In this document: positions 1-64,000 of the stretch, one piece after another | Position numbering within the stretch: position 1 is the stretch's first letter | Layout of the letters: each line of letters starts with the position of its first letter | Assembly: GCF_964355755.1 (NCBI RefSeq) | Contig: NC_092670.1 | Span: 26,832,795-26,896,794, forward strand | Reading direction: 5' to 3' | Length of the DNA stretch: 64,000 nt | From: Antedon mediterranea | Lineage: Eukaryota; Animalia; Echinodermata | The notes under the pieces: model-generated | Seen by the model: the letters and a program-made list of their open reading frames with translations, nothing else | What the model was told of the DNA's origin: nothing | Database searches by the model: none | Made by a program: the position numbers and the translations under genes

Positions 1-204
1 TAAACAGGTCACTTCCAGATGTTCGAATGGATGGGTAAGAAGACTTGACTGCTTTTAGATAGATATAAAATAGAACTACTGTATTTACGGCTATTGATTT
101 GTTATAAACTATCCCTTCACTTTAAAATTATGTAGGCTAAAAAATTAAAGCAATAGTGGATATGGAACTTTAGACTTTACTTTTTACTGTTCAGACTTAT
201 TACT

Positions 205-1670
205 TACAATAAAATAAAGACGCTAAAGAAAAATTGTGCCGTGTGAATTAGATGATGCGCGCAAACACATAACGAAAGTATAAAATGCCAAACTATATTA
301 TATTGGGTGTTTTTCGTGATGTATTAATTATTTGATACATATAGAGATAAAATAAAAAAGTGGACAAAAATCGAATGAAAAACACATTGCTGCTGTTCAT
401 TCATTTACATTTTATTTTTATTTCACTGGTTTTGACATTTTGCAATTTTTGTTGTATTTTGTATGGGAGATTTGTTACCTACTATACTGGCTACTTTTGT
501 AATTAATTTGTGGTGTACCAGTAACCCACACGGTTTTTCTGCCTTTAAATTAATTAACTTGGCATGATTAAGTATAATAAAAGCGCACTCTTCATGGCCC
601 CTGACAAATTATTTAAAAAACACAAAACAGATTGTCAAGAATACAATTCGGAACTATTTACGGCCATTGAATTGTTATACGTGGAGTATTCCTTTACTTT
701 GAAATATCTGTAAGCTACAAAATGAAAGCAATACTGGATTTCACCAGAAAGTGACAACATGCATGAGCGGTACAGACTTCTGAGAGTAAAACATTTTTTA
801 TGATAAAATATGAATTTGTAGGTTATCGAATTAAGATGTGAAGTATTGGAATAATAACAATGGTTATGGACTCAACACAAAAAGTAGTCGAAATTGATGA
901 GTCGATGATGAGCTTGGACACAAACATTTTGGGTGTATTTTTCGGAAACACGACACTCGTCATTTGGTTTTATTTGTGGTTTTCTTTTTATTTACATTTT
1001 TGTTTATTTCATGGGTTTTTTATATTCCCCTTACCCAACAACAAACTCCCATAAAATGCCAAAACGTTATTAATTATTTATTTTGTGGAAACACCTATAT
1101 TTGTGTGTATTTTGTTTGTTCATTTACATTTTTTTTCATGTGTGTTTTTTCATATCTTTTTTGCTAGTTTTGTAATTACATTGTGGTTTAATTTTGATTT
1201 TTAGCTTTAAACGGTGATACTTAATAATTACACATGTCGCGGATTGAACTCGAAGCTACTAAGCATTGATATCAATGGTCACAGCGATTTGCTCACTGAG
1301 CCAAACCGTGATCTACAAAATACATTTTGTTTCCAGGATAGGTGTAATTAATTAAAACTTCATCATTTGATACAGTTGACTAAAGACTGTTTATTTAGCG
1401 ACCTGGCATGGTATTTGTAGATCCGGCCATGGCGGTACACAACAGAGGAGGTTGCGTAGTTTATACAGTGACATAACATGGTCGCTGAAACGTCAAATAA
1501 CTGCCTTGTTTTAGTGTTTATCCTTAAAATTTAGGAAAGTGACAAACCCTATCGTGTGCGGCCCCTCAATAAACTTCAGTGTGCCAAATGTGAGCACGTA
1601 CCTTTCAGTGGTTTTGGAGGAGATGCGTAAAATTACACGAAAAATTTAGTAGCAATAATATATTGATTAT
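205..1670 (+). repeat. ~1.45-kb dispersed repeat; second direct copy at about 22096-23560
   Basis: Long shared blocks, e.g. gacgctaaagaaaaattgtg, gctacaaaatgaaagcaatactggattt, cctatcgtgtgcggccc..gtgccaaatgtgagcac. Confidence 0.9.
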
Positions 1671-2845
1671 AATTATTATAAAATTCAAGTCTAGAGAGGG
1701 CAGCAAACTTCAAAACCAAGTTGTCAGTCAATTTTTTTTTTCTTTTTGTATGCCTGCTGCTACTACCCTTTGTTATTTAAATTAATCAGGATAATGTAAT
1801 ATAAAGAAAACTCAACACAATGTACAGGAATATGTTCCCTGAAAAAAATAATTGGAAACAAATGTTTTGTTGAATAGGTCACTTTATACTTTATAGTTGG
1901 AGGAAAATTATTTACTTGCTATGATGTTTACTTTTAGTGAAATCATTATTCTTTAGTTTAGTTATTAGATGATCATATAAAATAAAATGATCGCCATAGT
2001 TGCGCAACGTGACTTGCGCGTGTGATTTGATATGGTTGATCAAAGATAAAAAATCAAACGTAATTTTTGAATAATACTTTTTGAAAATTTTGTAGATATG
2101 AATTCATGTACATATTTGACGTCATCAAAATGGCCACTTGAATCTTTTTATCACATTCAATAGAGCGCATCTCCGTTATTTGAGCCAGATTTTCGCTCAC
2201 ATTTCAGTATGTGCTTGCTAAATTAATTATCTTTATCATGAGTTGCCACCATTTTCGTTTGATGATGGCTGACAGCTCATGAAATTTAGATATCGGATGT
2301 TGTGATGTTATGATATGGCCAGTTGAATTTAAAAAGTAGTTTTTTTACCTCTTTCATCACATTTATAACAATTTTAAACAGCGCGCACTGCGCATCTACA
2401 TGCCAAATTTTCTTCCAAACCTTATATTTTTTTGCTCAATTCATTATCTTTCGAAATTGTGATCTTCAACTTTATTTTGACGTCATCATACCAAAAAAAT
2501 AGAACATGGTGTGGTTCTCGTAATTTCACCTATGTTACACTGTATATAGATATACAGTACACTGTACCGTATAGAGTATATATTCTATGACACATAATAC
2601 TTTAATAGGCACCAATCAACACCATAAAAGCATATATGCATGAGATATTAGGATTGCATAAATCAATATATTTAACGTACGTGCATGTTTTTAAAAAAAA
2701 ATTTAATATCAGTAAAATTATAAAATGATCACCTATAATTCTTCAAAGTGACGAATTAAATTCTAGTTTAGATTTTATTAATCTTTATGTTTTGGAGGAC
2801 AATACATCTTTGATGTTTATTTGTGAATGAAATTACTGATTTCAG

Positions 2846-3018
2846 ATGTAAGAAAAAAGTGTATCCTCCTGTTGATAAACTTCCAGATACAAGTGTTGTC
2901 ATTGTGTTTCATAACGAAGCTTGGAGCACCCTGTTAAGAACAGTACACAGCATCATAAATAGATCACCACGGCAACTTATCAAACAAATTGTACTTGTTG
3001 ATGATGCAAGTGAAAGAG
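2846..3018 (+). CDS. GALNT1: GALNT1-like exon (start of GT-A catalytic domain)
   Basis: ttcag|A TGT AAG..; [57 protein letters not shown]; G|gtagga. The phase-1 end joins AT TTC at 36449 (Asp-Phe). Confidence 0.95.
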
Positions 3019-6000
3019 GTAGGATTTATTTGTTGTAATTGTCTTTTTGTCATTTTCTGTGTTTTTCTCATTTATTTTATCCAGTTTATTTTATTCAGTT
3101 TATTTTATCCGATTTATTTTAATTTATCCTGTTTGGTTGATTTTTATTTTATCTAGTTTATTTTTATATAAACAAAATGCATTGCATTTTGCTTATTTAA
3201 CTGCGCTATCAAGGTATGTTCTATATAATGTCATAAAGAAGTGAAACCTTTACCATATAACATTACTTTGAATTACAGCTAACATTTAGGTTACAGGTCA
3301 CTGTAAAATGGCATCCCAACACATATTTGACCAGTTTTTCATATAATACATTAAAAGAGTTTATGTTATTATTTACAGCCATCTTATACCTTCTATTCCA
3401 TCAATTTGCTTTCATCAATCTCGCCCTCTAGTGTTGTTATCTCAATTCTAGATTAAAATTACAATGAACTTCATCCAGGAAAAAGGCTGAACATCTTAAA
3501 AGCAATTTGTACACTGTAAAATTTAGCTCTTTTTTATACTATAGTCTGTCAAAAAAGATACAGTACAAAATGATATTATTAAGAAAATAATATTGGTTTT
3601 TATGTGTACTAACAATCTGTACGCATAAAATTGTTCGCACGCACAGGGATTTTTGAAATGCGCAAAATGTCACAAATCGCGTAAAAAGTTGATTAGAAAT
3701 TAATTTTGTGCATTTTGAAAATTTTAAATGCGCGTGCTCGCGTAACTTCTTGTAAAAGATGCCATTTTTAATCCACAGAAAGTTTGCCCTTGATATGACA
3801 ATTAAATTTTCACAAATTGTCAAAACAAAATTACGATTGGTTTTTAATCTATGATCAATCATAAAAAATCATAAAAACCCGCCTAAGTCATTTTGCGCAA
3901 CTCTGATGTGCACAACTTCATGTAAATGTCCATATGTTGGCAAAGTTATGAAATGTTTACCCATTTTTAAAGATATGTGATGCACAAAAAATGATGGAGA
4001 AAGACAGAAAAATTATATAAAGAAATAGATTATCCACATGACAAACGCCACGTGCACGTCATATGTTGGTATATTGCACACAGAAAAATATTATGGCATT
4101 ATGACCTGAAATGAAGAATATGACATGTTAGTGCTGAATTCTGTCCATGTGTCATATAGTTATACAGAGTATAATCTGTATACATATTACATACAGTGTA
4201 GAATAGATGAAATTTCATGACCTGCCATTTAATCCAATTTTTAACATGGTATCAAAATGAAACATGAAGATACCAATTTTGAAAGGAAATTATCTCAGCA
4301 GCAACATATTAACATGTAGAAGAAATTTGAATCTGTAAAATATAGATCCGCGTTCTTTTAAATGTGATGAATTATGATGCAAAAGATAAAAATACGACTT
4401 TTTTTATTCAACTGGCCATAAGATGACGGCAAAACATCTGATTGGCAATATGTTCACATGAATTCGTATCTACAATCCAATAGCTTCCAGAAAACATTTT
4501 AATCATGATTATTACTTTTTATTCTGACGAGCTATAACAGATTGAAATTTACTGTAAAGATGAAAATAAGTGACCCACATTATTTAAATTTTTAGACGTC
4601 ATAAAAATTATAATATTTTTTATTTATGCGAAAGACAGTTGCTTGACCTAGACAGTATTAAAATCTTGGGGCAAATGCAATACGAATCTATTGAATGTGA
4701 TGAGCAATACCGAAAGAGACAAAAATCCTATATTTTACATTCTTGTGACCATACGATGATGTCATAACATTTAAGAGGTAAAATTCTCCATGAATTCATA
4801 TCTACAACATAAATGCTTGCATATTAAGTAAAAAAAATTGGGGGTCACCGTTGATTCTGAGGAGCTATAATAGATTCAAAATAGGCATTCTTTTGACAAT
4901 ATTTTGTAGCTTTTTTAACTAAAATGCACGCAAATGTCTAAACCAACATGTTCGTATGACATCATTTTAATTTGAAATGATGTCAATCTTTTTTAAAATT
5001 AATTGGAAAAGCTGAAAAATCACAATTCAAGAGATGAAACATGATTTTCTTGCTCTTTGCATACCGTACAGGCAACAAATTTGCGGATAACCAAAAAAAA
5101 AGTTATGATCTCATACAATCAGAAGAAGTTATACGCCAAGGTGCGGATACAAATATTTACATTCATTCTAACAGAAAATTTGGTTTAAAGATGACCAGAA
5201 ATACTATTAATTACTAATGTTTCAAACAAAAAACATATCTCTACACAACTTATCCCGATGCTTTAATGGTTTCATTATAGGAATTAAAACAAATCCTTTA
5301 CTGTCTGATACTTTAAATTGTTTCAATTTTAAAGTACCAGTTATTGCTGTCTCCGAGGACGATCAAACATTTTAATAGAAATGTCGAGCTCAACAGTTCA
5401 TTTCAGAATGCTAGAAGTAACTTACCATATTTATCCGCCCCGGGCATTTAATGTTCAGAAGGGTTTTTAGGAGGAGGGGAAGGCATCCTTTTTTTTAGGG
5501 TATAATATGGTATTGTATAATAAAATAAATACCAACTAGATATAAAAAAAATACAGCACAATTAATATCAAAAAGTGATAACATTTTGTCAAAATGCTTG
5601 GTAAATTGTAGATTATGGTAGTTAATGAAATGTGTTGTGATACAATTATTGTGTAAATGCATGTCATGCCACAATGACACATCAGTGGCGGATCTAGTGG
5701 GGGCTAGCCACCCCCCTTAATTTATGAATTCAAGAGTTTAAAAAGAAAACGCGATTTCCTCGTGTGAATACTGATGTCATCACTCTCCAAAAATACGACA
5801 TTTTTCATTTCAGTTAATTACCGCCCTGGTCCATGTGTGCAAGCGTTAGCGTGGTAAATTTGTACCCCTGTACAAAGTGGAGTGTAATATTTTTTTTATA
5901 TCATAATGGTATGCCGTATAAACGTTAAAAATAAACGAGAAACATGGTGTTCTTTTATTATTTCATAGGCATAAATTAAACATGAAAAAGTGTGTGGCGT

Positions 6001-9000
6001 ATTTGATGTTTTATTGATTTGTGTTATAGACACAGCGATTACTGCAATCATTGTATACTAAATTACATTGAGTTATTCACCTGGCTGTAGGGTATATGTC
6101 TGAGGTTAACAGAACACAGTACACTAACACATGCACTATAAAGCCATTTTCGGAGTACCGCATTACAAAATGTTCATTTTGTTTGAAGTGTTTTTCAATC
6201 AAAGTTTATTATTAGTTCGTCAAAACAGATCCATACAGTATTTAGGATTTAAATTTACATTATTTAACATTTGTTATTAAATGTAATGGAAACAGTTGCT
6301 CTAGCCTAATAAACAGTGTGTAAGCATTTATTTTTTCACAATTTTTCCGCGGCTCAGGAGGGGGAAACGCCCTCCCAAACCCACCCCCACTCGGTGCTAC
6401 TGCTACGCACCTTGTTTACCACTTTCATGCATCTTCCCCCCCCCCCCCCCTCGTTACAGATCCTAGATCCGCCACTGCACATCATTATCCTGAGACACAA
6501 TTGCACTCATAATGGATCTTCTTTCTTTCATCTGTTTGTTTGTGACTCCAATTTGTCAACAGTCAACGCGGTCTTTTGCACATTGTTAAATGCCAATACA
6601 TAGCTTCATTACTATTGTACAATAATGTCTAGCTTCTGATGCTTTTATTGGCAATGCATTCAGTACCTAAAACATGTCTAAGTTTCTAGTGGCATTGATA
6701 ATAAATCTCCAGATATATATTGTTTTATTATCTTCACTGGGAACAGACGTGTGTATGTATAAAATTTTTCAGTTACTCAAAAATATTATGCAACAGTGTC
6801 ATATGGAATGATGACAATGAATTGGTCTCTGAGTTGTCTCTGATACCTTTTATTACATGATTGTACTTGCACCCGGATAGAATGAGGTTTAATCCAGTTA
6901 TTCTTATTATTATATTGTGTTGTATTTTTTAATATCCAGGGTATTATTATTTGATTATACATATTACCATTATTACACCAAAACAAAATAAACATCTTCC
7001 CCGAATAAATAAATGCCCGGGCCTTTTACTTCTAGCATTCTGAATTGTTGAGCTCGACATTTCTATCAAAATGTTTGGTCGTCCTTGGGGGTCAGCAATA
7101 TTATAAGCAAAAGTACAATTACACACAGTAGAGGATTTGTTTTAATTCCGATAATGAAACCATTAAAGCATCAGTTATTGCATAACATTACTGTTGTGTA
7201 GAGATATGTTTTTTTTGTTTGAAACATTAGTAATAGTATTTCTGTTCATCTTTTAACCACATTTTCAATTACAATGAATGTAAATATGTATATTTCAAAC
7301 AATTTGATACCAAATTTAAGTTTCTACGACCAGTACTTACAGAGATATGAAGATGTCCTGGTATGTGAGTCAAAGGTCAGAAATGGCATTTCTGATCATT
7401 TTTTACTAATATGCCCCATTAGACTGAATACAAATGCATGCCTTCTGAACATTTTCAGACCAAAATTGACTTGCTCATGCGACCAGTTGTTGTCGAGATA
7501 CAAGTACCTTTTTTTTATTTGTTCATATAACCCTTGACCTTGACCCTTTGACCTTTTCTAATATTTTTCAAAATGTGTAACAAATAACAATATATATTTT
7601 GAACAATTTAAGACCAAATTCAATTGAAGTTACGGAGATGCATATATGCCCTGGGTTGTGGGTAAATGGTCAGAAATAGTATTTCTATGACTAAAATTTC
7701 CCATTAGACTGAATATAAATATAAACCTTCTGATCAATTTGAGACCAAAATTACCTTGCAGTGACTAGTGGTTGTCGAGATTTGGTGTTTTGTCTTATAA
7801 CCTTTCACCCTGACCTTTTGACCTTTTGCCACATTTTCAAAATGTGTAACCAAGCCAAAAATGATTGTTTGGCCATCCTAAACCAATTTCAAGTCAAATT
7901 TTCTGGACCTCAAAGTGGATACGAAAGTTGATCTAGCTAACCCATAGAGTAATAAGCCATTCAAAAAGGGAGTCTTCCAATTTTAGATATGGAGTAAAAC
8001 AGTTTGATTTTCAGTCTCCAACCTCGCGTGACAACAATTTTCAAAACATTAAATAAGCTTTACAAGATTCAAGATTCAAGACATTTTATTGGTCTACTTT
8101 AAAATGGAAATTTGGTTGCTTGCCATAATTAAGACAATAAAATAACAATAAAAAATACATCAAATTGGAATTTAAGGAAATGTTAAAATACTATTAATAT
8201 GTTAAAATACTGTTAAAAAACTATTAAAATTTCAGATTCCAAAAATGCCATGCTCTGTAAAATTTAAAATAATAACAAATACATGTAGTTATCGACAAAC
8301 ATTAGAATTGTACATATTAATGCTATTTACAAACAAAGGACAGGATAGTTTTACATTATATTGGTTTTTGTGGGTCTGTCTAATGCCAGATCTATTAAAA
8401 TTGTAACAGTAATGTAGTAGGATATTTTCAACTTTTCTTAAAATATACTTCTCGTAAATCAGTGAACATGGCGTTAAAATCTGTTTTAATGATACATTGT
8501 GCAATTTTACGTGGTATTTTACGTGGTATCTCTATTTTTTTCTTATCTTTTTCAGTATGATTACCATAAAAACATCTCATGCTAAAAGATAAAATACTTA
8601 AAATAATACTTTGATAAAGTAGGATTAAAATAGTGTTGTCAACTCTAATTTGCTTAAGCCTTCTGAGAAGGAAATCATAAAAGAGTTAGATTCCCACTTT
8701 ACATTACAATGCATTACATCTCATTAATTATCACAATTAGATATGTGGTGCATATTTGTCCAATCCAATTGCAAGAATAATATATAAGGGGTGTTATAAT
8801 AATTATAATGTATGTAAATTTCGAAACTGACATAACATTAGTCATTGATTAAAACAGTAAGGATTGTTTTTATTTTCAATTATTTTATTTCGAAAATACG
8901 TTGATTTAGCTTTTTTAACATTGCGCTTGACCTTGTTTCTTAATTTACAATACATATCATGATCTTCTTTGATTTTACTCTTTTTAAATTTATTAAAATA

Positions 9001-12000
9001 TTGATCACGAGTTCGTATATCATTTAGAATATCTGTGTTAAACCATGGATCTGACCTTTGTTTCACCCTCATCTTTCTAAGGGGTGCCACACAATTTATG
9101 ACGGAGCTAAGAGCTTCCTTAAATGACGACCATGCGTCGTTAACATTAACTTTAGATGTAACGTTTGTCCAATCTATTTCGGACAGTTTTGACAGGAATT
9201 CCTCTTTGTTGTACTGTTTAAATGATCTTGAGTAAATGGTCTTATGCGATGAGTATTTTGCTTTACAAGATTTGCGTGTGCAAAATATCAGCATATGATC
9301 ACTTAGGCCTGTGTTTATAACACCGGAATTAGAAATTTTGTCTTGAGAATTACATAGGATATGGTCTAAACATGAGGATGAATTCCTGTCAAAACGAGTG
9401 TCTTCACTTATCAAGTTAGAGAATCCTAGTAATTCGAGAACGTTTTTATAATTCGTAGATTGAGTACAATCTCTGTTAGTATTTATGTTAAAATCACCAT
9501 TTATGATGGTTTCAAGGTTGTTAATTTTATTTACAGTGTCTTCGAAAAAGTTTAGAAAATTGTTGACATTCTGTTCAGGAGGACGGTAATAGGTTCCAAC
9601 AACGATTGGTTTTGTATCCGGGAGGTTGAGTTCAATCCATACTGATTCAACATTATTGTCCATTAAATCTTCTCTCTTGGTAAACGCTTTGTCCGTACGC
9701 ACATACATACATACTCCACCTCCTCTACGAGAAGATCTATCATTGCGAACTAAGGTATATCTATCTATGTTTACTTCATTATCAGGAACAGTCTCATCTA
9801 GCCAAGATGGATATAACTGCTGCCTTTGATTTTAATGCGATTTCCCTTATTTCAGATATTTTGGGAATCAGCGATCGTACATTAAGTTGAAGAAAATGCA
9901 TTCCTTGTTTGTTAATTGTTTTTGCGATGTCGTCCATGTCATCGTCTAGGGGATCAATCTGATTAGCGTCAGATACATCTTGGTTCTGATTTTCATGAAA
10001 GTCTGCATCATACCATGGGAGCGAGTTCCAGGAGCATATATCGCAAATATAAGAGGATGACTTACCGGCGCACTTTGTATGTATTGTTTTAATGTCGCAT
10101 GCATTGCATCTGATGATTTTACTTCGCTTGTTAAATCCTCTACTGCATACGTCGCAATATGACTTTTGTTGAGGTCCAGGATTTAGGGAGACATCCCCAG
10201 CAATAATGATCAAGTAACTTAACGTTAAGTGGTGATGTTTTCTTAATATACGTTTTACAGGATATCTCGAAGAGCTTGCACCGTACATTTGCCAGAGTGG
10301 TGATCTCAAATCCAAGTTATCCTGCTTAATGTGGGTAGGTGCTGACCAGTTGCTTGCGATGTCAGGTCCGACTTCAGTGAAGTCTAAAGTCGGTTGACTT
10401 AGGGTGCATATTCTTACTATGATACATAGTAAATGGATGAATAATGTTCTAAATTGTACTTTATACTGCATGATGATGAGCAAAGTAGGAAATACGTTGT
10501 TTTATGTTAAAAATGTAAGCATTCAAAGGCAAGCGTTTCATCGGTTGTCACGATACAAAAAACAAAATTACAGTACGACCAACAGTAACTGTAAATATTA
10601 TTGTTGTGATAATCCGCACTAGTTTGTTTTGTAAAAAAAATATCCAAACAGCCAATGATTTAGATGAGGAGAGTGAACCTAGGCCTAGTCAAAAGACTAA
10701 ACGTAACGTACCGTATGGTGGTAAGCACAATGCTTGGCGTCCCTGGTTACCGGCGTTAGCAACAAACGTATAAAAAGGCGCGAAAGGCCTAGCTGATCAA
10801 AGTGAAGAAAATGATATAATCCTAACTCACAGCTTGTAAATTAAAACAGTTTTCTTCAATCAATATTTGTTGCTGTATCGATATGTCAGTTATTTAACTG
10901 TTGGTATATCCAAAAATCAAGAAAATGAATTTTAAAAGACAATCAGTGTAGAGGGAAAATTAACTACGTCTACACACACGTGTATGGATTTTATAAACGG
11001 TGGTAATTATGTCTACAAACGACCAAACAATCCTAGGCCTTGCAAGGCTAAAACGAATAGGCCTATTCTAATACAGTACTAACAGGCCTAGGCCTAACTA
11101 GGTTGCAGCAATACGAAACTTTGACAAGCAACTGGAACTAATATAATATGTAGGCTAATTATGTTTTTCCAACGATTCCACGTCTTGTAGGGATGTCCCC
11201 ATTGATTAATCAAAATCATAAAAACGATCTACACAAAAGTATACTGCTGATGCATATCTCGGTGGTGTTTACAAACAAAACAGAGGCAAGACAACAGGTG
11301 GCTCTGTTGTATTTAACAGTAATAAACGATAGTTTAATAGTGCATACTATTGCATGCCATGTGACCCACAATCGTCTAATCAAATGACAGGAATTTATTT
11401 AGGTGTTAGATAATAGAAGATAGCATTCTATTGTATAATATAGTATTAATTATGTTTAATGTTAAATGAATAATAATAGATGGTAATTGATGGTAGCCAC
11501 ATTAACCTTACTCCATGCATTATATTAACTTTTCCTTTATATATGGGGTTTTGTTATAATTAATTAATAAACTATTTATAACTTAACATTTAATGTTTAG
11601 TTATATCAGCATAAATAACTCCACTGATTTCAGTGGACATGGAAGTTTTTGCTGTGTTCATAAAATCTAAGTCTGCATACATTAATCCTTGTGGGTCAAC
11701 ACACTTTGATCTTGAACCATGTGGTGAAACTTTTGACATGGCTAACTTTTTTGAATGTTTTTTTTAACATGAGGATGATCCTTATCTCGAGGCTTGTCAG
11801 AAATGTTCTCTTGCAGTTTCTTATTAGATTCATTTTCTGGTATGTTCTTTGAAATATCATCATTTCCATCAATTGCAGATTCTCTACTATGGTTAACATT
11901 TTTTTTCAGTTTTTTAGGTTTTGTGTCTGGTGCGTTTTTAGTTTTGATACTTGCAGGTAATGTAGAAGCCTTGTTCTTTTGTATACAAGCATATATATCT

Positions 12001-15000
12001 CCACTTGGGCTTTTCCAGTGATTAACTTGGTTTTCACTGGTTTCTGTTTTAATCGCTACTGTTGTGTTAACTCTCTTATCTGATGTCTGTTTGTGTATTT
12101 CTACAGGCGCATACATTGGAATCTCCTCATGTTCAGGTAATTTATTCTGATCAATATTTTGTTTTTCTGATAGGTTGTTAACTTTCTGAACTTTAGCGTA
12201 CATAGGAAATACATCAAGAGTGTATTGCTGTTGATTATTAAGTGATCCTGATGTAGTTATATTTTTCATATTCAGTTTATCTTCAGTGATATTTGGTGTC
12301 TGTTTATATTTACAATATAAATGGAATCCAAAAAAGCCACAAATTGTAATGATTATGATTACTACTACAATTGCTATGGGTATATAAAAACTAGTTGTTT
12401 TCAAAGTTTTCTGAACTTTATCTTGGTGTTGATTAGTTGAATGAGTTGAATATGTTTGAGTAGCAACTGGTTGAGTCATAGGCATTGTTAATCCATCAAC
12501 TACTTTAATTACTATTTTTCCTGAACCACTCTTTGAATCAAATGTTGCTCTACATTTTAACACCTTCCCATTATCTATCAAAGAAATGCTTGCAAAGCAA
12601 CGTGTATTGCTTCTTTGTGAGTGTAAGAAAGATGATGATCCATTGTATTCCCAAGTAAATTCTATTAGACCAGCACATGTGTCACATGTTACTATGCATT
12701 GAAAACATCCCTCACTTCCAGAAATAATTGGCATTGTATTTTGCGTAAAAACAACTACCGGTAATGATGAAGTTTCTTCTTTAACAATATTCATTAGATT
12801 TGTTGAACATGATTCTGCTTGTCCACCTTCTAAGGATGATGCTATACATGTAAAATAATTATTTACATTTTTACTTGCCAGTATTGTTATATTAAGGTAA
12901 CTTTTTTCTGTTGATTGAGGAAATGTTGCAGAGTTAAGGAATCCTTCAGAGTCAGATTTGTACCATGTAAGTCTTGTATCATGATTGCCTGCTCCTATCA
13001 TACATGAAAGTGCAATTCTTTCAGTCAATGTAACTGTTTTCGGCAAATCCATGCATCTTGGCTCAGGAACTTTTTTGACAATAAGTTTTGCTGAACTTTG
13101 AATTCCTGTTTTCTGAAGAACAAGACAAAGAAAAATTCCTGCATCAATATGCTTCACATCAGTAATCCTCAAAGTTGTGGTAATATACTTACCATCACCA
13201 GGCTTAAATGTGAATGTTGTGTCAACTGTATACTTGTTATTGTTTATTTCCATTCTATTGCCATTAGAAATGTACTGTTCACTTGAATACCATCCAACAG
13301 TGTATGTAAGCTCTTCTTTTACATTTTTATTCATTTTGATTATACAGTTGAACGTTGCCTCCTCACCTGCAGAAGCTACTACATCTACAGGATCTTTAGT
13401 TATTACTGCACATTTTACAACTTGAAAATAATTCATCAGATAAAAAAACAAGAAAGTACAAATGAACTTTAGTTGAATCATCTTCCCACTGTTATTAAAA
13501 GTCTGGTTAGAGAGTTAGATCTCTTGTGTTATTATTCTTGTCAGAAAACATACATGAATGATTTTCAATACATATGAGCACTGTGCTATACAGTAATGTA
13601 TTATACACAGAATGACTAGTAGCATTTAGACCATCCAGGAAACTTGTAAAGGAAATCAAGGTTTTAATATTTCCCAAGTGATTGTGTGTTATGTCTGGGT
13701 GATGAATTGTTATTGGTTACAGTATCAATGCATTGTCATTTGTTTATTGATATGAATAGTTTGTTTTTATACAATCAATAATTTTGTATTAGGCTACTGT
13801 AACACTACAGCCTCAAGTCTGGCACGACTCGCCGCGATTGAGATTTTAAGCCAGGTTTGAGTTTATTGAGCGGTCACACTATTCAAATTCTGTTGGGTTG
13901 TTCCCCGATCGAAAGCGGAAATCAGTTGGCTAGCTAAATTATGTGAGCCAAAAAGAACCAAACTCAAACAGAACTATATAAGAAGTACTGTAAATTAAGA
14001 AATGTAGTTCAAAGATCAGTCAAAAATGCAAAGTCTGAATTTTTCATTAACAAAATATCTCAATGTATTAATCTAATCCAAAAAAGTTATGGTCTACCTT
14101 AAGTAGCTTAGGTTACAAAAATAACTATAAACGTGATTCTAATCTAGTTCTCAAAAACGAAGGGGGTGAAATTTTACATGATCCCAAAGACATTGCAACT
14201 CGTTTTAACAATTATTTTGCGGATATTGCTAACAACCTTAAAAAAAACCTTCCTCCTAAGAAAAATTTATATAACCCACATTCAGCAAAATTTAAAAACT
14301 ATTATGATAAAAACCTAAAAGATTTAAACTTGAGCCTGTTAGTGATGATTTTGTACACGCTAAATTAATTAGATTAAATGTTAGTAAAGGTGCTGGCCCT
14401 GATGAAATTCCTGCTCGTTTCTTACGAGATGGGGCAGGTTTTCTCAAGCTTCCACTGACACATGTAATTAATGCATCAATTGTTAGTGATAATGTACCTG
14501 ATGACTTTAAACTGGCTAAATTTAAGCCTATTTTTAAAAAGGGGGATCGTACAGACCCCAATAACTATCGACCTGTTAGCGTTTTATGCACTGCTTCTAA
14601 AGTTCTTGAAAGGGCAACGTATATCCAACTAGCCAATCATCTTTTGAATGCTATTGAATTGAATTGAAATATATATTTATACTGGGTAACCTCTTCAGTC
14701 AAAGACTGGTCTCCCAGAGGGCCCAGTTGGTGATCAGTGGCTGTGATGTACTAATACACCGGGGTAACCCCCTACTCGTCTCGAAAGATGTACTAGGTTC
14801 TTTAAAGTGCACACGAGCTAGATGTGTACACTGGACCTACGGTTTATAGTCCTTATCCGAGAAGACTCGTTCTACCACCAGAACCATGGAGTGAGTGAGC
14901 CTCGAACCCCTGCCGATGTTATGGCTACGTGATTACGGTTCCACTGTCTTAACCGCTCGGCCACTCACTCACTAAAATCTTAAAAACAACAATCTGATAT

Positions 15001-18000
15001 ATAGCCTACAATCTGGCTTCAGAGAAGGTTTCTCAACTGAGACCTGTCTCATTCATCTCATCGACCATGTTAAATAAAAAATGGCTAATGGTCAACTTAC
15101 CGGGATGATTTTGTTGGACATACGTAAAGCCTTTGATTCAGTTAATCATGGTATTATATGTAAAAAATTGTATGATATAGGCTGGTTCCGGTCTTATTTA
15201 TCAGACAGAAAACAATATGTTGCTGTTAAGAATGCAACATCGGGTCATAATAGCATAGAACATGGGGTGCCACAGGGTAGTATTCTGGGCCCTCTACTTT
15301 TCTTAGTGTATATTAATGACATTGTTACATCAATTAATCCTGAATGTAAACTTTTTCTTTATGCCGACGACTGTGCTATTTTGTATAGCGATCCAAATCC
15401 TAATATTATTGAAGCTAAATTGAACGATTGTTTAAATAACTGCAATGACTGGTTAGTTGACAATGGTCTCACGATGCACGCTGGAAAAACTGAGAGTATT
15501 ATATTTGGTACTAAACAACGTCTAAACAATGTTAATTTTAAATTAAATGCATTAGGTCAAGACATTGTAGCCAGCAAAGTTATAAATTATCTAGGTGTAA
15601 AAATAGACCAACAGGCTTCTGGTGACCTAATAGCCAATTCTATAATTCATAAAATAAATAGCCGCCTTAAATTTTTGTACAGGCAAAATAAAAATCTAGA
15701 TAAAGTTAGTAGAAAACTACTATGTTCAGCTTTACTCCAACCGCTCTTCGACTACGCTGCCCCAGCATGGTGTTACGATGTATCACAGCCTCTAAAAAAT
15801 AAACTTCAAACTTCTCAAAATAAAATAGTTAGGTTTATTAATCAATCTAATGTTAGATCTCATGTTGGTCAGTCGGAACTTCAAGAATTAAGACTTTTAA
15901 ATGTGGTAAATAGGGTTAATTTTTTAAGTTTATGCTATGTTTTTAAGATTTTTAATGACACTGCTCCATTGTACCTAAATGAGCATTTTACACTTATCAG
16001 GGATTTTCATGAGAGGGTGACCAGAAGTAGCACTATGTGTAATTTCCGTATCCCAATAATTAAAGGATGTGCTAGCAAAACGGAACAATCTTCCTCTTTA
16101 TATCAAGAAATCGTCGAACATAACCTCTTTTAAACAGACTCTAAAATCATTGTATTTTTTAATTTTTTTAAAAATGCATTTTATACAAATTTTAAATATT
16201 ATACTTTTATACTTTTAAATATTTCGTATTTGACATTTTGGATTTTAACTGTTAATCTAATCTCTTTTTTGTATAAGGATTCTGTGCAATTTGTTTCTCT
16301 GTGTTTCTGGACCCCAGTGGAAATAAGTTTTTAACTTTTTGGGATATCCTTTTAACTCGAGTCTGTTGTACTGATTTTTAATTGTTTACATGTTTTATTG
16401 TTTGTATCTGTGTTGACTCGTTAATAAAGAAATCAATCAATCAATCAATCAATCTGTAGTACATACTTAGAATTCACTAGGCCTATGCATTTTGTTGTTT
16501 ATTGTAGATGATTTAAAATATATATGTAATCGACTGATGGTAAGCATAGGCATCCCATTCGATCCATGTTCGGTCACATTACAAAAATCTCAATTGCGGT
16601 GAGTCGCGCCAGGCTTGAGGCTGTAGTGTGACCGTAGCCTTGGTTTTCATTTACATACATTGTATTGAGAGTTTTTAAGTGCCAAATGATCAATTAATCA
16701 ATCAATTAATCATGCTTTTACAATTTATTTTTATAACAAAGGTTGATGAAGATTGTGATATAAATTTAAATTGAGCTAACCTAAGTAAGTAAGCCTGCCC
16801 AGGCCTAGGCGTAAAAGAATGAACATATAACGGAAAATAAATACTGATTAATGATTCCTTAGTACATTAACAGAAGAATTTCCATCAACAATTATATACT
16901 TTACAGTAATAAAATTACTAATAATTCTAATAATAATAATTTATCTTCTTTATCGAGCCAAATCGCCATATTTTCAGGGCGTCGCACGTACCAGGTTACT
17001 CCTGTGAGTGACCAATCACAAACGGTCTTTCAGCGCATCTATTAAGGGCTCATCATCAGCCCGGGAACGGGAGGGGTCAGGGATTAATTGTTATTGTATA
17101 TTGCACGCTCGAGCGTCGATGACCTGCTGCCCGGGGCGCTCTTTAATTGTTACTGTGTTTTGCATGCTCGATCCATTTTGGGAACGGCCGAGAAAAACCG
17201 ATCTCAGGGTTTGGCAATTTCAAGGAAATTTATCTAAAAAACACCTTTTTCGCATAAAGGGGAATTAAAAGGTGCCTCACCTTGCGGTTTAAGAGGAGAT
17301 AGAGGAACAAATTTTGGCTTAGTGCTATTATTTTATAGGCTATATATGTTTAACGTCAAACTAGGCCTATAGCTAGCGTATGATGTTCGTACGCTACCGC
17401 TCTTTACCAGCTAGGCCTACAAAACTAAGCCCAACTAAGCTACAGTAGTCCTAGAAACGTCTACGAGAGAACTTTTGACGCAAGCTACTACGGTAGTGCA
17501 TTGTTTAATGGTTTAATAAGTTGCATTAATTATTTTTACAAAACGTCAAAATTGCAGGTCAGTCTAGACATCGAGAGAAAAAGTACAGGAAGTAACTCCG
17601 ATCTGCACACTGCGAACATGCATCAGAGAGTGTGTTTTACAAGTATGACGTCATGAGCTCAGATATGCATCATGAATATTCATGATATATGCACGCCTTT
17701 ATATAATAATAATGCCTCCGGGCCAACTAGACTAGTGCAGTGAGAGGTGCCATTTTATCATGAAAATTATGTCGGAGAGTATACATTTCCAACGTTACTT
17801 TTTAAATATTTTTTTTAATAAAGCATATTTGATTTTACAATTACGGTACTAAAATAATGGATGCATGTATTTATATAATTCATAATATATGAATCAAAAG
17901 GCAAAGTTGGAATATTGCACACAGAAAAAGATTATGGCATAATATGACCTGAACTTTTTTAAAATTTAATTTAATTTTATTAAATCGAAACCAACAGCGA

Positions 18001-21000
18001 TAATTACCGCTGCTAACATGTTTGATACAAACAAAGCCAGGACTGTTTAAAGCACCTTGATTGGTCCTAACATTGATCAAGGGCTTCTCTTGTCCAGTGC
18101 CCCTTGACCAAAGGAAAGGCATAATCCAATACGTTTGAGGCAGATAGTAAATGCAGGGCTGCCATAAGAGTCAGCAGTGCTGATTTCAAATGCCTAACGG
18201 GACCCCAGCTCCATATACAGCACCCAATATTACCAGATGGTCTCCCATCCAAGCTCTAATCAGGTCCAACGTTGCTTAATTTCGGTGATCTGACCAGCGG
18301 TGGCGCCAGGATTTTCCCAACGAGGGGGCTAAGCGAGCGAAGCCAGCATTACTAGGCTGGGAGCAATGCGTCCTGCGTCATTTGAGGCCCTTTAATCAGA
18401 TTTAGGGTAGCCACTTTTTCCCTTTTTTATAATGCATAAATATAACACTGCATGCAAAAAAAAAATGATGCGCGATGAATGTTTTAATCCATATTTTTCA
18501 ATTTAAAAAATAACTGTTCAAAATATGCCTATAGTTTCTGAGTAAATTGTAGCATAGAAAAAGTAATCTACGCGAACGTAAAACATACCCACAGACGAAG
18601 AGGTAGGCCTATATTGTTTATCGCAGAGGCGTAGGCTGGTTGCCGTCTGGGGTGCAAAAATTGTAAATGCGAGGCTTGGGCTGATCTGTAAGAAAATTTT
18701 GAAAAATAGAGCTGCTAGGTCCCCGGAAGTTGAAATTATACATATTAATGATACTCTGAAACGAAATTACAAGTCTACAGAACCAGACAATGTAGGTTGG
18801 GATGGAGCTAAACAAATTTAGAGAAATAGAGTTAGAGGTACCGGAAATTGAACTTCAAAACATGAAACAAAATATACAATTCCATATCATGGTTGTGACT
18901 GAGCTATAGACATTTTTGAAAAATAGAGCCGTTAGGTCCTGGAAAATGCACTTATTGTACTTCGGAATATGACCAGCTTTATGGTTGGGGCTGAGCTAAG
19001 AAAATGTTTAAAACTAGAGCTGCAGGTCTTAAAAAAATTGCATCTCCTGGTCAATGGAACGTCGCAGTTTTCTGGGCGCTGAAGCTAAGAAGTGAACGCG
19101 AACAATTTTTACTGTAATATATTCCCCGACAAAAAGTACCAGTGTTCCCCGACGTGGGCTAGGCCCCCCAACGAGGGGGCTAGATCCCCCAACGAGGGGG
19201 CTAGATCCCCCAACGAGGGGGCTAGATCCCCCGCAGTACTGCAATGATGAAAATAATTGAACCAAGTTGTTCATGCTTATGAACATGATGGTGTCATCAA
19301 AATATAAAAGATGGTAAATCATCCAAAAGATAATTGATTGACCTAGACAATATCCAAATATTGAAGAAATTTAAATACGCATAAACAGAGATGCGCTCTA
19401 TTAAATGTGATGAGCTATGACGAAAGAGACAAAAATCCTATATTTTATATTTGGGTGGCCATACGATGACCTCACAATGTTAGCCATATTGATGCATGAT
19501 CCGATATCTACAACTCATCAATTTCTAGAATATGTAATAAAAATTAATTTTCCTGTGTACTTTAGAAACTATGACTGTGTTAAAAACAGACATAATTTTG
19601 ATGAATTTTGGAACTTTTTCATCAAAAACCGCAATAATTATCTAATTTGACGTGCTCGTAAGACATGATTTTAAGTCGAAATGGTTTCAAATTTTGTAAC
19701 ATTACTAGAAAAGGATAAAAATACATAAGTCATACAAAACATGTCTTTAAAGCTACGTGCGGACCGCGCACATTAAAATTTGCACGCACGCGGTTCTTTT
19801 TGAGATGCGCAAAATGTCATGATTTGTGTAGAAAGTTGATTATAAATTAATTTTGCGCATTTTAAAATTTTAAATGCGTGTGCACGCGTAACTTTGTGTA
19901 AAACATGCCATTTTTATTCAACAGAAAGTTGGCCCTTGATATCTATATATAAAATATGGTTAATTCTGACATAGGCTAGCACAATGCAAAAACTTTGGTA
20001 CAAATCTCCGCCTTGGATACCTACATTATCTATCTCAGATGTACTGCGAAACGTAGATTTGATAACATTAGTTTCACATTGACGCTATTGTTCCATATTT
20101 CTATCTTAGGAAGATATTATAAAGAGTTTTTTAACCCAATTTATGATTTCAACAGTAGATTTTCAACTCAATTTCAATTCTTCGCGGGTCAAAGTAATTT
20201 CCGGGTTCACCTTGCAACAACCTGGTTTCAACTATTTTCTCTCTTTTATACACAAGGGAGCAGTTAAAATAATAGATTTGACCCTAAAGGTGACTGGAAA
20301 CAGGCACTTTCCATCAATCAATACAGTGTCCCTTTGGAAGAAGGATGAAAAAAACCGATAGTAGGACTGGAGCTTAAGTTGCATAGCCATTTCAGTTTTT
20401 AGTTTATTTTAGGAACGGACCGCACGTGTGTGAAGGTACAGTAGTTAAAAAATTAAAATTATACTGCAAATTAATAAAGATAAAATTAAATATACGCCAT
20501 AAAGAATTGGAATATATTGTGGGAAATAGTATTATAAAATTACATAGGGAGATTTGATGATAAGACATTTTGTTTAAAATCGAGTGAAATCCTGATAGTT
20601 GATTGAATAAGCTGGCAGGAATAACTGTAGGCTATCTGTGTCCCGTTAGGACCGAGATGTCTGCCCATGTTGCAAGCCGTAATGTCTTCTTTCTTGGGCC
20701 CACTCTGTCACGGCACGGCAGTTAGTTTCAAAAGATGTTTAAATTAAATAATGTATTAATAATTATTAGGATGGTATTTATTTGAATAAACGCCTCTCCA
20801 ATAAAACTTTGAATAATAATCATTATACTCTTTGTAGTAGAATTCATCGCACTGTTATCTACAATTTACCAAGCATTTGTTATTCTTTTTTACCACTTTT
20901 CATCTATTAGAGGATTTCATTTGATTATAAATGTTACCATATTATTAAAACTAAAAAAATTAACATATATCCCTCGAAAAAAAGCACCTCCCTCAAATGA

Positions 21001-24000
21001 ACTCCGCCTCCCCAAAGGGCCCTACCAAACAATAAACACTATACTTTAAAATGTTATTAAAGCCCCATTCCCTACGTTTTTTAGATCTAATTTAAGATCA
21101 CAAACTATATTTAATGTAAAAATAATACTATATGGTCCTATTGCGATAACTTTTTTCGTCTTTAAACGGTTAAAAATGTGAAAAATACATCGATTCTAAT
21201 AATTATAGCGGCCCGCTATAAATCCCAAAATGCATTGCGCGCGGATTGATATTTTTGTTTTTCACCTGTAATTCGCCCACTTTTCGATCGATCGTGAAGC
21301 CAAAACAAATGGAAGACTCCTAACTTTTCAGCAAAAATATAGGGGTTTTCCCCAATTTGTATCAACGGAGTCTGGCAAAAATAGAAAGACAATTAATGCA
21401 GCAACTATACAACGTCAGGCTAGGTATATAGCTAGCGTACGATGTTCGTACGTTATCGATGTTTACCAGCTAGGCCTACAAAACTAAGCCTAGCTAGGCT
21501 AGGCCTAAGACCGTCCACGAGAGGTCGATCGCCGCGAGCTACTTAGGTAGTGCATTGTTTCTCACTTTTTATCATAATTTACCATAAAACGTACATTTAA
21601 GACAAGGAATGACATGGTTTAATGTTTTTAAAGTGATATATATGTATTATTTTCCAAAAAACGTCCAAAATTGCAGGGAAGGGGTCTTTAATCATCTAAA
21701 ACACTGTGAAACAGAGTAGTTTAGTTTTACGAATGTCAAGCATTTTCAATAATGGTAACCGACAGAAAACTTACAAGGAGAACATTTTTATCATTCCGAG
21801 AACCATCGTCTACACTTCCTAGAGGGGAGCGAGCGAAGCGAACTCACCCTTTAGTAACTAAAATTTTCACAAAGTGTCAATAAAAAATTATGTTTAGTTT
21901 TTAATGCTTGCGTAAGTCATGTTGCGCAACTCTGACGTCATTTAAAATAGGAGGTGCTCAACTTCACGTAAATGTCCATATGTTGACAAAAAATGTGACG
22001 TTTTTGAGATAAGCGAGACACAAAAATGACAGAAAGAAAGAAGAATAATACAGAAAAAAAAAGATGATGAAACAGGACAGTTACAAGGAGTTACGAAAAT
22101 AAAAGACGCTAAAGAAAAATTGTGCTGTATGAATTAGATGATGTGCGCAAACACATAATAAAAGTATAAAATGACAAACTATATTATTTTGGGTGTTTTT
22201 CGTGGTGCATTAATTATTTTGTACGTATATAAAATAAAAAGTATACAAAAATCAAATGAAAAACACATTATGCGGAAACACGAATTGTTAAATTTATTCA
22301 TTTACCGTACATTTTATGGTTTTTGATATTTTGCAATTTTTTTTGTATTGGAGATTTGTTACGTACTTGCTACTTTTGTAATTAAATTGTGGTCTGCCAG
22401 AAACCCGTGCTCCGCCCGGTTTGTCCACCTTAATAATAATTCGCATGGCATGATTAAGTATAATAAAAGCATACTTTTCCCGGCCACAATATTTCTCTTT
22501 CGTACATAAGTTGGGGCCCCCTTAATGAGACGTCACAAAATAAACATGAATATTCATTAATCATGTCCATAAGGTGTGACGTAAGAAATGAGCTAACTAC
22601 AATTCGCTAAAAAAAAAAATCACTTCCCCGCCCCTGACAAATTATAAAAAAAAAAAAATTGTCAACAATACAATTCGAAACTATTTACAGCCATTGATTT
22701 TGTTATACACGGAGTATTCGTCAGACTTTGACATCTGTAAGCTACAAAATGAAAGCAATACTGGATTTGGGGTGCGCCTCAGAAAGTGACAACATGCATG
22801 AGCGGGACAGACTTCAGCATGCACGTTGAAGTCTGTCAATCAGTCGGCAATGATTAAAACATTTTAATGATAAAATATGAATTGGCAAGTTATCGAATAA
22901 GATGGATTGGAATAATAATAATGCTTACGGACTCGGAAATCAACACAAAAAGTAGTCGAAATTAGATGATGCGCTCGGACACAAACATTTTGGGTGTATT
23001 TTTCATTGATATTTAATATTTAGTGGAAACACAACACCAATTTGGATTCGTTTTATTTGCGCGTTTGTTTTGTTGTTGTTAATTTACATTTTTTTATTTC
23101 ATGTTTTTTATATTTTGCAATATTTCTGTGTGAGGTTTCATATCTTTTTTGCTAGTTTTGTAATTAATTGTGGTCTAGTTTTGATTTTTAGCTTTAAGCG
23201 GTGATATTCATTAATTACACGGATTCCAACTCGAACGTACTAAACAGTGATATCTATGGCCACGGCATTTTACTCACTGGGGCAAACAGTGATTTACAAA
23301 AATCGTTCTGTTCAAAGAATAGGTGTAATTGATTAAAACTTCAACAACGCGATCATCCGATACGGTTGACTGGCTGCCAAGACTAAACAGTGTTTTAATT
23401 TGGTGGCCCTGCATGGTATTTTTAGATCCTTTGTAGCCTATCGTGTGCGGCCCATCAATAAACATCAGTGTGCCAAATGTGAGCACATACCGTTCAGTGT
23501 TTTTGGAGGAGATACGCAAAATATGCGAAAAATTTAGTAGCATGAATATATAGATATTTGTATTGGTCGAGAAGCAATAACACTGTTCTCTTACATGTAC
23601 CATTATTGTGTATGACTGAATATAATCCCATGCTCAAGTATAATCCCACCACCTAATTTTGGTCACAAGGCATTAGTAATGCAATTCGACACCCAAATTT
23701 GAAAGGTTAAGCTACCTTGTATACAATCAAAACAAGTAATAAAGGTGTGATAACTTAAATTTTGATCTGAAAAAGAAAAATCTCTGCTGTTTTTTTTTAT
23801 CTATATTATAATCCCATCATTGTCCACAAATTTTGTACCCATTATTACTTGATCATGGTACTCGCATTGAGTTCATATTAAAATCTCTAATTTCTAAGAG
23901 TTGTGTCAGTGAAGACTCAAGCCTCAGGTTTTGATTAACACACTGTTACTAGTGTTAGTGATAAAACTTTTAATTGGCACATGCTAACTATATTGTTTAG

Positions 24001-27000
24001 TTTAGTTGTTTAGTTTATACACGTCATAAGTTTATTGTACTATTATTTTAGAATACATCTGTTTATTTAGCATTAGTTCACAGTCTTCTAATCTCTGCAT
24101 ACTGTGTTATTTCTGTAGTTGGTTGTGTTATACTATTTCCACAATTCAGTAAATCCAAGTCAGCATACTGTAACCCCTCAATGTTTAATGTCCTTGCTTC
24201 TAATGGAGTAGACAGGGTAGCTGATTTAGTTTTCACTTCTGGTTCCATTGTAACAATAGGGCTTGGGGTTTCTGCTTTGTTTTTTATATCAACATTTATA
24301 TATGTGGTTTCCTTTGCTTCTTTATTTTCTCTGGTATTGTGTGCTTCATTTAAAGCTCTCATTTCAACTAAGTTTTTCTTCATTCTTCTTTGATCCAAAG
24401 ATAGTGCTTTAGACAATGGCTTCATTGTTAATCTAGGCTTGACTTTTTGAGTTTGAGATCGATTTATACCGCCATACATGATATTTTCCAGATCTGTCAT
24501 TTGCAAAGATGTTTGCACTTCATGAACACTATTCTTGATAGTATCTTGTTCTAAAGTGGATGCCCGATGTTTAAAGTTTAGTGTATGAATTTTATCTGGA
24601 CGTGTTGAAATGGAAATTTCAGCAGAAGTTTCTTCGATTGGAACATTGTCATAAAGACTAATTCGTTGATTTTGGTATTCTGATTGGTCATTGCAAGTGT
24701 TAATTTCATCATTAATTTCTACTAGGCCTACTGGTTTTAAATCAATTGTACAGTTATTGGTAATATTTTTTCCTTCAATGTCTGGTTTTATACAATTATC
24801 TTTTTCATTCTTATTTATATTTCTTTGTTTCTTTATACAATAGAGAAGAATTGTTACAAGACATACCATTAAAAGGAAAAGACTCATAACAATCACAATA
24901 TAAAGGAAAGCAGAGTTAGTTCCAAATATGGGATTTGGTGTATCATCCGTAGGACTAGAAGTAGTAAATAATACATTTACTATTGTTTCTGTACTCATCC
25001 TAAGCTGTGAAGAATCCGTACCACTCCTACCTCCATGTTCGACTGTACAATTAACTGCCTCTCCAGCATTGAATGTTGATACATTGCCAAAGCACTGGAT
25101 AAAGTCATGAAACCGTGGTAGTGGATTATCCAACAAAGAGGACCATGTATATTTCATTTCTACATCTTTTAGATTTTCTTTCACAAGACACTCAAAACAT
25201 GCCACATCACCAGGACTTATTGGATTCTGTTGTTGAACACTAACATTCAAATATGAGGTCAATGTCTTTGTGACTCTAGACGTGCAAGACACAAAATCAG
25301 ACTTATTCTTGTTAACATGAGTGGCCTTGCATTTGAATGTCCGTCCTTTATCACCTGCTTGAACTGTAAATGTGTAATTCAAAGTGAACTTTCTTCCAAC
25401 CACTTTCTGATTACCTTCAACTAACCTCAATTGATTGTCTTCCACTATCCGTGACCACCAGTTTAGCTCAATAGAATGTGATAGTTGCTTTGCTGTACAT
25501 GCAATTGTAACATTTTCTCCAATTATCACTTCTGTTGGTATCTTGCTACAACGAGGTCTGGGAATTGATTTTACAACTGTAATGTGTGCAGATGTTGCCA
25601 CAGATAGATGGTCGTCAGAACGTAAATAACACATCAATATGCCTGCATCAGTTAGTTTAGCTTTTCTAATTTTCAGAATGCTAGTTTTATAATAATACAG
25701 TGTATCTTCTACAATGGTTACATTGATTGAATATCGTTTCTTTTCAAAGTATAAGTCATTTCCAAGAGCAATAAATATGCTGTCTCTCTCCCATGCTAGT
25801 TGGTATTGTTTTTCAGTTTCTTCCAGTTTGACAATGCAGATAAAGTTTGTAGTCTCGTCCTCTGTTATTTCAGTATCTTCTATACCATGAGTTATCTCTG
25901 CACATTTAACATTCTCAAATACATACAAAATTGAAATAGTTAACATCCAAACCTTACCAAACTTTTTCTGCAGCCACATATCTTTAAAAAAGAACAAATT
26001 ACAACATAATATACTGTTGGTGAAAGACTTTATATTATTATACATTACTTACTTACTAACTCACTAAAGATATTATATTTGTTTCAACTGTTTCAAATTC
26101 AGTAGTTCTACTCAATATTAACTACAGTGAAGTAAGGTAGTAGTAACCATAACCTATTATGCAATTATTTTAAAGTTTCTTTCTGTCTCTGAATTTAATT
26201 ATAATACCTACTTGTTATATTGTTGAAACTATTCCCCAACTTCAAACAGTGCTTTAAAGTTGTACAAATTGGTTAATGATTATTTCACAGTAATGTAAGT
26301 CTGTGCTAATTCCTGAAAGATGATGTAATTGTTTGGATAACTTTCACTAGCTTCCTGGCTTTGATTTTGATAACTGTTAATACAATGAGATTTACAGCAC
26401 ACTGAGGAAGTTAGGATGAACACCCATGGGTACCAACCATCAGACAATCAAATCATAGTTATTCTTCAAATATAAATAGAAATAATTGTCAGCTGAGAGG
26501 AGGCTTTAAAGTTGTAATTTTTTCACACAATTGTTTAACCATCAGGCCTGAAAACACAATTGTTTATATGTTGCCCAACCTGACTCACCTAGAATTTGTA
26601 AAAACTGTCCTGGGCTACCTACTTTTAGGCCCTATTGATGTTTAAATTATTATTGATAAAAAGTAAAACAGACACTTTACAACTCTACGGTTACACTGTG
26701 CTTATCGGGAAATCAAATACTTCAGTTTCTGTAAAAATCAGTGAACTAGTGCCATACATGTCTTTTTAAAAAAATGATTAAAGTGTATCAAACATTTTTT
26801 TAAATCCTGAATAATATTTTTTTATTCGATGTATAAAGTATTATGAACACAGCATCATAATTGTATATCATCTTGATAAAACACAGTCATACATCAGCAT
26901 ATATTTAGAATATATATTTATTGATAAATAACTTACAAACATCATCAAATTAATTGATCAAAGTAGTTTACTACAGCACACAGAATACCATAATGTAAAT

Positions 27001-30000
27001 GTGCACTGGATATTTTGCTTTCAACTTTTAAAGTATGGCCCACTCTGATATGCTTGAGAATCAGGTGTGTTCTTGAAAATAAACTTCATAAAGAACATGT
27101 ATGATTGATTTTTGTATTTCACCAAAAGAAAATCTGATCACGAGTTTCTTGGACAGACCACAGTTGATGGTCCCATGCATCGTCAGTATTTGACGACTAC
27201 ACTGAATCTTTTTGTATGGAATGGAAGACGTGTGTCATTTAAATCAATAGTTTCAAGCCCTAAGATTAAAAAGGTTTCACATTTATACATTGCCGATTAC
27301 AATATAAAAGATCTATGGTTAGGCTTAAGCCTGGCTTTAATCTAAGACCTGGAGAAAGTCTCAGTTAAGCCTGCCGACTAGGCTATTTGATACATTATCC
27401 ACATAGCCAGTCGGCAAATTGGGAGTCGGCAAACTGCAGTCGGCAAACTGGGAGTCGGCAAACTGGCCTAGATCCATCAATAGGCTGCAGAATCACCACA
27501 CACACACATACTGACACAACCCATCGCTTGTCACACCACAGGGGAACGTTTTGAGTGTGATATGGTTGAGTGATTCCATCGCGTCATCACATACGTCATA
27601 CTTCTAGCTACTTCGTGGGTCTCAATAGACAAGTCTCACAAAGCGCGAACATTTCTAGTAAACACACTTTTTAAATAAATTTAAAAAAAATATGAATGTC
27701 ATTTTTTTTCAGTGGCTGGATCTCAATGGAGATACAAAAAAAGGCGAAAAGCTAAATCAAAACGATAAAGTAAAACAGCCAGAAAAGTTGGCAGAGCTTT
27801 CGGGCAACATTAGCCCTTCATCAGTGCAATTGGACAAAGATAGATATATAAAGTCAGGCAAGTGCTGCCTGAGTGGACAGGAATAAAAGAAATAAAACAA
27901 AAGAGGCACAGGCTGATGAATAGAGGGTGGAGTTAGTATTGGGTAGAAAACAAAGAAGATAGCTTGGTATATCGTAAACAATTTTGGAATAAAATTTTTT
28001 AAAACAGCTTAAATGGTGGTTAATATTGAAACTTAAATTTAGGTAGTAATTTTACCAATCTGGGAGTATGTTCCTAATGTTACGTCCAAAAGGTTTTGTC
28101 GTTTAAATTGATATGCCCTCATCTTTCAGTATTTTATTCATAAAGCAGGATTTCCGAAGAGATACTTTTATATATATATATAAACACATCAGGCACAGAA
28201 GGACATTAATTCTAAACCGCCCGGTGATATACTGAAATTTAAATAATTAATTTGAAACGATAAAGATAAGGAAATCCGTGAGAATGAGAAAATCTGTGAG
28301 AATAAAAAAAAGTCCCCCCAACGTAGACTCGAACCCGGAATATCTGCTTGATATGCAGATGTCCTAACTATTAGACCACTGGGGCTTTCATGGTATTGTT
28401 CAAACGCGATTAGATAGCGACTCTTCCACATTCTCGGCGTAGTACAGCGGAACAACACTAGTCCCTCAATTGTATGCACGCACACCAGATCAAATTGCTA
28501 AGCCTTCATCTTTCAGCATTTTATTTTTTGAAGCGGAATCTTCGAAGAGATATATATATAAATAATAATAATAATGTGTTTATATATATAAAAATGTGAA
28601 ATTCAGCCATATCTTTTAGCATTTAAATGATCATCAAGATCGTTTGTAAGTAAATTATGAATTAGCGCCCACACACTTGAAATTGAAAAGGAAAGATATG
28701 CTTTCTCCGGATACCACCGGAATTACGTCTGCCAAATGTCAGCATGTACTACCATTCAGCGGTTTCAGAGGAATACGTACAATTACACAACCAATTTAAT
28801 AGCATTAATATATATAGATAACATCTGTTTATTATTCATTCCATGCCAGTAGTTGTATATAATTGAAAGAAATCCTTTTGATATTCTTATAAATATTTAA
28901 ATGTTTTATTCATTGTAGTGACATTGTAGATTAATTTACTCCTGGATCCCATCAATTCTAACTTGATTTAAACAAATATACACTTCTCTTGCTTATATAG
29001 TGGTATTTCTATATATTTGTGTATGTAATGAAATTATTGTTATCCAGTTCCTAGTCAATTATCAAACCATAGTTTGAAACAACTATTATACATTTATTTT
29101 TGACAAAAAGTTTTTGATGATATTCCAACTTCCCCACTATACCCAAACTGCCAAATAAACTAAACATTAGAGGACGAATACAATATGAATGCAAATCAGC
29201 TTTGATGGATAACAATACCTATCAATAAACTGTAAAAGCACTATCCTTTATTCACATTTCCAAAATTACAAATAATTTTCTGATGAGTGCTTGTCTCACG
29301 AATCTGAAATCTGTAATACTGTAAATGCATTTCACTGGTTTTTTTGTTGTCTTTTTTACATTTATTGTCTCTATATAATTGTTTGTTAGCTTACAGTATA
29401 CAGTATATTTCAACTACAATGTGGTGGTCTGAGCTGAAGGTGGAGGTTCCCATCCGTCATCTTTATAATATATATCATTTTCAGTTTGAAGTACAGAGAT
29501 ATCAAAATTGTTTGGTAAAAAATTAATATCAAGATGATTAACAACCATGTCACCTTTTACTTCATTCTCTACACTAACGTTCTTGTAATATTCCATGCGT
29601 GCACTTAGATTTTGTTCAGATGGCTGTTTTTGATGGCCTGTTCGTAAGCAAATTATTAAAATACAGATGCTAAGCAGTAGAAAGATTGAACCACAAACTG
29701 CAGCAATTATGATAACCATTGTATCTACTGATGTAGATTCTTGTTTTTCTGATTTGGCAGTAGACATAGCTGGATTTGATGTGATTTCATTCCATGCTAC
29801 ACTGGTGATTTTAGGCATTATTGCAGTTGTTCTAATAGCTTGTGTTGCTACCTTCGATATTTGCTTCCGAGCTTTCGTTGTGGGTAAGCTTGTAGGTGTA
29901 GTCTGTGCTAAAGTTGTAATTGGAGTTGATAATGTTAGTTTAATTGATTTTCTTTCTTCTTGAGTACTTGTGGCCACTGTACAAATTAAGTTTAAACCAT

Positions 30001-33000
30001 CGTAGCTAGCCTGAACATTGTGAATCGTCAAAGCACTACCATCAATATTATAACTGATTCCTGCATCTTGAAATGTCCATGCATACGATGTAACAGTGCC
30101 ACTTGACACAAGGCAAATAAACGTTACATCTTGGCCTATAACTGCTATTTCAGGTGTTTGCATTATCAAAAGATTTAAAGGACTTTCAACCAATAAGTTT
30201 ATCATACAAGCCTGAACATTATCTAATGTATTTGAAGTCTGACATATATAAGAAATAACACCTTCTGTATTAGGAACTGTCAGTACATAGTTCAGGCTTA
30301 AAGGATTGTTTGTATTTTGACTGTTAGTTGAAATGATATTTCCATCTATTGACCACATCATTTCTATTAGCGGATCTGCAGGGTCTGAATCACATCGCAA
30401 TGTTATTATGTCATCAGGCTGCACAATCGTTTTCTCTGGTGTATAACACATTGGTGTGGGAACATAATTCGTAATGTACAGTCTTGTAGAGGCTTTGACA
30501 TTAGTCTCTTGACCATTTAAAATAAAAGTACATTGATACGTTCCTAGATCATTTTCACCAACCTCTAGTATTAGCAATGTTTGTGTTATTGAAACATTTT
30601 GAGTAACAGATAATCCACTTAGTGCATACTTTATTGTATCACCGTTTGTCACAGAATCACTTGAAGCAATTTCAATATTGTCATTTTTAGTCCAATGTAT
30701 GCCATGTGGAGTAATAGATTCATCAGAAGTTAATGTTAACGAACATTCAAGGAATCCACTCGAAGACATATTTACAGTCACATGATCTGGAAATGTTATT
30801 TCAGCAGAAAACACATTGTTTCCTATACCAAAAAGAACAAATAAGAATAGCCATGATGAACTCATCCTGTTTGTATTTTTCACAAAAATATTCACTTTAT
30901 ACATTTTCTGCTGAAAAACAAAAGTAATACTGGAGTTAGAGTTTGTATCAGATTAAACTTTAGCAAAATTTGGTTTATGATACAGAATTTAAGTACAACT
31001 TTAATGCAAGAAAAAACTAACTCGGAGAGTGCACTTATGTTGAAATTAAACAGAAGGAATAATTTTCTAGGATGGTATGTACAGTAAGGTAGTTACAAGG
31101 AAACTGTACTGTGACATGATACAAAAATATATGTTATATGGTTCAATTTTCTACAATTCAAAACAGCTTACCTTATATTTCTGGAAATATTTTGTGTTAT
31201 TTTTTATACAATTCGAGAAAATTCTTGTGTCATGTTGGAATTGTCTGTATCACCTACACACTAGTACCAAGTTTGTTATACCTGAGTGGGCTTCAATAGA
31301 GGTAGTATTTAATCATGAATAGTCTATTATTCTGCTGATTGTGTTTACCTAGGCTATAGACTCCCCTATTCATAGTCGTAATCAGATGACTGTTGCTTTT
31401 ACGCTTAGTACTTTTCTTTTTGTTGTACAGTTGAAAAGTTTTTTTAATACTTTGCAGGAACTATAAAACAATATGTACTTGAAATTGCTTTTTGAAGATC
31501 TAAAACTATAGTATTATCAAACCAAACAAAATCACTGACAATACATATAGCATGGCATAGATTATTTTTTTTAACAAATTAATGAAAAATTAGTACCCTT
31601 GTTGAGCCGTGAAATGTGCAAAAAGTCAAAGTGCAAACAACCGCAAACTAAAACACAATGATGTCCCGCCGGATGCAATTAGACATACTGTATTTTAGGT
31701 TCAAGGTAAGTAATTGAGTATTATGACCTGAACTGAAGAATATGATATGTTGTTAGGGCTGAATTCTGTCTATTTTGTGTCATATACTATATACAGTATG
31801 CACATTATAATCTTTATACATACTAGAGGGTGAGCTCACTTCTCTCGCTCCCCCTTTAGGAAGTGTAGACGATGGTTCTCGGAATGATAATGACTCGGGT
31901 AAAAAAGGTTTTAGGAGGACGTTCTCCTTGTATGATTTCTGTCGGTTACCATTATTGGAGATGCTTGACATTCGTAAAACTAAACCTACTCTGTTTCACA
32001 GTGTCTTAGATGATTAATAACATTTTAAAGTATAGTGTTTATTGTTTGGTAGGGCCCTTATAGAGCAGAGGTGGGGAGGCGGAGTTCATTTGAGGGTGGT
32101 GCTTATTCGAGGGATGTTGAATTTTTTAGTTTTAATAATATGGTAAATAGTATAATTGTGTTATTATAAATATAATACAATAGTATGTGTAATGTGGATG
32201 GGCGTTTATTAGATAGTTGGGTTTTATTGATGTTTTATTGGGGAGGCGTTTATTCAAATAAATACCATCCTAATAACGAATACATCATTTAATCTAAACA
32301 TCTTTTGAAACTAACTTCCTTGACAGAGTGGGCCGTTTCAGCCCAAAAAAGAAGATGTTTTAGACGGCTTGCAACATTGGCAGACATCCCGGTCCTAATG
32401 GGACACAGATATCCTATACTAACAGTTATTCCTACCAGCTTACTCAATAAATCTTGGCTATCGGGATTTCCCTTGATTTTAAACAAAATGTCCTATCATC
32501 AGATCTCCCTATGTAATTTTATAATACTATTCCCCACAATAATATTCCGATGCTTTATGGCATATATTTAATTTGATCTTTATTAATTTTTACTTTTTAA
32601 CTACTGTACCTTCACACGTGCGGTCCGTTCCGAAAATAAACAAAAAACTAAAATGGGTATAGCCACTAACGTAACGGCCAACTTAGTTGAAACCAGGTAG
32701 TTGTAAGTTGAACTCATCGTGAACCCGGAAATTACTTTGACCGGTACAATTGAAATTGAGTTGAAAATGTACCGATGAAATCAGGAATTTTGTTTAAAAA
32801 CTCTTTATAATATCTTCCTAAGGTAGAAATATGAAACAATATCGTAATAGTGAAAACTAATGTTATCAAATTTACATTTCGCGGTACATCTGAGATAGAT
32901 CAGGTAGGTATCCTAGGCAGAGATTTGTACCTATATGTCAGAATTACCCATAATTTATATACTGTAGATTACAAGCAGTGTAAAATAGGTGAAATTACGG

Positions 33001-36000
33001 GACCCGCCATTTATTCCAATTTTAAACATGGTGACAGTATGAAATTGAAACACTAAAGATAGAAAGTTCGGAAGGAAATTATCTTAGCAACAACATATTA
33101 ACGTGTAGAATAAATTTGAATACGTATGTGATATAATATGAAAAAACAACATTTTTTATTCAACTGGCCATATGATGACATCACAACATGTGATTGGCAA
33201 ATTGTTAACATGAATTCGTATCTACAATCCAATAGCTTCCAGAAAACGTTTTAATTATGATTATCACTTTTTATTCTAACGAGCTACAACAGATTGAAAT
33301 TTACTATAAAGATAAAAATAAGTGACCCTATTTATTTACATTTTTAGACATGATGATGCATAAAAATTTAAATATTTTTAACTCATGCGAAAGATAGTTG
33401 ATTACCCTAGACAATAGTAAAATCTCGGGGAAAAAGGGAATACGGATAAGCGTGATACGCTCTATTGAATGTGATGAGCAATCACGAAAGTGTGGCCATA
33501 CGAACGTCCGAGAGGTAAATATTCTGCATGAATTCATATCTGCAACATATCTGCTTACATAAAGGTAAAGGAGGTATTTATATTTGTCCTCAAGCTTAAC
33601 TGGAAATTGAGGAAATTCGGATTAGGCCCTCCACGAACCCACGGCAGCCACCAGTGCAGCGCCTACCAGATCAGCACATCGGGAGACGATCCCCCAGAGG
33701 TCCCAACTTGGGAAAGTCCATTCGCAGGAGATTTTGTCGTGAACCACATTCAATTCGTCGAAAGTCAACGCGCGGGGAATCGAAAATCAACACGCGTGTC
33801 GTTTACGTCTCTTATAATTAACTGAATATGTTACATATACAGTATACAGTATACAATATTTACAAATAAGTTGGCTTTGGTATTTTTAATTTTACATTCT
33901 TATTTTTTTTTATGGACACATCCTCAGTACAAAGAATTTTAAAAATATATACTGTATTTTAACTAAAATTCAGTATATAAAATAATTTAACTTAATTACA
34001 TAATGTACAATAAACACATAATAGTATTGCCCTATAGAATTTACTCATTTTTTTTAGGCACAGGCCTAGGCCTAGGGCTTCTACTAGGCCCTAGCTAGCT
34101 ACCATTTTAAAACCCCCCAAAAAAATAATAATAATAAAAAATAACTATTCCGAATCCGTCTTATGCTACATTACGCGAGTTAACATATTATTTCAGATGA
34201 AAAACATTGAGTTTTATATTGTTTTATCCATACGTAATTACACTGGCATTAAAGATATTTAACATTAAAATGTAGGCCGTTTATGAGCTATTTCGCCGAT
34301 TTCTTATCGCTGGGAAATTCCCCACCATCGACATCGATCGATCGAAGAGTAGGCCTAGGCTAGAATAGAGGCCTAGCGTGCATGCCGGAACGGGTGGATT
34401 ATTGCTATATAAATAACAAGTTTGAACAAAAGAGCTTACGACAATCTTAGGTAAATTTGTAACGTAGGCCTACTTGCTTGGCGAATCCATGCCTTTTAAA
34501 TCATTTTAACATGTTCGTATTATCGGATCGTACAGTAAAACCAAATAAAACACCGCCTCAACAACCTCGTGCGATGTGCGATCTGTTGTTCTTTTTTGCA
34601 GCGGATCAACATTGGTAGAGTCCATTAATTATGAGGGTGTTTAAAAATGTAATAACTATTAAAAACGTGTCTCAACCACTGTGTAATCAAAGCGTTTATT
34701 TAGTTAAAACTTGGATCCTCCCAAAATTGATAATCGCGTATTCCGGTGACCACGTGATTGATTCACGGTTGGTTGCACGCTTCTTTTTTTTTCTACGTCC
34801 GGCGTGTAGTACCGTGTGTATATTATTGTTACGGTCAAAGGCAGTGCATACAAATAAAAATACAATAATAGACCACGGAGACTGCATGAATAGACATTGT
34901 TTCAACATCCTGCCTCACTTTTGTCTGGTTATTTATTGACTATTGTTGACCTGGGCTGAGCCTGGGTGTAACCGTAAATCAATTTGGCCAAAAATATGGG
35001 GAAATTTGAAAATGCGGTAAAAAAATCAAAATGCGGTAGAAAACGTCGAGATAGCGGTAGCGCGGTAGATGGGTACTAAAAGCGGTAGACTACCGCGAGT
35101 AGCGGTAGACTTGGGACCCCTGATCCCCTACTCTTCGAATAGTGTACCAAGTTCTTTAACATGCACTGTTAAGTACGCAGGACCAACGGCTTTACATCCC
35201 ATCCGAAGGATGAGGAAATGAGAGTAAAGCATCTTGCCTAAGGATGCAATTAGTATGGTACAGATAACCTCAAACCCATGCCTATCACATGCTAGTCCCA
35301 TATTACCATTTACACCATCACTCTTCAGTATATACAGCACCCGCTGCGATTTCTAGATGGTCTCCCATCCAGAACACAACCGGGCCCAACGTTGCTTAAC
35401 TTCAGTGATTTGACAAGAACTAGTGTTTCAACACAGTATGGCCGTATACCGCCGTAGTGTCCACCATAGTGTGCGAAAGCAAACGGCAGTGATTGTGCTG
35501 CAAGAAAAGTGGTAGCATATTAAATTGAACAAAATTGGGGGTCACCGTTGATCCTGAAGAGATATAATAGATTCGTGCGTAACATTGTTCACACACGCTG
35601 AGATTTTTGACATGCGCAAAATGTCATGAATCGCGTAAAAAGTTGATTAGAAATTAATTTTGCGCATTTTAAAATTTTAAGTGTGCGTGCATGCGTAACT
35701 TCTTGTAAAACATGCCATTTTTAGTGCACAACAAGTTGACCCTTGATAAGAATTAACCTTTCCCTAAGTGTCAATTAAAAATCACTTTTAGTTTTTATCC
35801 TATGTTCAATCATTGAAATTCATAATTTATTAAATCGTGCGTAAGTCATTAAAAAATAGGAGGTATACAACTTCACTTAAATGTTCATATGATGACAAAG
35901 ATGAAATGTTATATGTTTACTAGTTTTTGAGATACGCGAGACACAAAAATGGAGGAGAAAGAAAGAATAATATAAAGAAAAAAAAAGGAAACAGGACGAT

Positions 36001-39000
36001 TACAAGGAGTTATCCGCTGAATGCTGATAACTAATAAGATAGAAAGAAAAAAGATCCTGAAAATAACAAGGGGTTATCCACCAAGTGCGGATAACCAATT
36101 AAACTGCTACGTCAAATAGTTGAGCGCCGTTTTTTTTAAAAATATTTCTTATTTATTTTTAATTTTAAAAATTGATCAATCTATATGTATATGTTTTCCA
36201 GTCAATTTGTTATTATTGCATTATAAAATATTCCATCAATTTAAATAGTATATGAGATCTTTTAAAAAGTATTGATTTGGCTTTAAAAAAATTAGGCATA
36301 TAGCACTAAGTACATTTGAAATTATTATGAGATTTATATTGTTATTTTAATTATAGTATCAGAAATCTTTAAAAATAAAATGTAATGAGTTTTTTAATTT
36401 AAAAGAAAATGCAAATCTCTAGTAGTTTTTTTTTTTTTTGTACCTCAGATTTCCTTGGCATGGAGTTAGAAGCATATGTAGCACGGCTTCCAGTAGAAGT
36501 GAGAGTTGAGAGAATGGGAACAAGAAGTGGTTTGATTAGAGCACGTCTTAGAGGGGCATCTGTAGCTACTGGCAAAGTCATTACATTTCTTGATGCACAT
36601 TGTGAATGCACTAAAGGTTGGCTTGAACCGCTTCTTACGAGAATTTATTTAGACAGGTTGGTTTATTTTTGCGTAATTACTTATTCTTGTTGTTTTTTAA
36701 TGTTATTTATTTTTATTTAAGTACTGTATAAATTTTGCCCATCATCCTGACAATAGAAAGTTTCGGAGGTTCAGTACAATCTGTGAACAGTTTTTAAGTG
36801 TTCCCCTCTTAGGGGATATGTGCATTTAGCATATCTTATTTTGAATGTTAATATTTATTATTTTTCTTTCTTCTTATATATTTGTACTTGTTGTATTTGT
36901 ACTGGCACACTAAAAAAAGGGGAAAATGAAATTGAATGGGTCTGCACTGGTGAATAAATATGCACATACAACACAGGGCTTGATTTATAATATTCAAATC
37001 TTTTCTTGTTATACTTTAATATTTGTCACAAATTGGGTACATTTGATAATGGTGGTCACAGTCCTCATTTAACCAAACAAATTACCACACACAATAAACC
37101 GGGTGCTGGTCAACTTTAGATTTTATTGTTAAGTTTGTCAGTCTAGTCTCGAGACTCCCTCGAAAACCCCCAAAAACGGTTTATTTCAGCCCATCTCACC
37201 AATGATCTAAATTTTGTCAAAACATAGTGGAAAAAAATGAAAACTGACAAAATATCGGTCCGAAAGGTCATGTCAGATCCCCTTAAAGTCACCCCTTCAC
37301 GTTAATTTCAACCCACGTCAAATCAGTAAAAACATAGTAGTATATATTGACAGGCAGCCCAGAGAAATTTGGTTAGATGAACTAGGTACCAATATCTGAC
37401 TATTTAAGTGGGTTGGGGGTCACTTGAAGTCAATGAAAATGGGAGTCTGCCAGGTACCACCTGCTGCGTCTAGACCGGGGGACCCCGAAAGGTGCTAAAA
37501 AATCGGCATCAAATAGATAGAGATTCCCGCTAATTTTACCACTATGGGATGCATATTGTATCCTTATACTAATATTACCACCGACAGACATTTTGTCTGC
37601 TGCAATAGGCCCGCCAGACCCCCCGAGGGAAGGCCTAAGAATGGGGATAGGCTAGTGAGGAACCACTCAAAATTAGGGTGTCACCAAACCTAAGATCACG
37701 AAACCTAAGACCCAATTAGACCTAAGATTACAAATTCTAAGATATACTACAGCTTAAAAACAATTGTTTATCTAAACACAATTTTAAACATAGTAGGTTT
37801 CATTTAGCTTTTTACCATAAATTTAATTAAATACTTAGCACAAACAGAAATAAACTCATAATATTTTCGCCCGTTGAGTAAATATATACCTTTGTTTCAC
37901 TACAAACTGGACAGTTTGTTTGTTGATATATATTTACTCCATTGTGCTGGTTTCAGGGGTCGGCACCTGCATTGTATTTTGACTCCAAATTAATTTAACT
38001 AACTTTATTCTGAATACCAACACCTTAGAATTATGCCTCAAAAGTACTTTTATGAAAGAGATTCACATAAAAAGTAACAAATAAATACTTGGTATTATTT
38101 ATAAATAAAAGTTGGTGATTTTACAGACGTGTTCCTTGCACACTTTAGCATACTCAACTTTCAATATTTTCGTTTCTATGGAGCGCCAAAAGAGCAACAA
38201 TAATACACATAGAACATAAATTTCAATATGTTATAGCTCCTCAGAATGAAAAGAGATACTCATGATTAAAACTTTTTCTGGTAGCTGTTGAATTGTAGAT
38301 ACAAATTCATGTACAAATTTTGCACATCAGATGTTGTGACGTCATATGGCCAGTTGAATTGTAAAAGTTGTATTTTCATATTTTGCGTCATAGGTCATGA
38401 CATTTAAAAGAGCGCGCATCCATATTCTACGTATTCAAATTTCTTCAACACCTTAATATGTTGTTGCTCAGATAATTCCCTTCCGAAATTGCTATCTACG
38501 TACTTCATTTTGATGACATTATCATGTTAAAAATTGGATTAAAAGATGGGTCTCGTAATTTCATCTATTCTGCACTGTATATAGTATGTATACTGTGTGT
38601 ATACTTAGACACAAAACAGAGAGCACACTAACACCATCATCTTTTCTTCAGGTCACAATGGCATAATCGTTTTTCTGTGCGCAATATTCTAACGTATGAC
38701 ATACACGTGGCATTTATCGTGGGGATAACCTAACTCATCCATAGTTTTAATAATGATATAATTTGTTTCTCAACTGACAATTTGAAGGATTTTCCTCAAA
38801 TAAGCACCTTTAACATGACTCTTTTCAGATACAATTTCTTATCTTTTTTTTCTTTTAGAAAAACGGTTGTGTGTCCAATCATAGATGTTATAAGTGATGA
38901 AAATTTTGGTTACCATGCCGGTTCAGACCAGACATATGGTGGATTTAACTGGAAACTAAATTTTAGATGGTATGGTATTCCACAACGAGAGAATGAAAGA

Positions 39001-42000
39001 AGGAATGGGGATCGCACATTACCTCTTAGGTATAGGAAGACTTTCATTACTATTTTGTTAAATTCTCTGCTGGTCATTAAACCAATTTGAACACTATCGA
39101 AATTGCACCATGGGAACATGTAGTGAAGCTTCTCAATAAATACCAACTGAGTGTTTTCAATGAGCCTCTCCAGTTATTGTTGTATAGTGTCATAGTAACA
39201 CAATCTAGCAATTACAAAATTTACTACTGTGTTTAACTGTGGAATAATAAGGTCTGATTTCCCTTCTATACTCACTTCAGAATGTTCTTTTTAAAAGAAA
39301 AACATAAAAACAAAAACAAAAAAAATTTTTGTGTAGACTGAAGTGCATTTTTGGGAAATTTGTCAAAAAGTTCTTGTTTCTCCTTTTTTATGTTGTCGTT
39401 GATATATATCTTCAATTTAATATTTGTTTGTTTGTCTTTAATGAGTGTTGAATGCGACGGTAATATTATGTTATTAACACATTATCCTTATTAGGTCCCC
39501 GACCATGGCTGGAGGTTTGTTTGCAATTGACAAAAACTACTTTGAAGAGTTAGGAACTTACGATTCTGGAATGGATGTGTGGGGAGGAGAAAATTTAGAA
39601 ATTTCTTTTAGGGTAAGTATTGTTGATTGAAATTAGAATTCTAAGATTCAGAGGCAAGAGGTAGTTACTGAATACTTGCCTTAAAACCGATTTGAATTAC
39701 ATAAACTTGATAATATATTGGAGTATAGGTTGTAAACTTTCATTTTAGAGGGAGCAAGGCACAATTCAATTCCAAACCAACATTCCTTCTTTAGAATCAC
39801 ATAACACAACATAATAGATAAATAAATATAAAATTTGCAATATTTCAAAATAAGTTGGCAATTCATGAAAGCATATCTCTATATCAAGCCTACAAGAAAA
39901 AACGAATAGGACATGGTAGGACAACAAGCTTTTGTCTTGTTTTCAGTTGTAACTGTAGAGGGAGGCAACATTAAATTCTATTTTTTTTTTCTTAGATATG
40001 GATGTGTGGTGGTGTACTTGAGATTGTAACATGCTCCCATGTTGGCCATGTATTTAGAAAGTCTACCCCTTATTCTTTTCCTGGAGGAACTGGTAAAATT
40101 ATTAATCGTAATAATCAAAGACTAGCTGAGGTGTGGATGGACCAATATAAACATTTTTATTATAAAATCAATCCAGGTACTTTGTCATTATTTTGTCAAT
40201 TTTCAGCAGATTGTTGTTGTTTTTTAATGATTCAGTAACATTTAGTATTTTTAATATTTTAGGACACAACCGGCCTAGTTTAAATTGAGATCAGTTTTTT
40301 GCAAGCACAGCCATTAGAGGGTGAATGATAGTAACACTAGTGAACCCCTATCAATATGTCTTTGTTTATATATTATCATTTGAAAGAGTATTTAGAGGGT
40401 TAGGTGTAATGTTTTAATTATTTAGTATAAGGGTATGTAAGCTTGAGATTCTTAAAAAAAAAAAAATTAATTGCTCCTTTTGTTTTATTTATTTTATGGA
40501 TTCTTTTATTTTTATGTGAAGCTCATAGAAGCTTTATGCATTATGTGCTTAAATGTCAAAATTTATTATTATTATTGTTGACCTATTTTTTTCCTCAACA
40601 CAGTTAACGTTTGTATATAAACAAATAGTTGAAAATATAAAATCATCAATTTTACATTTTCGTATTTTCTCAGGTGTTCGTAAAACAGCATATGGTGATG
40701 TTAAATTTCGACAGCAATTAAGAGATAAACTGCAATGCAAACCATTTGATTGGTACTTGGATAATGTGTACCCAGAATCACAGTTTAGATTAGATGTTGT
40801 AATGATTGGTGAGGTAAGTTTACACTAGGTATGTTCACATTCACTGATCATGATCAAACCATTATGTGAACCTAAATACCAGCATGCTCCGTGCACAGAT
40901 TGATATTTTCATATTGTGATGTGATGAACCCCACTTTCGACCGAAAGTATTAACTGATTCAGCCAAAAAAGGACAGACAATTAATTCAGCAACGAGACAG
41001 GACCAGGCCTGCGTACAATGTTCCTACATTACCGCTCTTTACCAGCTAGGCATACACAACTAAGCCTAGCTAAGCTAGGCCTAAGACATTCGACGCGAGC
41101 TACTTAGGTAGTGCATTGTTTCTCTCATCATAATTAACCATAAAACGTACATTTAAGACAAGGAATGACCTGGTTTAATGTTTTTAAATAATATATATGC
41201 ATTATTTTTACAAAACATTGAAAATTGTAGGTATAGTGTCTTTATTATTTGTATACTAATGCATGTTCAGTTTTTTGTATGCATTTTGAGAATTTTTGTT
41301 GATTGATCCATGTTTTGAAAATCCATCGTTTATAACTGCGTCCAAAGTTTGAACACTTACATGAAATTAATTCTAAATCTTTTCACTGGCAAGTCATGCG
41401 TTTACTGTTACAATTTTTTGTTGTAATTTCAGATTAGGAATGGTGAAACAAATCAATGTTTAGACAGTATGGGCCGAAAAGAGCATGATAAGATAGGGAT
41501 CTTTAAATGTCACGGCCAAGGTGGCAACCAGGTATAGTGTAGTTGTTGCACTGTGATTGTTGACTTTTTTGGTTTAAACCTGATTTTGAATTGGAGGAAA
41601 CTGATTAGTCTATGGCTCTGTACCAGTTTCTTCTTTATTTTGATGGGAATTATGTTGCAGTTATGCAGCCTAAATGCCGGTTCAGGCCGCTGCGTTTGGT
41701 AATCACCAGCCCGTGAAAATCACATACAGCCGCATGGCCCAATTCAAGTATAGATGGCCCTAGCAACCTATATCTGAATTTCAATCCAAAGCCACATAAG
41801 AGGACGCAGGGAATTTAGAGGAGGCATAGACGATTAAATCGTCTACCCCTACCAACAGTTATTTTTATAAAGATTATAGGTCAGTGGCATTGACAGCCGT
41901 CCCCATGAAATGTTTTGAGCAAATTATAAAAAATATATTAAATAATGAGACGAATGGTATGATTGATAGCAATCAATTTGCTAATAGAGCAAAAAGGGGA

Positions 42001-43834
42001 GTAATTGACTCAGTTATGGCACTCACGCAGAAGGTGTATGGTCACCTTGAATATCCAAATAATTATGCTAGAATATTATTTTTAGATTTTTCTTCAGCAT
42101 TCAATAAAATCCAGCCTCATTTACTTACTGATAAATTATTAAAATCAGGATTAAATCCACAATTAAACACTTGCCTAATTGGTTTAATTTCAAATAATAA
42201 AATATCCTTGTTTAATGAATAAGTTGAATCATAAACTAAATGCCAAGAAAACTAAAGAGGTTATTGTTGACTTCAGGAGGAAAAATAAAACTAATCATGT
42301 AAACATTGTAATTGATAATGAGAATGTGGAAATAGTAGATAGACACAAGTACTTGGGATTTGTGATTAATAATTGATAATGAACTAAACTGGGAAAGTAA
42401 CATTAAACAACTCCGTACTAAGGTGAATAAGAGAATGTGTACTTTGTGAAATGAAAAAGTTTAATGTTACTGTAGCTCCCATCTTATTCATATGTTTTAT
42501 TCCTCTGTTGTTCAATCAATCCATTTGTATTGTAGTATTATTTGTTTTTTTCATATCAATGTTAACAGCAAAAGTCAAATTCTAAGAATTTTAAATAAAG
42601 CCAGCAAAGTAATCGGTGTCGAAGTGAAATCTCTAAATGATATTTAAAATGTTTATACTTAAGAAAATTAACTCAATATACAAGACTCAACCACCCATTA
42701 CACTCCGATATTATTATTAGCAGATCAGGAAGAACTAGACTGACACAGAAAACAATTTTGACAAACCGTTTCAGATTTGTAACACTGTAAACTTTAAAGA
42801 TAGTAACATGTATTCATTTATTTATATATATATCACTTTGTATTATTGAATGATCTACTATGGTACAAAACACATCTCAAAATTGTAAAATTTTGACAAT
42901 AAAGTAGACTTTATCTTGTAATAAATCCTTTTCGTCAATTGTCTAAATTTTCTTTATTGATTTTTAATTATCTCTAGACCGGCTTTACCTTTGCAATTCG
43001 TAAGTAATCGATTGTAATCTACATTTACTCGCAATCATTATGGATACAATCCGATTACATCAGAGACCGGTAGTTTAGAAAGATATAACTTCCCTAGGGA
43101 ATTATGTTTTTTTTGGAGAGCTAGTCACATGATGCCATTTCGACCAATCATGTTCTCGCATTTACATGTAATATAGTAACCTACATCATAAAGAGTAAAT
43201 AATCCTTTTGTCATTTTTACAGTCTTGTTTGTTATTGTTTAAATATTTATTTCTTGTAGATATTTGCACTTAGCAAGACAAATGAAATAAAACATGATGA
43301 CCTGTGTTTGGATTCATCAAAGGACACTAATTATAAAGAAATCACTTTGTTTAAATGTCACGGTAAACGTGGAAATCAAGAATGGATATACAAAGAGGAT
43401 GTAAGTAAAAAGTAATGTTAAAGTGACATTTTCCTTTTGGCACTATACCTATATCTTAATAAAGGGTGAAGCATGGAGCCCTTGTCATATATGGTTACAT
43501 TTTAAATAATTAATAATTCTCAATTGCAATTCCTCAAGCAGACTTGTCCGATCATCATCTGATTGGTAGGTCATAAATGATTTGGTGTCTTCTTCCCTAG
43601 ACGGACATTGCAGTCTCAAGAAGAGTACGTCTGATTTCTATAATAAATTTTTTTTTTATTATTATTATTATTATTTATATTTTGCAGACTAAAGAGATAG
43701 TTCATCGACCTACTACACTTTGTCTTGATAAAGCACCATCTCTTAAAGACTATCCTACATTAAGCAATTGTGATGGTTCATTACACCAAACATGGAACCT
43801 TGTACAGATAGACCTTACAGCTCCTATACGATAA
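2846..43834 (+). CDS. GALNT1: Polypeptide N-acetylgalactosaminyltransferase 1/13-like gene (5' exons outside window). Coding exons 2846-3018, 36449-36656, 38859-39029, 39495-39612, 39996-40176, 40674-40813, 41433-41531, 43260-43400, 43688-43834
   Basis: The nine AG/GT-bounded exons join in frame. They contain [28 protein letters not shown] (DxH), [19 protein letters not shown] and GHVFRK, then three ricin-lectin repeats (CLD..CHG..GNQ) and TAA at 43832-43834. Sequence and intron positions follow vertebrate GALNT1 as recalled. Confidence 0.95.
3620..4900 (+). repeat. Abundant composite dispersed repeat; related pieces at about 2050-2600, 19290-19940, 21860-22090, 32975-33565, 35520-36030, 38215-38730
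   Basis: Recurrent strings tgcgcaaaatgtca..aaagttgattagaaattaattttg and catgaattcgtatctacaatccaatagcttccagaaaac. Confidence 0.8.
5146..7291. mobile_element. Foldback-like element with ~300-bp inverted arms (about 5146-5450 and 7010-7291)
   Basis: For example gaaatgtcgagctcaaca..tcagaatgctagaagtaa vs ttacttctagcattctga..tgttgagctcgacatttc, and aaacatatctctacacaac vs gttgtgtagagatatgttt. Confidence 0.8.
5683..6477. mobile_element. Non-autonomous DNA transposon, 15-bp TIR, 5-bp TSD
   Basis: CAGTGGCGGATCTAG...CTAGATCCGCCACTG flanked by CACAT on both sides. Confidence 0.85.
8062..8770 (-). mobile_element. Decayed 3' end of a Rex1/Babar-like LINE
   Basis: Remnant [30 protein letters not shown] and (TCTTGAA)n tail; resembles the ORFs at 50398 and 59363. 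Confidence 0.6.
8842..10483 (-). mobile_element. 5' half of a CR1/L2-group non-LTR retrotransposon: 2A-like motif, PHD finger, AP endonuclease; 3'-truncated
   Basis: GDVSLNPGP; CDVC..CNAC..HTKC..CDIC; [25 protein letters not shown] endonuclease motifs. A small deletion near 9810 removes the E of the ETW motif and shifts the frame. Confidence 0.9.
11590..11757 (-). CDS. -1-frame C-terminal extension of receptor A with two ITIM-type motifs
   Basis: After the A8 run (T8 at 11758-11765) the -1 frame reads [55 protein letters not shown], colinear with the end of receptor B. Confidence 0.85.
   Translation of the reverse strand, partial: HSKKLAMSKVSPHGSRSKCVDPQGLMYADLDFMNTAKTSMSTEISGVIYADITKH
11742..13481 (-). 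CDS. Ig-superfamily type I membrane receptor A (3 Ig domains). Uninterrupted ORF, C-terminus apparently frameshifted
   Basis: 579-aa ORF: signal peptide ending VVKC; Ig1 [12 protein letters not shown]; Ig2 LSC..LTWY..FTC; Ig3 [15 protein letters not shown]; T/S stalk; [27 protein letters not shown]; tail with YAKV, YAPV, YACI. Confidence 0.9.
   Translation of the reverse strand: MIQLKFICTFLFFYLMNYFQVVKCAVITKDPVDVVASAGEEATFNCIIKMNKNVKEELTYTVGWYSSEQYISNGNRMEINNNKYTVDTTFTFKPGDGKYITTTLRITDVKHIDAGIFLCLVLQKTGIQSSAKLIVKKVPEPRCMDLPKTVTLTERIALSCMIGAGNHDTRLTWYKSDSEGFLNSATFPQSTEKSYLNITILASKNVNNYFTCIASSLEGGQAESCSTNLMNIVKEETSSLPVVVFTQNTMPIISGSEGCFQCIVTCDTCAGLIEFTWEYNGSSSFLHSQRSNTRCFASISLIDNGKVLKCRATFDSKSGSGKIVIKVVDGLTMPMTQPVATQTYSTHSTNQHQDKVQKTLKTTSFYIPIAIVVVIIIITICGFFGFHLYCKYKQTPNITEDKLNMKNITTSGSLNNQQQYTLDVFPMYAKVQKVNNLSEKQNIDQNKLPEHEEIPMYAPVEIHKQTSDKRVNTTVAIKTETSENQVNHWKSPSGDIYACIQKNKASTLPASIKTKNAPDTKPKKLKKNVNHSRESAIDGNDDISKNIPENESNKKLQENISDKPRDKDHPHVKKNIQKS
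13950..16454 (+). mobile_element. 5'-truncated L2/CR1-group LINE (reverse transcriptase) with (AATC)n tail
   Basis: [45 protein letters not shown] motifs; stop and frameshift lesions; AATAAA + (AATC)n at about 16424-16454. Confidence 0.92.
14653..14970 (-). mobile_element. tRNA-derived SINE with Deu/Nin-type core inserted in the LINE
   Basis: Head with A box TGGCCGAGCGG and B box GGTTCGAGG; core CTTCTCGGATAAGGACTATAAACCGTAGGTCC..GCACTTTAAAGAACC..GAGTAGGGG; (TTCAA)n tail. It interrupts the LINE reading YIQLANHL|[13 protein letters not shown]. Confidence 0.8.
18215..18295 (-). pseudogene. 5S rRNA-derived fragment (pseudogene or SINE3 head), 5' end cut by an insertion at 18296
   Basis: GATCACCGAAATTAAGCAACGTTGGACCTGATTAGAGCTTGGATGGGAGACC..GGGTGCTGTA. 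Confidence 0.7.
19157..19232. repeat. 21-bp tandem repeat (about 3.5 copies), subterminal in an element starting at 18296
   Basis: AACGAGGGGGCTAGATCCCCC units; CCCAACGAGGGGGCTA is also at about 18316-18331. Confidence 0.85.
19941..21857 (+). repeat. ~1.2-kb repeat (plus inserted MITE) with an inverted copy at about 31822-32969; ends in a hairpin/CTAG-like motif
   Basis: Blockwise reverse-complement match, e.g. atctatctcagatgtac, ttaggaagatattataaagagttttt, ggaacggaccgcacgtgtg, ccgagaaccatcgtctacacttcct. Confidence 0.88.
21061..21687. mobile_element. TTAA-specific MITE (Kolobok/piggyBac-type target); partial relatives at about 17330-17560 and 40870-41243
   Basis: TTAA at both ends with imperfect TIR AGCCCCATTCCCTAC / GCAGGGAAGGGGTCT. 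The paralogous repeat at about 32010-32025 shows the empty single-TTAA site. Confidence 0.85.
24078..25979 (-). CDS. Ig-superfamily type I membrane receptor B with C-terminal ITIM + ITSM (probable start MWLQ at 25979)
   Basis: Signal peptide ending NVKC; Ig1 FIC..LAWE..DAGILMC; Ig2 [15 protein letters not shown]; Ig3 FEC..YTWS..VNC; [27 protein letters not shown]; long tail with YQNQ, YDNV, YINV, LQYADL (24156-24173), TQYAEI (24090-24107). Confidence 0.9.
   Translation of the reverse strand: MWLQKKFGKVWMLTISILYVFENVKCAEITHGIEDTEITEDETTNFICIVKLEETEKQYQLAWERDSIFIALGNDLYFEKKRYSINVTIVEDTLYYYKTSILKIRKAKLTDAGILMCYLRSDDHLSVATSAHITVVKSIPRPRCSKIPTEVIIGENVTIACTAKQLSHSIELNWWSRIVEDNQLRLVEGNQKVVGRKFTLNYTFTVQAGDKGRTFKCKATHVNKNKSDFVSCTSRVTKTLTSYLNVSVQQQNPISPGDVACFECLVKENLKDVEMKYTWSSLLDNPLPRFHDFIQCFGNVSTFNAGEAVNCTVEHGGRSGTDSSQLRMSTETIVNVLFTTSSPTDDTPNPIFGTNSAFLYIVIVMSLFLLMVCLVTILLYCIKKQRNINKNEKDNCIKPDIEGKNITNNCTIDLKPVGLVEINDEINTCNDQSEYQNQRISLYDNVPIEETSAEISISTRPDKIHTLNFKHRASTLEQDTIKNSVHEVQTSLQMTDLENIMYGGINRSQTQKVKPRLTMKPLSKALSLDQRRMKKNLVEMRALNEAHNTRENKEAKETTYINVDIKNKAETPSPIVTMEPEVKTKSATLSTPLEARTLNIEGLQYADLDLLNCGNSITQPTTEITQYAEIRRL
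28312..28387 (-). pseudogene. tRNA-like sequence (SINE head or tRNA pseudogene) inside a repeat also present near 62620-63000
   Basis: A-box-like TGGTCTAATAGTTAG and B-box GGGTTCGAGTC, with imperfect stems. Confidence 0.55.
29414..30904 (-). CDS. Ig-superfamily type I membrane receptor C with long mucin-like stalk and short ITIM-less tail
   Basis: 496-aa ORF: signal [20 protein letters not shown]; Ig1 LEC..IHWTK..DLGTYQC; Ig2 LRC..MMWS..YIC; Ig3 [15 protein letters not shown]; S/T-rich stalk; TM; tail ending AQTTTL. Confidence 0.9.
   Translation of the reverse strand: MYKVNIFVKNTNRMSSSWLFLFVLFGIGNNVFSAEITFPDHVTVNMSSSGFLECSLTLTSDESITPHGIHWTKNDNIEIASSDSVTNGDTIKYALSGLSVTQNVSITQTLLILEVGENDLGTYQCTFILNGQETNVKASTRLYITNYVPTPMCYTPEKTIVQPDDIITLRCDSDPADPLIEMMWSIDGNIISTNSQNTNNPLSLNYVLTVPNTEGVISYICQTSNTLDNVQACMINLLVESPLNLLIMQTPEIAVIGQDVTFICLVSSGTVTSYAWTFQDAGISYNIDGSALTIHNVQASYDGLNLICTVATSTQEERKSIKLTLSTPITTLAQTTPTSLPTTKARKQISKVATQAIRTTAIMPKITSVAWNEITSNPAMSTAKSEKQESTSVDTMVIIIAAVCGSIFLLLSICILIICLRTGHQKQPSEQNLSARMEYYKNVSVENEVKGDMVVNHLDINFLPNNFDISVLQTENDIYYKDDGWEPPPSAQTTTL
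33695..35122. mobile_element. ~1.4-kb CAG-terminated non-autonomous DNA element splitting a SINE
   Basis: Ends CAGAGGTCCCAA / TTGGGACCCCTG, ATCCCC on both flanks, and GCGGTAG subterminal repeats at 35010-35110. Confidence 0.65.
35123..35447 (-). mobile_element. SINE with 5S-rRNA-derived segment, tRNA-like segment and Deu/Nin-type core; 3' part continues at about 33577-33694
   Basis: TACGGCCATAC..GAAGTTAAGCAACG..GGATGGGAGACC..GGGTGCTGTA (5S-like), then CCTTCGGATGGGATGTAAAGCCGTTGGTCC..GTTAAAGAAC..GAGTAGGGGAT. Confidence 0.7.
36449..36656 (+). CDS. GALNT1: GALNT1-like exon with DxH metal-binding motif
   Basis: Poly-T tract then ctcag|; [46 protein letters not shown]; AG|gttggt. Confidence 0.95.
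38859..40813 (+). CDS. GALNT1: GALNT1-like catalytic exons 38859-39029, 39495-39612, 39996-40176, 40674-40813
   Basis: [27 protein letters not shown]; [39 protein letters not shown]; [22 protein letters not shown]; [29 protein letters not shown]. All have canonical splice sites. Confidence 0.95.
41433..43834 (+). CDS. GALNT1: GALNT1-like ricin-B lectin exons 41433-41531, 43260-43400, 43688-43834 (absent from ORF track)
   Basis: Hand translation: [33 protein letters not shown] / [47 protein letters not shown] / [48 protein letters not shown]. Introns are phase-0 GT-AG. Confidence 0.93.
41870..42918 (+). mobile_element. Rex1/Babar-like LINE RT fragment, internally deleted
   Basis: [40 protein letters not shown]; the 3' half aligns at nucleotide level with 59363-59953. 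Confidence 0.85.
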
Positions 43835-44180
43835 TAAATGTGATGGTTCATTAAACCAAACATGGAACCTTGTATGAATATACCTTACAGCTCCTATACG
43901 ATAATAAATGTGATGGTTCATTAAACCAAACATGGAACCTTGTACAGATAGACCTTTATACAGCTCCTAAACAATAATAAATCTGATGGTTCATTACACC
44001 AAACATGGAACCTTGTATGAATATACCTTACAGCTCCTATACGATAATAAATGTGATGGTTCATTACACCAAACATGGAACCTTGTATGAATATACCTTA
44101 CAGCTCCTATACAATAATAAATGTGATGGTTCATTACACCAAACATGGAACCTTGTATGAATATACCTTACAGCTCCTAT
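43769..44180 (+). repeat. ~70-bp tandem repeat, about 6 copies, starting inside the last GALNT1 exon
   Basis: Units start at 43769, 43839, 43909, 43982, 44052, 44122 (TGTGATGGTTCATTACACCAAACATGGAACCTTGTA..CAGCTCCTATACGATAATAAA). Confidence 0.95.
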
Positions 44181-45383
44181 TACACTAACAATTCATTTTA
44201 ATAATTTTTAAAATTATAAATAATTGTACACAAACTATGTGATTTCTAACCATATGTGTTTTTTAATAAAAGGGATAGGTTTCAGTTTTATATTTACATG
44301 TTTTTAATGATTATATTACTTACATAGTAACATTAATTGTATTTTTTGTGACAAATTTGTTTATTTCTGTAATGTTTATATGAATTAATATTTAACAATG
44401 TGTAATGTGATATATATATATATATTTTTTTTGTAAAATGACACAATATGTTATGAATAGACTAATTAAAGTATTACTTATGCCATTTCGGATACTCAAA
44501 CATTCCCCCGTTTCAATGTGTATGAGATAAAGAATAGGCAAATTGAGCATCTCTATGTATTTATAATTTTATTCGTAATTTTCATTACATTTTTATTCAA
44601 TATCATGTTGTTAAAATTTTCAATTTTACACCACAATATTAGAAAATATTGAAATCATGTAGAGAACTAATAACATTCTAAATTCATTCTATATTTCTCA
44701 ATTAAGGTAATTTAAAAAATAATGAATTCCAAAAAAAAAATTGACAAAAAGGACACACTATTATTAAAAACAATTCTGCTCAAATGATCATGTTTGTTAT
44801 TTACAAAACTTGAAAATATGATTTCTACTATCTGTATGATTTTTGCTCACAATCTTGAGTTTATTAGATTAGATGAATCTAAAAGCATAACATCTATACA
44901 TATTCATAAGTAAATCCAATAACAAATAGCTTCTGTGATTACCCCAATTTCTAGAGCTGATTTTGTCTGTAAAATTTAATGTCTTTTTTATACTGTTCTG
45001 TTTTAAGTGTATCATAGTGCAATTGAAAAATCCACAAATAAAAAAACATAAGATTCTATCCAGTTTATTTGAACATATTTACCATTTGTTTATTATATAT
45101 TTCAGCATTGTTTAAAGTTTTATTTCTGTTAGGTTTTGTTTAATAATTACAGGTGATGGTATTTGAATGTTTAGTATTGGTGTATTAATATCCATGTCAG
45201 TATATAGTTTTATATTATTACTACTTCTTCTCACTTTGAAAATAATTAACTAATTAAAATGATATTATCTAATGGTGTTACTATGCCTTATTATTAATTT
45301 GGATTATATTTAGTATCACTATCATGAATTATCGAATAATCACTGCACAATCATATATTTTTTTGTATAAGACAAAGTATATA

Positions 45384-46156
45384 CAGTAGAACCCCTCCTT
45401 TAGGGGAGGGGGAGGGGGAACACCTCCTATTAAGGGGATAATTTTCTGCGAAATGAGGGACAATATATGTTTTCACACTACAGCAAACCCTACTCAAGGG
45501 ACACCCATATTAAGCAGACAATGACACTTTTGAGTGTGCCAAATGGTTGATTCAACCTCTATTAAAGATGTATTGTCCCCCAAAATCATGAAAAATAAAG
45601 ATTTTTAAAATCGGACTTTGAATAGGCCATTTTGCAGTTTTAATAAAGTTGTTCACATCCATAAGAAAAAAAACGGGGGGAAAAATTATTTCACTTATAA
45701 AAGGACAAAATAAACAGTTAAATTACCCAAAAACTCATTGTCTTCCAGACAATTTTACCATTTTTTGCTTTAAATTACATTTTTCTCAGTTAAATACCCT
45801 GTAAATTGTTTTCAGACCCAATTTTTTGTGAGAGTGAATAACTATTATGTGACATTAAAATAACATATTCAACAAAAAAAGCTAAAAAAATATTTTTTTA
45901 GGAGGACAATATATCTTTAAAGGGAACATAATCATGATTCTTTCTCTGACTTGGCAGTTCATTGCTAAAGTTACAATTCTTGAGTCCAGATTAATTAGTG
46001 TTCATTTTGGTATATTTGTTTTTCCTCCTATTATTAAGGGGACAATTTTCAGTTTTTTTGTACTGAATTCGGATACTCAGAGGACATCCTAGCTATTAAA
46101 TTGACAATTGTTTGGGTCCTGAATAGAGGTTTGGGACCTTAATAGAGGTTTTACTG
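45384..46156. mobile_element. Tc1/mariner (pogo-like) MITE containing a nested TTAA MITE (45566-45916)
   Basis: TA|CAGTAGAACCCCT..AGAGGTTTTACTG|TA; inner TTAA|AGATGTATTGTCC..GGACAATATATCT|TTAA. Confidence 0.8.
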
Positions 46157-46984
46157 TATGTTAATTAATACATGGTTATTTTAACACAATTATTTTAGTT
46201 TGAACAGAAATTTCAAAATTACTCCAATTGTAACTGCCAGCAATGTTTTGACTCAAATAGGTACAGTTGAATGAGCAGCACTGTGAAATCAGGACGATTG
46301 CTTGATTATTTAAGATAACAATTACAATGTTTTCTTATTTTTAATATAATATATTATTTATAAAATACTTTCTGCAAGTGCCTTTCATAAATAGATACAC
46401 ACATTGATAATGTTTTATACGATGTAGTTAATTTTATGGATTTCTTTTCACTTATAAAATAGAAGTTTAGATGTGTTTGCTTTTATGTGTATTACAAAAA
46501 GACACCTTGATTTAATTAATTATTGCAAGACTGCCCTCAATGTTTTCGTATTGTTAAGAATAGTTTGTCGGTGTAAAAATGTATTTTTCAAAGAATGTGT
46601 AACTTTACATTAATACAGTAATGATTAAACTATGATTATTGAATAATAATCTACAGCATTGAATGGTTTCATCCTACAGTCATCTTATATATCATGCTGT
46701 ATTGTAGAAGTTGACCAAAATTTTCAATTTGTTTTGTCTCTTGACATTTTAGAATATTGTAAGCATGAGGAATATTACAGCTAGAATGCCTTGATGTAGA
46801 AAGTCAAGTTTGAATTTGACACAAACTTGACTTGGATTATACTTGATCATAATTGATAACTGTTCTGGTGATCATTTTACCATCTTATAAAAAAATCATG
46901 AATTAATTTATCATAGAATTACAACCATTTAATTAAATAATTATTTTCACAGTATGCCCACTTGACAATATGATTACATAGTAG

Positions 46985-47332
46985 GCCTATGGTCCCATGA
47001 CTGGTTCCATAGTATAGCCCATTATGTATTGTTTTTGTATTTTTTACTATTTTCATAGTATTCTCAATTGGTATATAGTTTGAACCAGCATTGACTCCAT
47101 AGTTTGACTCGCAATTTGTTCCATACTGTGATCTGAAATTGATTTCGGATAGCCCTCAATTGGTTCCATAGAATTACCCACAATTGGTTCTATAGTATGA
47201 GCCATCCCATAATTGGTTCCCTGATAATGAACCATAACTGGTTTCATAGGATGGTCCACAATCGGTTCCATAGTATGAACCACAATTGGTTACTGGTCTA
47301 AAGTTGGTTCCATAGTATAACCCACAACTGGT
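46985..47332. repeat. Degenerate ~24-bp minisatellite
   Basis: Recurrent TGGTTCCATAGTAT..CCACAAT units. Confidence 0.75.
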
Positions 47333-48774
47333 ATCTTCTATCCACTTTGCTACACAATTCTCCATTATTCAACAAACTAAATCATTTTTATTATACATAA
47401 CACATTTACTATATTAATATTATAGTTTAAATTCTTAAATGTGTAAAAAGGTATAGTATAGGCGTGTATAACACAGAGAGTATTTATCCGTTGCCACTAA
47501 ATCAGAGCCAGTTACTGTAACTCCATCACTTATACATTCCATTCTGTACAACAATACCTAATAAATAGGATGACAAATGAGCTGTACACAGTCTGTTTAG
47601 AATTGTTCATATCCCAATCATCCCTTTCATAACTGAAAGATTCTTTCATGTAACACACTTTAGGCTACGTGACATGCAATTCATTGAATTCCATAATTCC
47701 CGATTTCAATCTCATTCATGACATTTGGCCTGATTCTTACTTTTAAAGAAATCACTGGTTTTATGGTAGGCCTAATCGTTTAAAGTAAACAGCTACTTGT
47801 ATAGAGTGACATGGTCGCTTACAGTTGTATAATTTTATCTGAAATATATTATTATTGTTTAATGAATATTGATATAGGGCGGCCTACATAACTTTGTATA
47901 GTTAATTGCAATAAAGATTGTTATATTATATGCACGTTTTTATTAAATACCGTACTTTAATATCTACATTATAAATGATTTTATTAATTGCTTTAATATA
48001 AAATTAGTAAGGCTACTTTTACTTTTTATATAATTGTTGATTGTAATTATTTTTTTTTAAATATCATTAAGCAAAGCGTATTTTGATAAGGTGATAAACT
48101 ATAATAAATGTCGGATTTGCACCGTTTTAGAATAAATGACACATCGATGGTGTTTTTAATGATATTATTGTCTTGTTTTTTCTTTACAGTATTTGCCAGA
48201 TTTAAAGAGATTTTAATATGTAATAATATAGAGCTTAGCCTAATTAACTTTGCCCGGTGATCACAATTATGATTGACTGTTTACAAAGCCGACATCCATT
48301 CACATTCAACAACAGAAAGAAAGACATCGTTCGTTTTTTTGTAACCGAACCCAAAATATTGAATAATCTGCCCAATGATAAGGAGAGAATTAGTTGATAA
48401 TGATCATAATATCTAATATGTATCTTTACTTTTGATATTAAACAATCTGTTTTATTCAATCCATAATTGTTTATTTACAGTGTTTACATTTTTAAATGAT
48501 TGAAGTAGGACACTTCAATCTCCAAATGCGGATTAAGAAAAGTTAAGTCTTTACAGATTGTGTATGAATGGAAATGCAATGTCGACCAACAGTTTCATAT
48601 TCCTAATAATACACTGTTGAAATGTTTACATAAAGTTGGGCATGAAGTGAATATCATTTACTTTATTGAAACCGAGACTGAAAGGACTGCTTTCCTGCGA
48701 CTTTAAAAACGGTTTATTATTAACATTTTGCTTTTTTGTTGTTGTGTGGTTTCTCGTCTGGTTTGGCTAGTTTC

Positions 48775-51700
48775 TCAATCAGATGTTTTACGATTCGTCA
48801 GCGATTCCCACATTCTTTCGTCTACTCCACTATCCGTAAAAATCCAACGTTGACTCTCTTTATTCTCGACACAGTCCTTAATTTTAACAAAACGTGTGGT
48901 ACTTTCTTGCGACAGCTCGATAGCGTCTAAACATCCCCGTGTAGCTGAGTTCCTTATTGTTTTTGTCTGGAAAAAACATTATTATTATATAAAAATATAT
49001 ATACTGTATATATACATCAAACAGATTCGTGAAATACTGCGTCGAAACAAATTAAGGCCACCTGCATTGTAATGAGATTTTAAAAAAAATAATAACAATT
49101 GCATACTTTTGGATCATATTGCCACGATGTTGTTGTAATGTCCATATTTCGCGGACAGCTACCGTACTTGACATCATCGTTGTCAAAATTTGCTTTTAAA
49201 CACATCTCGTCGTGTTGAATTTGATTGAAAGCGTTGTACACAAATATCTAGATAAAAAAACTAAAGCTCTGTCTACACTATCAAATTAGTTTGACTAGTG
49301 TGCTGTGCCCAAATATGGTAGTGGTATGCCCAAATAATGGTAGTGATATGACATCATATTCATATATGGGCACATTTTTTTGTCACATAAAGTTTGATAG
49401 TGTAGATCATAGAGGTATAAGATAGAGCTTAAGATAAATAAGGTTGAATTCAGGGAACTCAGTGACAATAATATATGATTGAAGCGATGTAGAATCAAGT
49501 GGTCACCTAAACGAATGTTACCGTTACAGTCATATAATTTACATATCAATATTGAAGTAACTGTAATTACTTGACATCTTACATTTCCAAAATTTATTTC
49601 GTATCTGAATTTTGTTTAATAATATTATGATTTAAAATGTTTGACCAAAATATCACTTAAAGATGTATTGTCCCTTTGACTAATTCCAAAAAAAAAATGT
49701 GGGTCATTTTAAAGTATCATAATAGTTACTAACTATCACCAACAATTTTTCGGAAAAAAAATCATTTAACTGAAATACAGACGTTTTTTGGTTAAAAAAA
49801 TAACTTTGACTTCCAGTCAAAATTTTCGATCAAAACATGTCCCATAATGAAACACGCTTGTTTGGCTAGTCTGTATGCAAAATTATAAAACTTCCTCACG
49901 ATCTGTGTGAAAGTACCTTCTCAATCGTAACGAGTTGTAAACAATCCTAATTAGCATCATGCATAATACGTACTCGTGGTGTTAAATCTTTGTTTACTTT
50001 CGCTCGCGACGATTTTCCAGACGAAGTGTAATAAAACTAATTTACCTGTTAATTACGTAAACTTGCTTTTGGCTCGAATTTTCGACTTGTGAATAACTTT
50101 AATATTACTTTGATATGGCCAAATTAAATTTAGAATATTTTGACCTTCATTTTGTTTGTGTTTCAAGGGACAATACATCTTTAATTGCAAAAATGATGTT
50201 ACCTCAAATCAAATCAAAATCAAATCTTTATTCGTTCCATATATACTAAATTGTACATGGAAAATTGTTTTCCTCGACAGAAAAATATGGTAAAACATTC
50301 ATAATTACATCATACATAGAACAAATTTACAATTAAAAACATTAATTAAAACATCCATCAACAGTAAACCTTTTAAATATATATTGCATGTGCGCTATTA
50401 TGATCTAACAATCGTTGAGTTAAAAATATGAGTTGAATTTGTTACAAAAGACAGTCGGTTTCTTGACGTATCAGCTCTAGGAGCCCGTAACCGGCCTGAC
50501 TTGTTCTTAACAAATCTCATATGTAATGGATGTTTCTTATCTTCTAAAATTTTACTTAATTCACTTAGGACCTGTTTTTCATAAAGATATTTTAAATCAT
50601 TAACCGTACAACCAATTATATTTGATGCTATCTTAGTAATTCTAATGAGACCTTTCTTGTGTGTTTCATTTAAATTACCGAACCAAGCAATAAAAGAGAT
50701 AACTAGTACTGATTGAATAACTGTTTCATAGAATAATTTTAAAGTACCACAGCTAACATTACATTTATTTAGCTTTCTTAGGAAATATAACCTTTGGTGA
50801 CCTTTCTTAATTATCTCGGCCGTATTTTTTTCAAAACTAAGTTGATCATCAAAAATGTGTACCAAGATATTTGGTTTCATGAACACGTTCAATTGTCTGA
50901 TCATACCTACCTGAGATAGAGTAATTCCATGACATGTGTATAACGATGCTCTCGCATTGTTCCTTGCTTTCTCACCATCTCCATAAATATCCACACACAT
51001 GTCAGATATTTCATTACGTACCTATAAAACAAATAAAGTAGGCCTACAATTAAAGTTGACGAAATTATAACATTTTAAAGTACACATCTGTTTTTAGTTG
51101 TAACCTATGAAGAAATTTTCAGTATTGTCCTATAACATACTATATGTCATTGTACCCACCCTATAATAACACTCAAACTATAATTATATATAGTCTTACT
51201 GTGCCGAGTATTTTGAATTCTATTGGGAGTGTGTGTTCTGGATAGATCGTCTCCAAATACCAGCCAAAACTTTTGCATCCTAGCGTTTCTCGAAGTTTAA
51301 TTCGGTTTGAGATATCTCCGTAACCAATTATTTTCAATTGTGGATTAATTGAATAAAACAAATTCTGTAAAAATAAAATGTAAAGATAAATATATTATAA
51401 TGAACATTATCCATCTGAAACTAACATTACGTGGAAAGGAAATACAATGCAATGAATATAATTATCAACCATGCGTCTAGTAATTTTAGTCACTTTTTCA
51501 ATTAAATTCGAATTATTTCATTCTTTTTTTTTCTTATACTAATATGCGAAGTATAAATTAAGCGTAAATCGACTCAGCTTCGCCATCATAATCAAATCAC
51601 ATTATCATAATCTAAGGGTTCTGGTCTAACACTATTTTCCTAAACAACCAGTGACATTATATTAAAATCGGACACTATGGTGGTGCATATACGGCGACCA

Positions 51701-54700
51701 ATACCAAATTTCCCCTTAACAAGAGTTTCTTCACTTTCATACTTGAGAAATAGTAATTCTTTAGACTGTTATAAAACAATTTGTTGTTAGTGACCAATAA
51801 TACTTTAGAATGCACATGGCATACTTATGTTTTGTTTGGGGTTTGTACCCAGAGTCAGTCATTATTACATTTACCTTATAGGTGTCTGTCCAAACCTCCA
51901 AAGCACGGCGAGTATTTCGTACTAACGTTACGCCTGGGTCTTCATCGTATGAATAGGGGCTCTTTGAGCGAAAAACATGACCAACATGTGAGCATGGTAC
52001 AATTTCAATCGATCCGCCACACTGCCAAACCTAATGTAATAGAGAATATATTGACTAATATCAAGGTAGGCCTACAACCGGTATTTGAACCCATTGTCCC
52101 ATTGCAGCAGTACTGTATTTATAGCTTTCAAAAGTAGGCCTACAATGATAATTGTGTTTAACTAATGTGAAGTAGCTTTGCGCTGCAGGGAGTTGAGTAA
52201 TTGGTCAAATGTTGCCCTGACGTAATTGTTACTTAGTATAAAGTAAACAAGAAATATTTCTTACAAAAAACACCACTTGACATTTAAAAATTGATCATTG
52301 TTCTTTCTTCAGATATATTAAATGATTAATTATTAAAAAGATGTCCTTTAATTGCAAAAATACATACAAATCAAAGATATTCTGTAATTATGAATCTCAT
52401 TGTGCCCATTTTTCACTCGTTATTTGTATACTATAAATACACAATTTTATAATAAAATATGTTTTTGTTACCATGGAAACGTGTAACAAAATAAAAATAT
52501 GTTGGTTAATCGCAAAAATACACAAAATCTAACATAGCTATTTAATTATAAATCACATTATGCCCATTTTTTCACCAGTTAATTGTATGATATAAATACA
52601 AAATGTTCAATCAAAATGTTTATTAAAAATATGTTTTTGTTACCATAGAAATATGTATTAAATAAAAATATGTTGAATCGTAAACATTATTTGCACGATC
52701 AATTTTCATTTTTAAACTGTCGAAATTACATCATGTGTTCATTGAAGAATTTGATTCTGAGAATTTTCTTTCATATTTTCTTCCATGATTGTAGAGATTA
52801 AATACCTGTTTAATTTAATTAATTAAAATAAATTCACTTTAAAAAATAATCTGTATTAATTTTTAAAAATAAATATTAACTGAAGAAAATGCAAACATAG
52901 ATTTTTATAGCAGTATAACAGTGTTTAAATCAATCAAATGAAACTAAAAATCTACACAAATATGATTCCTTTCATACTTTATTAAAAAACATAATCCTCA
53001 ATTAATAACCCTAGAAAATAAGTGGACCTGTTCAATGTATTTAACTTTCATGGTACGGACAATTCCATTTACCATAATAGGGATGTTGAGCATTTCAAAA
53101 TAATATGTTTTAAAACACTTAAAAATAATAAGTACCTATTAATATTATTAATTCTTCGTAACGTTATGAATAGCAAATATATTAATCATAATTATAATCA
53201 ATGTTGGTTAGAATTGAATATATAAGATTTAACCTCCGTTAAGCCAAAATTCTACTGACAGTCCTCTGCAGGCAGTCCCAGGTTAGCCTCAGCCTGAGAC
53301 AATGGAACTAAATGGACTGTGGCTTGATTGAGAATCGAAAAACATGTGCCTACTCTTTTCTTTTTTCGTTCATCAATTCTCAACCAATCTTTTTATTATT
53401 TTAGGTACTTTAAACATTTTCATATTATATGTGTCTTTGATTGAAAATATTGCATCAACCTCCCGAAAAAAAAAAGAAAAGACAATTTTTGAAAGTTAAC
53501 CAATTCTGTTCTAGACATCGTATAATGGGACATGCTTGTTGTTGCTTGTCTTTTACTTGGGCAACCAATCTTTTTGTCAATCAAACTCCAATCAAACTTT
53601 TAGATCTCCAAAAATGGGCGGTCGAACGTTATAACACTTGACCTACTTAATATTTTCAAAATATTTTGGTATAGATCGATGACCCTTGACCTACTCTACC
53701 ATTTTTCACTCTAGTTTCGCGGAACTTTGACCGGAAGAAGTAGAGGAGGTCAAGGCTGACATGTTAATGCAATAACAACTTAAAATCTGTTTTTAAAAAT
53801 ATTTGTGACTGTCCCTTTAATTGAATTTGAATAAGGAACTAGGAACTAGTAACCAACTTCACATACATTCTAGAGACAACGTGACTTTACGGTTCACGTG
53901 AGAAATTCTTCCGCAGCAGTCTGTTGATTCGCGTCAACCAATCAAAGGGCGAGAATCCAAAATCGTTGAACCATGAGCCCTAATAGACTCTATTTTCCCA
54001 TACATTTTTTGGGTCCAGCAGCTGGGACCTATAAATTAGTCGAGGTAACAAATTATTAAAAATGTCAGCCTTAGACATAATACTTTCGCGATGATAATAT
54101 AATATATATATATATAATGATAATTAAAAAAATAAGTCCGAGTCTTAATTCTGACCAATTAGGCCTACAATAGTATGATTTAAAATAATTATATGAAAGG
54201 GAAGAGGCCTTTAAAAAAAATGTTTTTTTAATTGCTCTTATCTTTTTTACTCATTATTTCTATGTAAACAATTATTAATTCATTTACGAGCTTCTCTATG
54301 CTGTAAATTATTTATGTTTCTAAACACACAGTTTGACACTTTTTCTCTCGTTTAAGAGATAGTTAATATTATAAATAAATAACTATATATATTGGCCTCA
54401 TTAAAAAGGCATCCTAAATAATAAAAAAAAAACCAATAATTGATGCATGGTTGAAACAAATATTTAAACAATACGTGTCCGTCGGCCGGGAATCGAACAC
54501 GGGATTGCTTGGAAGGCAACTATGTTAACCACTACACCATCGACGCCCGATACGATAGTCTGTAGTGAATACAGAATTTATTTTGCACTCGACCTCGATG
54601 TATCCCTCGAGAACTTCAGATCAGACTGACCTGGTTTGATGTTCTAATTCATATTAGCCAAAATGTTGCTTTTATTAAAAATGAGTAACAACTATATGAA

Positions 54701-57700
54701 TCACTGAATGTTGTTATGGTATAGATAGACCTAAATATTTTACAGTTTAAAAAAGCCTAAGTAGATATATGCCTCTTTAAATACATCATTTAAACTCAGG
54801 CCTTATATAAAGTAATACTTTTTAACGGTGAGGTATAACACGATTAGGTCGAAATAAATATTAGGATAACAAATATTTTAAAAAAACTTTTTATGGGGCA
54901 GAGAATTCGTCGTAGTTAGAACACGTATAGTTTATATCTAATTATTTATACGATTGCTAAAGTACGATAATTATTAAATTTGATGAAAAAGAAGACAAAC
55001 TTAAAAATACGTTTTACAAAATAAATGCCTAAAAATAGGCTATGCTAATTCGTTTAAAAAACAATTATCAATATCTGAAATGACATCACATTATATCCCA
55101 TTACATTATATCACGTATCACATAATATTATCGAATGCAGTATTCACATTATGCCTAATACAAAACAATGTCATCAGGGAGTTTAATTAGTTAATTAGTT
55201 AACACCTCCATGATGTCACTAATTACTAAATAGCTAAAATAAGTCACAAGTCACACACACAAGTCACAAATCAGTTTATTTGATCCATAAAGGGAAAAAA
55301 ATACAAAGCAAAAGATATATAAAAGAACCAGGGAGACTTCCATTAAGGCCAAAAATAAGATTATAAAAACTGTTATATCACGTTTGAAACGTTTTGTGTA
55401 GGTCCCTAGGCCTACTATTGAACTTGTGCAGCAGTATCTCCGAGTATATTTAAACGCTTTACAAAATCAATCGTTCTTCCTGTGTATAATCCTATTTTCC
55501 TGCGTTGTATTAAAATGTAAAAATAATAGCGAAATACCTGACGATCCAACAAAAAAAAAATATCGAAAGAAGAACAGTAATAATTCCATATAGGCCTAAT
55601 TATAATTTCGGGAAGTCAAAAGTGCAAAACCGTTAAACTGTATCAACAAAGGGCTAACATTTCAATTGATACATCTAAATTGAATTATGATTCATGTTGG
55701 TGTATTTGTATTAACTAGATGGTACGCTCGCTTCACTCGCGTACCATCTAGGTCGTGCCCACAGATGGTTCTCGAATACATAGTAATTTCAGCGTAAAAA
55801 AACTGGCGATTTCAAAATGTACGTACCGCATGACTAAAAAACATTGTCGTTTACAGAAACAAATAAATATACACAATGATTTATGTAGTGTACCAAAATT
55901 AGCACCCTGCGAATTACTTCCAACAGAGAAACTGGTCACAAAATGAGTCAAAATTTGTTTTGGACTTATTTATACAAACCCAATTTGTGTTTTGTATCTA
56001 ACATTAGGGTTGAGGGTTGGGGATGAGGATAGATACTAAGAGGAATATTTTTTTAATATATTCTTTATATTAAATTATTCTTTATATTTCTTTATTATCC
56101 ACTAAGTAACGAAATATTTTTGTTATAGGCCTATAAATAATATACCACTAAATAGAGTAAAACATTTCCGATTTAATAACTGTTACAATTGTCACTGTCA
56201 TAGTCGATTGAAATAGTAAAGTACATGTAACGATACACCACTACGACGTTTATATTTTTTGTAATTATTAATTAATACAAACGTTGAGAAGCAACTGTAA
56301 GTAATATAATATTATTATGTGTTTATAATCTAAAATTAGGGGCTACCCACACTCACAGTAATACGTTTATTTGTATTTTTGTTTATATTATATCTAACAG
56401 TCCCAACACACACAATAAGAAATTTGCGATTCAAATGGCGATCTAAAGTGGTTAATACCTATTTACAGTATTGTATAGCATTACAATACTATTTATGTTT
56501 ATTCTCCAAGGGCCCATAAATTTACCTATTTGTGTTAAACCATGGAGGTATGCAAGCATGGTTAAACCAAATAATTTGGAATGTTCCATTCATCGCAAAT
56601 CAATACATTTGTATAAACGTATATTAAATCTATCAAAATATTATTTTTTAAAGAAAATCGGCCTGTCTTCAACATTATGATGCTGTACTCGAGCTGTTCA
56701 ACCGGTTTTCAGCTATTAAAAATAATTATCGTAGGAGGAGATAGGAAAATGCAAAGCATCCTCATATTATTGTGTGCGGGTATTTTTCCATGGACATTCA
56801 TTAGACAGTGTATACCACGATTGGAAAACACCCCTATTTGGGGCAAATCGTTGAACCTAAATTCGTTTTAATCGTCAATAACTACCGTAATTACCTAACT
56901 AAATTTAATTAGTAAACAGGGTTACATCAGATGGTTAAAATTAGTACCGAAAGGATGAACCAACTTTATATACCATCGAGTAAAAATTCTAGAAATAAAC
57001 CGAGATTTATCGAATTTTGCCCTTACGTAAATTTATATATAGAAGCTTATTATATTAATAATTCATTGCAATGAACGATCATTTACCTCCGCCAATGTGG
57101 TATATGTAGTCGATCGCGTTTGTCTTGTTTGTTTGCAGGATTACTCAACAAGTAATTACCAGATCTTTACCAAAATGAAAATACAGATATATATGTGGTC
57201 AAGGACCATTCCATTACATTTTGGGACCACGGTTTAATATAATGTTCAGACCTGCTACTGTTAAAAGATAGGAAAGTCGGCGAGCAGTCTTAAAGTAACA
57301 AGTAAACTGAAATTGCATTTTCTCGAGAACTACTTGTCCAAAAAAGTAATTTCTGTACAAGAGGCAAGAGTTATAATTTGTGATTTGTAATTTTGAAACA
57401 TTTGATTTAATGTACAGATTTGTTAATAGGAGTAGTTTAAAAAAAACCTATTTCTTTTCAAATTCACCCCTCTGTTTTTGGCGTTGCTGTTCAGTTGTTA
57501 GTCAACTGATGCTATTATTAGTTGAAAGGCTGGTTGCATAACCATTATACCAAATTCGCATACACATGCTTGAAGTGAAATTAGCCTAAATCACACACAC
57601 ACAAATATATATATATTCCCGCCCCAGAGAAATCTTATGTAGGAGAATTTTACAGTAGGCGAAGGTATGCACTCTTGGAGTGGCTTTCTTGTATAATAAA

Positions 57701-60700
57701 TAGTTTCAACATGTGTATTGATGAAAATAATTATGGTACATACGGCACGAGAGAAACTTTAAATTAGGCTTCTAGCTTCCAATTAAAACTTAATGGATAA
57801 AAGTAGTATACTGATTCTTATAAAATTCTGAAAACTTGATAATAGGCAGGACATAATGATTAAATAAAGTATTATGCCACTCCATGACAAATTCGGAACA
57901 CAATCATTTCTTACCCATGTTACAAGTTCATCAAGAGAACGGCGGAAGCTTGTTACCACAAATATGAATCTCAACCGTATTCGAACATTGGCGTCGGTGG
58001 TGTTAGTGGGAACGTCTAATTTACATACTTATGAATAGACTGTAGTTACTGTCTGATTTTGGAATTATTGTTCATTCCTGGTGATGATCAAATAAAGATC
58101 GAAACGTTGAATCATGGCTTGCCTATCGTTATTTGGATATACTACCGTTATGTTATTTAAATTTAAAATATAATCAGTGCATCGATTTTAAAAGATTTTT
58201 CGTTTCTATTTTGATAAATTGTTTATTCGAGGGAGGTGTTTATTCGGAGGATGCGTTTATTTTTCGGGTGTAATAGGGTAAACATCTACAATCAAATAAT
58301 TACCCCCTGGATATGAAAAAACATAACACGATTAATATCGAGAAATGATAAAATACACTAGAAATTATATAAACATTCTTGGGAAAGTGTAGATCATGTC
58401 AATCAGTAAATTCTACTATACAAATAGACACATGTGTTGTAATACAATATTGTATATATATCAAAAACAGAAGATTTTAAAATAAAAAGGAAAAAAAGGA
58501 AATGAAGACTGGTGAAACTGCAAATTCCTTGGAAGTAAATTGGGAACCAGAGAGGATGTTAACAACAGAAAACGTCTCGCATTAGCAGCTTTCAGCAAGA
58601 TAAATCACATACTCCAAAATAGAAAAATAACAATAAACCTGAAAATGAGAGTCTTCAACGTATATATTACAACCATCTTTCTGTATAATTGTGAACTGTG
58701 GACAATGACAGCATCACTAAAAAGCGAAATCGATGTCTTTCAAAGAGAATAATAGGTAGGCCTATAAGGTGACCGGAGAAAATAAAAAATGAAGATTTGT
58801 ACAAAGAACAGGAGAAATTGAGTGGAGTAAGAACGTAAAGAAAAGAAGGCTGACATGGTATGGTCACCTGCTCCGTTTAAATGAAAATACACCAGCTAAG
58901 ATCGCACTCGGAGAGGCTCGGAGAAAGACCAAAAGACCAAAAGGAAGACCAAAAACAACATGGATGGCAAACATAAAAGAGAAAACAGAACTTTTCACAC
59001 GCGGACCTATACACATGCTTGCTCAAAAACGTACTGAGTGGCAAACACAAGTGAGACGCGCAATGTCTAACGACGATTAGCGTTTTAAGAGAGGATATAT
59101 AATCTCTACCAAGCGAAAACATTTTTTCCTCGTTTTTTTTCTGCGAAAGTGATTAAATTTATTAAAACTACAAAATTCCCTATTCAAAATCTGATTTTAT
59201 TAATCTTTATTTTTCATGTTTTTGGATGAAAATATATCTTTAAGATTATTTTTGGTATTGTATATATTGTATATATATATATAGTGAATTAAAAGTAAAA
59301 TTGTCAGTATCAAAAACGTGTTCAAACATGTTTAAATCTTGGCATTTATCTAAGGTTTCCTTGGGATTAATTATTGATAATAAACTAAATTGGGAGAGCA
59401 ACACTAAAGAACTCCGTACCAAGGCTAATAAGAGAATGTACTTTATATACAAAATGAAACGGTTTAATGTTAGTTCTCATCTCATTCATATGTTGTATTC
59501 CTCTGTTGTTCAATCAATCATATCTTATTGTATTATTGTTTGGTTTTCTCATATCAATGTAAACAGCAAAAGTCAAATTCAGAGATTAGTAAATAAGGCC
59601 AGCAGAGTTATCGGTGTAGAAGTGAAACCTTTAGATGAAATGTTTAATACATTCATACTTCAGAAATTTGACACAAGTATGCAAGACCCATCACACCCAT
59701 TACATTCAGACATCATTATAAGTAGATCAGGAAGGGTTAGACTGACACAGAAAAAAATATCCACAAACCGTTTCAAATTTTCACCAATGTACATAGCATG
59801 CAATTTATTTAACAAAATCTTTTCAAGATAGTCACTGGTATCATTTGTATTTATTTATATAGTTATCACATCGTATTATTTATTCTACTCAGATACAAAA
59901 CATATCTCGAAATTTTTAACAATTTTCACAATAAAGTTATCTTGTATCTTGTATCCTTACATAAAGCTGAAAAGCTGTATTTACATTATTATTATTTTTC
60001 CCGCTTTTTTTCTGCAAAAGTTATTAAATTTATTAAAACTACAAAATTCCCTATTCAAAATATGATTTATTAATCTTCATTTTTTATGTGTTTGGAGGAA
60101 AATATATCTTTAAGATTATTTTTGGTATTGTATATATATATATATATAGTGAATTAAAAGTAAAATTGTAAGTATCAAAAATGTGTTCAAATATGTTTAA
60201 ATCTTGGCATTTATCTAAGGTTTCCTTACATAAAGCTGAAAAGCTGTATTAAAAAAAATAAAAATCACTGTTAAGTTGAAACATGCAATGGAGTGATTAT
60301 ATATATTATATATATTAGGCCATCTATTTACATTCATATTTATAACACGTTTGAGGTATTTGATTTTAGTAAATTCATGTGTTTTTTGATAATGGACTCC
60401 ATCCTAAATCATCATACAGTGCTTGTTACGGTGTGCATCTTGGAGCTTTAAGTAGGAATCTGGCCATTTGTAGCTGTAATTTTTCTAAATCGTAATTATC
60501 TCTTTTTGAATTACAGTGCCATATACCACATGCATAATTATTCGAGGGAAGTGATATTAGTCTTCTATAAGATATTTCCGAAAGAGACCCTATTAAAATC
60601 ATCAAGGTTTCCTATTATACCTTTAATATACGAGATTAAACGATTTCCTTTTTGAATAACATGTTGGTAGTGACCATGACAACACCCCTGAGGTTGTGGG

Positions 60701-63700
60701 CAATTTCTAACAATTAACATACAAACTTGGTTAGAAATGTCATTTTTCACCATGCAATTAAAAATGGCGAAAGTTCATTAAACGATTTTTTTTTAAAGAT
60801 AGTGAACATATTTGAGGTCAAGAGAATTTAGGAAAACGTGTAATAAATATATTTAAATTACTGTAGGCCCTATATGGTTAAAATCAAATAATTAGATTGT
60901 GCAGTTCATTTATCGGAACGGCTATAATCGCAGCCTTGGAAGTTAAAGTTTATATACGTCCACAACCATACTACCACGTGTTATAAATATTATAGGTGCA
61001 TTTTAAATTACTCGTTGCTTCAATGGTGTAGTGGTTAACATAGTTGCCTTCCAATCAATTGTCCCAGGTTCGATTCTCGGCCAACGCACATGCTTTTTCT
61101 TAGTGATAATAATCGCATAAATGCACTCTTTAAAAAATAAATAGAGTGGTTTCTGACTAACTATAAATAATAGGCCTACTTGGTTTTTATTGATAACGAT
61201 AATATATAACAGTTAAAACCTGTGTGTTTGAGAAGGTTTATATAAGACAATAGATTTTTTCTTTTCTCTTCATTATTTAAAATACTGTCGGCCAAATATG
61301 TATCAACACTGTTGTGAAGACTTACGACGGATTGAAAGACACTTTTCCTAGATCCAATTCTATTTAATGTTGCCGAAAATTACGTGTTTATTCTGTAAGC
61401 TACCATGTTAACTTTACATGAATAATTCGTATGTAGGGTCTACGTATTATTTCTCTAAATCAAATTATCAAATATTATGTCGTGATGCGTTTTCAGGTTC
61501 ATACACACGAATAATATTAACTTAAACCGGTGCAGCTGACATCTTTTTAATTCATTGCAGTAAAGACTGTCGTAAATACACACACAGATCAGGGAGTTAA
61601 TTAGTTAATTACAACTAATTACAACTCCCTGTACAGACGTACCGTATATTTTTTAATTAATGTGTTTGATCAATGGTATATGCTTACCCTAAAAGACAAC
61701 TCAAGATTCTCGGCGCCCCACGTCTTGAACCCCGAATCATAGGAACCAATCTCAAAAAAATATTTTCTTTCTATAGAAAATAAACCCCCTGCCATGGTAG
61801 GTGACCTGCAAAATAATATTAAACACAGTTTAGGCCAAGCTACAATTGGAATTTTATGTTATTAGTCTGGTTGTGACGGGGGTTGTGATGGAAACAGACT
61901 TAATATGAACAGTATCACTGATAAATGTGCATTATATCTAATGATTATTTTGACTGCCGAATATTCGTACCTTAAGACCGCTGTCGGGTTATTATCGACA
62001 CGATTAATTTCCCGCTGTGGGATATCTATCCACGTGAAATCAGGGTACCAAGAGAATCCGCCGATTGGAACGTTTCGACGCACTGGAATGTATTCGAAAG
62101 TCGTATCGCTAATTGTGTCAATAACAGGACATACTACATTGGTTCTGTTGAAATAAAATTGAAAATTATTAGTAACTTTTTGTGAAGTTACATTAAACAT
62201 CATTAATTCAATACCACATTCAACATCATTAATTAAATACCACATTAAAAATCATTAATTTAATATAATGTACCGTTACTTCACATTCAATTTTAGTAAC
62301 GTTTTCCTGGGTTGATTTTATTTAAATCTACATATTTATAGACTTAAAAAACATAGAAAAAAGGAGAATACAATACAACATATATATGAGAATGACACAA
62401 CACAGATCAGCTATCAAAACATTAAAGCTTGATCAACCTGTAGCCGAAAATTTTAATTCAGCTGGTCACTATATATATATAATATATATATACGTTGAGT
62501 CTGGAAAAGAAGTAAAAACTACAATTTGGTCTCTACAGTTTTAGCTCTACTTTACCGTATTGAGCACTTTCTAGACGGTTACATTGAACCGAACATTTAT
62601 ATAATAGGCCTATATATATATATTCAATGGAGATACCAAAAAAAAGCGAAAAGCTAAATCAAAACGATAAAGTAAACAGCCAGAAAAGTTAGCAGAGCTT
62701 TCGGGCAACACTAGCCCTTCATCAGTGCAATATATATATCATTGTCATTTTTTCAGTAATTTGCCTTTGGATTTATAAATTAATATATATTAATTTCAAA
62801 TTAATTAACTAAATTTCATTTCGAGTCTCGGTTGGGGCGACTTTTTCTCATTCTCACAGATTTCCTCATCTTTATCGTTTCATAATAATTAATTAAATTT
62901 CAGTATATCACCGGGCGGTTTAGAATTAATGTTCTTTGCCTGATGTGTATATGTATAAAAGTATCTCTTCGGAGATCCCGCTTCGTGAATAAGAATACTG
63001 AATATATATATATTATTCTTATCTTATACATCTTACGACCTTTTAAATGTTAATTAATGTTTAAAAGTTGATTCATGTAAAAAATATTATTTTAAAAAAC
63101 TAGTGCGTCGGCCGGGAATCGAACCCGGGACAATTGCTTGGAAGGCAACTATGTTAACCACTACACCACCGACGCCACATATAGTGAAAGTAAAAGAGCT
63201 AATATTCATACTTGTTTGAACACGTTGCAGTTTTGTTGTGACGTATTATTCAAGACTTCCCTGGAAAGTTTGTCACCAAAGGGCCGTTGTAAGGCTAAGC
63301 TTTGTTCGTTTATCAAATAAACTTCCTGTTAATTAGTTTACCTATTTTGTTGTAGTATTTTATAGGATATAATCATCAATTACAAAAATATGTTTGATTA
63401 GTAAATTGATAAAATATTGAGAATGAAATTCGAGCTTTTAAAAGCAATTATAAAATTTTAACTTCGTTCGAACACGTTACCCTTGTGTTGTACCGAGTAC
63501 TAGAAGGTCTGAAGATGAAAATGTATCTTAATTAGCCCTACACTTTGCTATGCAGTAACTCATCAAGAGGAAAATCTTTCTGATCTGTATTATACCGACT
63601 GAGTAATTTAATGTTTAAATTTTCATGAAGTGCCACCGATTTAAAGTTGAATGTTCAAATACGTATCCCTACTTACTTGTTATGACTACGTTTTATAAAT

Positions 63701-64000
63701 ATAAAGAAATGTTCTTATAACGTCTCCCTACAACATATACTGGATTGCCAAGAATGAACGAGTAGGCCTAGTCTATTACTATAGGTTTATGCCTATTTTG
63801 TTTCACCATAACATATACACTTGTATAGTGTAGTGTAGCTAATAGTAGGCATAACTATACCTTTGTTCGCTAATTCTGTCTAGAAGAGGCTCTAGCCAAC
63901 CTTTGGTAACTTCACAGTGAGAGTCTAGAAAAGTAAGTACATCACCCGTTGCTGCCGCTGCCCCTTGCATTCTCGCACGAATCAGCCCCTTGCGAGATTG
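48775..64000 (-). CDS. Second, divergent polypeptide N-acetylgalactosaminyltransferase (runs off right edge). Exons >64000-63861, 62144-61971, 61805-61688, 52030-51875, 51364-51200, 51021-50911, 49247-49107, 48966-48775
   Basis: In-frame joined translation: [39 protein letters not shown] / [18 protein letters not shown] / [39 protein letters not shown] / [26 protein letters not shown] / [22 protein letters not shown], then three lectin exons ending RKTSD*. All introns are GT-AG. Confidence 0.92.
49661..50180. mobile_element. TTAA-specific MITE, same TIR as 45566-45916
   Basis: TTAA|AGATGTATTGTCCCTT..AAGGGACAATACATCT|TTAA. Confidence 0.85.
50206..50865 (-). mobile_element. 5'-truncated Rex1/Babar-like LINE 3' end
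   Basis: [40 protein letters not shown]; AATAAA and (ATTTG)n tail. Confidence 0.85.
54478..54546 (-). pseudogene. Degenerate tRNA-Gly(TCC) copy
   Basis: Near-identical to 63104-63175 but has a 3-nt variable-loop deletion and acceptor/T-stem mismatches. Confidence 0.8.
55715..55751. other. Perfect 13-bp hairpin bounded by CTAG (possible rolling-circle element terminus)
   Basis: CTAGATGGTACGC tcgcttcactc GCGTACCATCTAG; similar motifs at about 21819-21856 and 31823-31859. Confidence 0.55.
58500..59090 (+). mobile_element. Decayed RTE-like LINE 3' fragment
   Basis: [30 protein letters not shown] and [27 protein letters not shown], with stops and frameshifts. Confidence 0.8.
59133..60250 (+). 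repeat. ~270-bp local tandem duplication; first copy interrupted by the LINE
   Basis: 59133-59362 + 59954-59978 matches 60005-60250. Confidence 0.88.
59363..59953 (+). mobile_element. 5'-truncated Rex1/Babar-like LINE with TSD TCCTT
   Basis: [28 protein letters not shown]; (TATCTTG)n tail; empty site visible in the adjacent duplicate at about 60220-60235. Confidence 0.88.
60370..60700 (-). mobile_element. Highly decayed LINE RT C-terminal remnant
   Basis: Hand translation [32 protein letters not shown] resembles LINE post-RT region. Confidence 0.55.
61017..61088 (+). pseudogene. Degenerate tRNA-Gly(TCC) copy
   Basis: Same D and anticodon arms, with mismatches in acceptor, anticodon and T stems; T5 just downstream. 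Confidence 0.78.
63104..63175 (-). tRNA. tRNA-Gly (anticodon TCC), apparently intact
   Basis: GCGTCGG TG GTGT AGTGGTTA ACAT A GTTGC CTTCCAA GCAAT TGTC CCGGG TTCGATT CCCGG CCGACGC A. All four stems pair, and a T6 Pol III terminator lies a few nt downstream. Confidence 0.92.

Follow-up and report, generated by a model that had tools for sequence, protein, structure and literature searches.

Three immunoglobulin receptor genes with uninterrupted coding regions, likely KirrelL-like, nested in a GALNT intron of the crinoid Antedon mediterranea

RESULTS

Locus and host gene

The window analyzed here is a 64,000-nucleotide stretch of Antedon mediterranea DNA (NC_092670.1, positions 26,832,795 to 26,896,794), within which all positions below are counted. 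It carries exons of a GALNT1/13-like gene on the plus strand and, inside one intron of that gene, three long uninterrupted ORFs on the minus strand (11742-13481, 24078-25979, and 29414-30865/30904).

2846..3018, plus strand: GALNT1/13-like host exon 5' of the long intron (in-frame join, PDB 1xhb match, RefSeq model)
3019..36448, plus strand: host intron, GT-AG, 33,430 bp, containing the three receptor ORFs (exon join, RefSeq model)
11590..11763, minus strand: out-of-frame end of ORF1 with LMYADL and VIYADI, homologous to the ORF2 end
11742..13481, minus strand: ORF1, 579 aa; signal, three Ig domains, stalk, transmembrane helix, tail with three Y-A-x-V/I motifs; counterpart, Anneissia LOC117102757
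24078..25979, minus strand: ORF2, 633 aa; signal, three Ig domains, stalk, transmembrane helix, tail of about 250 aa; ortholog, Anneissia LOC117102760
24090..24107, minus strand: ORF2 ITSM, TQYAEI (Y627), same in Anneissia
24156..24173, minus strand: ORF2 ITIM, LQYADL (Y605), same in Anneissia
25982..26000, minus strand: acceptor-like pyrimidine tract and AG, two bases 5' of the ORF2 ATG; predicted end of a 5' UTR intron
29414..30904, minus strand: ORF3, 496 aa from 30904 (483 aa from 30865); signal, three Ig domains, long S/T stalk, transmembrane helix, tail of about 80 aa without ITIM
30911..30930, minus strand: acceptor-like pyrimidine tract and AG, six bases 5' of the first ORF3 ATG
36449..36656, plus strand: host GALNT exon 3' of the long intron; more exons up to about 43834

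The two exons flanking the long intron join in frame and align to GALNT1 residues 19-73 and 75-143 (PDB 1xhb), the junction residue alone lying between them; RefSeq model XP_071966120.1 makes the same join and is identical to the window inside every exon. The splice from 2846-3018 to 36449 is thus supported, and with it the claim of the sequence-only reading that the receptors are nested antisense in a single GALNT intron. An arrangement of two separate GALNT genes, one on either side of the cluster, is ruled out by the exon mapping and the XP_071966120.1 join. The intron spans 33,430 bp, versus about 290 to 2,810 bp for the eight other host introns mapped (four of their exon ends are approximate). 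No GALNT exon was mapped inside it, and a six-frame HMM scan found no fourth Ig remnant.

Shared architecture of the three ORFs

With open frames of 483 to 633 codons, all three ORFs have the layout of type I membrane proteins: signal peptide, three Ig domains, stalk, transmembrane helix, and Tyr-bearing tail. Pfam detects Ig domains in each (best E values, 4.6e-11 for ORF1, 2.2e-9 for ORF2, and 1.1e-16 for ORF3), each has a 19-residue hydrophobic helix (Kyte-Doolittle 2.9-3.2), and the AlphaFold model of the ORF2 ectodomain contains three Ig folds (mean pLDDT, 86.7). The uninterrupted coding and common three-Ig layout originally proposed are borne out by these data. Since an acceptor-like pyrimidine tract and AG stand a few bases 5' of every ATG, 5' UTR introns are likely, and "intronless" applies here to the coding regions only. 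LINE remnants adjoin the ORFs; they were rejected as proof of retroposition, being broken and without link to the ORFs.

Run X1, whose RNA nature is a guess, provides a weak hint of transcription, on one strand or the other, over the nested ORFs. Its contigs end at 30909, and it has no cover at 28900-29131 and 30910-31531, where the DNA runs continue (one study). The run covers repeats and the noncoding piece 16617-17322 too, no spliced joint was seen in it, and its depth (143 over ORF3 versus 12 over ORF1) was not taken as evidence of expression.

Cytoplasmic tails of ORF2 and ORF1

ORF2 terminates in an ITIM and an ITSM whose tyrosines lie 22 residues apart. The consensus sequences S/I/V/LxYxxI/V/L and TxYxxV/I, as defined in PMC8631942, which also describes Ala at pY+1 as favorable to SHP docking, occur in the tails of ORF2 and its ortholog, in ORF1 out of frame only, and not in ORF3. 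By chance, such a terminal pair arose in 74 of 100,000 tail shuffles. Both motifs are identical to those of the ortholog (6/6 residues each) versus about 40% identity in the preceding tail, indicating clear constraint on these inhibitory-type motifs. The ORF2 ectodomain is about 60% identical to that of the intact ortholog, which belongs to another crinoid family (Ig1, 61%; Ig2, 65%; Ig3, 59%), and 11 letters in 2,118 differ between samples. Searches with four start forms and by homology found no protein record for ORF2.

ORF1 was initially thought to end at 11590. Its actual stop lies at 11742, and 11590 belongs to an out-of-frame tail; ORF1 is therefore frameshifted in this haplotype, by one base located between 11766 and 11742, a stretch containing A8 and A6 runs. 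In the cryptic tail, the tyrosines of LMYADL and VIYADI show the same 22-residue spacing as in ORF2, and none of 5,000 shuffles scored as high against the ORF2 end. The Anneissia counterpart has a short and different tail. As annotated, the ORF1 model is 457 aa long and is missing the signal peptide along with almost the whole of Ig1. Of the Tyr tails first noticed in all three receptors, those of ORF2 and, out of frame, ORF1 carry ITIM/ITSM motifs, and that of ORF3 carries none.

Variation in ORF3

ORF3 is polymorphic in Ig1-2. Between the window and run X1, 19 of 618 nucleotides differ in this region versus 4 of 771 elsewhere (Fisher p 2e-4). Among the 24 ORF3 changes listed, 18 are protein altering, with about five further X1 differences lying outside the list; on these 24 changes, pN/pS for Ig1-2 is 0.029/0.043, that is, below 1, with no sign of positive selection. 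A second sample holds three variants of the Ig1 region, deleted forms among them. These variants may represent paralogs instead of alleles, and ORF3 is probably copy-variable in Ig1-2. An NCBI protein record matches ORF3 exactly.

Orthologs and phylogeny

ORF1 and ORF2 have one-to-one counterparts in Anneissia japonica. The tree pairs ORF2 with LOC117102760 (100/99) and ORF1 with LOC117102757 (97/99), bearing out the common descent of ORF1 and ORF2. ORF3 forms a long branch, and BLAST at E 0.01 gives it no match to ORF1 or ORF2; the AU test rejects neither a clade restricted to the three nested genes (p 0.084) nor a grouping of ORF3 with the dispersed relatives (p 0.083). LOC117102757, LOC117102760, and the Anneissia GALNT gene, whose model is partial at the corresponding intron, each lie on a 263,083-bp scaffold and have near-consecutive accessions (XP_033099054/056/058). 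The two counterparts apparently share a scaffold with GALNT, and the common scaffold size and accession order suggest nesting in Anneissia as well.

Further crinoid relatives, apparently also intronless, are located on other scaffolds. A homolog search with an ORF1 and ORF3 alignment returned only ORF1's own model, none of 78 pattern matches in metagenome contigs was confirmed as a relative, and the Atlas look-alikes of ORF2 are generic Ig clusters.

Relation to the KirrelL family

According to PMC8903837, echinoderm kirrelL is an Ig transmembrane gene that lacks introns in all echinoderms examined, is required for skeletal cell fusion, and has already been proposed to derive from retroposition; its relatives Kirrel2L, Hypp1164, and IgTM are found in Figure 6 source data 3 of that work. 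The original claim of an unrecognized family is thus not supported, since intronless echinoderm Ig receptors were known.

ORF1-3 likely belong to this KirrelL-like family, judging from a by-eye signature rather than a tree. The signature, which we defined after viewing the sequences and which is not that of PMC8903837, combines an Ig1/Ig2 junction, P-x(1-6)-P-x-C, with an extra Ig2 cysteine pair. It is unchanged in all 16 sequences aligned and is found by pattern in all three ORFs. A by-eye comparison of single residues finds the junction and extra Ig2 cysteines in Sp_KirrelL, Aj_kirrelL, and Sp_Hypp1164; Aplc_Hypp1164, Sp_IgTM, and some others are missing one signature proline. The pattern also matches three long multi-Ig proteins and one probable chance protein (22 of 78 examined). 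A motif search of the kirrelL supplement gave no matches and is uninformative, because it covered about 400 residues per sequence, with the tails outside. None of the ORFs is kirrelL itself: Aj-kirrelL is at about 848 kb of NW_022748342.1, a position past the end of the orthologs' 263,083-bp scaffold, and the sequences differ.

Because the extra Ig2 cysteines are common to KirrelL, Kirrel2L, Hypp1164, and the dispersed crinoid relatives, the founder of the cluster was probably already intronless. One relative, P0204, leaves little room for introns, since its 311 aa, comprising Ig2, Ig3, and the transmembrane helix, lie on a 1,112-bp contig. The original proposal of a retroposed founder that duplicated locally therefore stands as to the common descent of ORF1 and ORF2, but not as to a new retroposition into this intron, as intronless relatives were already known.

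DISCUSSION

We favor, with about an even chance of being right, the view that the GALNT intron holds KirrelL-like cell-contact receptors, of which ORF2, and ORF1 too should a full-length allele exist, would recruit an SHP2-type phosphatase; for ORF2, signaling by this route is predicted from its conserved motifs. An intronless family member would have entered the intron before the Antedonidae and Comatulidae split, followed by at least one duplication inside it, giving rise to ORF1 and ORF2 and possibly to ORF3. Ig1 may bind a surface ligand of another cell. As the motifs suggest, a Src-family kinase would phosphorylate the two tyrosines 22 residues apart, and the phosphotyrosines would dock the tandem SH2 domains of SHP2, which, in mesenchymal cells, could damp or redirect contact signaling such as that of fusion, engulfment, or growth-factor response. 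ORF3, with no ITIMs and a variable Ig1-2, may serve as a partner of the adhesion or ligand type.

An immune role is possible, although the label "immune-type" given to these genes at the outset is not upheld: ORF2 is conserved one to one, its three Ig domains are conserved to much the same degree, and the one member of the wider family that has been tested acts in skeletal cell fusion. In its explicit form, such a role would make the locus a coelomocyte self/non-self cluster, with ORF2 and ORF1 as SIRPalpha- or Siglec-like inhibitory receptors and ORF3 as a fast-changing partner, decoy, or allorecognition determinant. We regard this as somewhat doubtful. The conserved ITIM and ITSM, the ORF3 differences, dense in Ig1-2 and mostly protein altering, and the three Ig1 variants of the second sample all speak for it, and clustered ITIM-bearing Ig receptors are known from cnidarians (Hydractinia; 10.1101/2022.03.04.482883), tunicates (Botryllus; PMC12582321), and vertebrates as well. 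However, ORF2 Ig1 is about as conserved as the other domains and ORF2 hardly differs between samples, the pN/pS of ORF3 Ig1-2 is below 1 in variants that may be paralogs, the cluster counts three genes rather than dozens, and the tested relative KirrelL is skeletogenic (PMC8903837).

A role in simple adhesion or fusion, in the manner of KirrelL, nectin, or Neph, with Tyr motifs that bind adaptors (Csk, Nck, Grb2) and form no inhibitory switch, appears unlikely. The signature common to skeletogenic-cell Ig proteins would fit this, as would the best fold matches (Necl-4, Rst, SYG-1, Neph1) and the lack of an ITIM in ORF3 and in the Anneissia relative LOC117106493, but the C-terminal ITIM-then-ITSM order, Ala at pY+1, and constant spacing in three tails favor a tandem-SH2 phosphatase over single-SH2 adaptors. 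A bolder scenario, which we consider improbable, is that of a small echinoderm checkpoint locus, in which the intronless KirrelL lineage, whose one known role is skeletal cell fusion, would have independently evolved PD-1/SIRPalpha-style ITIM and ITSM receptors, ORF3 would be a polymorphic, copy-variable self-marker, and crinoid cells would use a single receptor family to choose between fusion with a neighbor and attack on it. Finally, decaying retrocopies with no present function, suggested by the ORF1 frameshift, the deleted ORF3 variants, and the adjacent LINE remnants, are very improbable given the long open frames, the annotation of ORF3 as a protein at NCBI, and, for ORF2, where this is largely refuted, the ectodomain identity to an intact ortholog and the invariant motifs.

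ORF2 is a concrete conserved candidate for echinoderm SHP2 coupling, and such coupling, if true, would tie a skeletal fusion family to inhibitory signaling. A literature search that covered few subscription journals listed no ITIM/ITSM Ig receptor for echinoderms, and a search on nested intronless genes gave no match. The locus also illustrates annotation failure around nested genes. The suspicion that gene predictors miss them proved partly right: the ORF1 model is short, ORF2 is apparently absent, and the Anneissia host model is partial, but ORF3 is annotated exactly.

Comparison with known systems

Siglecs are marked by a V-set domain with an F-strand arginine and no F-strand cysteine; Ig1 of ORF1-3 has a canonical D-x-G-x-x-x-C F strand, and we rejected a Siglec identity. 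The nectin/CADM (Necl) proteins share the three-Ig ectodomain, and Necl-4 is the top fold match at 13% identity, tied with other Ig chains; the nectin-/CADM-type C-terminal motif is absent from ORF1 and ORF2. More broadly, the best fold matches are the adhesion receptors Necl-4, Rst, Dpr, and SYG-1 (Z 14.8-16), tied with many Ig proteins, and the fold and sequence matches to SIRP, nectin, and CADM are level with those to titin, Robo, SYG-2, and IgLONs (10-18% identity).

Vertebrate SIRPalpha, PD-1, BTLA, CD33-related Siglecs, and PECAM-1 resemble ORF2 in having a terminal ITIM, then an ITSM, with Ala at pY+1; the fold matches include SIRPalpha and CD22. Tyrosine spacing is 22 residues in ORF2 and 25 in PD-1 (Y223 and Y248; PMC7078208). 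Identity to the vertebrate ITIM/ITSM receptors is 13-17%, however, no better than to titin or IgLONs, and the genes described here have a single coding exon. We use the vertebrate receptors as a working analogy, with no sign of orthology.

Hydractinia Alr proteins are type I Ig proteins of clustered genes; they have three Ig domains at most, and ITIMs occur in some. Each domain has its own exon, most of the proteins have an Fn3-like spacer, and many lack the core disulfide (10.1101/2022.03.04.482883). An Alr2 cluster is among the Atlas look-alikes of ORF2 (0.92, rank 11); membership was rejected, as ORF1-3 are coded in one exon each and have canonical cysteines. The Botryllus fester coreceptors (FcoR), from another invertebrate deuterostome, likewise have three Ig domains and ITIM-bearing tails, together with a Sushi domain, multiple exons, and dozens of paired copies (PMC12582321); ORF1-3 have no Pfam Sushi match and a single coding exon, which excludes them from this group.

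The closest resemblance is to KirrelL, Kirrel2L, Hypp1164, and IgTM, with which ORF1-3 share the signal, three Ig domains, stalk, single transmembrane helix, Ig1/Ig2 junction, and extra Ig2 cysteines. They differ from that family in being clustered and nested, in the two further Ig3 cysteines of ORF1 and ORF2, and perhaps in the ITIM and ITSM of ORF2.

Three Ig-type receptor genes within a GALNT intron

The receptor cluster is real and nested, and two of its three members are conserved. Exons 2846-3018 and 36449-36656 of the GALNT1/13-like host gene cover consecutive GALNT1 stretches and fuse in frame across a 33,430-bp intron with GT-AG ends. All exons of the Antedon mediterranea RefSeq protein XP_071966120.1 are identical to the window and make the same join, and the nesting proposed by the sequence-only reading therefore stands.

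11742-13481, minus strand: ORF1, long ORF with Pfam Ig matches
24078-25979, minus strand: ORF2, long ORF with Pfam Ig matches
29414-30865/30904, minus strand: ORF3, long ORF with Pfam Ig matches
49176-63997, minus strand: another GALNT gene, divergent, facing the host gene tail to tail
8842-10501, minus strand: broken LINE-type remnant
14072-16133, plus strand: broken LINE-type remnant
50398-51021, minus strand: broken LINE-type remnant
59244-59831, plus strand: broken LINE-type remnant

The second GALNT gene, past 49 kb, is a separate gene uninvolved in the nesting. A 70-bp tandem repeat (43769-44180, 5.8 copies) reiterates the last ~21 host GALNT codons beyond the stop, with a stop in most copies. 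The LINE remnants comprise an endonuclease, with a C1-like finger upstream, and a reverse transcriptase (RT); two remnant ORFs with an ALKBH8_N-type match are probably RT tails.

Besides its Ig matches, each receptor ORF has one strong hydrophobic helix and a tail with tyrosines, as first described. The ORF2 ectodomain is modeled as three Ig domains (mean pLDDT 86.7, 16-sequence alignment); the full-length ORF2 model, from 4 sequences, is poor outside the ectodomain. Scanning the six frames with a profile revealed no fourth Ig copy. Since an acceptor-like tract precedes each ATG, these genes, each with a single coding exon, likely have 5' UTR introns, and "intronless" thus holds for their coding parts.

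Receptor tails and the ORF1 frameshift

As judged from sequence, the strongest functional clue is the conserved ITIM-ITSM pair of ORF2, for which SHP docking is predicted. At the ORF2 C terminus, LQYADL fits the ITIM consensus and the following TQYAEI the ITSM consensus, with the two tyrosines 22 residues apart and Ala at pY+1 in both, a residue favoring SHP docking (consensus definitions and preference from the available part of PMC8631942). Both motifs are fully identical in the crinoid Anneissia japonica, versus 40% identity for the preceding tail and 38% for the linker, and a terminal pair of this type arises in 74 of 100,000 tail shuffles. A basic tail segment (residues 507-545; ~24345-24461, minus strand), partly predicted helical, is 72% identical in Anneissia.

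ORF1 stops at 11742, not at 11590 as originally read; a natural-looking end with LMYADL and VIYADI runs to 11590 in a different frame. This end aligns with that of ORF2 (0 of 5000 shuffles as good), and the tyrosine spacing is the same (22). The in-frame ORF1 tail (~11985-12205, minus strand) contains three Y-A-x-V/I motifs, PMYAKV, PMYAPV, and DIYACI, which we take to be Csk- or SHP2-type sites. The ORF3 tail has no ITIM and ends (29417) in T-T-L, presumably a class I PDZ-binding end. Inhibitory-type tail motifs are thus found in ORF2 and, out of frame, in ORF1.

Runs of A8 and A6 lie in the stretch where the ORF1 frame breaks. There, contigs from sequencing runs X2 and X4 are gapless against the window, and one X3 contig has 6 gap letters; an X1 contig spanning 11379-13695 is longer by one base somewhere along its length, as many as a restored frame would take. 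Reads of one sample therefore carry the frameshift, and ORF1 may also have a full-length allele.

Transcription, annotation, and variation

Within 28900-31700, X1 covers 29132-30909, ending at most 2 bases from the predicted acceptor, while the DNA runs cover all of it; X1, which may be RNA and comes from one study, gives a weak hint of transcription across ORF3, on one strand or the other. Separate X1 contigs lie at 16617-17322 and 26224-26599; the latter, which stops close to a donor-like GT (~26211), could represent an exon of the ORF2 5' UTR. The NCBI proteins include ORF3 exactly and ORF1 as a shortened 457-aa model, with no match to ORF2 in any of four start forms; the suspicion that gene predictors miss the cluster was apparently right for ORF2, partly so for ORF1, and wrong for ORF3.

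Window and X1 differ at 19 of 618 nt in ORF3 Ig1-2 versus 4 of 771 downstream (p 2e-4; Ig1-2 pN/pS 0.029/0.043, with 24 of ~29 differences counted), and at 6/2,317 in ORF1 and 11/2,118 in ORF2. In the other sample, the Ig1 region of ORF3 occurs in three variants, and its DNA runs contain three deletion joints.

29992-30157: deletion joint
30525-30575: deletion joint
30833-31406: deletion joint

One of them, in Ig3, is a net 156 bp and keeps the frame; another shifts the frame, and another removes the start. Together, these point to a likely extra, partly broken ORF3 copy, the variants being alleles or paralogs.

Conservation and origin

Among 5.8 billion clusters, the sole close relative of ORF2 is LOC117102760 (61% over the ectodomain) of Anneissia, which belongs to a different family from Antedon; searching 1.84 billion representatives without a profile yielded 68 matches, including LOC117102757, 41% identical to ORF1. 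The tree pairs these genes with ORF2 (100/99) and ORF1 (97/99), respectively. Neither homolog searching nor the 1.84 billion representatives yielded an Anneissia counterpart of ORF3. Both genes and the Anneissia GALNT have a common scaffold size (263,083) and close accessions (XP_033099054, 056, and 058), and their linkage is therefore old. The Anneissia GALNT model is partial, beginning at the exon directly after the receptor-bearing intron; we infer that nesting extends to this species.

All 16 aligned sequences agree at 12 positions, among them those of a P-x-P-x-C junction and of an additional Ig2 cysteine pair. A pattern for this signature matches 22 of 78 proteins: 18 relatives with three Ig domains, counting the ORFs, 3 long multi-Ig proteins, and 1 match that is probably due to chance. 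Several other crinoid scaffolds carry relatives, named for instance CADM-like, nephrin-like, or syg-2-like; one (P0204) has 311 residues encoded on a 1,112-bp contig. The long proteins P0136, P0161, and P0192 (943-2129 aa), with the same Ig2 signature, may represent a parent lineage that has introns. A VYFEP motif close to the membrane is common to four dispersed crinoid relatives (P0177, P0184, P0196, and P0202), two of which carry an ITIM-like S-x-Y-A-E-V/I. Another cluster is suggested by a 38.96-Mb Antedon contig on which three of the four lie.

ORF1 and ORF2 cluster with an Anneissia gene from another scaffold (94/92) and have two extra Ig3 cysteines in common; ORF3 is a long branch. A predicted mature start, A-x-I-T, is common to all five nested-type proteins, and topology testing is compatible both with an exclusive local clade and with ORF3 having originated separately.

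According to the consulted portion of PMC8903837, fusion of skeletogenic cells requires kirrelL, an Ig transmembrane gene that is intronless in every echinoderm examined and for which retroposition was already proposed. The signature is matched residue by residue, by eye, in 3 of the 25 KirrelL, Kirrel2L, Hypp1164, and IgTM sequences of its supplement, and the extra cysteines are visible by eye in most others, over the first ~400 residues. The nested genes are not kirrelL itself, Aj-kirrelL lying at 848 kb of another scaffold (PMC8903837). The intronless state most likely predates insertion into the GALNT intron; the proposal of an unrecognized family retroposed into this intron lacks support in its original form.

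Interpretation and relation to known systems

We favor, with about even confidence, a cluster of intronless three-Ig receptors of the echinoderm KirrelL-like kind, whose member ORF2 would signal on cell contact through its tail and a predicted SHP2-type phosphatase. A dedicated immune cluster, favored by the variable ORF3 and disfavored by the 1:1 conservation of ORF2, is a doubtful but serious alternative. Plain adhesion proteins, a reading to be weighed against the conserved ORF2 motifs, are unlikely, and decay, despite the broken ORF1 frame, is very improbable beside that conservation. For the KirrelL-like reading, the intronless state and the retroposition idea are already known in echinoderms (PMC8903837, as far as consulted); new are the conserved ITIM-ITSM tail, the nesting, and the variable ORF3, although the tails of the published relatives, compared over their first ~400 residues, may bear on ITIM novelty.

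When solved structures are searched by sequence and by fold, Necl-4, IgLONs, DIP/Dpr, Rst/SYG, SIRP, CD22, and titin tie, with 10-18% identity across the three domains, and no family stands clear among these matches. The literature searched (titles and abstract openings) held no description of these crinoid genes; in the available part of an invertebrate IgSF review (PMC11999971), echinoderms are mentioned once, with no echinoderm ITIM receptor. FcoR membership is rejected, given its Sushi domain (PMC12582321, in part). Hydractinia Alr genes, in the consulted part of 10.1101/2022.03.04.482883, have one exon per domain, whereas the crinoid ORFs each have a single coding exon, and Alr membership is likewise rejected.

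Follow-up and report, generated by a model that had tools for sequence, protein, structure and literature searches.

A one-base loss in an A run probably cut a two-tyrosine tail from an immunoglobulin-type receptor of the echinoderm Antedon mediterranea

A receptor gene on contig NC_092670.1 of Antedon mediterranea (assembly GCF_964355755.1) stops just short of an open stretch in its −1 frame that ends in a pair of tyrosine motifs of the ITIM type. Has the gene lost these motifs, does it reach them by an unusual route, or is the stop an artefact? A sequence-only reading of the locus had ascribed the stop most probably to an assembly indel in a run of eight A's, with an A8/A9 allele, a recoding switch, or a plain truncation as the other options. 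We analysed the gene, here called receptor A, within a window of 64,000 nucleotides (positions 26,832,795 to 26,896,794 of the forward strand), and all coordinates below are those of the window.

Receptor A is laid out as a signal peptide, Ig domains, a single transmembrane (TM) helix, and a tail roughly 190 aa long.

11742..13481, minus strand: single-exon ORF of receptor A in its A8 version, 579 aa, with its ATG at 13481
13095..13406, minus strand: Ig domain 1, I-set or V-set (Pfam PF07679, E 2e-10; PF07686, E 3.3e-05)
12837..13040, minus strand: Ig domain 2 (Pfam PF13927, E 5.1e-11)
12315..12383, minus strand: TM segment, residues ~367 to 389, without K, R, D, or E
11394..11399, minus strand: AATAAA, a candidate polyadenylation signal by sequence match

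From aligned cysteines alone we infer a third Ig domain. In its Ig ectodomain and its one TM segment without a charged residue, receptor A agrees with an ITIM-bearing Ig-superfamily receptor. The tail of the 579-aa product keeps Y428, Y457, and Y497, each as YxxV/I; the −2 residue of the ITIM consensus is missing at all three, and a scan of this tail with [I/L/V/S]xYxx[I/L/V], the consensus drawn from excerpts of PMC12447643 and bioRxiv 10.1101/2022.03.04.482883, gave 0 matches. The annotated model of the gene, P0001, stops at the same TAG as the A8 ORF. At 457 aa, this model begins inside Ig domain 1 and is missing the signal peptide and ~120 ORF residues (13481-13478 region).

The region around the stop holds the following features.

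11758..11765, minus strand: A8 run, the site of the one-base loss; A9 in a related organism (sequence and contigs)
11742..11744, minus strand: premature 0-frame TAG
11590..11763, minus strand: orphaned C-terminal coding segment in the −1 frame, 57 codons followed by TAA (11592-11590)
11668..11685, minus strand: ITIM-consensus motif 1, L-x-Y-x-x-L, in the orphaned segment
11602..11619, minus strand: ITIM-consensus motif 2, V-x-Y-x-x-I, in the orphaned segment

After the A8 run the 0-frame reads K-K-N-I-Q-K-S and then TAG. The −1 frame stays open for 57 codons counted from the last upstream stop, or for the 55 that the initial reading had given, correctly, for a slip on the heptamer described below. 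At the local composition, a frame would stay open over 57 codons with a probability of about 0.008. With one more base, receptor A would be 630 aa long, next to 633 aa for its paralog, receptor B. This paralog and a third gene share the window with receptor A; all three lie on the minus strand and encode Ig receptors in a single exon.

24078..25979, minus strand: receptor B, paralog, an ORF of 633 aa with the terminal motif pair in frame
29414..30952, minus strand: receptor C, a third single-exon Ig-TM gene, about 23% like any match

A gap-free match between the hidden segment and the tail of receptor B, also reported at the outset, stood up well. The last 33 residues align without a gap at 11 identities and a BLOSUM62 score of 49, which 0 of 200,000 shuffles reached (the end-anchored alignment was fixed beforehand, so that the figure does not count as a search statistic). 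Pairwise BLASTP, gapped, gave an E value of 4e-05. The distance between the tyrosines (22) and the number of residues after the last one (6) are the same in both. When all six frames of the 64-kb window were scanned with a loose pattern for a terminal motif pair, two of the 7 matches were the tails of A and B. Besides its terminal pair, receptor B carries two further ITIM-consensus motifs and one T-x-Y-x-x-V in its tail (24100-24700, minus strand). Receptor C lacked an ITIM pair, and its other frames held no hidden tail.

Two LINE fragments in opposite orientation flank receptor A, at 8842-10501 (minus) and ~13985-16133 (plus), and they represent an endonuclease half and a reverse-transcriptase half. 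We rejected the idea of one LINE split by an inversion around the gene, since the pieces overlap with different sequence and must be separate insertions. Farther away, exons at 36400-40830 (plus) and 50400-62250 (minus) resemble, by eye, those of two polypeptide GalNAc-transferase genes in opposite orientation, two short exons of which gave no Pfam match.

Relatives of the receptors were sought among other animals. Word-based protein searches matched receptor A only to its own model, P0001, and receptor B only to P0002, which is Anneissia japonica LOC117102760 (49% identical). A profile search returned 263 proteins at E <= 0.001, and from the best 150 of these 263 we chose 39 family-like proteins by eye. 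Among the 39, 38 have a TM segment, 17 have at least one ITIM-like motif, and 5 carry a pair within their final 45 residues, leaving 33 of the 38 TM proteins with no pair. Automatic names of the five pair-bearing proteins (P0002, P0058, P0067, P0084, and P0109) are uninformative, and those with a named source represent crinoids, sea stars, sea urchins, and hemichordates. Their first motif is G/E-L-x-Y-A-D/E-L, the same word as in the segment of receptor A, with 22 to 29 residues from tyrosine to tyrosine. Four of these relatives, LOC117102760, Asterias amurensis XP_071801269, Diadema XP_071488653, and Ptychodera flava XP_070568247, labelled “cell adhesion molecule-like” and the like, resemble receptor A in having Ig domains, one TM segment, and a terminal pair that closes with YxxI/L/V near the C terminus; unlike receptor A, they encode the pair in frame.

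In a tree of the ectodomains with 21 rows (the 3 window genes and 18 matches), receptor A grouped with P0004 (support 100/99) and receptor B with P0002 (100/100), and both couples sat in a six-row clade supported at 99/99. P0004 is A. japonica LOC117102757, the nearest named relative of receptor A (41% identical over ectodomain and TM segment) and a candidate for its one-to-one orthologue; its longest contig has the same length as that of the receptor B orthologue, a hint that both lie in one cluster. From the 49% and 41% matches to Anneissia proteins, the window would be placed in a crinoid. Unlike receptor A, P0004 has a 73-aa tail without any pair and unrelated to that of A. This short tail is perhaps an independent loss and perhaps an artefact of gene model or assembly. 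Because the motif word, the tyrosine spacing, and the ectodomain tree all tie receptor A to pair-bearing relatives, we take the orphaned segment, on the strength of these comparisons, to be the ancestral tail of receptor A. Because P0004 and most family members have no pair, the data also suggest that the tails of this family turn over easily.

These proteins possibly form an undescribed ambulacrarian family of inhibitory receptors with a conserved terminal tyrosine pair, as judged from sequence. A search by title and abstract start of open-access PMC and bioRxiv found no description of a terminal-pair Ig receptor family and no functional work on its members, and the sections of PMC11999971 considered held nothing on one.

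Whether the A8 run is real could be judged from other sequencing runs. Nine runs contain the stretch. We compared seven of them, as assembled contigs and not as raw reads, and six cover the A run (X9 misses the site); the remaining two of the nine, X2 and X8, derive from samples S1 and S3. For this organism, X1, X3, and X4 come from sample S1, perhaps the source of the assembly, and X5 comes from sample S2 of another study; X6 and X7 represent two samples of the related organism (“organism B”) from one study. In this organism all four runs, from 2 samples and 2 studies, read A8, each in one long contig with no added base, at depths of 10 to 24. Both covering runs of the related organism read A9, with one T inserted behind 11757. 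X3 and X5 had 0 gaps over 11430-13209 and 11430-13695, respectively, and one contig gap in X5 falls outside that interval. A count of the run in other haplotypes had been proposed as a check, and the contigs supply one: X5 is the other haplotype, with 6 differences from the window in 2266 bases, 3 of them common to the related organism, and it too has A8.

The related organism is about 2.2% diverged, X7 differing at 51 letters in 2310. X7 has 21 gap letters, all listed, and within the ORF these comprise only the +1 and one in-frame −3; the reading frame of the related organism therefore appears, among the differences listed, to continue through to the motif pair. The X6 contig, spanning 11430-11906, has 5 other letters, four listed and the fifth (11889, as in X7) by inference. 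Across 165 nt of the orphaned segment the related organism shows 1 change (V to A), outside the motifs, both of which are unchanged. The sequence-only reading took the extension for coding, at present or until recently, and proposed that one added A would restore its frame; the related organism carries exactly that base.

Some details of the contigs deserve mention. No joints were listed within the receptor A gene in the runs compared, a result given no weight on splicing. A second in-frame A8 run lies in the tail at 11899-11906 (minus strand), where no run compared had a listed indel; the X6 contigs break at 11906/11908. X1 contains an extra short piece at 11757 (~18 nt, depth 24.4 against 9.95, no inserted base), which we took as an unrelated match. 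The X5 contig ends at 13695 while the DNA runs continue, and our guess is that X5 is RNA. Within sample S1, X4 departs from X1 and X3 at positions 11459 and 13348. Since these differences show that the contigs collapse heterozygous bubbles, a hidden A9 haplotype in either sample is possible, as is A8/A9 polymorphism within this species; A8 and A9 have so far been found only between the two organisms, with two samples each. From these contigs, and because the pair is in frame in the related organism, in P0002 from Anneissia, and in the sea-star, urchin, and hemichordate relatives, we conclude that A8 is a real, derived one-base deletion, probably fixed or common in this organism.

The reading that fits best, to which we give a probability of about 0.75, is an ordinary and likely recent truncation in which receptor A lost one base in its A run and the 579-aa receptor came to end before an ancestral, likely inhibitory two-tyrosine tail. 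This was the last option of the sequence-only reading, which had tied it to decay in relatives; too little time has passed for decay in the segment to be expected yet. Replication slippage would have cut A9 to A8 after the split from the related organism and before the ancestor of both haplotypes seen. Vertebrate ITIM pairs dock SHP-type phosphatases. By analogy, the 630-codon protein of the A9 version may be phosphorylated on both tyrosines and recruit such a phosphatase (vertebrate ITIM receptors serve as the model, from excerpts of PMC12447643 and bioRxiv 10.1101/2022.03.04.482883), the inhibitory signalling of the pair being deduced from its motifs only. In the A8 version, translation would end at the TAG, and the mRNA, coming from a single exon, would be likely to evade junction-dependent decay. 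The short form would keep the ectodomain, the TM segment, and the three other tail tyrosines and, by the same analogy, could bind ligand without the inhibitory output of the pair.

The constraint on the gene bears on how the A8 allele spread. Among the 37 0-frame differences listed between receptor A and the related organism, 26 change an amino acid and 11 are silent, a ratio of 0.63 that is not different from neutral (P 0.135; counts from the differences listed). Within the species, 6 of the 7 differences listed change a residue. Constraint on receptor A thus looks weak at the sequence level. Of the marks of a pseudogene, a second lesion was not found in the gene, and the N/S ratio of 0.63 is compatible with neutral evolution. 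If the orphaned segment were neutral in this lineage, 2.5 changes would be expected (P for at most one, 0.28), along with 0.16 new stops, and its undecayed state fits continued use as well as recency and says little. Drift, in a gene that looks weakly constrained, is the most likely way in which the A8 allele spread; pair-less tails are common in the family.

A less probable account, and on balance an unlikely one, is that A8 was selected or is balanced, the short form sharing the ectodomain and serving as a decoy or as a partner that does not inhibit, while A9 possibly still segregates. The human precedent is the 9A/10A variation of KIR2DL4, in which, according to excerpts of PMC6288254 and bioRxiv 10.1101/2020.11.20.391649, a lost A in a coding run likewise shifts the frame and removes the ITIM tail while leaving the ectodomain. 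Here a one-base change in an A run that removes an ITIM tail is found between this and the related organism. Everything upstream of the pair is intact, the codons of Y428 and Y457 differ from the related organism silently only, the closest Anneissia relative, P0004, is also without a pair, and the numerous amino-acid differences could reflect diversifying selection. However, A9 appeared in 0 of the 4 runs of this organism, the N/S ratio among the differences listed is below 1 and not significant, the TM segment has no charged residue that would suggest an activating adaptor, and the P0004 tail comes from an automatic gene model. The likeness to KIR2DL4 is also one of mechanism, as no KIR was found among the 17 matches of a PDB sequence search, which were generic Ig proteins only (DSCAM, DIP, CADM4). 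KIR2DL4 is multi-exon, its run closes the TM exon, and a single species commonly has both alleles, whereas receptor A, encoded by one exon, has its run ~180 residues down the tail, and A8 and A9 have so far been seen only between two organisms. The Hydractinia Alr family, as described in part of bioRxiv 10.1101/2022.03.04.482883, is similar in comprising clustered invertebrate Ig receptors, some with ITIMs and some truncated by frameshifts, and differs in having multiple exons, an Fn3-like fold, and a known allorecognition role.

Could the ribosome still reach the pair? The −1 frameshift of MMTV gag-pro uses A AAA AAC, and the same heptamer follows here, with a stem behind it.

11757..11763, minus strand: in-frame A AAA AAC heptamer, created incidentally by the deletion and out of this frame in the related organism
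11715..11743, minus strand: 8-bp stem with a 13-nt loop, 13 nt past the heptamer, −7.2 kcal/mol, at chance level

Both had been pointed out from the sequence and are present as described; neither exceeds chance. X XXY YYZ heptamers occur in frame 10 times in the three receptor ORFs (~1,750 codons), including an identical A AAA AAC in receptor B at 24285, and 0.41 such sites are expected in ORF A from codon use, so that an in-frame heptamer with an open −1 frame is found here at chance level. The stem is no more stable than shuffled sequence (z −0.69; its stability is matched by 54 of 200 shuffles), and in the receptor A gene 32 of 184 windows fold as stably as the stem window. No helix of at least 4 bp with negative energy starts at a spacer of 3 to 9 nt, and the best pseudoknot candidates have first stems of A-U and G-U pairs.

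These data bear on the proposal that the A8 allele is a switch, by −1 ribosomal frameshifting or polymerase slippage, that yields both a short and an ITIM-bearing receptor. The heptamer is in the correct frame, a −1 slip on it reaches the pair, and the segment is still open; in its X XXY YYZ site and open −1 frame the locus resembles the −1 frameshift signals treated in excerpts of PMC7618472. It departs from them in its spacer of 13 nt in place of the usual 5 to 9 nt between slip site and stimulator, for which the same excerpts offer one precedent of 13 to 14 nt, a viral signal dependent on a protein of the virus. It also departs from them in conservation, for the relative, only ~2% diverged, encodes the product directly with A9 (2 of 2 runs), and the tails of receptor B and P0002 are in frame. 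Moreover, conserved cellular examples of −1 frameshifting are very few, to go by excerpts of PMC11451614. With neither conservation nor a stimulator at the usual spacing, the switch suggested earlier is highly improbable. The plain truncation would make the heptamer an accident of the deletion. A low basal −1 leak at the heptamer is possible, and a newborn switch, in which the deletion itself made the slippery heptamer and let one allele give an ITIM-less and an ITIM-bearing receptor, is very unlikely; if true, it would be an echinoderm one-gene paired-receptor system caught within 2% divergence of its origin.

Still less probable is a cryptic intron whose removal would take out the stop and bring the tail back into frame, as in a splice variant of KIR2DL4 9A for which excerpts of PMC6288254 provide the precedent. 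The stretch from the run to motif 1 contains six AG dinucleotides, and 11 of the 17 nucleotides before a potential exon start at 11710 are pyrimidines, but by the pattern used the tail has only two weak donor-like sites (12313, phase 1, and 12212, phase 0), the best acceptor is in phase 2, the rest of the gene is a single exon, and the relative reaches its tail without any intron. The explanation once held likeliest, an assembly error in an animal that really has A9 and a receptor with ITIMs, has next to no probability: homopolymers are common sites of sequencing and assembly error, but four contig sets, each built independently and together covering two samples, two studies, and a second haplotype, read A8 at depths of 10 to 24, and the same pipeline reads A9 in the related organism.

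On the likeliest reading, receptor A would be a clean, dated case in which one slipped base cost an inhibitory-type receptor its signalling tail. It would be an invertebrate counterpart of KIR2DL4 9A/10A, and the intact allele in a near relative permits a direct comparison. Should the short form prove to be selected, or to be a product of recoding, one gene would be seen to give rise to a pair of receptors, inhibitory and non-inhibitory. What may matter more is the family itself, a set of echinoderm and hemichordate Ig receptors in which a terminal tyrosine pair has often been gained or lost.
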